DNA of 64,000 nt, from positions 192,534-256,533 of the forward strand of contig NIVC01000932.1 in the NCBI GenBank assembly GCA_002269645.1. The letters run 5' to 3'. The notes beneath the pieces are model-generated. The model had not been told where the DNA came from and did not search any database. It saw nothing but the letters and a program-made list of their open reading frames with translations. This stretch comes from Macrostomum lignano (Eukaryota). The position numbers and the translations under genes are program-made. Positions 1 through 64,000 of this stretch are shown here, in pieces. The number at the start of each line of letters is the position of its first letter. The stretch's first letter is position 1.

Positions 1-270
1 CTCGACACTCCAGATTGTATCTTGGCACCCTAGAGTCAATCTTGACACTCCAGATTGTATCTTGGCACTCTAGGGCCAAACTCTCGACACTCCAGATTGT
101 ATCTTGGCACCCTAGAGTCAATCTTGACACTCCAGATTGTATCTTGGCACCCTAATGTCAATCTTGACACTCCAGATTGTATCTTGGCACCCTAGAGTCA
201 ATCTCGACACTCCAGATTGTATTTTGACACTCTAGGGTCAAACTTGGCACACCAGATTGTATCTTGGTAC
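1..270. repeat. ~40-bp minisatellite (dimer of a 20-bp unit) in MLH1 intron 9
   Basis: Repeating atcttgacactccagattgt-atcttggcaccctagagtca. Confidence 0.9.
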
Positions 271-327
271 ATATCCTAAATTGACAACCTAGATAGCTTT
301 TTAAACTACAGCCAGGTTAAAACTTAC

Positions 328-3300
328 CTGAAATTTTTTGAGAAGAAGCGGCAGACTGAGAACATTACCATCGGAATCTATTTCCATCGAGAAGTAATCA
401 AGCAGCATCATTGACCTGAATGAGTGTGCAGTGAAAATTGGTGAATATTAAATTAAAATAGTAATGTAATACAATGATTTGCCATGATCTTTTTTTCATT
501 AGAACAATCTAGTGCGTGAATGGTACATCTAGTGGGTGAATAGCACAGCAGACTGTGTGAAGGGCACAGCAGACTGTGTGAATGGCACAGCGGAGTCTGT
601 GAATGGCACAGCAGATTGTGTAAATGGCACAGCAGAGTGTGTGAATGGCACAGCGGACTGTGTGAAACGGACAACAGACTGTGTGAATGGCACAGCAGAG
701 TGTGTGAATGGCACAGCAGATTGTGTAAATGGCACAGCAGACTGTGTGAATGGCACAGCAGACTGTGTGAATGGCACAGTAGACTGTGTAAATGGCACAA
801 CAGACTGTGTGAATGGCACAGCAGACTGTGTGAATGGCACAGCAGATTGTGTAAATGGCACAGCAGACTGTGTGAATGGCACAGCAGACTGTGTGAATGG
901 CACAGCAGACTGTGTGAATGGCACAGTAGACTGTGTAAATGGCAAAGCAGACTGTGTGAATGGCACAGCAGACTGTGTAAATGGCACAGCAGACTGTGCG
1001 AAAGGTACAACAGACTGTGTGAATAGCAAAGCAGACTGTGCGAAAGGGACAACAGACTGTGTGAATGGCACAGCAGAGTATGTGAATGGCACAGCAGACT
1101 GTGTGAATGGCACAGCAGACTGTGTGAATAGCAAAGCAGACTGTGTGAATGGCACAGCAGACTGTGTGAATGGCACAGCAGACTGTGTAAATGGCACAGT
1201 CTAGCGTGAAAATGTCACAGCAGAGTGTGTGAATGGCACAACAGATATGTGAATGGTACAGCAAAATTGTGTGAATGGCACAACAAAGTGTGTGAATCGT
1301 ACAGTCTGGTGTGTGACATTCCAAAACAGCAAACAATGCAGCAGGCACGATAGTCACCTAGACTGCAGCACGGTCAGGAACCGTTCAATCAATTGCTCAG
1401 CGCCAGCTGTGGAGCAGTCGGGCCCGGCCAGTGTCCGGTAAGCGGGGCTGGACAGCAGGGCGGTCAACAGTCGTCGCACGGGCGCCGGTTCGGACAGAGC
1501 CAGCACTTCGAAATTGCCGAAATCGCGGCACATGACCTGGTAAAAGTACTTCTCTGACAGCAGCTGCATGTTGAGCAAGAGCAGGTCGCAGTCGCACTGG
1601 GCCAGGGCCAGCCGTCTGTCGATGCAGCCAACGAAGACCAGCTTGCGGAACTGGGCGCAGAGCTCGGCGTCAGCCTGCGCCTCGACTGAGCGCTGCATTC
1701 TGAACACGCACTGCAACCTCATCACCCGCCGATGCTGGCCCGGAGACGGCGCCGCGATAGCGGCTGCAAACAGGGGGGGGGCGGTTGAAGGTCAGCTCCT
1801 CTCACAGAGAATCCAGATCCTCTTAAGCATCCCGAGACCGGCATTTGTACTCTGAATTATTTCTTGGCACTCCTAACTCTATCTTGGCACTCCTAACTCT
1901 ATCTTGGCACTCCTAACTCTATCTTGTCACTCCTAACTCTATCTTGGCACTCCTAACTCTATCTTGTCACTCCTAACTCTATCTTGGCACTCCTAACTCT
2001 ATCTTAGCACTCCTAACTCTATCTTGGCACTCCTAATCCTACCTTGTCACTCCTAACTCTACCTTGGCTCTCCTAATCCTACCTTGTCACTCCTAACTCT
2101 ATCTTGGCTCTCCTAACTCTATCTTGGCACTCCTAACTCTATCTTGGCACTCCTAATCCTACCTTGTCACTCCTAACTCTATCTTGGCACTCCTAATCCT
2201 ACCTTGTCACTCCTAACTCTACCTTGGCACTCCTAACTCTATCTTGGCACTCCTAATCCTACCTTGTCACTCCTAACTCTATCTTGGCACTCCTCATCCT
2301 ACCTTGTCACTCCTAACTCTACCTTGGCACTCCTAACTCTATCTTGGCACTCCTAATCCTACCTTGTCACTCCTAACTCTATCTTGGCACTCCTAACTCT
2401 ATCTTGGCACTCCTAATTCTACCTTGGCACTCCTAACTCTATCTTGGCACTCCTAATCCTACCTTGGCACTCCTAACTCTATCTTGGCTCTCCTAATCCT
2501 ATCTTGTCACTCCTAACTCTATCTTGGCACTCCTAATCCTACCTTAGCTCTCCTAATTATCTTTTGGCACTCTTAACTCTACCTGGGAACTTCTAGCTCT
2601 ACCTTGGCACTCCTGATTCTACCTTGGCACTCCTAACTCTACCCGGGCACTCCTAGCTCTACGTTGGCACTCTAATCCTATCTTGGCATTCCAGATACTG
2701 ACACTGGCATCGTGGATTTTACTCCTTGACAACTTGGAATCCCAGAGCATTAGTTAATGCTTAAGGACACTTGCACTTGCAGCACTCAGTGCTATTGTAT
2801 AAATAGTAGCTTAGTCTTTTCTAGTCTAACAACAGTAAGAACATCACACGTACCCGAGTGGGAGCTGCCAACTAGCTGGACTGACGTCTGTGTCGGAGAC
2901 TGCCTCACACAATCGGCGCCTTTATCTGGAAAATATGTTAAAGACTATTTACCTATAGGCCGAGAAATATATAAAAGTACAATATTAAAACTAACAAATG
3001 ATCAAAACTGTTGCGTACCAATGACGATACTCGCTGAATTAGCTGCCGTTAAGTTGGCGGCACCAAATAATGGCCTGGACTGCCGCGGTTCCCCGTCAGC
3101 ATTGTTGTCCTCATCTGGCGCTGAAAATTAAAGTTCAGCAGTGCATTCTTAAGTTAGCCTATGGCTGGTAATTTTCTCAGCTCAGGTAAGTTGAGCATCG
3201 CCGGTCCCTGAGTCAAATATCTCCGGTCCCTGAGTCAAACGTCTCCGGTCCCTGAGTCAAACACCTCCGATGCCTGAGTCAAACACCTCCGATGCCTGAG

Positions 3301-6300
3301 TCAAACACCTCCGATGCCTGAGTCAAACATCTCTGGTCCCTGAGTTAAACATCTCCGATGCCTGAGTCAAACGTCTCCGATCCCTGAGTCAAACATCTCC
3401 GATCCCTGAGTCAAACACCTCCGATCCCTGAGTCAAACATCTCCGATCCCTGAGTCAAACATCTCCGGTCCCTGAGTCAAACACCTCTGGTCCCTGAGTC
3501 AAACATCTCCGGTCCCTGAGTCAAACACCTCCGGTCCCTGAGTCAAACATCTCCCGGTCCCTGAGTCAAACACCTCCGATCCCTGAGTCAAACACATCTG
3601 ACCCTCAGTCAAACAACTCAAACCCCCAAAACTCGATCAAAACTTGACTCAAACCGACATTAATGCATCGAATATGAAACAGAAGATATCCCTTCTCAAT
3701 CTCTACTCTCGCATGTCCCCAACCATACCCTACCGAACGCCACCGCACCTTCACCGCTATCAGCGCCCAATTTGGGCCGTTTCTGTGCCGGTCCAAAGAA
3801 TGCTTCAATGTTGGTGACGCCCGGCTCAACTCGAGATCGAATAACACTCTGCGATGATGACGCGGACTGCGACAGCTGCTGCGAAGCTGCTGCCCGAGGA
3901 ACTGGCGACTGTTTCTGCTGTTGTTGCTGTTGCTCTTGCTTGTTGGATGGCAGCACTGACTGTACTAGAAAAGTCATACTCTGCCTACCAGCGGCCAGTG
4001 CTGCTACGATGCGGGATTGTATCTGTGAGATGTGCAACATTTTAGTACAAAATTTAATTATATCATTCGACACTTAAGGCCATAGACAATTGCAATACAT
4101 TCTACACTTGAAGCCATAGACAATTGCAATTAATACGACACTTGAAGCCATAGACAATTGCAATACATTCTAAACTTGAAGCCATAGACAATTAAAATAC
4201 ATTCTAGACTTGAAGCTATAGACAATTGCAATTCATTCTACACTTGAAGCCATAGACAATTGCAATACATCCTACACTTGAAGCCATAGACAATTGCAAT
4301 ACATCCTACACTTGAAGCCATAGACAATTGCAATTCATTCTACACTTAAAGCCATAGACAATTGCAATACATTCTACACTTGAAGCCATAGACAATTGCA
4401 ATTCATTCGAAACTTAAAATAATCTAATCCCCAAATAAATTACCGCATCCGCGATGGCGTCCTGATGCAGAAAGAACACCTCATGCTTGGTGGGGTGCAC
4501 ATTAACATCAACATTGTGCGGCGCAATCTGCAGGCTGACGTAGGCGAACGGCTGTGCACCTCGAGGCAGCGCCTCCGTGAATGCGGACTCCATGGCGCGG
4601 CGCAGCCGGGCGGACTCCACCAGCCGGTGGTTGATGAACAGCACTAGCTGAGTTTTGCGCCCGGCAAATGACGGTCCGGTCACAAAGGCGTCCAGACTGA
4701 ACTCCAACCGCTTGTCCTCGTGGTTCACGTGTATTAGAGCGTCGGCCGCTTCGGCACCGACCATCAGGCGAATGTTTGCGGCTACCGTGGAATCGGCTGG
4801 CGTCTTCAACGCTGTCAGACCGTCGGAGCCGGCCTTGCGAACCGACATGCCGACACGGGGATAGTGCAGCGAGTACAGGCTCACGACCTGGGTGGGGGGG
4901 GAGGATTCAGAGAAGACGTGGGGAGGTGTAGACAGTTAACAAAACATTTTTCACACCAAACCTTTCGCTCATACGTCTATCAAACGATCACGTGCGCTGA
5001 AGACGTTGCCTACTATCGAGTAGTAAGAAAAGCATGCAAAAGCAAATACGAGGGATACTCCAAAAGTTTTGCAATTCAACCACTTGCGCAAGTCGCACAA
5101 TCTTCAAAACCAACTCTCTGTACAATAAACATGTACATAGTCCCCACCTCAATTTTCAAGTGAATTCATACATATACGCCTGCTCAGCCCCCAGTCAAAG
5201 TCAGAGACCCCTTAACTGTACAGCTGCAGCCATGGAATTGAATCGTGAGCAGAATCGGCTACTAATTTGGTACTGCCACAAGCGAAAGCTCACGGCGCTT
5301 GAGACTCATGCCGAGCTACTAGCAACATTGGAGGCTCAAGCGCCGTCATATGCTACGGTTACACGCTGGTACCGCGAGTTCCAGGCCAGCAGGACCAGCT
5401 TTTCTGACGACCCCCGGCCCGGGAGACCTCCGACAGCAGTGACGGAGGAAAACATCGCTGCAGTGCAGGAGCTGATTCATCAGGATCCGCGAATCACCAC
5501 GGACATGCTAGCTATGAATGTCAGCATTGAATCGGCAGCGGTCGATACGATTCTACACGATCACCTGAGAGTCAGGAAGCTTTGTGCCCGATGGATACCC
5601 CACATCCTGACAGATGCTCAGAAACAGGCCCGCATGGAGTTCTGTCAGTTTCTCATCGATCAATATGAGCATGGGAGCCATCAGCGCCGCTCTGAGGTCA
5701 TCACTGGTGATGAGACGTTTCTCTATCATTTTGACGTCGAGACAAAGCGCAGCAGTGCAGAGTGGGTGCCGGAAGGTGGGCAACGACCCCTGAAAGCAAG
5801 GCGGTCCCGGTCCCAGGGCAAGCGGATGTTTGCCATCTTCTTCGACTCACAAGGCGTGGTGGCGATGGAGAAGCTGGAGGGTCAAGCTACAGTCACTGCT
5901 CGATGGTACACTGAAGAGTGCTTGCCAGTCGTGATCGACAGCGTGACCCAGAGGGCACCAAGGACGGGAATGCGAGGGCGGAAACTTCACCATGACAACG
6001 CCCCCGCCCATACGGCTGCTGCAACTCGAGCGTTCCTGGACCAAGAGGGCATTTCAACGCTACCACACCCGCCCTACTCACCCGACCTCGCCCCCTGCGA
6101 CTTCTGGCTCTTTCCAGAAATCAAAAAATCGCTTAGGGGGCGCAGGTTTCAGTCCGACGAGGAGCTGGAGCAGGCGGCGAAGGAGACGATTGACGGCATC
6201 CCAATTGAAGACTTCCAGGGCTTGATGAACAAGTGGCTCGGACGAGCGCACAAGTGTTTGCAGTTCCGGGGAGCCTACTTTGAAGGATTGTAATAGAAAA

Positions 6301-9300
6301 GTTAACTTTAAATAGTCGAATTGCAAAACTTTTAGAGTATCCCTCGTATTTGCGTGTGCAAAAACTTTATGAACTTCTAGCGTTTCTGCAGGTGATGTCC
6401 TGGCTCAGCGACTGAGCTACTCCAACACCTCCCATCCCTGACTCTAACACCTCCCATCCCTGACTCCAACACCTCCCATCCCCGACTCCAACACCTCCCA
6501 TCCCCGACTCCAACACCTCCCATCCCCGACTCCAACACCTCCCATCCCTGACTCCAACACCTCCCATCCCTGAGTCCAACACCTCCCATCCCTGAGTCCA
6601 ACACCTCCCATCCCCGACTCAACACCTCCCATCCCCGACTCAACACCTCCCATCCCTGACTCCAACACCTCCCATCCCCGACTCAACACCTCCCAACCCC
6701 GACTCCAACACCTCCCATCCCCGAGTCAAACACCTCCCATCCCCGAGTCCAACACCTCCCATCCCTGACTCCAACACCCCCATCCCCTACTCCAACACCT
6801 CCCATCCCCTACTCCAACACCTCCCACCTCCATTCCCGATTCCAACATCTCCGACCTCCATTCCGGACTCTTAAAAAGCCGCTGGTTGGTCCACAACGCA
6901 ACTCGCTACAAAATCTAGTGAAACTGCGCCGCTCACCTCCACAATTTTTTTGAACTCCTCAGTCGCCGATTTAAGTGTTCGCCGCCTGATGGGCACGTTG
7001 AAGAACAGGTCCTCAGCTGTGATGGTGGTGCCCTGGTTGCCTGGCACATATTTTACTGGCGCTTTCAGCTTTCCCTCGAAGTACTCGCCTCTGCGTAGTA
7101 CGGTTGTAGAAATTTAATATTGCTTGTAAATAACTGACTGCCTACTTGTGCGGTCTGCACGTGGATTTCGAAATTTTCAATTTAGTTCAAAGCGAGAAAG
7201 ACTGAAGGTTAAAAACAAAGTCTCAAATGTAAAAACTCTGCACAATAATCCTTTACCACATTGGCCTCTGACTTAAGGTCATAATGTACTTTTTTAAGTG
7301 AATCCAAGTATCGAAAGTTTCTAGAAAAAGGAGAAGCCTGATTTGAAGAGAATGAATTCGGACATCTTACCAGGTAACATGTTTCCGTCTATGCCTATGT
7401 CTATGGGCAAGACCAAGTCTACTGCTTTCAAATTAAAATTCTCAACTTGGTTGTTTTAAATATAGCAATTTGCATCTAGTTTGAACAGCGGGATTTCTAC
7501 GAGTATTTGGACGCTTGTGAAATTTACTCGTTAAAAAGGTGAAACGTTTATTTGCTAACAGGTTTGCATTTAACTTCACATGAAAGTTCTCCTTCATGAT
7601 AGGAGTCAGTCTATATGATGTACTAATGCTCCTCTTGGTAAAGCGTTGTCCGCTCTGAACATTTTTTCCAAATGTTGTACACAAATGACATCCAAGATCC
7701 TAGAAATCTCAGCCTCTGGATCACCACGCTGACAAAGCCGAGACAATATCCCTTTTTTCTCTAATAATATTTGCCTACCTGCAAATCGGATTGTCCATGA
7801 CCTTTCTGTGCTATGCTTCTCACATAGACACTTAACGAGGAAGTTTGGAGCCACAGAGTGCATGTTTTTATATCTATTATGTCCAATTAGACTGTCGCAT
7901 GTCTAACTTGATTTCTAATCAGTGTAGTTTTGCTTATGGCCATAGACTACTTTTGATTTTTGACCAAAGATCATACACAAGATGGGCCGCCACTCATTAA
8001 CCACGTATGTGGCCATAGAAGCTAATGTGAGAAACTTTGAGTATAGTGCGAAATAGTGCGAAAATCAACTACTGAACTCAATTTCGTCAGTAGTCTCTAC
8101 AATGCATGCATCATTCTTAGTTTGATTGAGTAGCTTGTTTCATTTAATTCAATTGTTTTTATGTCCCAGATTTATTAGTTTTATTTGACAGAAGCTGGCA
8201 CATATTGATTTCGAGTCAGCCATGCTTTGTGGTCATGCAATTTCGACAGACGTGTTAGCGGTATGGTGCAGTTTTGATAGCGACAGCAAGGCAGTCTTGG
8301 AGTTACATAGGCGTCTTTTTCAAAAATTTAGGTTACACAGCTTCAGTTTGTGTTGCCTTACGACGTCATAGGGTTATAGCTTCTTGTTTCAATGCGTCCA
8401 TCCAACGCTAAGCGGCAGATTAAAATTTTGGAAAATGGTGCAGAATGACATTTTGATCTAGTTGCGGAGAAAATATATGCGAGTTGCAACCACAAGCCCA
8501 ACAACACCTCGAGTTTAACATTCCAAAATGCTTTATTAGCTTGGCTGACCAAAGCAATATTCATACAGACTACTATAAAGTATTACGACTTCGATAAATA
8601 ACGGTAGGCAGTGAACAGGTAGCAGAACAAGTATCGCGGACCCCAGTCTCTCACTCTCACCTGTAAGCGCACTCAGCCTCGGCAGTTTTACTAACAATAG
8701 ACACGTGAGCAACGTGGCTAATACTGGCTAGCGCCTCGCCGCGGAATCCGTGCGTATTTAGCGAGCGCAGATCGGTGAAAGCCGCCAGCTTGCTAGTGGT
8801 GAATCGTTCGCAAACAATGGGCATATCGTCGAAACGGATGCCGCAACCGTTGTCAATGATTTGCAACAGCTTATTGCCGCCATCGCGAGCAATTATCTGC
8901 GTTTTTAATAGTCGGACGAAATAACTGATTGTGATTTTGAGACAGAGATGAACTAAAAATGAAGAATATATTTTACTTTTAGTAGCTTAGACTAGATAGT
9001 GTATATATACCAGTCCTTCAATGTAGAGCCACCGCTACCCTCTCCCAGTCCTTCAATGTAGAGCCACCGCTACCCTCTCCCAGTCCTTCAATGTAGAGCC
9101 ACCGCTACCCTCTCCCAGTCCTTCAATGTAGAGCCACCGCTACCCTCTCCCAGTCCTTCAATGTAGAGCCACCGCTACCCTCTCCCAATCCTTCAATGTA
9201 GAGCCACTGCTGCCCTCTCCCATTCCATCAATAGAGAATCACCGCCAAATTTCTCTCCAAAAAATCACTACTCAAAAACCTACAACTTCAATTGCAGGTA

Positions 9301-9495
9301 CCAATGCAAAGCACACATATGGTAAATCGAGCACACCTGTACAAGTGTTGACCCAGCATCGATGCTATTCTCTAGCAGCTCTTTTACAGCGTTAAATGGA
9401 CGTTGAATGACTTCGCCAGCAGCAATGCGATTCACAACAGTTTCATCTAGCCGTTGGATTCGGGGTAGACTGTCTGGGGCCTGTTGTTCCAACAT
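328..9495 (-). CDS. MLH1: DNA mismatch repair protein MLH1 (spliced; 3' end continues beyond window start)
   Basis: Exons (minus): 9495-9337, 8896-8661, 7090-6937, 4887-4444, 4022-3734, 3120-3031, 2925-2854, 1763-1358, 415-328; all GT-AG with matching phases (0,2,0,0,1,1,1,2,0). MutL motifs [65 protein letters not shown]; C-terminal [35 protein letters not shown]. Confidence 0.95.
530..1310. repeat. 21-bp minisatellite in MLH1 intron 8
   Basis: Unit gactgtgtgaatggcacagca; explains the 7-aa-periodic ORFs at 453-1357. Confidence 0.95.
1861..2700. repeat. 20-bp minisatellite in MLH1 intron 7
   Basis: Unit atcttggcactcctaactct, about 40 copies. Confidence 0.95.
3199..3610. repeat. 22-bp minisatellite in MLH1 intron 5
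   Basis: Unit ctccggtccctgagtcaaacat. Confidence 0.95.
4068..4413. repeat. 34-bp minisatellite in MLH1 intron 4
   Basis: Unit cacttgaagccatagacaattgcaatacattcta, about 10 copies. Confidence 0.95.
5049..6346 (+). mobile_element. Full-length mariner (Tc1/mariner, D,D34D) transposon in MLH1 intron 3
   Basis: 29-bp TIRs cgagggatactccaaaagttttgcaattc (5049-5077) and gaattgcaaaacttttagagtatccctcg (6318-6346), 1 mismatch; TA duplication at 5047-5048 and 6347-6348; 1298 bp. Confidence 0.96.
5232..6293 (+). CDS. Mariner transposase, 353 aa, uninterrupted
   Basis: ATG at 5232 (MELNREQNR); N-terminal HTH region, WIPHIL linker, [29 protein letters not shown]; 34 residues between 2nd and 3rd Asp. Confidence 0.95.
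   Translation: MELNREQNRLLIWYCHKRKLTALETHAELLATLEAQAPSYATVTRWYREFQASRTSFSDDPRPGRPPTAVTEENIAAVQELIHQDPRITTDMLAMNVSIESAAVDTILHDHLRVRKLCARWIPHILTDAQKQARMEFCQFLIDQYEHGSHQRRSEVITGDETFLYHFDVETKRSSAEWVPEGGQRPLKARRSRSQGKRMFAIFFDSQGVVAMEKLEGQATVTARWYTEECLPVVIDSVTQRAPRTGMRGRKLHHDNAPAHTAAATRAFLDQEGISTLPHPPYSPDLAPCDFWLFPEIKKSLRGRRFQSDEELEQAAKETIDGIPIEDFQGLMNKWLGRAHKCLQFRGAYFEGL
6410..6870. repeat. 22-bp minisatellite in MLH1 intron 3
   Basis: Unit ccaacacctcccatccctgact. Confidence 0.95.
9010..9232. repeat. 35-bp minisatellite in MLH1 intron 1
   Basis: Unit cagtccttcaatgtagagccaccgctaccctctcc, about 6 copies. Confidence 0.95.
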
Positions 9496-10635
9496 CTTTA
9501 CACTAAACAACTTCTAAAATGTTTAAATAGCTTGAAGGCTGCAAAAAGGTATATTGGAATAAATTCTTAAAAATTATATTTACTAGCACAAAAAGTTCCT
9601 TTGGCAATATCTCCATAGTAAAACAAACAAATAAGTTTTAAAATATATTTTTGTTCAAAAGTAGGATAATTTTTAGAGCAATGGAAAAATCAAGAAAAAA
9701 TTACTCATCTCTAACTTTTATGCATTTCTTTGATACTAGAGTATTAGATAGCCAGATTATTAGGTAGATAATACTAGATTTGCCATTTGCCAACCTTGAA
9801 AAAATGCCTACCAACTATTTTCAATCTTTTTGCCACAGTTAAAATTTATAAACAGCCAAGTTTAAATTATTAACATAAGTCCTTTAGAAGTACTAGCTGT
9901 TAACTAGTATTATTACTAGTACTATAGTACTACTTAAAATATGCTAAAAAACTTTGTTTGGTGATAAAAAATGACCATCAGCATAGTTTATGCTCTGACT
10001 ATATGTTCAGTTGTTTTAGAATTCATAAACAGCTATATGAAAAATATAGAACTAAAAGTTTGAAAAATATTGCTTTATGCAGCTTTGTCCTATCTATTAT
10101 AGTTCAAAAGTTACAAGTGCTTAAAGTTCAAAAACATAATAAGACCCTCTTGTGGAATGACCCTATAACAATATGGCATTTTTAATTCAATTTCAATTAA
10201 TTTTCAATGAAAATATATAATTTTATGTATAATATAATTTATATCTTAAAGAAAAATATTTAAAAGTACAATAGCATATAGATTAGATTAAATGTCCAAA
10301 CAAATTATTATGATAGGCTCTATTAATTTTTATCTAGGTCTAGTTATTCAAAACAAAGTTGATACATATTGCTATATAGGAAGCTATAAAACTAGTTATA
10401 AAGAAAAATTTTTAAATGTTATCTTGATGCCTCTTTTTAGCTATTTATATATGAGATTTTTTTGTAGAAAAGTCAATGAACAAAAATCAATAAAAAATAA
10501 AATATTTCAAATGTAACAATTGACTGAAACAGATGATAATCAATTTTAAAAATATCTCTAGAATTTTTATTTGATAAACTTGATAAAACTTTGATAAAAT
10601 TTGATTATGAAAAAAATATTCAATGCATTCATATG

Positions 10636-10806
10636 CAACCTTGGGAATCACTTAGCCATTTCTATTAGCAACACACGCAACGTCGCAACATGCATGTAAG
10701 TCGCTATAGGTTAAAAGCAGTCACATGACTAGGCCTACTATTTTGTCTAATAGTGACATACATGTATGTGTTGCCAATAGAAATGGCCAAGTGAATCCCA
10801 AGGTTG
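10636..10806. mobile_element. MITE-like element, 171 bp, ~39-bp terminal inverted repeats
   Basis: caaccttgggaatcacttagccatttctattagcaacac matches the reverse complement of gtgttgccaatagaaatggccaagtgaatcccaaggttg with 3 mismatches; no coding capacity. Confidence 0.7.
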
Positions 10807-11138
10807 TGCCCAAGCATGATTCAATAAATTAAAATAAAATTTAACTTTAAACAAATTATTTAGATTAGGCGCCTAGTTCATGCAACTCTGAACCAATACT
10901 ATAGAAGTTTAGTAGAAATTTAATATGATTATTAGGCCTATTATATCTCTTTTTATAGGACAATTTTAATTTATACAATAGAGATTATAAGGCTTAGAAT
11001 GATACAGAAATTTATAAGACCAAAGACTATTTAATAGCTCATATTAGACTAATCATATAGTTATAATATTCTTAGTAACTTAAAAAACCTTTAAATTTTT
11101 TTAATACATTGGTATATAGGTATATTGGTATATATATT

Positions 11139-11557
11139 GAGACCTGGACGCTGACAGACTTGCTCGAGGCTCAAGTCGACGCGGCGCATGCTGGCCTGCT
11201 GCGTGCCGCCTTCAAGATCGGCAACGAGCGAGTCACCAACACGGCGCTCTATCATCGCACCAGCCTGGCCCGTCCTAGCGATCTGCTGCGCCGTCGGCGA
11301 CTCTAGCTGGCAGGCCACGTCATCCGCGCCGAGGCCTACTGTCCGGAGCCGATGCAGGAGGTGCTGCTACTTACGTTGCAGGCACCCTACCGGCGGGGAC
11401 AGGCGAGGACTTGGCGCTACGTCGACTGTCTGCTGGCTGACACCGGCGCCCCGGACTCTGCCGGCGGTGCGGCTTTTGTTCGCGCCCAAGCTTTGAAGTG
11501 CGCCATCTGACGCTGCTTTTGTGAACTGGCAGCAGACTCTGTTGTTGTTGTTGTTGT
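11139..11557 (+). mobile_element. 5'-truncated RTE-like LINE 3' end with (GTT)n tail
   Basis: Translates ETWTLTDLLEAQVDAAHAGLLRAAF...DLLRRRRL*LAGHVIRAE...YVDCLLADTG...KCAI*, typical of RTE-group ORF C-termini; internal TAG at 11304-11306; gttgttgttgttgt tail at 11540-11557. Confidence 0.8.
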
Positions 11558-14004
11558 CAAGAATATAAATGAGGCTCAGCCTCTAGAATTTTGGATTGTC
11601 CCACTGAGAATAATATTTTATAGCATAGGCCTATGTATAGTATAAATTATAAAATGGTTAAAAGACCTAGACCCAAATTGGATAGGCCTAGCATAGGCAT
11701 AAATCATAAATATGGTCTAGTAATATGGTCTGGCTCCAGAATAGATAATTAATTACCTAGCCACTAATATAATAGGCCTAGTAATGTATTATAATAATTA
11801 TTGATATTGTAGGGGCCTACATACATTGCATGGTTAAAAAACCTAGATAGTAATGATTAGTAGGCTTCATATCTTAGTTGAGACTGACTGACCAATCTTG
11901 ATTCTTAAACTATAAAAAGCTTTGTAGCAGTTTTAATCCTTATTGTCATGAGATGTTGGCTATATGTGTCTGTGGCTGTAGTTGGGCATTGGGTCAGGCC
12001 CAGCATAGGGCTGTTGGTAATTTTTTTTAGTTGAGGATTGTTTAAGTTAGCTAAATTGCTACATTTATTGTATCCCAGACGAAATTCTCCACTGCCTCTA
12101 CTATTACTTTACCTACGAGGCTACGCACGAGTAAGTCAGTCAGTTACGGCGTTCTGCAATTGCAAAAGCTGCGCTGGAGGCTTAAAGCGGCCTGTACGAG
12201 CTCACGCTGGTCGAGCATTAAATTTAAAGCAAAACTATTAAAATTAATCAAATATAACAAAAAACAATGTTAGTTCAAAGGAACCAACATTTATATAATC
12301 CAATTGTTTGCAGTTAATAAAATGATTTATGTTTATCCATAATTTTTTCTTTCCTGTGAGTAATTAGGTGAAGGTTGCACTCTAAGGTAAATTATCATCG
12401 CATGAGTTCACATGGCAGAGTTTGCAAGATGGAGCGCAACACTTAAAACAGATGTGCGCGTAACGCTTATCAAATAAATGACAAAAAACATATTCTTCTT
12501 GTATAATTTATTAACCCGCAACCCCACAAAGCAGCGAAAGGAAGGCAAAGGCGGCGGGCTGGCAGCGAGCACAAAGCAGCGACAGCGACGTGGTGGGGAA
12601 GGCGACCCGACCCCTTCGGATGTTTCATTTATTTTGCGCAATACACGTGCGTACGTCGATTTCAAAATTGATCGATAAAACGGGGGAGAATAAAACAAGA
12701 GGAATAAAAAATCGGAGCACTTGCACGCAGACGGTCAAGACAGAAAATACAGGGTTTAAGAACCCCGGCACACGGCGGAGGGGGGCGGGGAGCTAGAGGT
12801 GGGCGAAGGGGGAGGGGTGGGGTTAACACACTTTACACTGAGGCCTACGGAGCAGGCCTAGTGTAAAGTAGACAACATTCAAACATTGCAGTTTGTGAGA
12901 TATCAGTCGCAACTACTGACAAGGTACTTTACGCAGTGGAGTCAAATTTATGTGGCAGGTTGGAACTAATTCATTGTAAGCCCCGAATGTTGTTGTCTTT
13001 TAGCATTTTTTGGTGTTTGTTCGTTTAAAAAATGTTACTTATTATCCGGACGGACTTTAATTGCAAGGAAAAATAATGCTAAAATCCACACGTAAATGAA
13101 GCTACCTGGTAGCTAATTACATGTACATTAACGACAATGATTAACTTTTGTTCTTTTTCTGATTAATTCAACGGCGAAAGAGTCTTTTTTAATTTACTGT
13201 CTCTACTCATATATACAAATGGACTGTATATGCAAAGTGATTTGTAACTGTCCTCGTTGAAGCAGAATCATAATCTACTGGTAGGGTTCTCTACGGTAGA
13301 TTAGAAGCACATTTCACGAGTATATACATGTAGTTTTCTACGCAGATTCTTCTCGATCTGGGGTAGATCGAGGGTAAAATCCAAGACGGTATTCAAAAGA
13401 CTAATCTTTTCGAAATTGAGAAAAACTGAAAAACATAACAGTTTTTTTCAAAGTAATGTAAATTTTGAATTAGTCTTTAAAAAACACATATTGCTTCAGA
13501 ATAGCAAACAATCGAGGCTAGTATTGTCAACTTAGTTCTAAAAATCTGGAGAATTCCAAACTGGCACATTTATTTATGACGATTCAACGCAGCGAAAACC
13601 GGCCTGCAGTGAAATTCAGGTCCACGACATATTGCACTGTCCCAAATTCGACTGCTACTATCTGACCTCCCTTTAATCCTACCAACCCTAACCCTAACAT
13701 CAAATAGTTAGGGTTAGGGTTGGTAGGATTAAAGCAGTCAAAAGTGACGATTCTGACGATTTTTTGAGAGTGTACGTAGCGTCCTATTTTAGCTGTCCAT
13801 GACAACGCATGGCATGTATATTCGACACATAGGATTCTATGATACACCACTGTACATATGGCTGGATGTGAACCAGACTAACAGAAAATCTAGGCAAACA
13901 AAAATCTACAAAAAGTGTGACCCTGGTAGTTCCACATAAGCTGCAGAAGCGACCATCCGCCTATCCGCCCATTTATTTAGCATTGATTCTCAGCTAGCGT
14001 CGAC

Positions 14005-14500
14005 CGACTTTGTCTGTGGTGAAACTCTATTCAGCGCTGTGCTCTCTACATGGATGGACACCATCCTGGCCGTCCTTCAGTCCGATGCACTGCCTGACCG
14101 TCACAGGCTCGACTGTGGCAGGCGGTGGTCGCGAGACCTTTCTGTTGACGTACAACGCTAAGACTTGGACGCTGTCTCTGGAGCGTCAGTTGGACTCGGT
14201 GCACTCGGGGGCTGCTCCATGCGAAATTTTGAGCTGACGAGAGCGTTGGGACTGAGGCTCTGTACCAGAGGGCCTGGCTGCAACGCCCGTCTAAAACCTT
14301 ACCATGTGTTAGCGACTTCAACTGGCGGGCGATGTGAGGACGTCCTGCTTTTAATCTTTGCAGGGCTCATTTAGCTAGACTGGGCCAGGCCTAAACCTGA
14401 ATGTGTCGATATGTGAACTACCTGATGTGCGACGCCGGAGCGCCCGACACCGCTGGCGGATCGAATTGCGCTGCGGTGCGCCATCTGATCGACGCACCCT
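14005..14500 (+). mobile_element. Degenerate second RTE-like LINE fragment
   Basis: LLTYNAKTWTLSLERQLDSVH and later EALYQRAWLQRPS parallel the 11.1-kb copy; shares the 3' motif gtgcgccatctga; frameshifted. Confidence 0.65.
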
Positions 14501-17500
14501 GACCGCCTGACTTTACTGGATTTTTTGCGTATGTGTGTTTGTGTGTGCGTGTGTGTGTGATCGGAAACATCCCACTCAAGCGATCCACTGCGGGTGGGCC
14601 GCCATGAGGAGGCTTTTCACCATCGCCTCCTTGCCCAGGTCAGAGACCGACTCCATCCCTAGACGTTTGCAGAGGACGTCTCAACGCGCACAACTCCACC
14701 AGTGGTCTTTACTTTCGCACTCACCGCAATACGCCACCACCGGCTTTTCTGCCTTCAGTAACTGGTGGATCCGCAGTGTCCCATCCTAAGCTGTGCCAAT
14801 AACGTTGCCGTCCGTCTACCGGCTTCAGCCTGCTCGATCCTGCTCTATCGACTGCTCTAAGTCGCGCATCGAACGTCTCGGGTCTCCAACGGTCTCGCAG
14901 ATGTATTTTCATCACCTCGAACCCCACAGCCGTTCTGCTCCGGTCTAGTTGCGCCACTTACTTTGCTAACTCGTCCGCTCTGGTTATTGCATTTAGAGAA
15001 TACTAAATGCACTGGCAACACGACAAAATACCCTCCTTATCGGCCTCTTACCCATTTCTAAAAAATCGAGTGCAGCATCCTTCTACAGTTTGGTTTTTCA
15101 GCTATAATCTAAAGTTCGAAATCATATTTGATACATATCGATGTTCTGGATCAAACTTTCATTATAATAGTTGAGGCTTTCAAATAGTTAACGAACAGTT
15201 AAGCTAATAGTTAACCACGAGAAGCCTGATGGTAAGCAGTGCTTACCATGGCCCAACTCAACTTTCTGCCGACCAGAGTAAATTAAATTCTATGGCTAAA
15301 TTGGTAGTATCCGTTCTTGCCGGATATGGTAAGCACTGCTTACCATGAGTATTCTAGGTTTTCTTGTTTTCTGACAATTATAGGCTTTGTATTCTACATT
15401 CTTAATTATTTCGTCAGTAACGTTCCTTTGTGCTTTGGTTCAAAAACACACATTTTGTTCGAAGAGGCTTCAATAAAGTTTGAAATCGAATTTACTAATA
15501 ACAGAGTTAAACAACAAAAACGAGAATGAAAAATCTGATAATATTCTGGCTGATCGAACTCTGCGCATACAGAGCGTACGGCTCGTGCACTACAGAAACT
15601 ATAACTAGTGAAACTATTGTTAAGTAGGAGTCGAGGCTTGCTTCACTGTCAGAGGTCATGTATTCGATCTCAGAGGCAGAAGCCATGTACTTTAGGATAT
15701 CAGTGAGTAAATACTGTGTCAAATTTAGCGAGAAAAGGCTAACAAACAAGATGGTAAGAGTGTTACTGTAGGAAAGCTAGTTTTACTACAAAGGGGACTT
15801 GCTGTATGAGCACAGATTTCTATGGTAAGCAGCGCATACCAAGCAGGCAGCAAGTGAAACTGTTTTATTGGCTAAAGCAGTAGTGCTGTTCATTTCCTTC
15901 CCGTCTAGCGCGTCAGTTTGAGCCAAACTGGATCAGTATGCCTAGCCGGCAGGAATGGTAGTGACATGCTATGCAAGAAAATATCTATGGTAAGCACTGC
16001 TTACCAAGCAGTCGGGAACAGACAAATTATGGATTCTGGTTAGGCAGGAAGAGGAATTTTAAGCTGACACTTTCAAATAAATAAGCCGGATGTATTTCTG
16101 CAGATCGAGGAATCGCATATTTATTTAAAATTGAACTGAAATCATGTGTATGAGTATTATTCGTAAGGCAATATAGTAAACTTGGATATCTACACAATTG
16201 AATAAGCAGCAGTTAACATTGATCGATTTGTTTTAACCAGCTCGCGCAGTTTTAGCTGCTGTCGACCGGGGCTACGCTCGTACCTGGAATTGGTTAATTG
16301 AGATGTTTTATGCACAGATTAATTTTTACCAAGTGCACATTAGATAGCTACATATGCGCAGAATCGGGGATTTAGGGAATATTTAGTTGGTCTCCGCTTC
16401 AAGCATTTCCCGCCCGGTTGATACGTTGAGGTTGTCTGGTGCCAGCGCCAGAGACCGCCTGCGTGATGCTACCAGGACGGCTAATTGGCGTCCCTGGCTG
16501 GCTGGGAATCGCACCAGAAAACCTGACATATCACGGGGCGAGGCGGCGGCAGCTACTCGGCACTCCATCTCGCGCGTTGGCCGCTCGATACACCAGCCGG
16601 CAAGCTTATCTACAGAGAGTTCAATTGACTTTGAGCCGTGCCGCTACTGTCGATGCCGAACGAATTCGCGAATGCTTCTCTCGAGTTACAGCTGGTGGTT
16701 GAGGAAGAGAGAGAAAGAAAATACAGAGACCAGAGAGGGAGAGAGACTGGCGGCGTGGATCCGGATAATTTGAGCATTTTATAGACACAACTCGAGAGTA
16801 GACTTCCCCCTCGCTCCATTCGGTCTGGCCTGTTGCCCGACGCTGAGGGGGTTGAAGGCACAGTCCCCGGGTGAGGGAGTTCCGTCTAGGATGGAGGTTA
16901 TGGGGTGCCGCTGTGGGGGAGGGGTAGACGGGGACCGAGGGGGAGCTTGGAGGAAGCAAATTGAGCTCAGAGGGGCGAGGGGGTGGTTCGAGGATTCGAA
17001 GCGCGGGTCTGTGAGGAGTGGCGGCGGCCAGCTGCCAGCGCTTATCGGTCAGATGATAAAGCAGCAGCAGCAGCAGCAGCAGCAGCACTCGCTAGTCCAA
17101 AAGCCGCTGAAGGGAGCCGCTGCCACTACAGAAGGTTCTCCCACTTGTTTAGGAGCGGAACGCATACAGCAGATAGGCGGATGAATGCGGGACGGGGGGC
17201 AACCAGTGCCAGCTTTGACTGAAGCTCGGAAACACTGGCAGGCACGGAGTCTACATGGCGGGTTGGGGGTGGGGACTCAAGATGAGAAAGGATACGAGCT
17301 CGATTCTGATGGGTGATGATCCAACTGAGCGGTGGAGCGAGAGAGGGGGAGCCATCCAACACAGTTGCCCCCACCAGATCCACTTGTTGACTTATGGGAA
17401 TTGGAATAATTTACCCCCACTCCCTTTGCCCAGATCAGCCAGTATCCCAAGCCAGCCCCCCGCAAGTCTCCCAGAGGGATCCCAGCCCGGTTTTCTAAGC

Positions 17501-17814
17501 TTAGCCCACCCGGAAGTCAGCCATCATTGCCAAGCTGCGGGGCCCAGCCGCAAACGGATGGCCCACGGTCGAACCCAGCCAGTCCCAAATGTGATGACCA
17601 AGGGCTAATTATTATTCCAAACGATAAAAAACAACGCGACGCAAAAACTACCGCCTGGTCCCTACATTTTTTGATAGCGGCCTGGAGGTCACTCTTGACC
17701 CCCCCCCCCTGACAGCGCTTATGCTCAATTGGGATTCAGCCTCATCTACATCGAGGGAAGGGAGCGAAATGAGCAGCGCTGACGGCTCAGTTCCGACCAT
17801 CTGGCGTCGGCTTA

Positions 17815-17933
<119 letters not shown>

Positions 17934-18518
17934 GGCTTGGCAATCTGCCGGATTCAATGTGAATGAAGCGGCATTTGGCAAGCGCAAATATATGGAAAAA
18001 ATATCGAGCACAACGCCCAGTGAGTCTCGAAATTGGAGCTTCCAGCTAAAATGCAGACTAATTCATCAGCTGTACGAAACTGGCGAGGTGCACCGTAAAA
18101 TATCTGATATATTCACTGCAGATAGAGGTGCTTTCAGTGAAGCTCGTTTGAGGAGTTTGTACGAGAGTAACTCCAGAAATCATAAGAAATCATAAGAAAG
18201 AAAAAGGCACATTTTTGCTCTAACAAATCGATACGATAGAAAAGTTTTTCAATTTGTTTAGCCGTTTTTGCAGTTAGCGAAACTGACTACTATTATTTCT
18301 TTGCTAAGTAGTATCTTGGATTTTTCTTAAAATTTATCGAAAAAAGCTTTCGAAAATGCATTTAAAACTTTTGAGTGAGTGGTTGGCACTATCCCCTTGA
18401 TGCGTCGGAAAGAATGACGGAGTTAGGAGAGAACTGGTTTACAAAACACCAAAACTGTTTTTCAGGAGTGCAGACTTCCGAACTGCTTTGTATCATTGAA
18501 TAGAGTGAAAAATATCAA

Positions 18519-19730
<1,212 letters not shown>

Positions 19731-20524
19731 CCTATCGAGGTCTAAACAGCAATTCAGAAAGGAAGGGTAGCCTGCCAAAGAGAATAATTTAAAGCTACGG
19801 TAGTACAAAATGCAGAGCAGATATTGCCTACGGGCGGCTGAACCCGAGGACGCCAGCTGCCTTCAAGCCATACTGTAATAAAAGCGTCCGAAAATTTCCT
19901 CTAATGACTGTTGGGTCAGCTCCGAGCGTCCATTTTCCATGCATCTGCCTCCATGCTCGATAATGCGCAGCCGAATTCTCTCTCTATGTGTGCTCTGCAG
20001 TCTACCCTTAGAATCAGCTGCTGCTGCTGCTGCTGCCGCTGCAGGAATGGATACAAATTCCCAACAACCGCAAACCCCTCTTCCATCGCTTCACTCTTCA
20101 CTAACCTACTGAGCGGAAAGCTAGTAATAGATTTTGTACAGACTGTGCTAGCGCAGAGAGTGGGGGGGGGAAGGCAGTCCCCCGGGAAGAAATAGGAAGG
20201 GGGGAATTAGCTAATTGGACTGACTGGCCGGAGAATACAGAGGAGATAGGTGCGCTCGGGTGGATTTAACAGATTGAGAAGTTCTCGCCAGTTTACTGCC
20301 AGCTATTTCCCCTCTGTCACCGGGACCCATCGTCTTCGCCCTACGGCTCAGCGCTCGCATAGGCAGCCAAGATAGCTGCTCGAATAGTCATACGAAGAAA
20401 TCCTCTAGAGGATTTTAATCCCCCTTTTCCTCCCTCTTATTTCATGGCACGTCTGTCGCCTCTACTGCACCCTCTAAATATATTCCAGAAGGAAATGGAT
20501 GGGGGAATGGCAGGACAGGGCTCA

Positions 20525-20526
<2 letters not shown>

Positions 20527-20595
<69 letters not shown>
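20527..20595. repeat. (TC)n microsatellite
   Basis: Pure dinucleotide run. Confidence 0.97.
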
Positions 20596-20600
<5 letters not shown>

Positions 20601-22408
20601 AGACTGAGGCAATGCATTTTGTAGATGAAGAGACCGGATGCTGACTGATGATGGGGACTATAGCTTTATAGGCATCTCGGGGGGACGAGGAAGAGAATGA
20701 GAAGAAAATAATTAACAGCCTGCCTGCCGATGCGAGCGAGCCGTGATATACACTCGCAGAGAGCTTTTGGAGACAAGCCACCAGAGCAGCATTTCGGTTG
20801 GCTGCTGCTGCGAAAAGTGCAGCAGATCGAGTTTTTTTGCTGCGGACAGGTGGCCGAATATTTGCAGTGTTTTTTGTAGCAAACAGGCCTTTCTATCTGC
20901 TTTAGCTATAAAGATATGACTGTCCTCACCGGTAGGTTTGCCTGCAGGGTCGGCAGAAGCAGCACCTTCTGAACCGGCTGTGGGCAGTTCGACTCGGCGC
21001 GGATGATGAGGTGTCGCACTAAAAGTTCGAGTACTATTGTTTAGCCTCAGTACGTCAAGTTGTTCAAACGGAAAAGTCATATACATAATCAGTTTTTGCT
21101 AGTAAAAATCTAAATTTGCTATTTAATGTAACGCCACACGATAAATTTCTCACAATTCAAGCATTTTTGCTGCTTCAACTATTCGTATCAGACTTCAGTC
21201 ATTCAGATACAATGCAGCAGGCCTGTACTAAAGGTAGCTAGCCATCGGATTCCAACGGGCGGATGGGAAGGGACTGATATTTCTACTGAACAACCAAGGC
21301 CACTTTGTACTTTAGATTGCTCAAGCCAGCGGACGAGGCTGCGTGACCCGGCGGTGAGGCATGAGTTCTGTGTCCTTATTAAGAAAACACAATTTTCTGT
21401 CTCCACTTCTCCGATATTCCCCCATTTCCCAGCCGCGGATGCATTGACAGCATTGGCTGATAGAGCGACTGCAGATGAACTTAGCAAGCAGTCGCTGGCT
21501 GTGTGACTAAACTGACTGCTTCCAGTTGAATTGCTGAAATCAAGCCTACAGAAACTCTTGCTCCCACTAGGAGACAATTGACTGGCCGGGCCCCGGCATC
21601 CGGGTTTGCATCTGCTAGCTAATTTCTGGGAGCGAGACCCCAAGGGATAGACACAAGTGTGCCGCGCGTCGGTCAATAGCAATGCATAAATAATCATAAT
21701 TTGCGCTGAGGAAAGGGGGGCGGCTCTAAAAAACCCTTGGTCTCTCTTTTATTCTCCAGAATTCTCTCTCAGTACTCAACTTACCCAACTGCGCTCAAAT
21801 TTCCCAGTTTACCAGTAGGCCCCAACAGTCCTCTGCTCCAGCGCATTCACCGCCTCCCAGCCCACGGTCCGCCCCTTTAGTTTTTGAATCCTCTCAGACC
21901 TGCACTGCGGCTTGCCGTGTTGGACCACCCCCCTACTCCCAGTGCCACCCTTCCCGCTAACCAGGAGCTCAAAGTCAACCCCCACCCTCATCCAGAACGG
22001 GTTGGCCAGCAGGGAGAAAGGGATTCAAAGGCAACCCTAGAGAGTACAGGAAGAGCTCAGTGCTCTGCCAATGAGGTACTTGAGCAGCTGCATCCTCTGT
22101 ACCTATCCGCTGCCTCCCTCCTCGGGTCCCCCACCTCTGGTCCAGTGCTTTCCATACTAACCAACATTCAGGGAGGGGGGATGAGGGGGGGGCGGGGTCG
22201 AGGCTGAGCCCAGGGAGGGGATGTAGGCTGCAGCAAGCGCGCTACGCTACGCAAAGGCAGTTTAAATAACGATTGCCGGCAAACAGTGCGCGACGGCTTG
22301 CCGCCTGATTTATTCATGCCTTAATCAGCAAAATATCAAGTTGGACTACAGAGGTGACAGGCGTAGGAGAGCGACAGATTAAGGTAGTTAAGAATTCTTA
22401 AAGAGACA

Positions 22409-23437
22409 ATGGATTCGACTGTCACAGTTGTCCTATTTGCCTTAATTTGTCTGTCAGATGTCGGCCAGCAGACTCAAGCAGGCTTGGTCACTCTACGAGA
22501 TTCAGAGTAAGTCCGGTTAATTACCCTACCTGCTTTGACTCATCCACAGTTTAGTTTCATAATCGAAGTGTCACGAATTAAGTCACTGTATCCAACTAAC
22601 AACAGTTAACAAAGAGAACAAGGAATAACTAACGAAATTAAAATACTTCTCAATTGCATTTCAGCATCGATCAGTGGGTTGAGAAAATCTCTAAGGATCT
22701 GACCGACTTTCGGACAAAACTTGGAGCGACAAAAATCGAAAAAGTAAACTTTATACTCTGATCTCATGCTGGCTCGTAAATACCTTGTATGTTACTTGTA
22801 ATATTTTATTCTGTACTCAAGCTTATAAGCACTGCTTGAGTTGGTGGTTAGTTAGTAAAAGCTCAAATTTGGGAATTGCAAAGTGATATTCACGATAGCC
22901 GTGAGAATAGAGTACATTTTATCCTATTGACTTTTATAGAAATCCTTTTAACCAAAGGTAATCTCTCACCCTTCTTTTCAGTTATCCCCTCTTTCACTCC
23001 TTTCGTCTTTCCCAGGCTTTCTCAATTATCAACGCATAGGCAGAAAAAACTGCCCGCAGCTTTTATAACTCAGGCCGTTTAAGGCAAACTGATTGCTACG
23101 GCCCGTTGCCTCGTTTCACCTGGATCAAAAGACCCTGTACTCAGTTGCTACTTCTTTAGCCTTTTATCTTTTATCAATATTCCATAGTGTTAGCTTGCGG
23201 CGAGACAAACGAAAACTGATGGGCAAAGGGTGTTGCTCCCGGGTGGAGGGCGGGGAAAATAAATGCGGAAAGAGGGAAGAGCTGGGAAGAGAAAGAGTAT
23301 AGGGCCATCGATTCGACTCTGCGAGTAGTAGTCAGAAATTATAGTCTGCTTTTTCCATTCGGCGCGGTGGAGCTTAAATTTTCCACTCGTCGAAATCGAT
23401 TTTCGAGCTGGGCAAGGCGGGTTCCGCTCGCTCTTCC

Positions 23438-23495
<58 letters not shown>

Positions 23496-26400
23496 TACCG
23501 CCATTCTCTCTTCATTCGATTTTTTCCTAAAACAAGCGGCCTGATCAACTCGCGGTTAGTTATAAGCCACGATTTGAGGTTCCGCAGTAGATGCGATAGT
23601 TAATACCATGGGGATCTGTCTTAGCAACTGATCTCTGCACAGATATCCGCTTTTGGAAGTTGTATGTCACTACTATATAAGCCATAGATGTCCACAAACG
23701 AAAAAAACTCTGTCTTATTTGTTTGAACCACACACGAGGGGATCTAAAATTGGCTAACGAAGTGATGTCCTAACTTTAATCTGTAGACTCATTATTGCCG
23801 CTTAGGTACTTGGTGTTAAACAATAAAAAAGGTAAAGCTTTAAATTCGCAATGTCATTAACGAAATTTTGTTAATACTTTTTTACCTGTACGCTTGTAAA
23901 ACGTTTAACGCCTTAGCTGAAGCTTAAGAGTCGAAGCGTGAGGAATAATCGACCCGTCTGTGCTGTCCGCAGGCGTTCGTCGATCGCAGAGTCACATCCA
24001 GAGTTCAGACGGAGACCGACGCTGGCCAGCTGCTGCAGTCGGTCCGGCGGCGCATTGAAAACCTGCTCTGGAAGAGTGAGAATAACGTCAAGGTGAGTTT
24101 TCGAAGCCACTGGAGGAGCTCTAAATTGGTAATTTCCGCTGAAAAACATTTCTGCGTCAGAGCGGTGAAAAACCAGTCAAAACCCAGTTTGGTCCTGGCC
24201 CTTTTTCGTATTGAGAACTATAAAATTGCGCCTCCGATTGGAAATTCCCATCTGGCACTGTGAAACTTTAGATTTTTATCAAAAATTCATCCACAACTTC
24301 CTTTTAGAACATTCGGATTCAAGCCGAAAAGTCATACGCCAAGTATTCGCCTCAGAACTATTCGGTGAGTTTCACTATTGGTGTCAGTGAAATTGAGTAG
24401 CATTTCATTTAGTAAACTTGTTCATGCATTCAACCAGCTATAGCTTCTTGTTCTCTCAGTGCTCGGACTTCACCGCCCATCCATATCTGCGCGCCGCCGC
24501 CATCTTGAAGAAGAAGGTCAGTCCTGAAGTCGGCGCCACCGAGACGGCGAAGACAACGGCTGCGCCGGCCGCGCCGGCCGCGCCCGGGTCCGTGGACTAC
24601 TGCGTCGAGGAGGCCACGCTGGAGCTCAGTCCGGACCCGCGGCTATACGACGTCGAGACGAATAGAAAAAACTCCACGTCTCACGTGCCGCCAAATATCT
24701 ACGATGCGTGTAAGTCACCAGTGCAAATTGCCCATGCTATGGGTTGGCGATGGTCCAGTGATACATTGAGCTACGAAGGGGATCAATGCACTGAATGCTT
24801 CCCTCTTGCAGCCAACGAGATTCTTAACGTTGCCAACTGGACAGGAAGTCTGGACGACGTCTTCATCGCGAATGCGCAGAAGGACTCTACTCTAAAGTGG
24901 CAGTACTTTGGTACTACAGAGGGCATGTTTAAAATCTATCCAGGCATTCAGTGGTACGTTCAAACAAGGAACTACACGCAGAACGATATGCCAATTGACA
25001 TGTTCGACTGTAGGACCCAGTATTGGTAAGCCACTGATGCATCAAACTTTGAACAAATAACCTGAATATTCCATTTTTCGATGGGAATAAGCTTAGCCTG
25101 GTTTCTTGTGACTTCAATCCCAGGTATTTGCTGGCAGCCACCTATCCGCAGGACATGGTGATCCTCATTGACAACAGTGGCTCTATGAAAGGTAGCAGCT
25201 CAATAATGGCCAACAAGACTCTGACTGAAATTCTGCACACACTAAATGTTAACGACTTCTTCAATGTTGTCATGGTAAACATCTTTGAGACAATTCGTCA
25301 GTTATCTTATGTTCGAGTGGACAAATAGGCTCTAGTAGTCTAGGCTTCAGAAACTCAATCTCTGATGCAGAGTTGAACTGTACATTGCATCCCCCTTTGC
25401 AGTTCATGAACATGTCCATCAAATACGTGTCGAACGCATTCAATCGTACAATGCTTCAAGCTACAGAAATGAATAAGAATGTAAGTGACTGAATTCTAGA
25501 ATATTCTAATACTGGAATTTCATAGTTTCTACTCAAAAAAGCAGAAATCTCGATTCAATGTTACGAGCTAGTCACGATCCACAGTTTAAAGAACACTTCT
25601 ATTCGTACAAGTAACCCAATCTCAAGTCAATCCGCATGCAAAACCTCAGACAATCATGGAGCTGATCAGCAACGATGAGAAAAAGAAGGAATCCGAGCGC
25701 CAGTTCTCACCGCAGGGCGTCTCGGACTTTCGCCTGGCCCTAGTTGAAGCATTCGAGCTTTTGCGCATGGCCAAGAACCAGTCGGCATCCGCGTCAGCTG
25801 GAGGAGTGCAGACAATCATGCTGATCACCGACAGCGCCCCGGAGGATTTTGCTGACCTATTTCAGAAGTACAACCCGGATGTAAGTAATTTGTTGCGCTC
25901 AAGTGAGTCATCGAGCTTGGTCATTGATGAAGATGATAAAGGGTCAATAGTTATGCAAGTTAAGCATATTTGACTGGTTAGTGGGTAAAAACCAAGTAGG
26001 TTTTTACCTACTATATTCTGCTAAAGGTAGAATACAGGGTTGAAGTTGCGACTCCCCACAGTCTCGACAGTGTAAAAGCTGCAGTGTACACAGCCCTCAG
26101 ATATGCCAAGCGCTAGCACACCTGCCACCTGCACACCTGGAACTTATGAAAATTAATACACTGTGGAGACATATCGCAGCATTCCAGTTCGATTGATCCC
26201 ACTAACAAATCTTGACCACATAGAATCGCATCACGCATCCCAGCCTTTATGCTCATCAATCCCACAGCAACAAATTCGACTGTTCACTTTCCTGATTGGC
26301 CAAGAGGCCACTGACGAGGAGACTGTGAAAGCAATGGCGTGCAGAAATCGCGGCTACTTTGTGCAGATTGCCACTCTCGCTGACGTCAAGGAAAACGTTC

Positions 26401-29400
26401 AGGTGTGTTTCAACTAGTTATCATATATAATTTTTCTAGGCATGTGTCTTACAATGTGATATAAGCAGCCTTTATTAGAGACAAGCGGATGAGTGCACCC
26501 TGGCGCACTTTAAGCGACATTGTCACACAACCGGCGAGAGGTATTGCTCCCCTGAGCAGGCACACAAGCGCGCGGATACGTACCCAGTCATACCCACTGG
26601 AACACACTCACACAGGAGTGTACAGCGGCCCTAACTTTATTTATCTTTAGGCATGTACACTTCCCTGTGCCTTGGGGGTTGGTCCTCATGGGCGTTAATT
26701 GCACGAGCAGAGCCAAGCCGAGATTCAAATTTAGCCCCAAATGAATGTGACTGCACTTGGAATCGAGCCTGGGCCGCTGGTATATCAGAGCTAGATCACA
26801 AAGCAACGCCCCCCATAGGATCACTAGGCTTCAAACGGTACTACATTTGGACAGGTAGACTTAACGTACGTCTAGCAAACTTGCCACCAACTAGCTAGTT
26901 CGAACCACGGCGTTGCAGCTGAAAGTCAGCTGTCACTCAACCGGCCTGTTAACAAGGGCAGGACGCGTCCCCGAATGAATATTTTTTGTGCCTTATGCTT
27001 ACCCTGTATGGTTTTGACGATCTTTGCGACGCAAAATTAAATAAATTGCAGCGATATGTACCTGTGCTGGCCAGGACGAACGCTCTGCTCCGAGATTACT
27101 TCTTTGTGTGGACTGGAGTTCACCAGAATCAGATTAAAACACAGGTAAGAAGTCAATAATTGTCTGTGGCTACTTCAGTCATTGTTTTGTAACAAAAAAG
27201 ATTCCTATAGAATGAAACCATTGTTAACTTGAATTGTGCAAGTCTATCATCATGCAAAGTTATATACGTCCTTGAACTATACTCTATGAATATGCTCGCA
27301 ATTGATTTGGGGCACCAGTGCAGCACTTTGATCTCGCCAGTTCCTATTTATGAGTAAGAGAAAATCATATCTCAACATCTGAACCAAATTGCGCCTTCGC
27401 GAGAACCCCGAAGCGCCGCCAGCCCACATGTCGGCGGTGCCCCAGGAGGCCCAGACGGGCGGCTTCACCGCTTTTCCTCCGCTTACGCCGACAACTGCGG
27501 CAGCAAGGGCCGCGGCGGCCAACGCCTCTGTGCTGCCTTCGCCGATATCCACGCCGCAGCCGCCGGGCAAGCAGCAGCAGCAGCTCCGACTGAAAGGCGA
27601 CATACCGCAACACCAGAGGAAGGAGGAGGACCCCAGAGTGGTAAAAAAGCGCGATCTAGATTTCATTCAAGCACAGGTCTAGTAGTCTGTCCTATCTCGC
27701 TTCGTTGTTCAATGCACTCTAAACAAGAACCGTGAAAGCACTGTATACTCATCAGTATTAAGGGTGCAGAGTTGCTGTGTTGTACTTACACTGTATATTT
27801 GTACGTATACAGCTAAACAGCTGCTTCGTTAGTAGCCTATCTTTAATAACTCGTGCTGTAATCAACGGTAAATCTAAATGGTTAATCTACTGATGTATCC
27901 TAATTTAGTGAACGCTCTTAGCCGTTAGCAACAGCAAACTCATTAAATGATTGACTTTATTGGTATATTTTTGTTTATATTTTTAGTTGCTCTACTTTCA
28001 GTAGTATAAAAGCAATATGATTGATGCAAAGATTGCTTTATCATTGCACATTGCGTTTTTGAGCTTCGTATTATACAAAAGCATTATCTATTAATAACCA
28101 TAACATTGCATTCTATTGCATTTTTCTACTCGAATTCTGACTGTAACCATGCATGCTATTAATATCCGTTAAAATCCCACTTTTTATGAAGGCCTCTGCA
28201 TACAGAAACGTGAGTACAATAGCGGGTCGAGTTGAGGCAGGAAAAATGATTGAGATTTCGTCGCTTACTTCATCTGAATGTCGGCTGTTGTTTTGGCAAC
28301 TAGTATTGTGAAGGCAAAATTAGACAAAACTATGTGCATTTCCTAGAACTTTTTGTGATTCAGAAACAGCCATTGAGGCGGTCGATTTTTTTGAGCTCAA
28401 TATTTAACATCGTTCTTAATGGCTAGATTCCAAAAACCTAAAAAAGCTGATTCTTAGATTTCTAAGCGGATTTTTTTTATATTTTGCTTCAAATTTAGTG
28501 GTTTTAAAGAGTCATTTATGTGCTTGAAGCTTTTCTTTTCTTTGGGTAGACTGTATAGCGTTTTCTATTAATATATTTACTTTTCACATGAAAATTCACC
28601 AGCTCTATAGCGCATATGCTGAAGCTCTGTGGACCATCTTCTATTTCAGAAGAACAAGCTGTTCGCATCGGTGGCTCAGGCTGCTTACGACATTCGCAAC
28701 CAAACGGTAAACACCTTGCAATAAGTGCAGATTTTACCAGGTTTACAAGGAACCGACACTGGCCTGTCGCATCCCAAATTTTCCACCAATTTCAAGGTCC
28801 AGTATCAAAGTTTGAAAACTTTTTGTTTGCAAAGTTCAGAGGGGCTTGATACGATACTAAGTGAATTGTGAAGTATTTATGCAGCTTTAAAATGAAACAG
28901 GCATTATCTGAATCGGTTGCAGGAAACGGAAGTTGAACGAACTTGAGTGAGAAGGTGCTCTGAAACGCGCCTATCTGTTGTATAGGCGCAATGAGACTAA
29001 ACATGCAGACAAATTGGGGTGGAGCAGGCCAGTTTCGCTTTCCTGTCGCAGCTGGTTGATTCAAAACTCAGCAAAAACTGAACCGTTCACTACAAAAGGT
29101 GTCCGACGGCCTCGGACACCTCATCGGCGTGGCTGGCCTCGACGTACCTGTCAACCAGTTCGAACGACTTGGCCCAGCTTGGGAGCTGGGTCTGATGGCC
29201 TACATCTTCATGGCTACTAACAATGGTTTTATCTTGTTCCATCCGGAATTCAGGCCGGTCAATGTAAGACTTGTGTAAAGAAAATTTGGAGACTATTTAA
29301 ATTAGAGAGTTGAATTGAACAGACAGTAAGTCGGGCGCAGGTGTAGGGCACAAACGGGTATATCTATCAGACTAGGGGGGTTGAGTGCAGATAATAAAAG

Positions 29401-29953
29401 AAGGGGTGGAGGCGAGATTGAGGAGCCAATCAGAAGGCAGCGAGGGAGAGATATAAGAATAACAAGCTTGAACTAGGCAGAGAGGGAGAGAGATAAGAAT
29501 AACAAGCTTGAACTAGGCAGAGAGGGAGAGAGATAAGAATAACAAGCTTGAACTAGGCAGCGAGGGAGAGAGATAAGAATAACAAGCTTGAACTAGCAGC
29601 GAGGGAGAGAGATAAGAATAACAAGCTTGAACTAGGCAGCGAGGGAGAGAGATAAGAATAACAAGCTTGAACTAGGCAGCGAGGGAGAGAGATAAGAATA
29701 ACAAGCTTGAACTAGGCAGAGAGGGAGAGAGATAAGAATAACAAGCTTGAACTAGGCAGCGAGGGAGAGAGATAAGAATAACAAGCTTGAACTAGGCAGA
29801 GAGGGAGAGAGATAAGAATAACAAGCTTGAACTAGGCAGCGAGGGAGAGAGATAAGAATAACAAGCTTGAACTAGGCAGCGAGGGAGAGAGATAAGAATA
29901 ACAAGCTTGAACTAGGCAGCGAGGGAGAGAGATAAGAATAACAAGCTTGAACT

Positions 29954-30052
<99 letters not shown>

Positions 30053-33000
30053 ACAGAGTAAACAGAGACAAGTGCAGATGAACTAAGAAGTGAATAAGAA
30101 AGTCGCGACAAGACTAACCCGCTTAATTGGGTGCTTAGACCAACTGAAGTTTCTTGCTTTGGTAATTAAAGTTAAGCGCACCCTCTCGATTGGACAGGAA
30201 GCCGGCGAAATGCAAATGTTTTACAACAATCAAGACATCGCTGATGTTGAAGTTCCCGCTGATGGCACGCCAACAAACGGGAGGCCGAGCTATGATCTGA
30301 GCCTGCGCAGCGCAATGATCCAGCGGGTGACAGGATTTGTCGATATGGTCAAGGTCAAGACGTTTGACGATATGGTGCGTTGGTGCGACACTAATTAGCT
30401 AGTTTCTAGGCGGGGGTCTTTGAACGCTGCTGCAAACCAAGGCGGAATCGCTGGCCTACGCTGGTATGCAAACTCAAAAAGGGTGTACGGCGTTCCGTCC
30501 CGTTCACATTGTCAGGCATGTATACTGTCTGTGCCTTGATTCGGCCCTCATTGGGCGTTAATCAGGGTTCAGACTTATGAGCCTCAAATTAATGTGGGCT
30601 CGCACGGAATCGAACCCAGGTAGCCGGGCTCAAGTGGCCCAGATAGACAGACGCGTTACCTATGAGCCACTTTGCTCCCTGTGCGATCTTAACAGATAGG
30701 AACTATTATTTTATAGGAAGCTGTCAATCAAAACTGTGCCTCCTAAACAAATCATCTTAACAGAGTCGCGGTACAAAGCAGAAATTTCGCTATTTTCACG
30801 CGCCGCTCAACTCGACGGCGCCATTCGGAGTGGCAACTGAAACCCGGCCGACGCCGTTTTCACTTGGCCTCGCATTGCCATGGGGCTCAGCCGGTCAGTG
30901 GCCACCAGTAGCGGCCTACCCGACCGCACCCCCGTTTGATTCTTACAGTCTGCACCGGGAAAATCTCGCCAAGCTGTTCTCGAAGCGCCTGATTAACAGC
31001 ACCTGCGATGCCGCGAAGCCGGAATTGTACAAAACTGGCTTGGCCGAGTTTGAGTTCTGCGACTTTTCCAGCGAGCTGCTCGCTGAGTACGGCGTCAATC
31101 CGTTGTGCGCTCTGGGCTCGGTGCTGGAAATGCCGCTGGCCAGGCAGCAAGCAATGGGTTGCTCATTTGAATATCTGAAGCGCGTAATGGTTGACGCATT
31201 GAGTACCCGAGAAGCGTATGAATGGGAGACGAACTGGAATACAATTGTTCCTGCTCAAATCGGTGCCACTCTGCTGTTCCTGTGGACCGGAACTGGCCTG
31301 GCCAGATGGCAGACGCCGCCAACGAATGACGCTCAGTCCGTCATTGATGCCAGCTTCGCAGCAGCTCGGCGCAACGGCTCTCGAGACAGCCTCTATGAAC
31401 GTACAGCGCTTTAGCGTCATCTTCGGACTCCTCGTTAACGGTATTGACTGCGCCATCAGGTGATTCAGTATTCGCCCGCTTCAAGGCCAACACTAGCGTG
31501 CCGATTTACCTGACATCGGCGCTTCGGGTTGAGAGCAGCGTTGTTGGCGTGGTCGGCGCCGAGATCAACTACGACCGCCTGGCTAATTATTTCGTCAACG
31601 CCACGAACTCCTGCGTTAGCGGCGTCGGTGGTGGTGCTTGTGTCACCTGTGCGCAGACTAACGTCCGCTGTTACCTGCTCGATGATAGCGGCGCCGTGGT
31701 CGTGTCCGAGAGTCAGACTGACGTCGGCAAGACTTTTGACATTGTCAATTGTCCTGCAATGCAGCTCATGATCAACAGGAGCTTGTTTGTTACGTAAATA
31801 CGGCTGGGGATTAAGTTTGTGGATAGTTTATAGATTGCTTGAACATTGCCAAGCATTCTGTTTCTGACCCGGGCGATAATAACTGTTCGATGCAGAGCCT
31901 TACTTTTATGAGTCCATTCCGATACCGTAATTTATGTGTATGCATGTCTGAAGTGGCTTATTGATAGCTTTACGCATTGATAATTAACAATTCATAATTT
32001 ATTAACAACTTTACTAATTTCAGCGTGAAGGCGTTCGACTTCCAGGCTGTGTGCCTGAAGAAGACTCCAGTTGACAGTTCGGCATCAACACTTTTCAATG
32101 TAAGTTGCTGCAATTGAGAAGGAAAATTCACTAAACGCTACCTGAGCTTATTGACATTCTCCGACCGCAATGCATTTTCTGCAGCCAATCCGAGCTCTGA
32201 TGCGGCTGGCATCTTGGGCCTTCATTGAAGGATTTCTGTGAGAACACTTGGCTAGATGCTTCGAATGGACTTAATAGTGCCTGTTCTTCAAATTTTTTAC
32301 TACTCATATTGCCATTTTTAGGCTGCTCGCTGACTTGACATCATCGACGCTTCGAGTCATCAAAGCCGGAGCTCAAGGTAAATTGGTTGCAAGCTCTATT
32401 CATCTTTGTACTTTTTTTCAATATTTCACGGTAAACTCCAGATAAAAAGCCGCTTACCCAGCAAAGATAGAATAAAAAATCCTACTAAAAATCTACTTAA
32501 TATAAATAAATGTACGAAGCGCTTGCAAATGCAGCATGGCCAGTAAGCATGACAACAATCAGCCGAAGCCGTCACTGGTCAGAGCGTCGGACTCACGACT
32601 GAAGGGTCGGCGGTTCGATTCTCGACCCTCCTGAAACAATTTATGTCCTTGAGCAAGACACTTAACTCTGCATTGCTTCAGTTCACCCAGCTGTAAAATG
32701 GGTGCCAGCATTAGCTGGGGTAATTGAGGGTGCGTGTGGCGACCCCCCAGTCCTTGGACTGAACAGCCGTACGCAGCCTTCAGATGCGCCGCGCAATAGC
32801 TGCGGCTGAGCTGTCGGTTGCACATCTGCCCATTGGGGGCAGGTGTAGTCAATTATTATTAATATTATTAATATCAGGTCAAGAGGAGTCTATTCTTTAT
32901 CACAATCTCGCACTTTTCGACCGCTAAGGGTTCGTATCCATTGTCTGCGCTATAAATATTTGGGTTTATTGATTGAAACTTTGCCTCCTTTTATTCGCTC

Positions 33001-35743
33001 AATATTGGTTAAGGGAAAATTAGTTTTAAAACATGCTGCTTTTAGTGTGGCGATAGAGTTATTCAGAAATATTCGTCTCTACTGTCGTGTGCCAGAATTC
33101 GGCATGGCATCGTCGCGCAGCACAGCGGAGGACTGCCACCGAGTGGACGCCTCCCGCCCGGACAGCATCCTGAAGGTGTACGAAAGAGTTGACGCCATGA
33201 TAGCCGAAACCGCCGACTTGGTGGCTCCGCATCCGGACGCATCTTTGAAAGTGCAGGAGATTCGACGCCGCCTGATGCAGCCGCTGTGCATCGGCCGGAC
33301 AGCCGACGATCAAGACGAAGAGGAGGCTTGCGAGTACCTGTGCAAGCGGCTGCCGGAGCAGTTCGGCATCGGCCTCGTGTCCGATCTGCTGGCCGGCTGT
33401 CCGAAATTTGATGAAGCCCAGATCGACTGCACCGTTAAGAGAACACTGCTAAGGCGGGAGCCACGGCAGCCTCTACCAACGTCTGCCATGAGACTGCAGT
33501 GCCCGTTGCTCGGACTCTGCGAAGCTTGCCAGCCAGGAGCTAACGGCTCCTCAGAGTTGTAGGCCACAGAGCTTCGTCTGTACCAACAAGCATGCTCAGT
33601 GTTTTAGTCCCCCATCATCCATCTGCACACGGCCTCACTAATACAAGCATGCTCAGTGTTTTAGTCCCCCATCATCCATCTGCACACGGCCTCACTAATA
33701 CAAGCATGCTCAGTGTTTTAGTCCCCCATCATCCATCTGCACACGGCCTCACTAATACAAGCATGCTCAGTGTTTTAGTCCCCCATCATCCATCTGCACA
33801 CAGCCTCACTAATACAAGCATGCTCAGTGTTTTAGTCCCCCATCATCCATCTGCACACGGCCTCACTAATACAAGCATGCTCAGTGTTTTAGTCCCCCAT
33901 CATCCAATCATCCATCTGCACACAGCCTCACTAATACAAGCATGCTCAGTGTTTTAGTCCCCCATCATCCATCTGCACACGGCCTCACTAATACAAGCAT
34001 GCTCAGTGTTTTAGTCCCCCATCATCCATCTGCACACGGCCTCACTAATACAAGCATGCTCAGTGTTTTAGTCCCCCATCATCCATCTGCACACAGCCTC
34101 ACTAATACAAGCATGCTCAGTGTTTTAGTCCCCCATCATCCATCTGCACACAGCCTCACTAATACAAGCATGCTCAGTGTTTTAGTCCCCCATCATCCAT
34201 CTGCACACGGCCTCACTAATACAAGCATGCTCAGTGTTTTAGTCCCCCATCATCCATCTGCACACGGCCTCACTAATACAAGCATGCTCAGTGTTTTAGT
34301 CCCCCATCATCCATCTGCACACAGCCTCACTAATACAAGCATGCTCAGTGTTTTAGTCCCCCATCATCCATCTGCACACGGCCTCACTAATACAAGCATG
34401 CTCAGTGTTTTAGTCCCCCATCATCCATCTGCACACAGCCTCACTAATACAAGCATGCTCAGTGTTTTAGTCCCCCATCATCCATCTGCACACAGCCTCA
34501 CTAATACATGCATGCTCAGTGTTTTAGTCCCCCATCATCCATCTGCACACAGCCTCACTAATACAAGCATGCTCAGTGTTTTAGTCCCCCATCATCCAAT
34601 CATCCATCTGCACACAGCCTCACTAATACAAGCATGCTCAGTGTTTTAGTCCCCCATCATCCATCTGCACACGGCCTCACTAATACAAGCATGCTCAGTG
34701 TTTTAGTCCCCCATCATCCATCTGCACACAGCCTCACTAATACAAGAATGCTCAGTGTTTTAGTCCCCCATCATCCATCTGCACACGGCCTCACTAATAC
34801 AAGCATGCTCAGTGTTTTAGTCCCCCATCATCCATCTGCACACAGCCTCACTAATACATGCATGCTCAGTGTTTTAGTCCCCCATCATCCATCTGCACAC
34901 AGCCTCACTAATACAAGCATGCTCAGTGTTTTAGTCCCTCATCATCCATCTGCACACGGCCTCACTAATACAAGCATGCTCAGTGTTTTAGTCCCCCATC
35001 ATCCATCTGCACACGGCCTCACTAATACAAGCATGCTCAGTGTTTTAGTCCCCCATCATCCATCTGCACACGGCCTCACTAATACAAGCATGCTCAGTGT
35101 TTTAGTCCCCTATCATCCATCTGCACACGGCCTCACTAATACAAGCATGCTCAGTGTTTTAGTCCCCTATCATCCATCTGCACACAGCCTCACTAATACA
35201 AGCATAGTAATACAAGTATCTCTCGATTAAGATGTGCGTAGGTCACAAAAACTTTCTCAAAAGCAAGCTCAATCCTCATCTTTTAGCAACGTGTACGTGA
35301 GGCAGGTGAGCGGAACTAATCTGATGTTTGTCGCTGTCACCGGAGATCCGAACTGCGACTGCACCGGCTGTCCGCTGGCCGTCATCACGGAGAAACTGAG
35401 CGGCACCCGCAACATCAGCGTGCAGCAGCGCTTCAGGGAGCGACCGCCGTGGAGTCGACCTAATGTTGTGCTCATAGTGAGTATTGTCAGTCGGACTCAT
35501 TTTTTTCAGAGTAGATCTTTTGAACAGCTTTGATTCCATTGGACCAGCGATTCTCAGTCATATTAGGTGCACGAGTGAAATAATGACAGCATGAACTGAA
35601 TCTACCTGTCCAATTTCCTCCAGGACAATTCGACTGTCTGCAGCAAAACTGCGGTGCCTTCGCTGACCATCCTGCAGTCCCTGCGGTGGCTCTTGTCGTT
35701 TCTAGTTCTGCTAAACTTGTTAGTTTTTAGTTCGGATTTCTAA
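22409..35743 (+). CDS. CACNA2D: Voltage-gated calcium channel alpha2delta subunit (spliced, complete; one apparent 1-nt deletion near 31408)
   Basis: Exons: 22409-22506, 22665-22743, 23973-24092, 24308-24364, 24460-24709, 24812-25025, 25124-25274, 25403-25480, 25650-25880, 26268-26402, 27052-27144, 27341-27353 and 27423-27676 (uncertain), 28650-28706, 29099-29263, 30198-30374, 30764-31793, 32024-32099, 32185-32237, 32322-32377, 33096-33558, 35287-35476, 35624-35743; phases match. Signal peptide MDSTVTVVLFALICLS, IDQWVEKISKDL, WQYFGTTEG, VWA MIDAS DNSGS, Cache motifs TNNGFILFHP and TPFSLGLALP, FDFQAVC, TNLMFVAV, hydrophobic GPI-signal-like C-terminus; AATAAA at 36032 and 36089. Confidence 0.92.
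23441..23492. repeat. (CT)n microsatellite in alpha2delta intron 2
   Basis: Pure dinucleotide run. Confidence 0.97.
26490..26960 (-). mobile_element. tRNA-derived SINE-like element
   Basis: Minus-strand B box GGTTCGAACT (26906-26897) with tRNA-like head; central segment shared with 30515-30561 and 45585-45638. Confidence 0.6.
29437..30049. repeat. 40-bp minisatellite grading into (GA)n, alpha2delta intron
   Basis: Unit gcagcgagggagagagataagaataacaagcttgaactag, about 13 copies, then (GA)n from ~29958. Confidence 0.95.
30410..30680 (-). mobile_element. tRNA-derived SINE-like element
   Basis: Minus-strand A box TGGCTCATAGG (30669-30659) and B box GGTTCGATTCC (30616-30606); central segment shared with the 26.5-kb copy. 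Confidence 0.65.
32562..32872 (+). mobile_element. tRNA-derived SINE with CORE-like domain
   Basis: A box tggtcagagcg, B box ggttcgattc (32612-32621), then gtccttgagcaagacacttaac...cagctgtaaaatggg resembling the MIR/CORE domain; (ATT)n-like tail at 32851-32872. Confidence 0.75.
33583..35205. repeat. 57-bp minisatellite (~28 copies) in alpha2delta intron
   Basis: Unit acaagcatgctcagtgttttagtcccccatcatccatctgcacacggcctcactaat; source of the 19-aa-periodic ORFs. Confidence 0.97.
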
Positions 35744-36297
35744 TAATCTACCGAGCGAACAGTATTGAACTTTTAAACTTTGTACACATAGCTGCTGCTG
35801 CATGTTTTGTTCGAAAATCTGGTTAAATTTTAATACATCGAATCGAATTTAAGCGTCTTCATCAATTAGCCAGACCAGTTCAAGCTTCTATATAAAACAG
35901 TTTATTAATAATTTATTAGAAAGTGTTCCTCACCGCCTGCTTAACTCTCTCTCTCTCTCTGCTGCTATTGTTCACTTTGCCAATTGCCTGTTGTATGTGC
36001 CGATTTGCTTCCATTGTTCCAAATAACTTATAATAAACAGTGAATACGCGCACTTAAAATGCATTAATCTTTCTTACATTCATTTCCGAATAAAAGCCAT
36101 TACCTGAATAATGAATTTGAAAGACCTCAGAGATAAACCATATAAAGATAGACCTCAAGGACTACGTAGGCTTACTGATGGTTAAGGGCGTCTCATTACG
36201 ACTTCGGACTGCAGGTCATCGACCTTGCAGATGCTCGAGAACGTGGCAAACGTCGAAATAAAAGAGGTACACGAGCTGCTGGCAACCAGCTCCCCAA

Positions 36298-36363
36298 CCC
36301 CAAGTCTAACCCTAACCCAAACCCTAACCCAAACCCTAACCCAAACCCTAACCCAAACCCTAA
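36298..36363. repeat. Interstitial telomere-like repeat (CCCTAA/CCCAAA)
   Basis: ctaaccctaacccaaaccctaacccaaaccctaa. Confidence 0.8.
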
Positions 36364-36854
36364 TTAAATTTATTCCCGTTTATATTTACAATTTACAGAA
36401 CACTTACGCTAATTTCTTGCAAAATTTGTTTTGATTCCTTGCAATAATAAGCAAATTGGGAATCTCAATAACGTCAACTAAAGTGGAGTAAAGTCAACTA
36501 AATGACTGAAACACAATAACATCTTTCTGTTTATTTTAAATTCTCGAACTCCTACTCTCTCGTTTATCAGTCCGTTAAAACTCAAATAGGATATTTAGGT
36601 ATTATTTTACTGGAGTGCTCAAAAATATTTGAAAAGTATAGAGACAGAGAGGCGTGATTAATATTAACCAATTTCTTGTGCAAAATCTTTCTGCTATTAC
36701 ACTACGTCTAAAGATCAATCCAATTATAAAGATTCAAGCCCGCCTTTTGGTGCTACGTAAGCGAACTTTCTAAGAAAAATTCGGTCCCAAATAGTTTGAA
36801 GCGTCTTCGTCGCAAAAACAACAAGCGTTGAGTCTTCAAGAGCTCCCCAAATGT

Positions 36855-39800
36855 TCACACTTTATCGTCGGCATTTTTTATATTGTCTTCCTTGTTGTTA
36901 TTAGCGGCAGCCAGGCTGACTCCTGTAGCGTAGCTGGTGCTCCGGCTGGAGCCTCTGTCAGCCGGGCGGCCAGTGCACCGCTTGAACGGTCGCAGCATTG
37001 GCGCACGGACGAAAGAGACGTCCTTGGCGTAGATGATCCAGTTGAAGCCGTAGAACACGGCGTACAGCGCGTTAAACAGCAGGCCGAGACCGCTGGTGAA
37101 CAGCACGTTCAGGTAGAAGCCGACCGGATCGTCTCTGGAGTTGGCGGCGATCGAGTAGACGGTGCCGACGCCCAGCACAGCGGCAGCTGGCACCAGGGTG
37201 ACCATGTAGAACATGCTCAGGCTGAAGATCAGCAGCGTCACCCTGGCCGCTTTGCGCTCCTCCTTGGCGTTCTGCTGCGACTGTTGAGTCTGCTGCGAGC
37301 ACTTCTGACTGCTCTGACGGATCTGGCGAATCCGGCAGGCCAAGAAGGCGTTGAAGCCCAGGATGACCAGCGAGACGATGCCGCCTCGCTGCAGCAGGAA
37401 CAGGTAGATGGTCACGATGCTGCGCTGGACAGGCAGCCGAGACGGGACGAAGCACATGGTTGTCAGCACAGGGATGTCAGCGGAGCTCAACGTCTGGCTG
37501 ATCTCGAACAGGCCGGGCACCGGCGTGGCGCAGCCCAGGGCCAGCAAGCCTGCGAGGGCGGCAAGGATATAGTGCTGAGTCTGATGTGGCTCATGACTCA
37601 AGCCTATTCTATCATTGACCCAAGCCTATTCTATCATTGACCCAAGCCTATTCTATCATTGACCCAAGCCTATTCTATCATGACTCAAGCCTATTCTACC
37701 ATGACTCAAGCCTATTTTACCATGACCCAAGCCTATTCTATCATTGACCCAAGCCTATTCTATCATGACTCAAGCCTATTCTACTATGACTCAAGCCTAT
37801 TCTATCATGACTCAAGCCTATTCTACCATGACTCAAGCCTATTTTACCATGACCCAAGCCTATTCTATCATGACTCAAGCCTATTCTATCATGACTCAAG
37901 CCTATTTTACCATGACCCAAGCCTATTCTATCATGACTCAAGCCTATTTTACCATGACCCAAGCCTATTCTATCATGACCCAAGCCTATTCTATCATGAC
38001 TCAAGCCTATTTTACCATGACCCAAGTCTATTCTATCATGACTCAAGCCTATTCTACCATGACCCAAGTCTATTCTATCATGACTCAAGCCTATTCTACC
38101 ATGACCCAAGTCTATTCTATCATGACTCAAGCCTATCCCATCATGACCCAAACTTATTCTGTCATGACCCAGGTCTAACATATGATGACTCAAGCCGATT
38201 GGGTTCTGACAAAAATTAATAAGACGTAGGAGTATAGCAATGATTTGATCTTATCTCTGAACGCTCTAAGCTAGCTGACTCCATTCATTTGTTTAACTTT
38301 GATCATCACAACCAAACTGATTTGTGCAATAAAGATACTCGTAGAGTCGAGCCTGACTTGACTTTCGGGAATTCTTTAATTTTACCGCTCTGTCTGCATT
38401 TAAAAGTACAAACGGACAAACAGATATGGAGAAACTAGGTTTCGTCAATGATAGATAGCTTTGCATAGCAAATATATGGATTGAGATTCGAGAAATCAGA
38501 AGAAACTCGATAACGGGAAGTATTTTTTCTGAGCTGTCGATAAAAACGAGTTTGAATTGCACATTAGACTCCCGTCTCTACCAGTTTTAGAGCCACACTA
38601 TCGGATTAATGAAAGTTAAAGCTCAATTAATAAAGTTTAGACCGTTCTCTAAACCTACCCGACTCTATACTACTCCTTGACCGAGATAGACACCTGACTC
38701 TCTCACAGTCTCCGGCCAAGATAGACAACGGAATGACTCTCTCACAGTCTCCGGCCAAGATAGACACCTGAATGACTCTCCCACAGTCTCTGGCCAAGAT
38801 AGACACCTGACTCTCCCACAGTCTCTGGCCAAGATAGACACCTGACTGACTCTCTCACAGTCTCCGGCCAAGATAGACACCTGACTCTCTCACAGTCTCT
38901 GGCCAAGATAGACACCTGAATGACTCTCTCACAGTCTCCGGCCAAGATAGACACCTGACTCTCTCACAGTCTCTGGCCAAGATAGACACCTGACTGACTC
39001 TCTCACAGTCTCCGGCCAAGATAGACACCTGACTGACTCTCTCACAGTCTCCGGCCAAGATAGACACCTGACTGACTCTCCCACAGTCTCTGGCCATGAT
39101 AGACACCTGACTCTCCCACAGTCTCTGGCCATGATAGACACCTGACTCTCTCACAGTCTCTGGCCAAGATAGACACCTGAATGACTCTCCCACAGTCTCT
39201 GGCCATGATAGACACCTGACTCTCTCACAGTCTCTGGCCATGATAGACACCTGACTCTCTCACAGTCTCTGGCCAAGATAGACACCTGACTCTCTCACAG
39301 TCTCTGGCCAAGATAGACACCTGAATGACTCTCCCACAGTCTCTGGCCAAGATAGACACTTGAATGACTCTCCCACAGTCTCTGGCCAAGATAGACACTT
39401 TAATGACTCTCCCACAGTCTCTGGCCAAGATAGACACTTGAATGACTCTCCCACAGTCTCTGGCCATGATAGACACCTGAATGACTCTCCCACGTCTCTG
39501 GCCATGATAGACACCTGACTCTCCCACAGTCTCTGGCCAAGATAGACACCTGAATGACTCTCCCACAGTCTCTGGCCAAGATATACACTTGAATGACTCT
39601 CCCACAGTCTCTGGCCATGATAGACACCTGAATGACTCTCCCACGTCTCTGGCCATGATAGACACCTGACTCTCCCACAGTCTCTGGCCAAGATAGACAC
39701 CTGAATGACTCTCCCACGTCTCTGGCCATGATAGACACCTGACTCTCCCACAGTCTCTGGCCAAGATAGACACCTGAATGACTCTCCCACGTCTCTGGCC

Positions 39801-42023
39801 ATGATAGACACCTGACTCTCCCACAGTCTCTGGCCAAGATAGACACCTGAATGACTCTCCCACGTCTCTGGCCATGATAGACACCTGACTCTCCCACAGT
39901 CTCTGGCCAAGATAGACACCTGAATGACTCTCCCACAGTCTCTGGCCAAGATAGACACCTGAATGACTCTCCCACAGTCTCTGGCCAAGATAGACACTTT
40001 AATGACTCTTCACAGTCTCTGGCCAAGATAGACACTTGAATGACTCTCCCACAGTCTCTGGCCATGATAGACACCTGAATGACTCTCCCACGTCTCTGGC
40101 CATGATAGACACCTGACTCTCCCACAGTCTCTGGCCAAGATAGACACCTGAATGACTCTCCCACAGTCTCTGGCCAAGATATACAACGGAATGACTCTCC
40201 CACAGTCTCTGGCCATGATAGACACCTGAATGACTCTCCCACGTCTCTGGCCATGATAGACACCTGACTCTCCCACAGTCTCTGGCCAAGATAGACACCT
40301 GAATGACTCTCCCACGTCTCTGGCCATGATAGACACCTGACTCTCCCACAGTCTCTGGCCAAGATAGACACCTGAATGACTCTCCCACGTCTCTGGCCAT
40401 GATAGACACCTGACTCTCCCACAGTCTCTGGCCAAGATAGACACCTGAATGACTCTCCCACGTCTCTGGCCATGATAGACACCTGACTCTCCCACAGTCT
40501 CTGGCCAAGATAGACACCTGAATGACTCTCCCACAGTCTCTGGCCAAGATAGACACCTGAATGACTCTCCCACAGTCTCTGGCCATGAAAGACACCTGAA
40601 TGACTCTCTCACAGTCTCCGGCATAGATAGACACCTGACTCTCTCACAGTCTCCGGCATAGATAGACACCTGACTCTCCCACAGTCTCTGGCCAAGATAG
40701 ACACCTGAATGACTCTCTCACAGTCTCCGGCCAAGATAGACACCTGAATGACTCTCTCACAGTCTCCGGCCATGAAAGACACCTGAATGACTCTCTCACA
40801 GTCTCCGGCATAGATAGACACCTGACTCTCTCACAGTCTCTGGCCAAGATAGACACCTGACTCTCCTACAGTCTCTGTCTCGGACTGCTCAGCCATGCCA
40901 TGAAATGCTCGAACCTATTCCAGCCGCCGCAAACTTGCTCAGCTTCAGCCCGTAGCTCCGATAGCTGAACGGCAGGGTCAACGCGTGCAGCCGGTCCACC
41001 ACCAGAGCCACCATAAGCAGCATGGCGAATCCGTTGGCAAAGTTCATGACGAACCCCCAGAACTTGCAGAACCAGTCCGCCGGGTACATTGGGAACTGGA
41101 ACTCGCCGCGGGTGAACCGGAAAGTGCCGCGATCAACCTAATACGGCGGTGGTTTTTCGTCGATAGAAGATTTATGAAAGATTAAAATCGGATTAGCGAT
41201 TGGGGATTAGCGATTGGGGATTAGGGATTGAGGATTAGCGATTAGGCATTAGGAATTAAGGATTAGGGACGGAGGATTAGCGATTGTGAATTAGCGATTC
41301 GGGAACAGCGATTGAGGATTAGCGATTCGGGAACAGGGATAGAGGATTATCTATTGGAGATTAGGGACTGGGAATTAGCGACGGGGGATTAGGGATAGAG
41401 GATTAGCGATTGAGGAATAGAGACTGAGGAAGAGTGATTCGGTATTAGGGATTCGGAATTAGGGACTGAGGATTAATGATTCGGGATAGAGGATTAGCGA
41501 TTGGGGATTAGAGACAGAGGACTAGCGATTGAGGAATAGGGATAGAGGATTAGCGATTAGGGACTACCGATTGAGGATTAGCAATTGGGAAATTAGCGAT
41601 GGGGGGAGTAAATTTTTGATGCCGGGGATTAGGCGTTCGACACCGGAGATCAGAATCGAGGATTAAGGATCAAAGACTTGGGGATGGTACCGTCTGCGAG
41701 AAGAACTGGTGCGACACGATCAGCGCGTTGGTGGGCAGCAGGCAGCAGATGTACACGTGCGGCTTCGACCAACGCGACCTCGAGCGCAGCATCAGGACGA
41801 AGGCGACGAGGTTGCCAAGCAGGCCAACCAGAAAGCAAGTCGGCACCACAATCAGCGCCACCCAGTTGTTGATCTCCTCCAGTATGAGGATCCGGTTGAA
41901 GAGCTCCCGGTACCAGGCGTCGCGGCGAATGGCGGACTGGAGCAGCCGAAAGAACATGGCGTAGCGATTGGGCATCCCGCCGCTGCTACCGCCGCCGCCG
42001 CCTCCAGTGCTGTTGCTCTCCAT
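36855..42023 (-). CDS. Orphan rhodopsin-class (peptide-receptor-like) GPCR, 3 exons, 416 aa
   Basis: Exons (minus) 42023-41691, 41137-40915, 37549-36855 (phases 0,1). TM1 with GLLGN, TM3 WFCKF...VDRL, TM4 ending in P, ECL2 Cys, TM5, basic ICL3, TM6 YMVTLVP, TM7 NWIIY. Confidence 0.85.
37590..38195. repeat. 21-bp minisatellite in GPCR intron 2
   Basis: Unit ctattctatcatgactcaagc. Confidence 0.95.
38680..40875. repeat. 34/35/39-bp minisatellite, ~2.2 kb, in GPCR intron 2
   Basis: Unit gatagacacctgactctctcacagtctctggccaa with an aatg insertion variant. Confidence 0.97.
41190..41635. repeat. Degenerate GATTAG-type repeat in GPCR intron 1
   Basis: Recurrent gaggattagcgatt and gggattaggg motifs. 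Confidence 0.8.
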
Positions 42024-42164
42024 GCTTACGGAATTCAAAGTGTTTCTATTCTCGACTCACTGTCGGGAAAGTGATCGGGGTTTTATTTATAGAGATTCTG
42101 ACTGCGTGGCGGCAGCCAATTAGAGATGGCTTTTGCTCTATGTTCGGATTGGGCAATCTCAGCC

Positions 42165-42680
42165 AGTGGGATGGTCAGGGTTTAAGCTGAGATGGTCATG
42201 GTTTAGAGTGAGATGGTCATGGTTTAGAGGGAGATGGTCATGGTTTAGAGGGAGATGGTCATGGTTTAGAGTGAGATGGTCTTGGTTTAGAGTGAGATGG
42301 TCTTGGTTTAGAGTGAGATGGTCATGGTTTAGGGTGAGATGGTCATGGTTTAGAGGGAGATGGTCATGGTTTAGGGTGAGATGGTCATGGCTTACAGTGA
42401 GATGGTCATGGTTTAGGCTGAGATGGTCACAGTTTAGGGTGAGATGGTCACAGTTTAGGGGGAGATAGTCATGGCTTACAGTGAGATGGTCATGGTTTAG
42501 GGTGAGATGGTCATTGTTTAGGGTGAGATGGTCATGGTTTAGGGTGAGATGGTCATGGTTACGCTGAGATGGGCATGGTTTAGGGGGAGATAGTCACAGT
42601 TTAGGATGAGATGGTCGAAATTTAGGGTGAGATGGTCACAGTTTAGAGTGGTTCATGGGTTTCTAGAGTGAGATGGTCAT
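42165..42680. repeat. 21-bp minisatellite upstream of the GPCR start
   Basis: Unit gagtgagatggtcatggttta. Confidence 0.93.
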
Positions 42681-44301
42681 GAGCTAAAGTGACTATGATA
42701 GACTCCAAGATGATGATGATCCAGAATATGATAGTGACGTGTCATAGTCAAGAGTCATAGCAGTTCACAGCAGTTCATAGTCAGTGTGTGCACATGCTTA
42801 AAATTGAGTCATGGTAATCTCACGATACTGAATTACCGATGCCAATCGTTCTCAGACTAAAGCATGGAATAAGATAACTGAGATTAGAAGTTAGAACCAA
42901 CCCTTAAGTTTGGTCTGGGCGTGGTTTCATCCAGCAGAACTGGATTTTCGCGCCTTTCCTTTTGCTTTCCCTGATGACCAAACATGTTTTGCACGAGAAG
43001 CACAGTCCTTCCAGTTGGCTGGTCAAAAACTAACCATGCAGGTCAGAACTTTGTTGTTTGTCAAAGCAAAAATTAAAACTTTTGATTGAGGGTTCGAAAG
43101 AGATCGGTTTTGCGTGACGTCTTTCATAAGATTGAATGCAATTTTTATTTCTTGGTTTTCAAAGGAAATCAGTGACAAAGTTAAGGCAGAAGCGATAAAC
43201 AAAGATAACTTTACTCTCTGAAGAATGCAACTTTGATTGATAGATCTGAGCAATCTGAGCAAAATCTGAGCACTTGCGCACAAACGGTCAAGCCAGAAAA
43301 TACTGGGTTTAAGAACCGCCGGCACGCGGCGGAGGGGGGCGGAGGAGAGGTGGCTAAGGGGGTGGGGTGGGGTTAACACACTTTACACTGAAGCCCACGG
43401 AGCAGGCTTAGTGTAAAATAGACATTTCTTGCGCGACATCAAGTATGAGCGGTAGGAGTTTGACTTCCTGTCCAGCAACCCGGACCGACTCTGCAGAACC
43501 TGCCGTGCGCACGCAATATTCACCTCCAGGCACGACAGTTCATATCTCCTTCAGGCCAGATAATTAACTGCAATTCAGTCAACGCCGCGTCCTTCCGCCG
43601 CTGTAACCGCACAGTCAACGCTTTTTTTTCATTTAGAGCACCCGAAAACATGATAACCTCGACATTTCCCATATTCGATATTCAAAATTATTGAAATATT
43701 CTTCCTAGTTTACCTCCGTTTTATAACTGAATCTATGACACGCTACTAGCAGTAGTGAATTAAAAATTTGTTTTTAAATTCTACCCATGTTCGGGGGAGA
43801 GAAGCGCCAGAACGAGTTGAGAGAGTGGAAGAGGATGGGGAAAACTCGAAAACGCCAGCAGCTGCGAAGGAAGGTCCATAGGATCCAAGGCATTCGAATG
43901 TTCGTTCCAGCTTCACCTTCTGCTCCATCCCCAACCCCTGTTGGAGGCTGCGCACGTGGCTGGGAGAAGAGGGGAGGACGCGGTTCAGCCCCGGAGCCCC
44001 CAGCCTCTCTCTCCGAAACAGACAGAAACTTTATCGAGCGCAACTGCTGAGGGAAGCTGGGGGATGTGGTGGATAGTGGGATGCAGCTGGTCCTGTATTA
44101 GTCAGCAATGGGTGGCAGTCCCAATAGCCCTGCGCAGGGGGTTCGGTGCAAGATGAGGGGGCGGGCGACGTGCCTGCCTCGCAAAGGTCTTACATATACT
44201 GACCAAGATTCCAGCTTCTACCTGGAGCGAAAGCGAAGTGAAGCCAGCAGAAATTTCCCACCTTTAACGTCTGCATCGTGCGTATTCGAAGCAGCAACTC
44301 C

Positions 44302-47300
44302 ATGGATTCTTCCACGGCAACCAGCGCTGGATCCAGCGGCGTCGCAAAAATTGCGGTGAGTCTGTGGGGATCAGATTTTGAATCCGGTCAGTCTCTCTAG
44401 GGCAATGCCGCTTCCCATTCACTGGGGCAGCCAAGGTACGATCGAGATTTCACCGATTGAATGAAGCCGTGTAGGCCATTATACCCTATGACGTCACTGT
44501 GTTCAACACCTACTTTGTCATGACGTCACACAACTTTTTATTGCGAGAAACAAGAGAAGACTGTGAGGAGAGACACAGCGGAGAGACACAGCGGAGAGAC
44601 ACACACTGGAGAGACACAGTGGAGAGACACAGCGAAGAGACACGGTGGAGAGACACAATGGAGAGACACACTGGAGAGACACACTAGAGAGACACAGCGG
44701 AGAGACACAGTGGAGAGACACAGTGGAGAGACACAGCGGAGAGACACAGTGAAGAGACACAGTGGAGAGACACAGCGGAGAGACACAGTGGAGAGACACA
44801 AGGAAGAGACACAGTGGAGAGACACAGTGGAGAGACACAGCGGAGAGACACACACTGGAGAGACACAGTGGAGAGACACAGCGAAGAGACAGTGGAGAGA
44901 CACAAGGAAGAGACACAGCGGAGAGACACAGTGGAGAGACACAGCGGAGAGACACAGCGGAGAGACACAGCGGAGAGACACAGCAAAGAGACACAGCGGA
45001 GAGACACACAGCGGAGAGACACACACTGGAGAGACACAGTGGAGAGACACAGCGAAGAGACACGGTGGAGAGACACAATGGAGAGACACACTGGAGAGAC
45101 ACACTAGAGAGACACAGCGGAGAGACACAGTGGAGAGACACAGTGGAGAGACACAGTGGAGAGACACAGTGGAGAGACACAGCGGAGAGACACAGTGGAG
45201 AGACACAAGGAAGAGACACAGTGGAGAGACACAGTGGAGAGACACAGCGGAGAGACACACACTGGAGAGACACAGTGGAGAGACACAGCGAAGAGACAGT
45301 GGAGAGACACAAGGAAGAGACACAGCGGAGAGACACAGTGGAGAGACACAGCGGAGAGACACAGCGGAGAGACACAGCGGAGAGACACAGCAAAGAGACA
45401 CAGCGGAGAGACACAGCGGAGAGACACAGCAAAGAGACACAGCGGAGAGACACACTGGAGAGACACAGTGGAGAGACACAGCAAAGAGACACAGCGGAGA
45501 GACACACAGCGGAGAGACACAGCAAAGATACACAGCGGAGAGACACACAGCGGAGAGACACAGCAAAGAGGGTTGTCGTGCGTTTTACAACCCATGAGGG
45601 CCAACCCCCAAGGCACAGAGAGTTACATGCCTGACAATTAGAAAGTCAGGGCCGTTGTACAAGGTGCACCCTGTGTAGGTCGCATCTGCGCGCTTAGGAG
45701 TCTGCTGAATGAGCAGAATTGCCTTAAATTTTAAAATTACAATCAAAAAGTACTTTTAACCACAACGACCTTGTTACAGCAGCAGCAGCAGACAAACCCA
45801 TCCGAAGAGCAGCAATTGCAGCAGCAACAACAGCAGCCGCAGACATCACTGGATGCAGGCCCCAAGAGGCTGCACATCAGCAATATTCCGTTCAAATTCA
45901 GGGAGACCGACTTGCGACAGTTGCTCGGGGTGAGGAGCCTAGCAACTGACTGTGCACTTTAGCACACAGCAAAGTCCCTTTTTATAATCTCAATATACAT
46001 ATGTTTGTCCTTGATTGTCTCCCTGCATCTTCACCCACTCTCCTTGATTGTCTCCCTGCATCTCTACCTCTCTCTCCTTGATTGTCGCCCTGCATCTCTA
46101 CCTCTCTCTCCTTGATTGTCTCCCTGCATCTCTACCTCTCTCTCCTTGACTGTCTCCCTGCATCTCTACCTCTCTCTCCTTGACTGTCTCTCTGCATCTC
46201 TACCTCTCTCTCCTTGATTGTCGCCCTGCATCTCTACCTCTCTCTCCTTGATTGTAGCCCTGCATCTCTACCTCTCTCTCCTTGACTGTCTCCCTGCATC
46301 TCTACCTCTCTCTCCTTGACTGTCTCCCTGCATCTCTACCTCTCTCTCCTTGACTGTCTCTCTGCATCTCTACCTCTCTCTCCTTGACTGTCTCTCTGCA
46401 TCTCTACCTCTCTCTCCTTGATTGTCGCCCTGCATCTCTACCTCTCTCTCCTTGACTGTCTCTCTGCATCTCTACCTCTCTCTCCTTGACTGTCTCCCTG
46501 CATCTCTACCTCTCTCTCCTTGACTGTCTCTCTGCATCTCTACCTCTCTCTCCTTGACTGTCTCTCTGCATCTCTACCTCTCTCTCCTTGATTGTCGCCC
46601 TGCATCTCTACCTCTCTCTCCATGATTGTCTCCCTGCATCTCTACCTCTCTCTCCTTGATTGTCTCCCTGCATCTCTACCTCTCTCTCCTTGACTGTCTC
46701 CCTGCATCTCTACCTCTCTCTCCTTGATTGTCTCCCTGAATCTCTACCTCTCTCTCCTTGATTGTCTCCCTGAATCTCTACCTCTCTCTCCTTGATTGTC
46801 GCCCTGCATCTCTACCTCTCTCTCCTTGATTGTCTCCCTGCATCTCTACCAGTCTCTCCTGATCACTAATGACGTTTATCTCTTTCTAAAATAGAGTCAG
46901 ATTTAGAACTTTAATCTACTGTTCTGTTTGTTTAAATGGCAGCCATTCGGCCAGATCCTGGACGTGGAGATCATATTTAATGAGCGCGGCTCCAAGGTGA
47001 GATATTGCAAATTATAAAAAAGCGATTATAAAATATATTTCTTCGTACTACTCTAAGCCGGCAGTAACTCTTTAGAAAACACACTATATATTAAAAGTTT
47101 CACATTTTCTCTAGGCTCACAGGGACTTATGCCAGCCAGTTGCCAGGTTGTTAACGCTGCATTTTCTTTAAACAGATTCGCCTCTTGCACTGGCATCCGA
47201 TTGTCTTGCTTGATGAAAGAGATTCGACTTTCTTTTTGGTCAGGAACTTTGCCTGTCATTTGCCACTGTCAGCAAGATCTGCTGTTTATTGTCAGAGCTA

Positions 47301-47417
47301 CCAACGAAGATAGACTGTACCTGCTTGGGTCCATAGTCTTGGGGACTGTTGCTGTATCTTTTGCTTCTGGTATTTCAGTCTCAAGGTTAGCTTTAGGTTG
47401 ATAGATAGATAGATAGG

Positions 47418-47458
<41 letters not shown>

Positions 47459-47459
47459 C

Positions 47460-47508
<49 letters not shown>

Positions 47509-47531
47509 GTAGATAGATAGATAGATAGATG

Positions 47532-47590
<59 letters not shown>

Positions 47591-47591
47591 C

Positions 47592-47635
<44 letters not shown>

Positions 47636-50537
47636 TAGATAGATAGATAGATATATAGATAGATATAGATCGATAGATATTATTAGATACAAAAAGACAA
47701 GCAATCTAGTGTCTATGGGTGTGACCCAGGTAGTCTACGAGCAAGTGTCTATGGCTATAACTGTGACACAGTCTGAGAAACCCAGATTTTTCTAGAAGTA
47801 TTCTTGTCGCTGCAGCAATTATTCAATGCATTGTTTGTTTGGTTTCGAGAGATGTAAGAAGTGCAGCAGCATTTTGTACATTTCTTTAAGTTTGCCTGCA
47901 GCCACAGAATTGGACATTGCACAGCATGTCGGTCAGTCGAACAGTTGATGAAATGTCGGTCATGATGTACTTTATAAACTCAACAAGCAACTTATAGAAG
48001 AAGCGGCGAATTTATTTCCCGGCTTCAATCGCTGACGGCATGAAAGTTGTTTTTGCGTTTTTCTTGACTTCTTGCTTCTTCTTTTGAAAGAAGCCGACTA
48101 CGCTAGCGCGAGTTTGCCGAGAAAAAAAACATTGGTTTGCTTTTAAATTAACAACAACGAAAAAATATGTTTGTGGTGACGATTATCATAACTCTTAATT
48201 CTACTCATGCGTTCCATCTGCACGTCAGGGATTCGGATTTGTCACTTTTGCCGAGTCTGCAGATGCTGAAAAGGCCAGGGAGAAGCTCAATGGCACTCTG
48301 GTGGAAGGCCGCAAGATTGAGGTGAGACCTGCGACTGGGGGACACTGAGGGACACTGAGGGACACTAAGGAACACTAAGGGACACTGAGGGACACTGAGG
48401 GACACTGAGGGACACTGAGGGACATTGAGGGACACTGAGGGACACTGAGGGACACTGAGGGACACTGAGGGACACTGAGGGACACTGAGGGACATTGAGG
48501 GACACTGAGGGACACTGAGGGACACTGAGGGACACTGAGGGACACTGAGGGACATTGAGAGACATTGAGAGACACTGAGGGACACTGAGGGACATTGAGG
48601 GACACTGAGGGACACTGAGGGACACTGAGGGACATTGAGGGACACTGAGGGACACTGAGGGACACTGAGGGACATTGAGAGACATTGAGGGACACTGAGA
48701 GACATTGAGAGACATTGAGGGACACTGAGGGACACTGAGGGACATTGAGGGACACTGAGGGACACTGAGGGACATTGAGAGACATTGAGGGACACTGAGG
48801 GACACTGAGGGACATTGAGGGACACTGAGGGACATTGAGGGACACTGAAAGACACTGTAGGGAGACTGAGAGATGTTAAAGGACACTGAGGGATATTAAA
48901 GGACACTGAGGGATATTAAAGGACAATGAGGGACACTGTAGGAACACTAAAGGGCACTAAAGGACACTGAGGGACACTAAAGGACACTGAGGGACACTAA
49001 AGGACACTGAGGGATATTAAAGGACACTGAGGGATATTAAAGGACAATGAGGGACACTGTAGGGACACTAAAGGGCACTAAAGGACACTGAGGGACACTA
49101 AAGGACACTGAGGGACACTATAAAGAGCATTGAGGGATACTATAAAGAATACTGAGGGACACTAAAGGACACTGATTAACACTAAAGGTCACTGATTGAC
49201 ACTAAAGGTCACTGAGGGACACTGAGGGAAACTGAGGGACACTGAGGGACACTGAGGGACACTATAAAGAGCATTGAGGGATACTATAAAGAATACTGAG
49301 GGACACTAAAGGACACTGATTAACACTAAAGATCACTGATTGGCACTAAAGGTCACTGAGGGACACTGAGGGAAACTGAGGGACACTGAGGGACACTGAG
49401 GGACACTAAAGGACACTGAGGGACACTAAATGTCACTGAGGGACACTAAAGGAGACAGAAGGCTTATTTGCAAACTATTCCTTGGCCCCCAATCGCTTGC
49501 CCTACAGGTGAACAATGCCACGGCCCGGGTGATGACAAAGAAAAAAGATTCCTCACCGAATCAGCTGAGAGGTGAGAGATGAGTATTTGATGAATATTCT
49601 AGTCCAATTTATTCTAATTTAATCTAATGTAATTCAATCTGATCCAATCTAATCTAATTCATCCTAATCTAATCCAATCCAATTCAATCTAATCTAATTT
49701 AATCTAATCTAGTCCAATCTTATCTAATCCAATCTAAATTAATCTAATCTAACCCAACCTAATCAACCACACCTGATCTAATTTAATCTAATGTAATCTA
49801 ATCTAGTCTAATCTAATTTGATCCAATCTAATCTAATCTAACCTAATATAATCCGATGTAATCTAATCCAATCTAATCTAATTCAATCTAATATAATCCC
49901 ACCCAATCTAATCTGATATACTCTAATCTAATCTAATCTAGTCTGATCTAATCTAATCTAATCTAATCTAATACTATCTAATCTGATCCGCCGCCTCTCC
50001 CCAGCCCTTCCCGGCCTCCGCAACCGTCAGTTGGCCCTGCCGCCCGCCTTCCAAGCTCTGGCGGCGGCGGCAGCAGCTGGAGGCTTTGGCGCCGGTTTGG
50101 GCGGCGCCTTCGGCGGAGTCGCCTTCCCGCCGCAGCTGCTGTATCCGCTGGCCACCTCGGCGGCACTCATCGACCCCTCGTTGGCGTTCGCGGATCCGGC
50201 ACTGCTGGCCAGCCACCACCTGCAGCAGCAGCAGCAGCAGCAGCCGCCGCCACCGCAGCAGCACCAGCTGTCGACACTGCCGACGCTGCCGCCGATGCCC
50301 GCTGCGGCGCAGCTGACGACCTCCCTGGCCGCGGGATTTCCGACCGCCGCCGATCAGTTCGCCGCTGCCGGCATCGCCGCCGCCGCAGCCGCCGCCGCTA
50401 GAGAAGCTTCGGCCGCCGCTGCCGGTCTGAACTCCGCCTACGTGAACTCCAGCCCGACCGTCTACCGGGGTGCCCAGGGCTCGCTGCAGCATCACCATCA
50501 TCATCAGAGATTCGCGCCCTACTCCAGGCCTTACTGA
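44302..50537 (+). CDS. RBFOX: Rbfox (Fox-1 family) RNA-binding protein, 6 exons
   Basis: Exons 44302-44355 (first exon less certain), 45780-45929, 46943-46996, 48229-48321, 49508-49571, 50005-50537. RRM: [47 protein letters not shown]...[21 protein letters not shown]; Ala/Gln-rich tail ending RFAPYSRPY. Confidence 0.93.
44560..45570. repeat. 13-bp minisatellite in Rbfox intron 1
   Basis: Unit agcggagagacac or agtggagagacac. Confidence 0.96.
46010..46862. repeat. 34-bp pyrimidine-rich minisatellite in Rbfox intron 2
   Basis: Unit ctgcatctctacctctctctccttgattgtctcc. Confidence 0.96.
47399..47685. repeat. (GATA)n microsatellite in Rbfox intron 3
   Basis: Tetranucleotide run. Confidence 0.97.
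48337..49460. repeat. 10-bp minisatellite in Rbfox intron 4
   Basis: Unit gggacactga, starting 15 nt after the donor site. Confidence 0.96.
49600..49985. repeat. (AATCT)n degenerate pentamer array in Rbfox intron 5
   Basis: ctaatctaatctaat running up to ~20 nt before the acceptor at 50003-50004. Confidence 0.92.
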
Positions 50538-50580
50538 TCCTGATTGACCTTGGCGACTCCGCTGACTGGGTTGGCTGAAT

Positions 50581-51902
50581 TGGTGACGGAGTGAGTTGGT
50601 GACGGAGTGAGTTGGTGACGTTGTGAGATGGTGACGTTGTGAGTTGGTGACGGAGTGAGATGGTGACGGAGTGAGTTGGTGACGGAGTGAGTTGGTGACG
50701 GAGTGAGTTGGTAACGGAGTGAGTTGGTGACGGAGTGAGTTGGTGGCGGAGTGAGTTGGTGACGGAGTGAGATGGTGACGTTGTGAGTTGGTGACGGAGT
50801 GAGTTGGTGACGGAGTGAATTGGTGACGGAGTGAGTTGGTGGCGGAGTGAGTTGGTGACGGAGTGAGTTGGTGACGTTGTGAGTTGGTGACGGAGTGAGT
50901 TGGTAACGGAGTGAGTTGGTGACGGAGTGAGTTAGTGGCGGAGTGAGTTGGTGACGGAGTGAGATGGTGACGTTGTGAGTTGGTGACGGAGTGAGTTGAT
51001 GACGGAGTGAATTGGTGACGGAGTGAGTTGGTGGCGGAGTGAGTTGGTGACGGAGTGAGTTGGTGACGTTGTGAGTTGGTGACGGAGTGAGTTGGTAACG
51101 GAGTGAGTTGGTGACGGAGTGAGTTAGTGGCGGAGTGAGTTGGTGACGGAGTGAGATGGTGACGTTGTGAGTTGGTGACGGAGTGAGTTGATGACGGAGT
51201 GAATTGGTGACGGAGTGAGTTGGTGGCGGAGTGAGTTGGTGACGTTGTGAGTTGGTGACGGAGTGAGTTAGTGACGGAGTGAGTTGGTGACGGAGTGAGT
51301 TGGTGACGGAGTGAGATGGTAACGGAGTGAGTTGATGACGGAGTGAGTTGGTGACGGTGTGAGATGGTGACGGAGTGAGATGGTGACGTTGTGAGATGGT
51401 GACGGAGTGAGTTGGTGACGTTGTGAGTTGGTGACGGAGTGAGATGGTGACGGAGTGAGTTGGTAACGGAGTGAGTTGGTGACGGAGTGAGATGGTGACG
51501 GAGTGAGTTGGTGACGGAGTGAGATGGTGACGGAGTGAGATGGTGACGGAGTGAGTTGGTGACGGAGTGAGATGATGACGTTGTGAGTTGGTGACGTTGT
51601 GAGTTGGTGACGGAGTGAGTTGGTGACGTTGTGAGTTGGTGACGTTGTGAGTTGGTGACGTTGTGAGTTTGTGACGGAGTGAGTTGGTGACGGAGTGAGT
51701 TGGTGACGGAGTGAGTTGGTGACGGAGTGAGTTGGTGACGGAGTGAGTTGGTGACGGAGTGAGATGGTGACGGAGTGAGATGGTGACGGAGTGAGATGGT
51801 GACGGAGTGAGTTGGTGACGGAGTGAGTTGGTGACGGAGTGAGATGGTGACGGAGTGAGATGGTGACGGAGTGAGTTGGTGACGGAGTGAGTTGGTGACG
51901 GA
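50581..51902. repeat. 16-bp minisatellite just downstream of the Rbfox stop codon
   Basis: Unit gacggagtgagttggt; source of the 473-aa periodic ORF. Confidence 0.97.
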
Positions 51903-52782
51903 GAGAGCTTCCCTTTTCTCATTTTACGATAATTCGGTAAAACCGCATACATTACTTAAAAAAACTTCTTTTCACTTTGTTTAATTCGTTTCATTGTTAA
52001 ACCCTTGGCGTCTCATGAAAATGATTTTCAAAAACATTACAAAATAACTCTCTGATAAAGTCTTTAGCCTCACACTGTAACAGACAGTATTAGTTGTGCC
52101 TAATGTACTTTGCAACTTGTGCTGTACATGCTAAGACGTGGCTCTGGCACCGCAGCTCACTGACTTTGTGTTAATTAGCATGCACTGTCTGCCTAGTTGG
52201 AAAAATAAATATCGTTTACAATACTCATACGTACAGCCAGCAGTGATCGGCTTTTATTGCCTCATTGTTAGATTGTTTCCTTTCGAGGTTACTCAGTGAC
52301 TAAGCTGAGCTGTGCTGCGTTCGGCTGTGCTCACACGCTTGGGGCAAAAGCCAATTGATCCACCAAGGAGACCAGGGAGCAGATCATGGACTGCCAGTTC
52401 CTGCTCAACCCCCACCCCTCGGGATTCTACAGTTTGTTTAATTTTGTTAAACAAACAAAACTTTACTTTCTAAACCTTACTGATTAGTGGTCTCGTTTTT
52501 AACTCTGGATAAACTCAATTCACCTTGACGGGTGAAATGTTTAAAAATATTGCATGCGCTTTCAGTATGAAAATAGTACATTTTTGAACATGCAGATTTC
52601 AAGGGAAGAGTTTGTCAGTCCAGGTTCTGGTCCCAGGCATTCTTGGCCCCTGCTCAACCAACCGGGCAATAGCGCCCACGCACTGGACAAAAGTTGAGGT
52701 TTTTTCTCAAGCCACAACTGACTGCTTCAAACCAAGAAGTCAGCCGCTGTCCGGTCTTCAGTAAAAAAGAGGCAGAAATTTG

Positions 52783-53370
52783 ATGCAACAGCAGCAGAGC
52801 CAGCAACAACGGAAGAGATGGTACTCAAGCAGCGGAGGAGAAGCGGGTTTTTGTGACAGGTAAACTGAGATTAATTGATGGCTCGTAATGCTGACTAGCT
52901 AATGCTGACTGGCTAATGCTGACTAGCTAATACTGACTAGCTAATGCTGACTAGCTAATGCTGACTGGCTAATGCTGACTAGCTAATGCTGACTAGCTAA
53001 TGCTGACTAGCTAATTCTGACTAGCTAATTCTGACTAGCTAATTCTGACTAGCTAATGCTGACTAGCTAATGCTGACTAGCTAATGCTGACTAGCTAATT
53101 CTGACTAGCTAATGAACACAAGCTAATGCTGACTAGCTAATGCTGACTAGCTAATGAACACTAGCTAAAGCAGAATTTCCAATCCCGCTAGCACAGAGCT
53201 GAGCACAGACAACTCGAACTCGCAGGTGCAGTCAGCTGTTCAGCGAACTCTACGAGGCCCTGCTGGATCAGCTCTGCTTCACCTGGACTCGACACCGGCA
53301 GCAAGGCAGCCGTCGGCCGAGACAACGGCGCTACAGCAGCAACTATCCCGACGACAACCCGGAAATTTAA
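52783..53370 (+). CDS. Candidate two-exon small protein, 73 aa, unknown function
   Basis: Exon 52783-52859 (donor AG|gtaaac) joined to 53226-53370 (acceptor ctcgcag|G), phase 2 matched; MQQQQSQQQRKRWYSSSGGEAGFCDRCSQLFSELYEALLDQLCFTWTRHRQQGSRRPRQRRYSSNYPDDNPEI*; GC3-rich codons in exon 2; in-frame TAA upstream at 52762. Confidence 0.55.
52886..53168. repeat. 14-bp minisatellite inside the small-protein intron
   Basis: Unit gctaatgctgacta. Confidence 0.94.
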
Positions 53371-53442
53371 CAAAATTATAGCTTTGTTTTCATTTAATGG
53401 CTGGCCTTTCACAATTAGGCCTGGTTTATACGCGTAGCAGAG

Positions 53443-53535
53443 GCGCCAGCATCAGGGGCGCTAGCATCAGGGGCGCCAGCATCAGGGCGCCAGCATCAGG
53501 GGCGCCAGTATCAGGGGCGCCAGCATCAGGGGCCT
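53443..53535. repeat. 15-bp short tandem repeat
   Basis: Unit gcgccagcatcaggg, about 6 copies. Confidence 0.9.
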
Positions 53536-54258
53536 CCCCTTGCCCCTGCCTGCGCCCTGTAAAGATGACAATTTGCATTGTATGGTTTAGCATTATCTCG
53601 TTCAACCTCTAACCGCCCTGCAAGTTAAGCAGAATTGGCGCTGGTTAGTTTTAACCTACATTAAATATGGTCTTACCTTCGGTTAGTCGTACTGTGATAG
53701 ACATGGGTTTTGCTGCGACCCCAACCTTTAGTGCTAAATTTTAATAGTTTTCTTTCATATGCAATGTTACAAACAATAGCGTTACTGATTTATTTGTTTA
53801 AATTGATTGATATTTTCTGTATCGGTACACTCAATGAAAAAGTAAGCACAAATATTCTAACAAATAAATTTAATGCAATAGAAAACATTCTGAATGTCCT
53901 ATACTTGCTACTAAGAGTAGAATAGAGCGAATTTTTTGCTTTTACTTGACTAATTCTTGTCTAATAAGAAAAAACTTATATACAGTTGAATATTGCAATA
54001 AATCAATCAATCGATACTGCGCTGAGCTGAGTGAACTCAACAGCTGCAATAATGAGCTGAGGAAACCCGACTCTGGTCAGCCCCGGCATTTCTTTGTGAG
54101 GCCAATCAATAGAATGAAGGCTAACGCTTGGAATTTGAGATATTCCTATTCTAAGCATCTCATAGGTATTTTAGTAATTGAATTATATTTTATAATAATC
54201 CTTATAATCCTGGACAGGCATATTGTATGTGTTCAAGGAATCGCTAGAGTCTAGATTA

Positions 54259-54365
54259 CAGGGGTTGGCAAACTCATGGTCCGAGGGCCACATGCGCCCC
54301 GCTAGGCCTCTCTAACCGGCCCTCGGGTCCTTTAAAGCCTCACAATAGCAATCCGGCCCGCTCAG
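54259..54365 (+). mobile_element. hAT-like transposon terminus (single end)
   Basis: caggggttggcaaact...gagggccacatgcgcccc...ccggccc resembles hAT/Charlie-type ends; matching opposite TIR not found. Confidence 0.5.
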
Positions 54366-55581
54366 GGTCTGTGTCTCTTCTCAGCTCTCTTCTCTCTTCT
54401 CCCTCTTCTCTACCGTCTTTTCTCACCCCTCTCCTCTCTGCTCTCCTCTTCACTTCTCTATCTTCTCATTTATCTATTCTCTCATTCCGCCTCTCCTCTC
54501 CTGGCCACGGCTCTGAGGAACACCGCTCTGATGGTAAGGGCTTAGGCCATCCCCCCAGTCGGATATCTTTTGCCTGGCTGTTGGGTTCCGGGTTGCGGCC
54601 CAGCGCTCTCTCGCGGACCTTAGCCCCCATTTGCTTTGCAGCGGACTATATGGGGTACTAATGTACGACCACCGCGTCCCTGCATGATGCTGGAACGCCA
54701 ACTGAGTTTTCAAAACTACAAACGCCAACTGAGTTTTCAAACTTCAAAACCTAGCGTTGAAGTTACTGGACAACAGGATAGTTGAGCCTCACATCTCTAA
54801 GAAAGCCGCCTCATCTACCGCTTCTGAGAAGGGTGCCGGCAACTCTGCGAATACTGCGGGGTGGGCCGAAATTCGTGCATCGGTTGCTGCCAAGCTTCTA
54901 GTGATGCAACTCTCACGGCTACGGAGGGATCCGACAGGTGCCGACAGCGTCCGGGTGATGACTGAATGCTTGAGAGACTAGCTGGGGATGTCCAGCAGTT
55001 GTGATTTGTCCACTGTCGAGGCTTGATCAGTGAAACTGGAGAAATTTTTGCAACACCGATGTCCATAGTCACCTGGTGCCACCTGTTGAGGGTCCAGAAG
55101 CTCCACCTGGATGAAAGCCAGTGACCAACAAAGTCAGAGCTGATGCAGACACGTGGTGGTCGACGTGCTGATGAAATTTGGAGGCTTGGCAAGGCTGCAG
55201 GGCTGATTGGCGCACAGGGGTTGTACTGAATACACTAACGCGTATGGGAAAAATCCGACCTTCTGGCAGAATCGTTGAATATCTCGACGGTCCGAAGGAC
55301 TGGCAACTTGATTCTTGTTAGAAAACTGGAGTAATAAAAAGTTTTTCCGTATTCTTGAATTTCGTGTGACTGTGTTGCTCCGTTCCGGCGCAGCAAAAAA
55401 ACAGCTGGACCAAATCTAGGCTGGACTCCCACCTGGTCAAGATGGCCCTAAGCGGCACCGTGCTTCGAGTCCTGAAGACCAGGAGGATCAGGCCCTCCAC
55501 ATCCAATCCCGCCGACAGCCAGTCTGGGCAGCAGCTCCTCGAGATGCTGAAAGCCTTCGACTGGGGTTGCGGAGTTGGGTA

Positions 55582-57549
<1,968 letters not shown>

Positions 57550-57774
57550 GGAGTTGGGTAACCTGATCATCTGCAGGGAGGATGAGGGATTACGGACGCT
57601 TCGTCACCGGGCCTGGATTCCGGCTCGAAGCGCCACTTGAGCTGCGCCGCTCGATCAAAAGCCACGACAAAAAGGAAAATCACTCGCCGCTACGCTTTTC
57701 AAAACCTATGACAGAATGATGCAAAATCTTAAAATTATTCGAATAAAATTTCTGCGACAAGCATCAAATCTTAA

Positions 57775-58030
57775 TAAATGTGTCCCATGAAAGACATAAA
57801 ATCTCAATAAGTGTGTCCGAGACAGACATCAAATCTTAAAAGGTGTGTCCGAGACAGGTATCAAATCTGAATAAAGGTGTCCGAGACGGACATCAAATCT
57901 TAAAAAGTGTGTCCGAGACAGGTATCAAATCTGAATAAATGTGTCCGAGATAGAAATCAATCTTAAAAAGTGTGTCCGAGACAGGTATAAAATCTCAATG
58001 TGTCCGAGACAGGCATCAAATCTGAATACA
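57775..58030. repeat. ~32-bp minisatellite
   Basis: Recurrent tgtgtccgagacaggcatcaaatcttaaaaag. Confidence 0.88.
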
Positions 58031-58169
58031 TGTAACTGTGTCCGGGACAGGTAGTTTACAGGTAGACAAGGACAGGCAAAATGAATTTGTGCCGCGCCCC
58101 CACGCCCCAGAGGCACCCCGTCCATACGCCGATGGTTTCGAGAGGCTGCAACTCCGTCAACGCAGTCCT

Positions 58170-58372
58170 GATTGGCCAGGGGGACCCTTGAGCTCAAGGA
58201 GCTCAAGCTGTAAAACTTTCACCATTGGGCAACACTAGCCAACAGGCAGGCAAGCAGGCGCTCTCTCAACAGGTTTCTTAACAATTCAAATTTGAGCTTC
58301 AAGAATCTGATAGTAGCTGGCAGACATTAGCTGCTGTGCGAGTATCTTAACACCTGGGCAATTAAGGTAAGT
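58170..58372 (+). promoter_or_regulatory. Candidate promoter and non-coding first exon upstream of VAChT
   Basis: Reverse CCAAT boxes (ATTGG at 58171 and 58224) and a perfect donor AAG|GTAAGT at 58367; splice acceptors precede the VAChT ATG at 60543 and 60576. Confidence 0.35.
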
Positions 58373-60709
58373 AATTATTTTGAAATTCCGAACGATTTCA
58401 TTGAGACGGCTTTACAAATAGGACTCTCCATGCACTTCAATATAATGAATATAGTTCTTGCAATTTTGTCATTCTTTACCTGAGTGAATATTTTTCTTTT
58501 CTGAGTATTGAATCAGAGCATACTCGAATTTTGTCTGATATGCGTTGACGTTGGTATGCGTTCGATATCAAACTTTGCGGTGCACAGAGACCTTGTTTTT
58601 CAATATTTAGGTTTATTTTTTGCAAAAAATCCCAAGCTAAAGGTAAAGTTCGTATGTGAGCTTCTCCCGCCACTTGACTTTCTAATCGTCAGGCATGTGT
58701 AGCTTCGTACACTTTCTGTGCCGTGAAACTGCTCAAAGGTTTGCCACCGCTCGTTTTTCATCCAAGAAGCGAACGGCGACCCTTGGCAGCCGCTAGACCA
58801 CATATTCATTTTCGAATATTCATTCGCATTTAATCTATCGTATATAAAACCACAACAGCCTTGACTGCGGAATTGCTGGCTAAGGAAGCAAACAAAGAAA
58901 AGTAGCTCCAGCATCTCTGCTGCCCTCGTGCTTCTCTGCATCCCCCGGGCGTCTGAGCCCCATCAGCCCCCCCTCGCCCTTCCCTCAACGTAACCAACGC
59001 ACACGGCTCCTTCGTCGCATGCAGCAGCTGGCCAGCCTCCCATGAAACTCCCCAAAAAACTCTCCAAGCCCCCAATCGCCTCAGACCATGAGAATTCTGC
59101 AGCCCACCTTTCGCTACCAATATTGGCTGGCCTGAAGCTGGACAACTGGCGGACTGCAGGGGCAGTGCTAGGCTTCAGCCTACTTTACTTTCATTCCGTA
59201 ATCCAAACTGATTTGATCGATTCGTTCCTCATCGTGGCCCAAATTTCCATAACCCCGCGCTTAGGCGGTGCAGCCCAGTGTTGCCGAAGAACAGCCCGCT
59301 ACTTACAGCAGCCAGATCGCCAACAGGATTTGACAGATTGAACTGCTGTTCTCTTCTCCCTGACAAAGAGAACCTCAGGTTTGTTTAAAAATCGCCCCCC
59401 CCCAACCGCTGACCAGCTGGCGAGGGCGGGAGGAAATTCCGGGAGAAACAATTCCGCTTTTTCCACCCTGTTGAGAAGAGCTCAGGCCCGCGCTTCTTCA
59501 CCTTGGTGGACCATCCGCTTTGGGTGGGCATGCAGGGGGCAGGGATGAAGAATGAGCATCTCAGCTCCCTTCCTCGCTTCCTCTGTCCCACCCTCGCCTT
59601 TTCCTCCTCATTTTTCTCCTATTCTTCTTTTGCATAGAGAGAGGGGGGAGGGGATGCGGGAGCAGGGCGGGGGCTACAAAGCAAAAAACAGCGAGAATTC
59701 TTTAGGCAAACAGCAGACGCTCTTCGCCTGCCGTCCTTCGCGCGCTCAGTTCTCTCGCCAGCCTCTCCAGCCCCTTCGCCTAAATAGCTCACCGCCCTGC
59801 TTCACTCAACAGCCCGGCCCCCTCTTCTCAAGGCTTATAATAGGCCCTATTGATTTGCTAAGTTGCATTTCCTCTGGGGGCTGGGACACGATACCTGCTT
59901 CCACCTTGCTTTTGTCAAGTACTCTGTCGTCATCCACCCCAGTCCCCTAGCAAGCAGGCCTGCATATTCACACCGTGCCGTCTGCATTGGATCCAAATTG
60001 TACCACCGCTCCCTCCTCCCACCAAACCTGCAGCGGGCCTGAGACAGAGGGGCACGTGAGCTGCCGAAGAAAGAAAGTGTAGATTGGATGGCCTGGCAGG
60101 CAGACTTGAGACAGCAATGGGCTTGGCTGAGACTTGAGACAGCAATGGGCTTGGCTGAGGGGGGGCGTGGCGGGCCAGCCATCTTTGGCTGGAAAATAAT
60201 GAGAAGGGAACATGCAGATTAGTACGTGCACCCGCAATGCCTCGCCTAGGTCGATGCGTTGTTTGAACCACTTCAGGCTCCTCTTGTGCGCGCGTGTCTG
60301 TGTGACTGACTGTCGGAGTAGGGAGCGGAGCGAGAAACATTGAGATGTAGAAGTCTGGTGACAATCTTGATAGTAATAACATTTTATCACTTTCAAATGA
60401 TTCAACTCTGCATCAATCTTTATAAAGTACATGATGTACTTTGCTGACACCCAATGATGCTGCTTAGTCATCCATTTCAACCAGAATAAAAGCGATTTCT
60501 TTATTAGTCATTTCAAGCGTTGCTTTATCGATTTGTGTTGCAGGCTAAGCGCGCGTCTTGCCGTCTCTCTACTCAGGTGCAGCAAGTTGCGGCCAATCAG
60601 GAATATCAGAGTAACTGGTCCTCTAGCATCCACAGCGCTACTATCTAGACACAGCTAAGCGACAGATCTTGACACAGGCAATTTCACAGAAGACTTCAAA
60701 CCCAACACA

Positions 60710-62306
60710 ATGTGGGCCTATATTCAGTCAGTGATCGAGGAGCCGCAGTCGCAGCGGAAGCTGGTCCTCATCATAGTCTGCATCGCGCTGCTACTGGACA
60801 ACATGCTCTACATGGTGATCGTGCCAATCATTCCGCACTACCTGACCAACGTCACTAACGAGCTGCGCAATCGCGAGGGCTACAACGAGACGACAACCAG
60901 CAACTACACAGAGATGCGCAACCACACGCTGTACCATCACTACAACCACACAAGCCACCTCAGGTTTCGCTGGCTGGTGGCGGAGAACGCCGAGCCCAAG
61001 ATTGGCTACCTGTTTGCCAGCAAGGCGGCCGTCCAGCTGCTTGTGAACCCCATCAGCGGGACAATCATAGATCGAATGGGCTACGACCGGCCCATGATGT
61101 TCGGCCTCTCCATTATCTGCCTGTCGACAACCGTGTTTGCGTTCGGCAAGTCCTACAATGTGATGTTCCTGGCGCGGTCTGCAGGGCCTCGGCTCCGCGT
61201 TCGCCGACACCTCCGGCCTGGCAATGATTGCCGACCGGTTCACCGAGGAGGCCGAGCGCACCAAGTCTCTGGGATCGCGCTGGCCTTCATCTCGTTCGGC
61301 TCGCTGGTCGCGCCCCCGTTCGGCGGCATTCTGTATCAGTACTTCGGCAAGGAGCTGCCCTTCATGGTACTGGCGCTCATCGCTCTCATCGACGGCTGCC
61401 TGATGCTCGTTGTTATGAAACCTGTGCGAGCGAGCGGCGCACCCAGAAGGCTATCGGAGAGCTGCCGAAGGGGACGCCGTTCCACCGACTGATACGCGAT
61501 CCGTACATCGCCACCTGCGCCGGCGCCCTGGCCATGGCGAACGTCTCGCTGGCCTTCCTGGAGCCAACAATTTCAATCTGGATGCAGAAGCGGCTGAATT
61601 CCAGCAACTCCGAGCAGGGACTTGTCTGGCTGCCCTCGTTCTTTCCCCACGTGCTCGGCGTATACAGCACGGTGTACCTGGCTAGACGCTTCCCCAAGTA
61701 TCAGTGGCTGATGGCGGCCATCGGCCTGGCCATGGAGGGCATCTCTTGCCTGTTTGTGCCATTCTGCACCGACTTCGTCTCGCTGATGATCCCGATCTGT
61801 CTGCTGTGCTACGGCATCGCCTTGATCGACACGGCCCTGCTGCCGACTCTGGCCTACGTGGTTGACCACCGCTACGCGTCCGTGTACGGCTCCGTGTACG
61901 CCATCGCGGACCTGTCCTACAGCCTGGCGTACGCAGTCGGCCCAGTGGTGGCCGGGCAGCTGGTGACCGCCATCGGATTCACCGGGATGAACATCGTCAT
62001 CTTTCTTACTAACATTCTGTACTCGCCGGTGCTCATGGTGCTGAGGAATGTCTACAAGTACGAAGGATTCGAGCCGCCGAAGGAAGGCGTCGAGGCTTTC
62101 ACTGACGCTGGCGGCGGAGCCAGCGGCGGCGGTCTCGGCGGCGACGTTGGCATTCAAGCCGCGCCGACACCGCAGTACCGGACCTACATGCTCAACGGCG
62201 GCGAGGGCGGCGCTGCCAAGCCGCTGGACAGCAAAGCGTCGCCGCCTGATATGAACGCCGGTTTCGTTGCCAACTTCCCGGATGTTCAGCAGCTGCCGCC
62301 CGCCGC

Positions 62307-62337
<31 letters not shown>

Positions 62338-62409
62338 AGCAGCCGGGCTGGACGAATCGCGGGCCACTGGAGTGAGGCTGCGCGGAATCGAGGGCCGACA
62401 GTTCCTTAG
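60710..62409 (+). CDS. SLC18A3: Vesicular acetylcholine transporter, intronless; frame broken by small deletions near 61179, 61272, 61431 and possibly ~62305
   Basis: [118 protein letters not shown]; the missing [27 protein letters not shown] lies in the alternate frame. True stop may be 62375 if a fourth shift exists. Confidence 0.95.
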
Positions 62410-63637
62410 ACAAAGGAATGAAATATTTTTTAACGTTCATAGCAGTACAGACCATTTGATATGACTTTATCATATTTTTAGTGTTGTCATGCTGCCTATA
62501 GATGTGAACTTTAGCTATTTTGCTTGTCAAAATTGAATTGCGAAATTTAGGTGCGCGTCAAGTTTACTGGTATCTGTTTTAGTCTTGATGGCATCAATAG
62601 CTTTTCTATTCTGTGTTAAATGCTTTGCCGAAGATTAGTCTCTTTTTCTAGCTGTGTCGTCTGTTTTTTATCAACATTTGGGAACTTGTGAACAGCATAA
62701 TAACTCCTGTAAGCTGTTTTATATAGCACTGGCGCACCTGTTCGACTTCTATCCGAGCTGTTTTGAGATGCGCTTCTGTTGTTACTTGATTGCTTAACTC
62801 CTTTTTAAATTTGATTTAAGTCTGTAGGACTGGCAAGCGCAGCTAGCGGTCCTTGAACTACTCCTCATTGCATTGAAAAGGTTGTTTGAATAAATCGATT
62901 TTCTAGTAAAATTCTTAGAATTCACGTCGCTCTCCTGCACACCTGTTGTTTACTTGTCACGCGCGCACCTGCAGTATCCACCTTACCTTAGCGCTATTGT
63001 GTTTCTTCTTGTTGCTTACTAAAATTCGTGCTCGAGTCTTATTCGTTATTCTATATTTAAGCAAAATGTTTTAGAATTTTAATGTTCTTGATACTGTAGC
63101 TGTTGTTTTATTTTTATTAATTTTTCTTTTGCTTCCTAAAACAAAATCCTCGATAACAAAATTGTTTTCAAAGTAAACAGATGAGCTTGTTCTAATATTT
63201 CATAAATCTTTCTGATTGACCTATGTACGTACCTTTTGATTCAGTACACCAGATGGAGAGCCGTGAGCTGTATCGATAGCTATTTAAGAATTGCATTGCA
63301 TTGCTCGAGTTTCTTATTTAATACAAATAGCTAAAGTGTATTTTTAGCATCATTTCAAGTTTGGGCTTAGTTTGTATTTCCCTGAGGAATGAGTTTGCTG
63401 AGCCACAGAAGATCCCAGCCGACTCCCCCACATCGCATTTGTCCCGCGACCTTTTACCCAGCTGGAGCCCAGTCGGTTTCCTTTGTATTCGAAGTTCCCA
63501 GGAGCCTCTAAGGTTTCAGGTTGAATCTGTGTTGTCTTTTAATTTCACTTTCGAACCATTGAAATAGCATTTAATTTCATTCCAGAGCCTTCTTCTTCCA
63601 GTGTAAACAGAAACAGCAACCAAATCAAATCTGCGAC

Positions 63638-63718
63638 ATGCCATCCGAACAAGTGCGCGAGTTCGTTCGCCGCATCTCATCGAAAGATTCGGACGAATAT
63701 CCCAACTGGGATCCGACA
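63638..63718 (+). CDS. CHAT: Probable first coding exon of choline acetyltransferase (rest beyond window)
   Basis: Acceptors ttccag at 63585 and 63601, ATG 63638, MPSEQVREFVRRISSKDSDEYPNWDPT, phase-0 donor GTAAGC at 63719. Identity inferred from position 1.2 kb downstream of an intronless VAChT on the same strand; the diagnostic LPKLPVP motif is not within the window. Confidence 0.45.
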
Positions 63719-63799
63719 GTAAGCACAATTGTATTGGTGGGATTTGAATTAATCATTTAATATGTATATATAGCTTGAAGTTTAAGGTCGAAAGTCAAA

Positions 63800-64000
63800 A
63801 CACGTACACTGATCTCACCTGTACATTTGTCCCTACGTGTACATTTATTCCATCTGTGCATTTATCCACGTGTCCACGTGTAAATTGATCCCACCTGTAC
63901 ATTGCATCCTATTGTAAATTAATCCACCTTCCATTTATCCAACGTGTAAATGATCCCACCTGTACATTGATCCTATTTGTAAATTAATCCCACCTTCCAT
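63800..64000. repeat. Degenerate tandem repeat in the intron after the candidate ChAT exon
   Basis: Recurrent gatcccacctgtacattg, tgtaaattaatcc and catttatcca blocks. Confidence 0.7.

What the first reader, a model, noticed from the sequence alone, without database searches (positions are those of the whole stretch)
58170..64000. Nested cholinergic gene locus (VAChT inside the first intron of ChAT) in a probable flatworm
Seen: intronless VAChT preceded by acceptors (60543, 60576), candidate upstream non-coding exons with donors at 58367 and 59379, AATAAA at 62889, then an acceptor-ATG-donor exon at 63638-63718. Established: in C. elegans (unc-17/cha-1), Drosophila and mammals VAChT lies in ChAT intron 1 and both share a 5' exon through alternative splicing. 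Inference: the same two-genes-one-promoter system operates here.
Basis: partly seen in the sequence, partly recalled or inferred. Interest (0 to 1): 0.7.

Follow-up and report, generated by a model that had tools for sequence, protein, structure and literature searches.

The report
Flatworm VAChT–ChAT cholinergic gene locus
The end of this window holds the two linked genes that make and package acetylcholine (VAChT followed by the first coding exon of ChAT) from a Macrostomum-like flatworm; this is the arrangement already known from worms, flies and mammals, and the VAChT reading frame is broken by four small deletions that are probably assembly errors.

Summary
60710-62375 (+) is an intronless VAChT: 513 bits to human VAChT against 315 to VMAT2, and 73% identical to Macrostomum lignano VAChT. 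63638-63718 (+) is the first coding mini-exon of ChAT. Its 27-codon peptide is 80% identical to the exon at the same position in M. lignano, where the LPKLPVP exon follows 0.6 kb later, and it matches the N-termini of annotated flatworm ChATs.

Two corrections. The VAChT CDS is not one ORF: it has four frame-breaking net deletions, at 61177, 61271, 61429 and within 62257-62335. Amino-acid constraint is intact, so these are most likely consensus indel errors rather than decay. The 59379 'donor' is no better than chance; the one at 58367 is a perfect consensus site.

'VAChT nested in ChAT intron 1 with a shared 5' exon' is plausible but unproven. In this window, M. lignano and Schistosoma bovis, both start codons sit just after 3' splice sites. 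Both mRNAs therefore receive a spliced 5' end, either from a common upstream exon or from a trans-spliced leader, which is common in Macrostomum.

This is a new member of a known kind, of low to moderate interest.

The parts
58167..58177 (-). Exact GGCCAATCAGG (extended CCAAT / NF-Y-type motif), about 190 nt upstream of the consensus donor. Candidate promoter element for a non-coding first exon.
   Evidence: three exact copies in the window (26291, 58167, 60591), where about 0.03 exact matches are expected for an 11-mer in 128 kb. The flanks are unrelated, and M. lignano locus L001 has no CCAATCAG. A promoter role is inferred.
58178..58366 (+). Candidate non-coding 5' exon. Its start is unknown but must lie after the minisatellite that ends at 58028. 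It ends at the perfect donor AAG|GTAAGT.
   Evidence: the donor is in the top 0.06% of GT sites; it lies in a 298-nt ATG-free run (58132-58430), which is only weak support because 25% of the window lies in such runs. There is no transcript evidence and no conservation.
60544..60709 (+). VAChT 5' leader downstream of the 3' splice sites (AG ending at 60543 and 60576). It contains no upstream ATG and holds a second GGCCAATCAGG at 60591-60601.
   Evidence: Analogous acceptors lie about 170 nt before the VAChT ATG in M. lignano and 7 nt before it in S. bovis.
60710..62375 (+). VAChT (SLC18A3) coding sequence. It has no introns, and four frame-breaking net deletions at 61177 (-2), 61271 (-1), 61429 (-1) and within 62257-62335 (-1). 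The stop is TGA 62373-62375.
   Evidence: MFS_1, 1e-40; 513 bits to human VAChT against 315 to VMAT2, colinear across the breaks; 73% to M. lignano; 1 deviation in 137 invariant columns; positions of the breaks; the C-terminus aligns in frame +1.
62376..62894 (+). VAChT 3' UTR up to the only AATAAA (62889-62894) in the intergenic stretch.
   Evidence: Use as the poly(A) signal is inferred.
63586..63718 (+). ChAT first coding mini-exon. The alternative acceptors end at 63585 and 63601, the ATG is at 63638, the exon has 27 codons (MPSEQVREFVRRISSKDSDEYPNWDPT), and the phase-0 donor ACA|GTAAGC follows 63718.
   Evidence: 80% identity to M. lignano exon L001:15059-15139, which has the same length and phase; matches S. 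bovis L002:13592-13666; the same peptide heads annotated flatworm ChATs directly before (L)PKLPVP. Fasciola ChAT scores 585 bits to ChAT against 476 to CrAT.
63719..64000 (+). Start of the ChAT intron after the mini-exon. It contains a 33/65-bp tandem repeat at 63874-64000. The LPKLPVP exon lies beyond the end of the window.
   Evidence: (no further ChAT exon in the window).

Best explanation
This is the cholinergic gene locus of a Macrostomum-related flatworm.

Shown:
- An intronless VAChT gene lies at 60710-62375.
- The first coding mini-exon of ChAT (63638-63718) follows 1.26 kb downstream on the same strand.
- The rest of ChAT lies beyond the end of the window.
- This linkage and exon design also occur in M. 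lignano and Schistosoma bovis.

Inferred from sequence and comparison: both start codons lie in exons that begin at 3' splice sites, so both mRNAs acquire their 5' ends by splicing.

Inferred only, no RNA evidence: the most likely arrangement is the canonical one. A non-coding exon upstream of VAChT, best candidate ending at 58366 (AAG|GTAAGT), would be spliced either to 60544/60577 to give VAChT mRNA or to 63586/63602 to give ChAT mRNA. That would place VAChT inside ChAT's first intron and let one promoter drive both genes in cholinergic neurons.

The four frame breaks in VAChT are most likely consensus indel errors of the assembly, not a dead gene.
For: Gene identities:
- VAChT scores 513 bits against 315 for VMAT2. 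It has Pfam MFS_1 and is 73% identical to M. lignano VAChT.
- The ChAT exon is 80% identical to the orthologous 27-codon, phase-0 exon of M. lignano.
- In M. lignano that exon is followed by the RPLPKLPVP exon, and the gene is called as PF00755.
- The same peptide heads ChATs of Fasciola, Dicrocoelium, Cryptocotyle, Echinococcus, Hydatigera, Trichobilharzia and Protopolystoma.
- The Fasciola protein is clearly ChAT, 585 bits against 476 for CrAT.

Linkage:
- M. lignano has VAChT then ChAT 3.3 kb apart on the same strand. S. bovis has them 2 kb apart.
- Paragonimus and a bivalve have adjacent locus tags for the two genes.

Spliced 5' ends:
- Acceptors precede both ATGs here, in M. lignano and in S. 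bovis.

Upstream exon:
- One outstanding consensus donor lies 2.34 kb upstream of the VAChT ATG here (top 0.06% of GT sites).
- One lies 1.58 kb upstream in M. lignano (top 0.1%).
- An exact CCAAT-type 11-mer sits 190 nt before the donor.

Frame breaks as errors:
- The joined protein deviates at 1 of 137 invariant columns, against 0-4 in functional orthologues.
- No piece contains an in-frame stop.
- All breaks are deletions.
- The three located precisely lie within 8 nt of CGCG/GCGC, against 19% of CDS positions.
Against: - No transcript data, so neither the shared exon nor true nesting is shown.
- The candidate upstream exon has no sequence similarity to M. lignano.
- A donor that strong within 2.7 kb has roughly a 10% chance of occurring randomly.
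- The CCAAT motif is not present in the M. lignano locus, and COE/EBF sites are not enriched.
- The M. lignano ChAT CDS model starts exactly at an acceptor (L001:15017) although the frame stays open further upstream. That is what an SL-trimmed, trans-spliced transcript looks like.
- A second CCAAT motif 109 nt before the VAChT ATG could mark a separate VAChT promoter.
- Against the error reading of the frame breaks: two transposon ORFs of 1.3-1.4 kb are unbroken, so the indel rate is not uniformly high. An independent test in the neighbouring alpha2delta gene was inconclusive.
Confidence: 0.55

Rival explanations
1. The locus and linkage are the same, but the 5' ends come from spliced-leader trans-splicing rather than a shared cis exon. 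The acceptors at 60543/60576 and 63585/63601 would receive the SL. ChAT would be either the downstream gene of an operon-like VAChT-ChAT transcription unit, still with one promoter, or an independently transcribed gene with an outron. VAChT would then not lie inside a ChAT intron.
For: [quoted passage not shown] The SL acceptor motif is [T/C]TNCAG.
- TTGCAG (60543) and TTCCAG (63585, 63601) fit that motif.
- The M. lignano ChAT CDS model begins one base after an AG acceptor while the ORF is still open upstream.
- The AATAAA-to-acceptor distance here is about 0.7 kb, within the 1-kb repeat-adjusted operon threshold of that paper.
Against: - Cis and trans acceptors share the CAG motif, so the fit does not discriminate between them.
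- A perfect consensus donor sits upstream of VAChT in both this window and M. lignano. Conrad et al. 1993, as cited in PMC8629364, state that an acceptor is predominantly trans-spliced when no cis donor lies upstream of it.
- In every animal where the locus has been dissected (C. elegans, Drosophila, mammals; established knowledge), a shared cis exon is used.
- Neuronal genes are not the class enriched for SL trans-splicing in M. lignano; conserved and stem-cell genes are (PMC8629364).
Confidence: 0.3
2. The genes are linked but independently transcribed. VAChT would use a proximal promoter near 60591 and ChAT a promoter in the 1.2-kb AT-rich spacer. The arrangement would be conserved synteny only, without nesting or shared transcription.
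For: - An exact CCAAT-type 11-mer lies 109 nt before the VAChT ATG.
- Mammalian loci also have VAChT-specific and ChAT-specific internal promoters (established knowledge).
- Nothing upstream is conserved with M. lignano.
Against: - Strong acceptors lie immediately upstream of both ATGs in three flatworms, only 7 and 9 nt away in S. bovis. The coding exons are therefore not first exons.
- The M. lignano ChAT model starts at an acceptor.
- No strong donor lies in 62377-63585 that could end a ChAT-specific first exon; the best is in the top 2.5%.
Confidence: 0.1
3. The four frameshifts are real. This VAChT copy would be a young pseudogene, for example one paralogue in a duplicated Macrostomum-type genome, and the functional locus would lie elsewhere. 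This question is independent of the three transcription models above.
For: - Four frame breaks in 1.67 kb, while two transposon ORFs of similar length in the same window are unbroken.
- The alpha2delta control was inconclusive.
Against: - There is no excess of changes at invariant residues: 1 in 137, like functional orthologues.
- No piece contains a nonsense codon.
- With typical neutral indel-to-substitution ratios (1:5 to 1:20; established knowledge), four indels predict about 4-15 hits at invariant columns and 1-3 stops.
- All the lesions are deletions in CpG-dense or repeat contexts.
- The adjacent ChAT exon is intact.
Confidence: 0.12

Closest known systems
C. elegans unc-17 / cha-1 cholinergic locus (Alfonso et al. 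1994; from my own knowledge)
   Same: VAChT lies upstream of the ChAT coding exons on the same strand. Both coding regions start after 3' splice sites. The co-expression logic would be the same.
   Different: In C. elegans the shared 5' non-coding exon, itself SL1 trans-spliced, is shown by cDNA. Here the shared exon is only a candidate. C. elegans unc-17 has introns, whereas this VAChT CDS has none.
Mammalian SLC18A3 inside CHAT intron 1, and the Drosophila VAChT/ChAT locus
   Same: An intronless VAChT ORF lies directly upstream of the first ChAT coding exon in the same orientation. The bioRxiv preprint 10.1101/2021.03.29.437568 states that the structure is conserved from invertebrates to mammals.
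   Different: Mammals have several alternative ChAT 5' exons (R, N, M) and VAChT-specific promoters. Here no exon upstream of VAChT is proven. The ChAT N-terminal mini-exon peptide (KEFVRRISS..YPxWD) is a spiralian feature.
Macrostomum lignano locus NIVC01000284.1:429291-450997 (L001)
   Same: - Closest relative: VAChT 73% identical (77.6% over the core columns) and ChAT exon 1 80% identical, with identical length and phase.
- VAChT is intronless and ChAT lies downstream on the same strand.
- Acceptors precede both ATGs, and there is one outstanding donor upstream of VAChT.
   Different: The M. lignano VAChT is one intact 568-aa ORF. Its spacer is 3.3 kb against 1.26 kb here. No non-coding sequence is alignable, and it has no CCAATCAG motif.
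Schistosoma bovis locus OX104102.1:49935522-49957141 (L002)
   Same: An intronless VAChT is followed 2 kb downstream by a PF00755 gene whose first exon is a mini-exon (MSHPIKEFVRRLSNLDIERYPEWDLS|GTAAGT). Strong acceptors sit 7 and 9 nt before the two ATGs.
   Different: It is more distant (63% identity in VAChT) and AT-rich, and its leaders between acceptor and ATG are much shorter.

Membership tests
VAChT (SLC18A3), vesicular amine transporter branch of the MFS | Full-length similarity closer to VAChT than to VMAT1/2 or SLC18B1 | tested here: met
   513 bits to human VAChT, 315 to VMAT2, 304 to VMAT1 and 37 to SLC18B1; the top 120 hits are VAChTs.
VAChT (SLC18A3), vesicular amine transporter branch of the MFS | 12-TM MFS fold with the conserved TM4, TM10 and TM11 aspartate motifs ([17 protein letters not shown], YAIADxSYS) | tested here: met
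   MFS_1 at 1e-40 over residues 24-413. One search's alignment shows [27 protein letters not shown] and [13 protein letters not shown] retained. The functional role of these aspartates is from my own knowledge.
VAChT (SLC18A3), vesicular amine transporter branch of the MFS | An intact open reading frame (a functional gene) | tested here: not met
   there are four frame breaks in the sequence as given. The constraint test and the sequence context suggest assembly error, but that cannot be proven without reads.
ChAT (choline O-acetyltransferase, Pfam PF00755 Carn_acyltransf) | The exon is orthologous to the first coding exon of ChAT genes | tested here: met
   the 27-codon peptide matches the M. 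lignano and S. bovis exons and the N-termini of annotated flatworm ChATs directly ahead of (L)PKLPVP.
ChAT (choline O-acetyltransferase, Pfam PF00755 Carn_acyltransf) | Acyltransferase domain closer to ChAT than to carnitine acetyltransferase (catalytic His, VDN motif) | not testable with these tools
   The domain lies beyond the end of the window. Tested only in relatives: Fasciola ChAT with the same N-terminus scores 585 against 476 bits and has RVDNIR. The three visible M. lignano exons alone do not discriminate, 98.6 against 92.8 bits.
Cholinergic gene locus (VAChT nested in ChAT) | VAChT and ChAT adjacent on the same strand, with VAChT upstream of the first ChAT coding exon | tested here: met
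   The same layout occurs in M. lignano and S. bovis.
Cholinergic gene locus (VAChT nested in ChAT) | VAChT coding region without introns | tested here: met
   it is colinear with the human protein and with the intronless M. lignano CDS. The only interruptions are 1-2-nt gaps, not introns.
Cholinergic gene locus (VAChT nested in ChAT) | A ChAT exon upstream of VAChT, so that VAChT lies within a ChAT intron | not testable with these tools
   There are only candidates: a perfect donor at 58367 and acceptors before the ChAT ATG. No RNA data were available, and the Logan contig L003 was unspliced.
Cholinergic gene locus (VAChT nested in ChAT) | A common 5' exon or promoter shared by both mRNAs | not testable with these tools
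   Inferred from the acceptors before both ATGs in three flatworms. SL trans-splicing is an equally valid reading.
SL trans-spliced operon (flatworm type) | The downstream gene carries an SL acceptor within about 1 kb (repeat-adjusted) of the upstream gene's 3' end, and SL-containing reads are present | tested here: inconclusive
   The acceptor motif and the 0.7-kb AATAAA-to-acceptor distance fit. SL reads could not be examined.

The most novel reading that the evidence does not exclude
In macrostomorph flatworms the ancient VAChT-ChAT pairing may be expressed not by alternative cis-splicing from a shared exon but as an operon-like unit. In that unit the downstream ChAT mini-exon, and perhaps VAChT too, would receive a trans-spliced leader. 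This would be a different molecular solution to co-expressing the two cholinergic genes from one promoter.
Probability: 0.3. Interest if true: 0.5.

Novelty: new member of a known kind. Interest (0 to 1): 0.27.

Why it matters
The VAChT/ChAT pairing is a textbook case of two functionally coupled genes kept together for hundreds of millions of years. This window, together with M. lignano and S. bovis, shows that flatworms keep the layout, down to a conserved 26-27-codon ChAT mini-exon and splice acceptors directly before both start codons. I found no paper describing this for flatworms, although it is visible in public annotations.

Practical uses:
- It gives a compact candidate cholinergic-neuron promoter for Macrostomum-type transgenesis.
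- It offers a clean test of whether co-expression uses cis-splicing or SL trans-splicing.
- It flags frame-breaking indels in this assembly that will corrupt gene models.

Tried and rejected
- **M. lignano exon 1+2 peptide in the word-indexed search.** It found only the Protopolystoma fragment, not the M. lignano protein.
- **ChAT against CrAT from the first three M. lignano exons.** Not discriminating, 98.6 against 92.8 bits.
- **Conserved non-coding blocks.** blastn of window 54-64 kb against L001, L002 and L004 found only CDS. Smith-Waterman of the two candidate first exons scored below the shuffles.
- **COE/EBF motif TCCCNNGGGA.** Depleted, not enriched: 7 against 19.6 expected.
- **Bacterial-type promoter and terminator scan.** At chance level and irrelevant for a eukaryote.
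- **Logan contig L003 as a possible VAChT transcript.** It is colinear with the genome, so it gives no splice information.
- **Logan ChAT transcripts.** They turned out to be molluscan or annelid, not flatworm.
- **uATG depletion.** The runs of 298, 253 and 249 nt are not individually unusual.
- **Independent frameshift check in the alpha2delta gene at about 31405.** Inconclusive.
- **M. lignano SL sequence.** Absent from the window.
- **NJ tree with Biopython.** Timed out and was replaced by a bootstrap nearest-neighbour test.

Full report
**1. The observation**

The region was read directly.
- A perfect consensus donor AAG|GTAAGT, with the intron starting at 58367.
- CAG|GT at 59379.
- AG acceptors ending at 60543 and 60576.
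- An ATG at 60710 opening a VAChT-like frame.
- One AATAAA at 62889, the only one between VAChT and the next exon.
- Acceptors ending at 63585 and 63601.
- An ATG at 63638, and a donor ACA|GTAAGC after 63718.

The ORF list splits it into 60710..61492 and 61228..62409. Three-frame translation shows the protein running in frame 0, then +1, then 0, then +2. The M. lignano C-terminus (…[25 protein letters not shown]) matches a fifth segment in frame +1 (…[22 protein letters not shown]). The true stop is therefore TGA 62373-62375.

**2. VAChT identity**

The joined pieces match Pfam MFS_1 at 1e-40. They score 513 bits against human VAChT structures (9kkn, 8xtw), compared with 315 bits for VMAT2 and 304 for VMAT1. 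The alignment runs colinearly through every frame break. The TM4, TM10 and TM11 aspartate motifs ([27 protein letters not shown]) are retained.

In the 5.8-billion-protein search the best hit is Macrostomum lignano, at 73% identity and 97% coverage. Other flatworms follow at 57-65%, then nemerteans, molluscs and annelids. Over 479 core columns the window is 77.6% identical to M. lignano and at most 68% to anything else. The two are reciprocal nearest neighbours in 200 of 200 bootstraps. 'Probable flatworm' is therefore right. The source is a macrostomorph-like species, not M. lignano itself. No protein from the window's own genome appeared in that search.

**3. The frame breaks**

A nucleotide alignment to the intact, intronless M. 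lignano CDS places the frame-breaking gaps as follows:
- 61177, -2 nt (GCGCG^GTCTGCAGGG).
- 61271, -1 nt (TCTCT^GGGATCGCG).
- 61429, -1 nt (GTGCG^AGCGAGCGG).
- A net -1 somewhere in the poorly conserved tail or CCG repeat, 62257-62335.

All four are deletions, and no piece contains a nonsense codon. At the 137 columns invariant in 28 other VAChTs, the window deviates once (a conservative I to F). Functional orthologues deviate 0-4 times.

With ordinary neutral indel-to-substitution ratios (my own knowledge, 1:5 to 1:20), four indels should come with about 4-15 hits at those columns and 1-3 stop codons. The three breaks that can be placed precisely all lie within 8 nt of a CGCG/GCGC motif, which is true of only 19% of CDS positions (p about 0.007, noticed post hoc). 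This pattern fits context-specific consensus errors in a long-read assembly better than gene decay.

Two points count against that reading. Two transposon ORFs in the window (1,290 and 1,398 nt) are unbroken, so the error rate is not uniformly high. A possible fifth break in the neighbouring alpha2delta gene, near 31405, could not be confirmed: joining the frames extended the Pfam alignment but added no score. I put a real pseudogene at about 0.12.

**4. The last exon is ChAT exon 1**

The M. lignano contig (L001, NIVC01000284.1) has a gene called as PF00755 (Carn_acyltransf) starting 3.3 kb downstream of VAChT on the same strand. The window peptide MPSEQVREFVRRISSKDSDEYPNWDPT aligns to L001:15059-15139, MPVHPVKEFVRRISSKDLDEYPNWDLS, at 80% identity and E = 9e-12 within the locus. 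That exon is also 27 codons long, also phase 0, and also followed by GTAAGT.

The same peptide, joined directly to (L)PKLPVP, heads several other proteins:
- A Protopolystoma acyltransferase fragment.
- The annotated ChATs of Fasciola, Dicrocoelium, Cryptocotyle, Hydatigera, Echinococcus and Trichobilharzia.
- In diverged form, nemertean, mollusc and annelid ChATs.

The Fasciola protein is unambiguously ChAT, at 585 bits against 476 for carnitine acetyltransferase, and it carries RVDNIR. S. bovis has the same mini-exon at L002:13592-13666, 2 kb downstream of its intronless VAChT. No further ChAT exon lies in the window, because only 282 nt of the intron are present. The acyltransferase domain itself is therefore untested here.

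**5. Nesting and a shared promoter**

The comparison shows that both start codons sit in exons that begin at 3' splice sites.

| Species | Acceptor to VAChT ATG | Acceptor to ChAT ATG |
|---|---|---|
| This window | 167 or 134 nt | 53 or 37 nt |
| M. lignano | about 170 nt | 44 nt |
| S. bovis | 7 nt | 9 nt |

Neither coding exon can be a first exon, so both mRNAs get a spliced 5' end. Two sources are possible.

(a) A common upstream cis exon, as in the canonical locus.
- The window has one outstanding donor 2.34 kb upstream of VAChT, in the top 0.06% of GT sites. The chance of such a site in this 2.7-kb stretch is roughly 10%.
- M. lignano has one 1.58 kb upstream, in the top 0.1%.
- The window's donor is preceded at 190 nt by an exact GGCCAATCAGG. 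This 11-mer occurs three times in the window against about 0.03 exact matches expected.
- The candidate exon must start after the 32-bp minisatellite that ends at 58028.

(b) A trans-spliced leader.
[quoted passage not shown] The acceptor motif is [T/C]TNCAG (PMC8629364), which the window's acceptors fit.
- The M. lignano ChAT CDS model begins one base after an AG acceptor although the frame is open further upstream. That is how an SL-trimmed transcript would look.

Nothing upstream is conserved at the sequence level. The CCAAT motif is absent from the M. lignano locus, COE sites are not enriched, and uATG depletion is weak. The 59379 'donor' is at chance level, although my matrix scores the validated ChAT exon-1 donor no higher.

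My estimates are 0.55 for the shared cis exon, 0.3 for SL or operon-type expression, and 0.1 for independent promoters. A second GGCCAATCAGG 109 nt before the VAChT ATG may mark an additional VAChT-proximal promoter, as mammals have.

**6. Comparison with known systems, and novelty**

The layout matches the cholinergic gene locus of C. elegans, Drosophila and mammals. A preprint on Bombyx states that the structure is conserved from invertebrates to mammals (10.1101/2021.03.29.437568). Public annotations already show adjacency in other spiralians: Paragonimus EG68_03224/03225 and Sinanodonta ACJMK2_034449/034450, and in Lingula, Capitella, Owenia and Tubulanus the two genes' contigs have identical lengths, which suggests a shared contig. 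I found no paper describing the locus in flatworms.

It is therefore a new member of a known kind. The linkage and exon design are shown, and the nesting is inferred. The one feature with some novelty potential is the possibility of SL-mediated rather than cis-spliced co-expression.

**7. Verdict**

The coordinates and gene identities are right, but the VAChT ORF is broken and one donor is not significant.
It is a flatworm cholinergic locus, but nesting and a shared promoter remain unproven.
- Interest is 0.27.

Noticed in passing
window 24397-31794 (+): A neighbouring gene for a voltage-gated calcium-channel alpha2delta subunit. VWA_N lies at 24397-25026 (2e-21) and VGCC_alpha2 at 31399-31794 (8e-8). 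VWA-like and Cache-like exons are visible at about 25053-26414, 29060-29275 and 30087-30395.
   Followed up: partly
window 31399-31411: Two stop-free + strand frames of the alpha2delta gene overlap here (…RDSLYERTAL* and …ALASSSDSSLTVLTAPSG…), next to a GCGC motif. This looks like a fifth 1-nt deletion. Joining them extends the Pfam alignment (profile 54-251) but adds no score, so the result is inconclusive.
   Followed up: partly
window 26291-26301 (-), 58167-58177 (-), 60591-60601 (+): There are three exact copies of GGCCAATCAGG (extended CCAAT / NF-Y-type box) with unrelated flanks, where about 0.03 exact matches are expected by chance. The 8-mer CCAATCAG occurs 6 times against about 2 expected. 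These are possible promoter marks, and the first copy lies inside the alpha2delta gene region.
   Followed up: partly
window 5001-6290 (+): An intact 430-codon ORF of a mariner/Tc1-type DDE transposase, with HTH_48, HTH_32, DDE_3 and Transposase_1 domains.
   Followed up: no
window 56192-57589 (-): A 5'-truncated non-LTR retrotransposon fragment: the C-terminal half of the reverse transcriptase plus a weak RNase H match, as a 466-codon open frame. It ends about 0.5 kb before the candidate cholinergic promoter region.
   Followed up: no
window 57762-58028; 60102-60157; 63874-64000: Local tandem repeats occur around the locus: a 32-bp minisatellite of 8.5 copies just upstream of the candidate first exon, a perfect 28-bp duplication in the putative intron, and a 33/65-bp repeat in the ChAT intron.
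   Followed up: yes
window 456-1357, 18427-19789, 33544-35227, 37641-40717, 42124-42593, 44521-45645, 47272-47734, 48208-48915, 49977-51955: Minisatellite arrays are unusually abundant. They produce long spurious ORFs in several frames on both strands and a few spurious weak Pfam hits.
   Followed up: no
L001:15059-15139; L002:13589-13666; proteins P0271-P0277, P0279, P0306, P0311: The ChAT N-terminal peptide (…[VI][KR]E[FY]V[KR]R[IV][AS]S.D.E.[YF]P.W[DN]L..PLPKLPVP) is conserved across Spiralia (flatworms, nemerteans, molluscs, annelids). In the three flatworm loci examined it is encoded by its own 26-27-codon mini-exon. Its function is unknown.
   Followed up: partly
L001:15014-15017: The M. 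lignano ChAT CDS model starts at a non-ATG codon one base after an AG acceptor, although the frame is open further upstream. This suggests a transcript 5' end created by SL trans-splicing or an unassembled upstream exon.
   Followed up: partly
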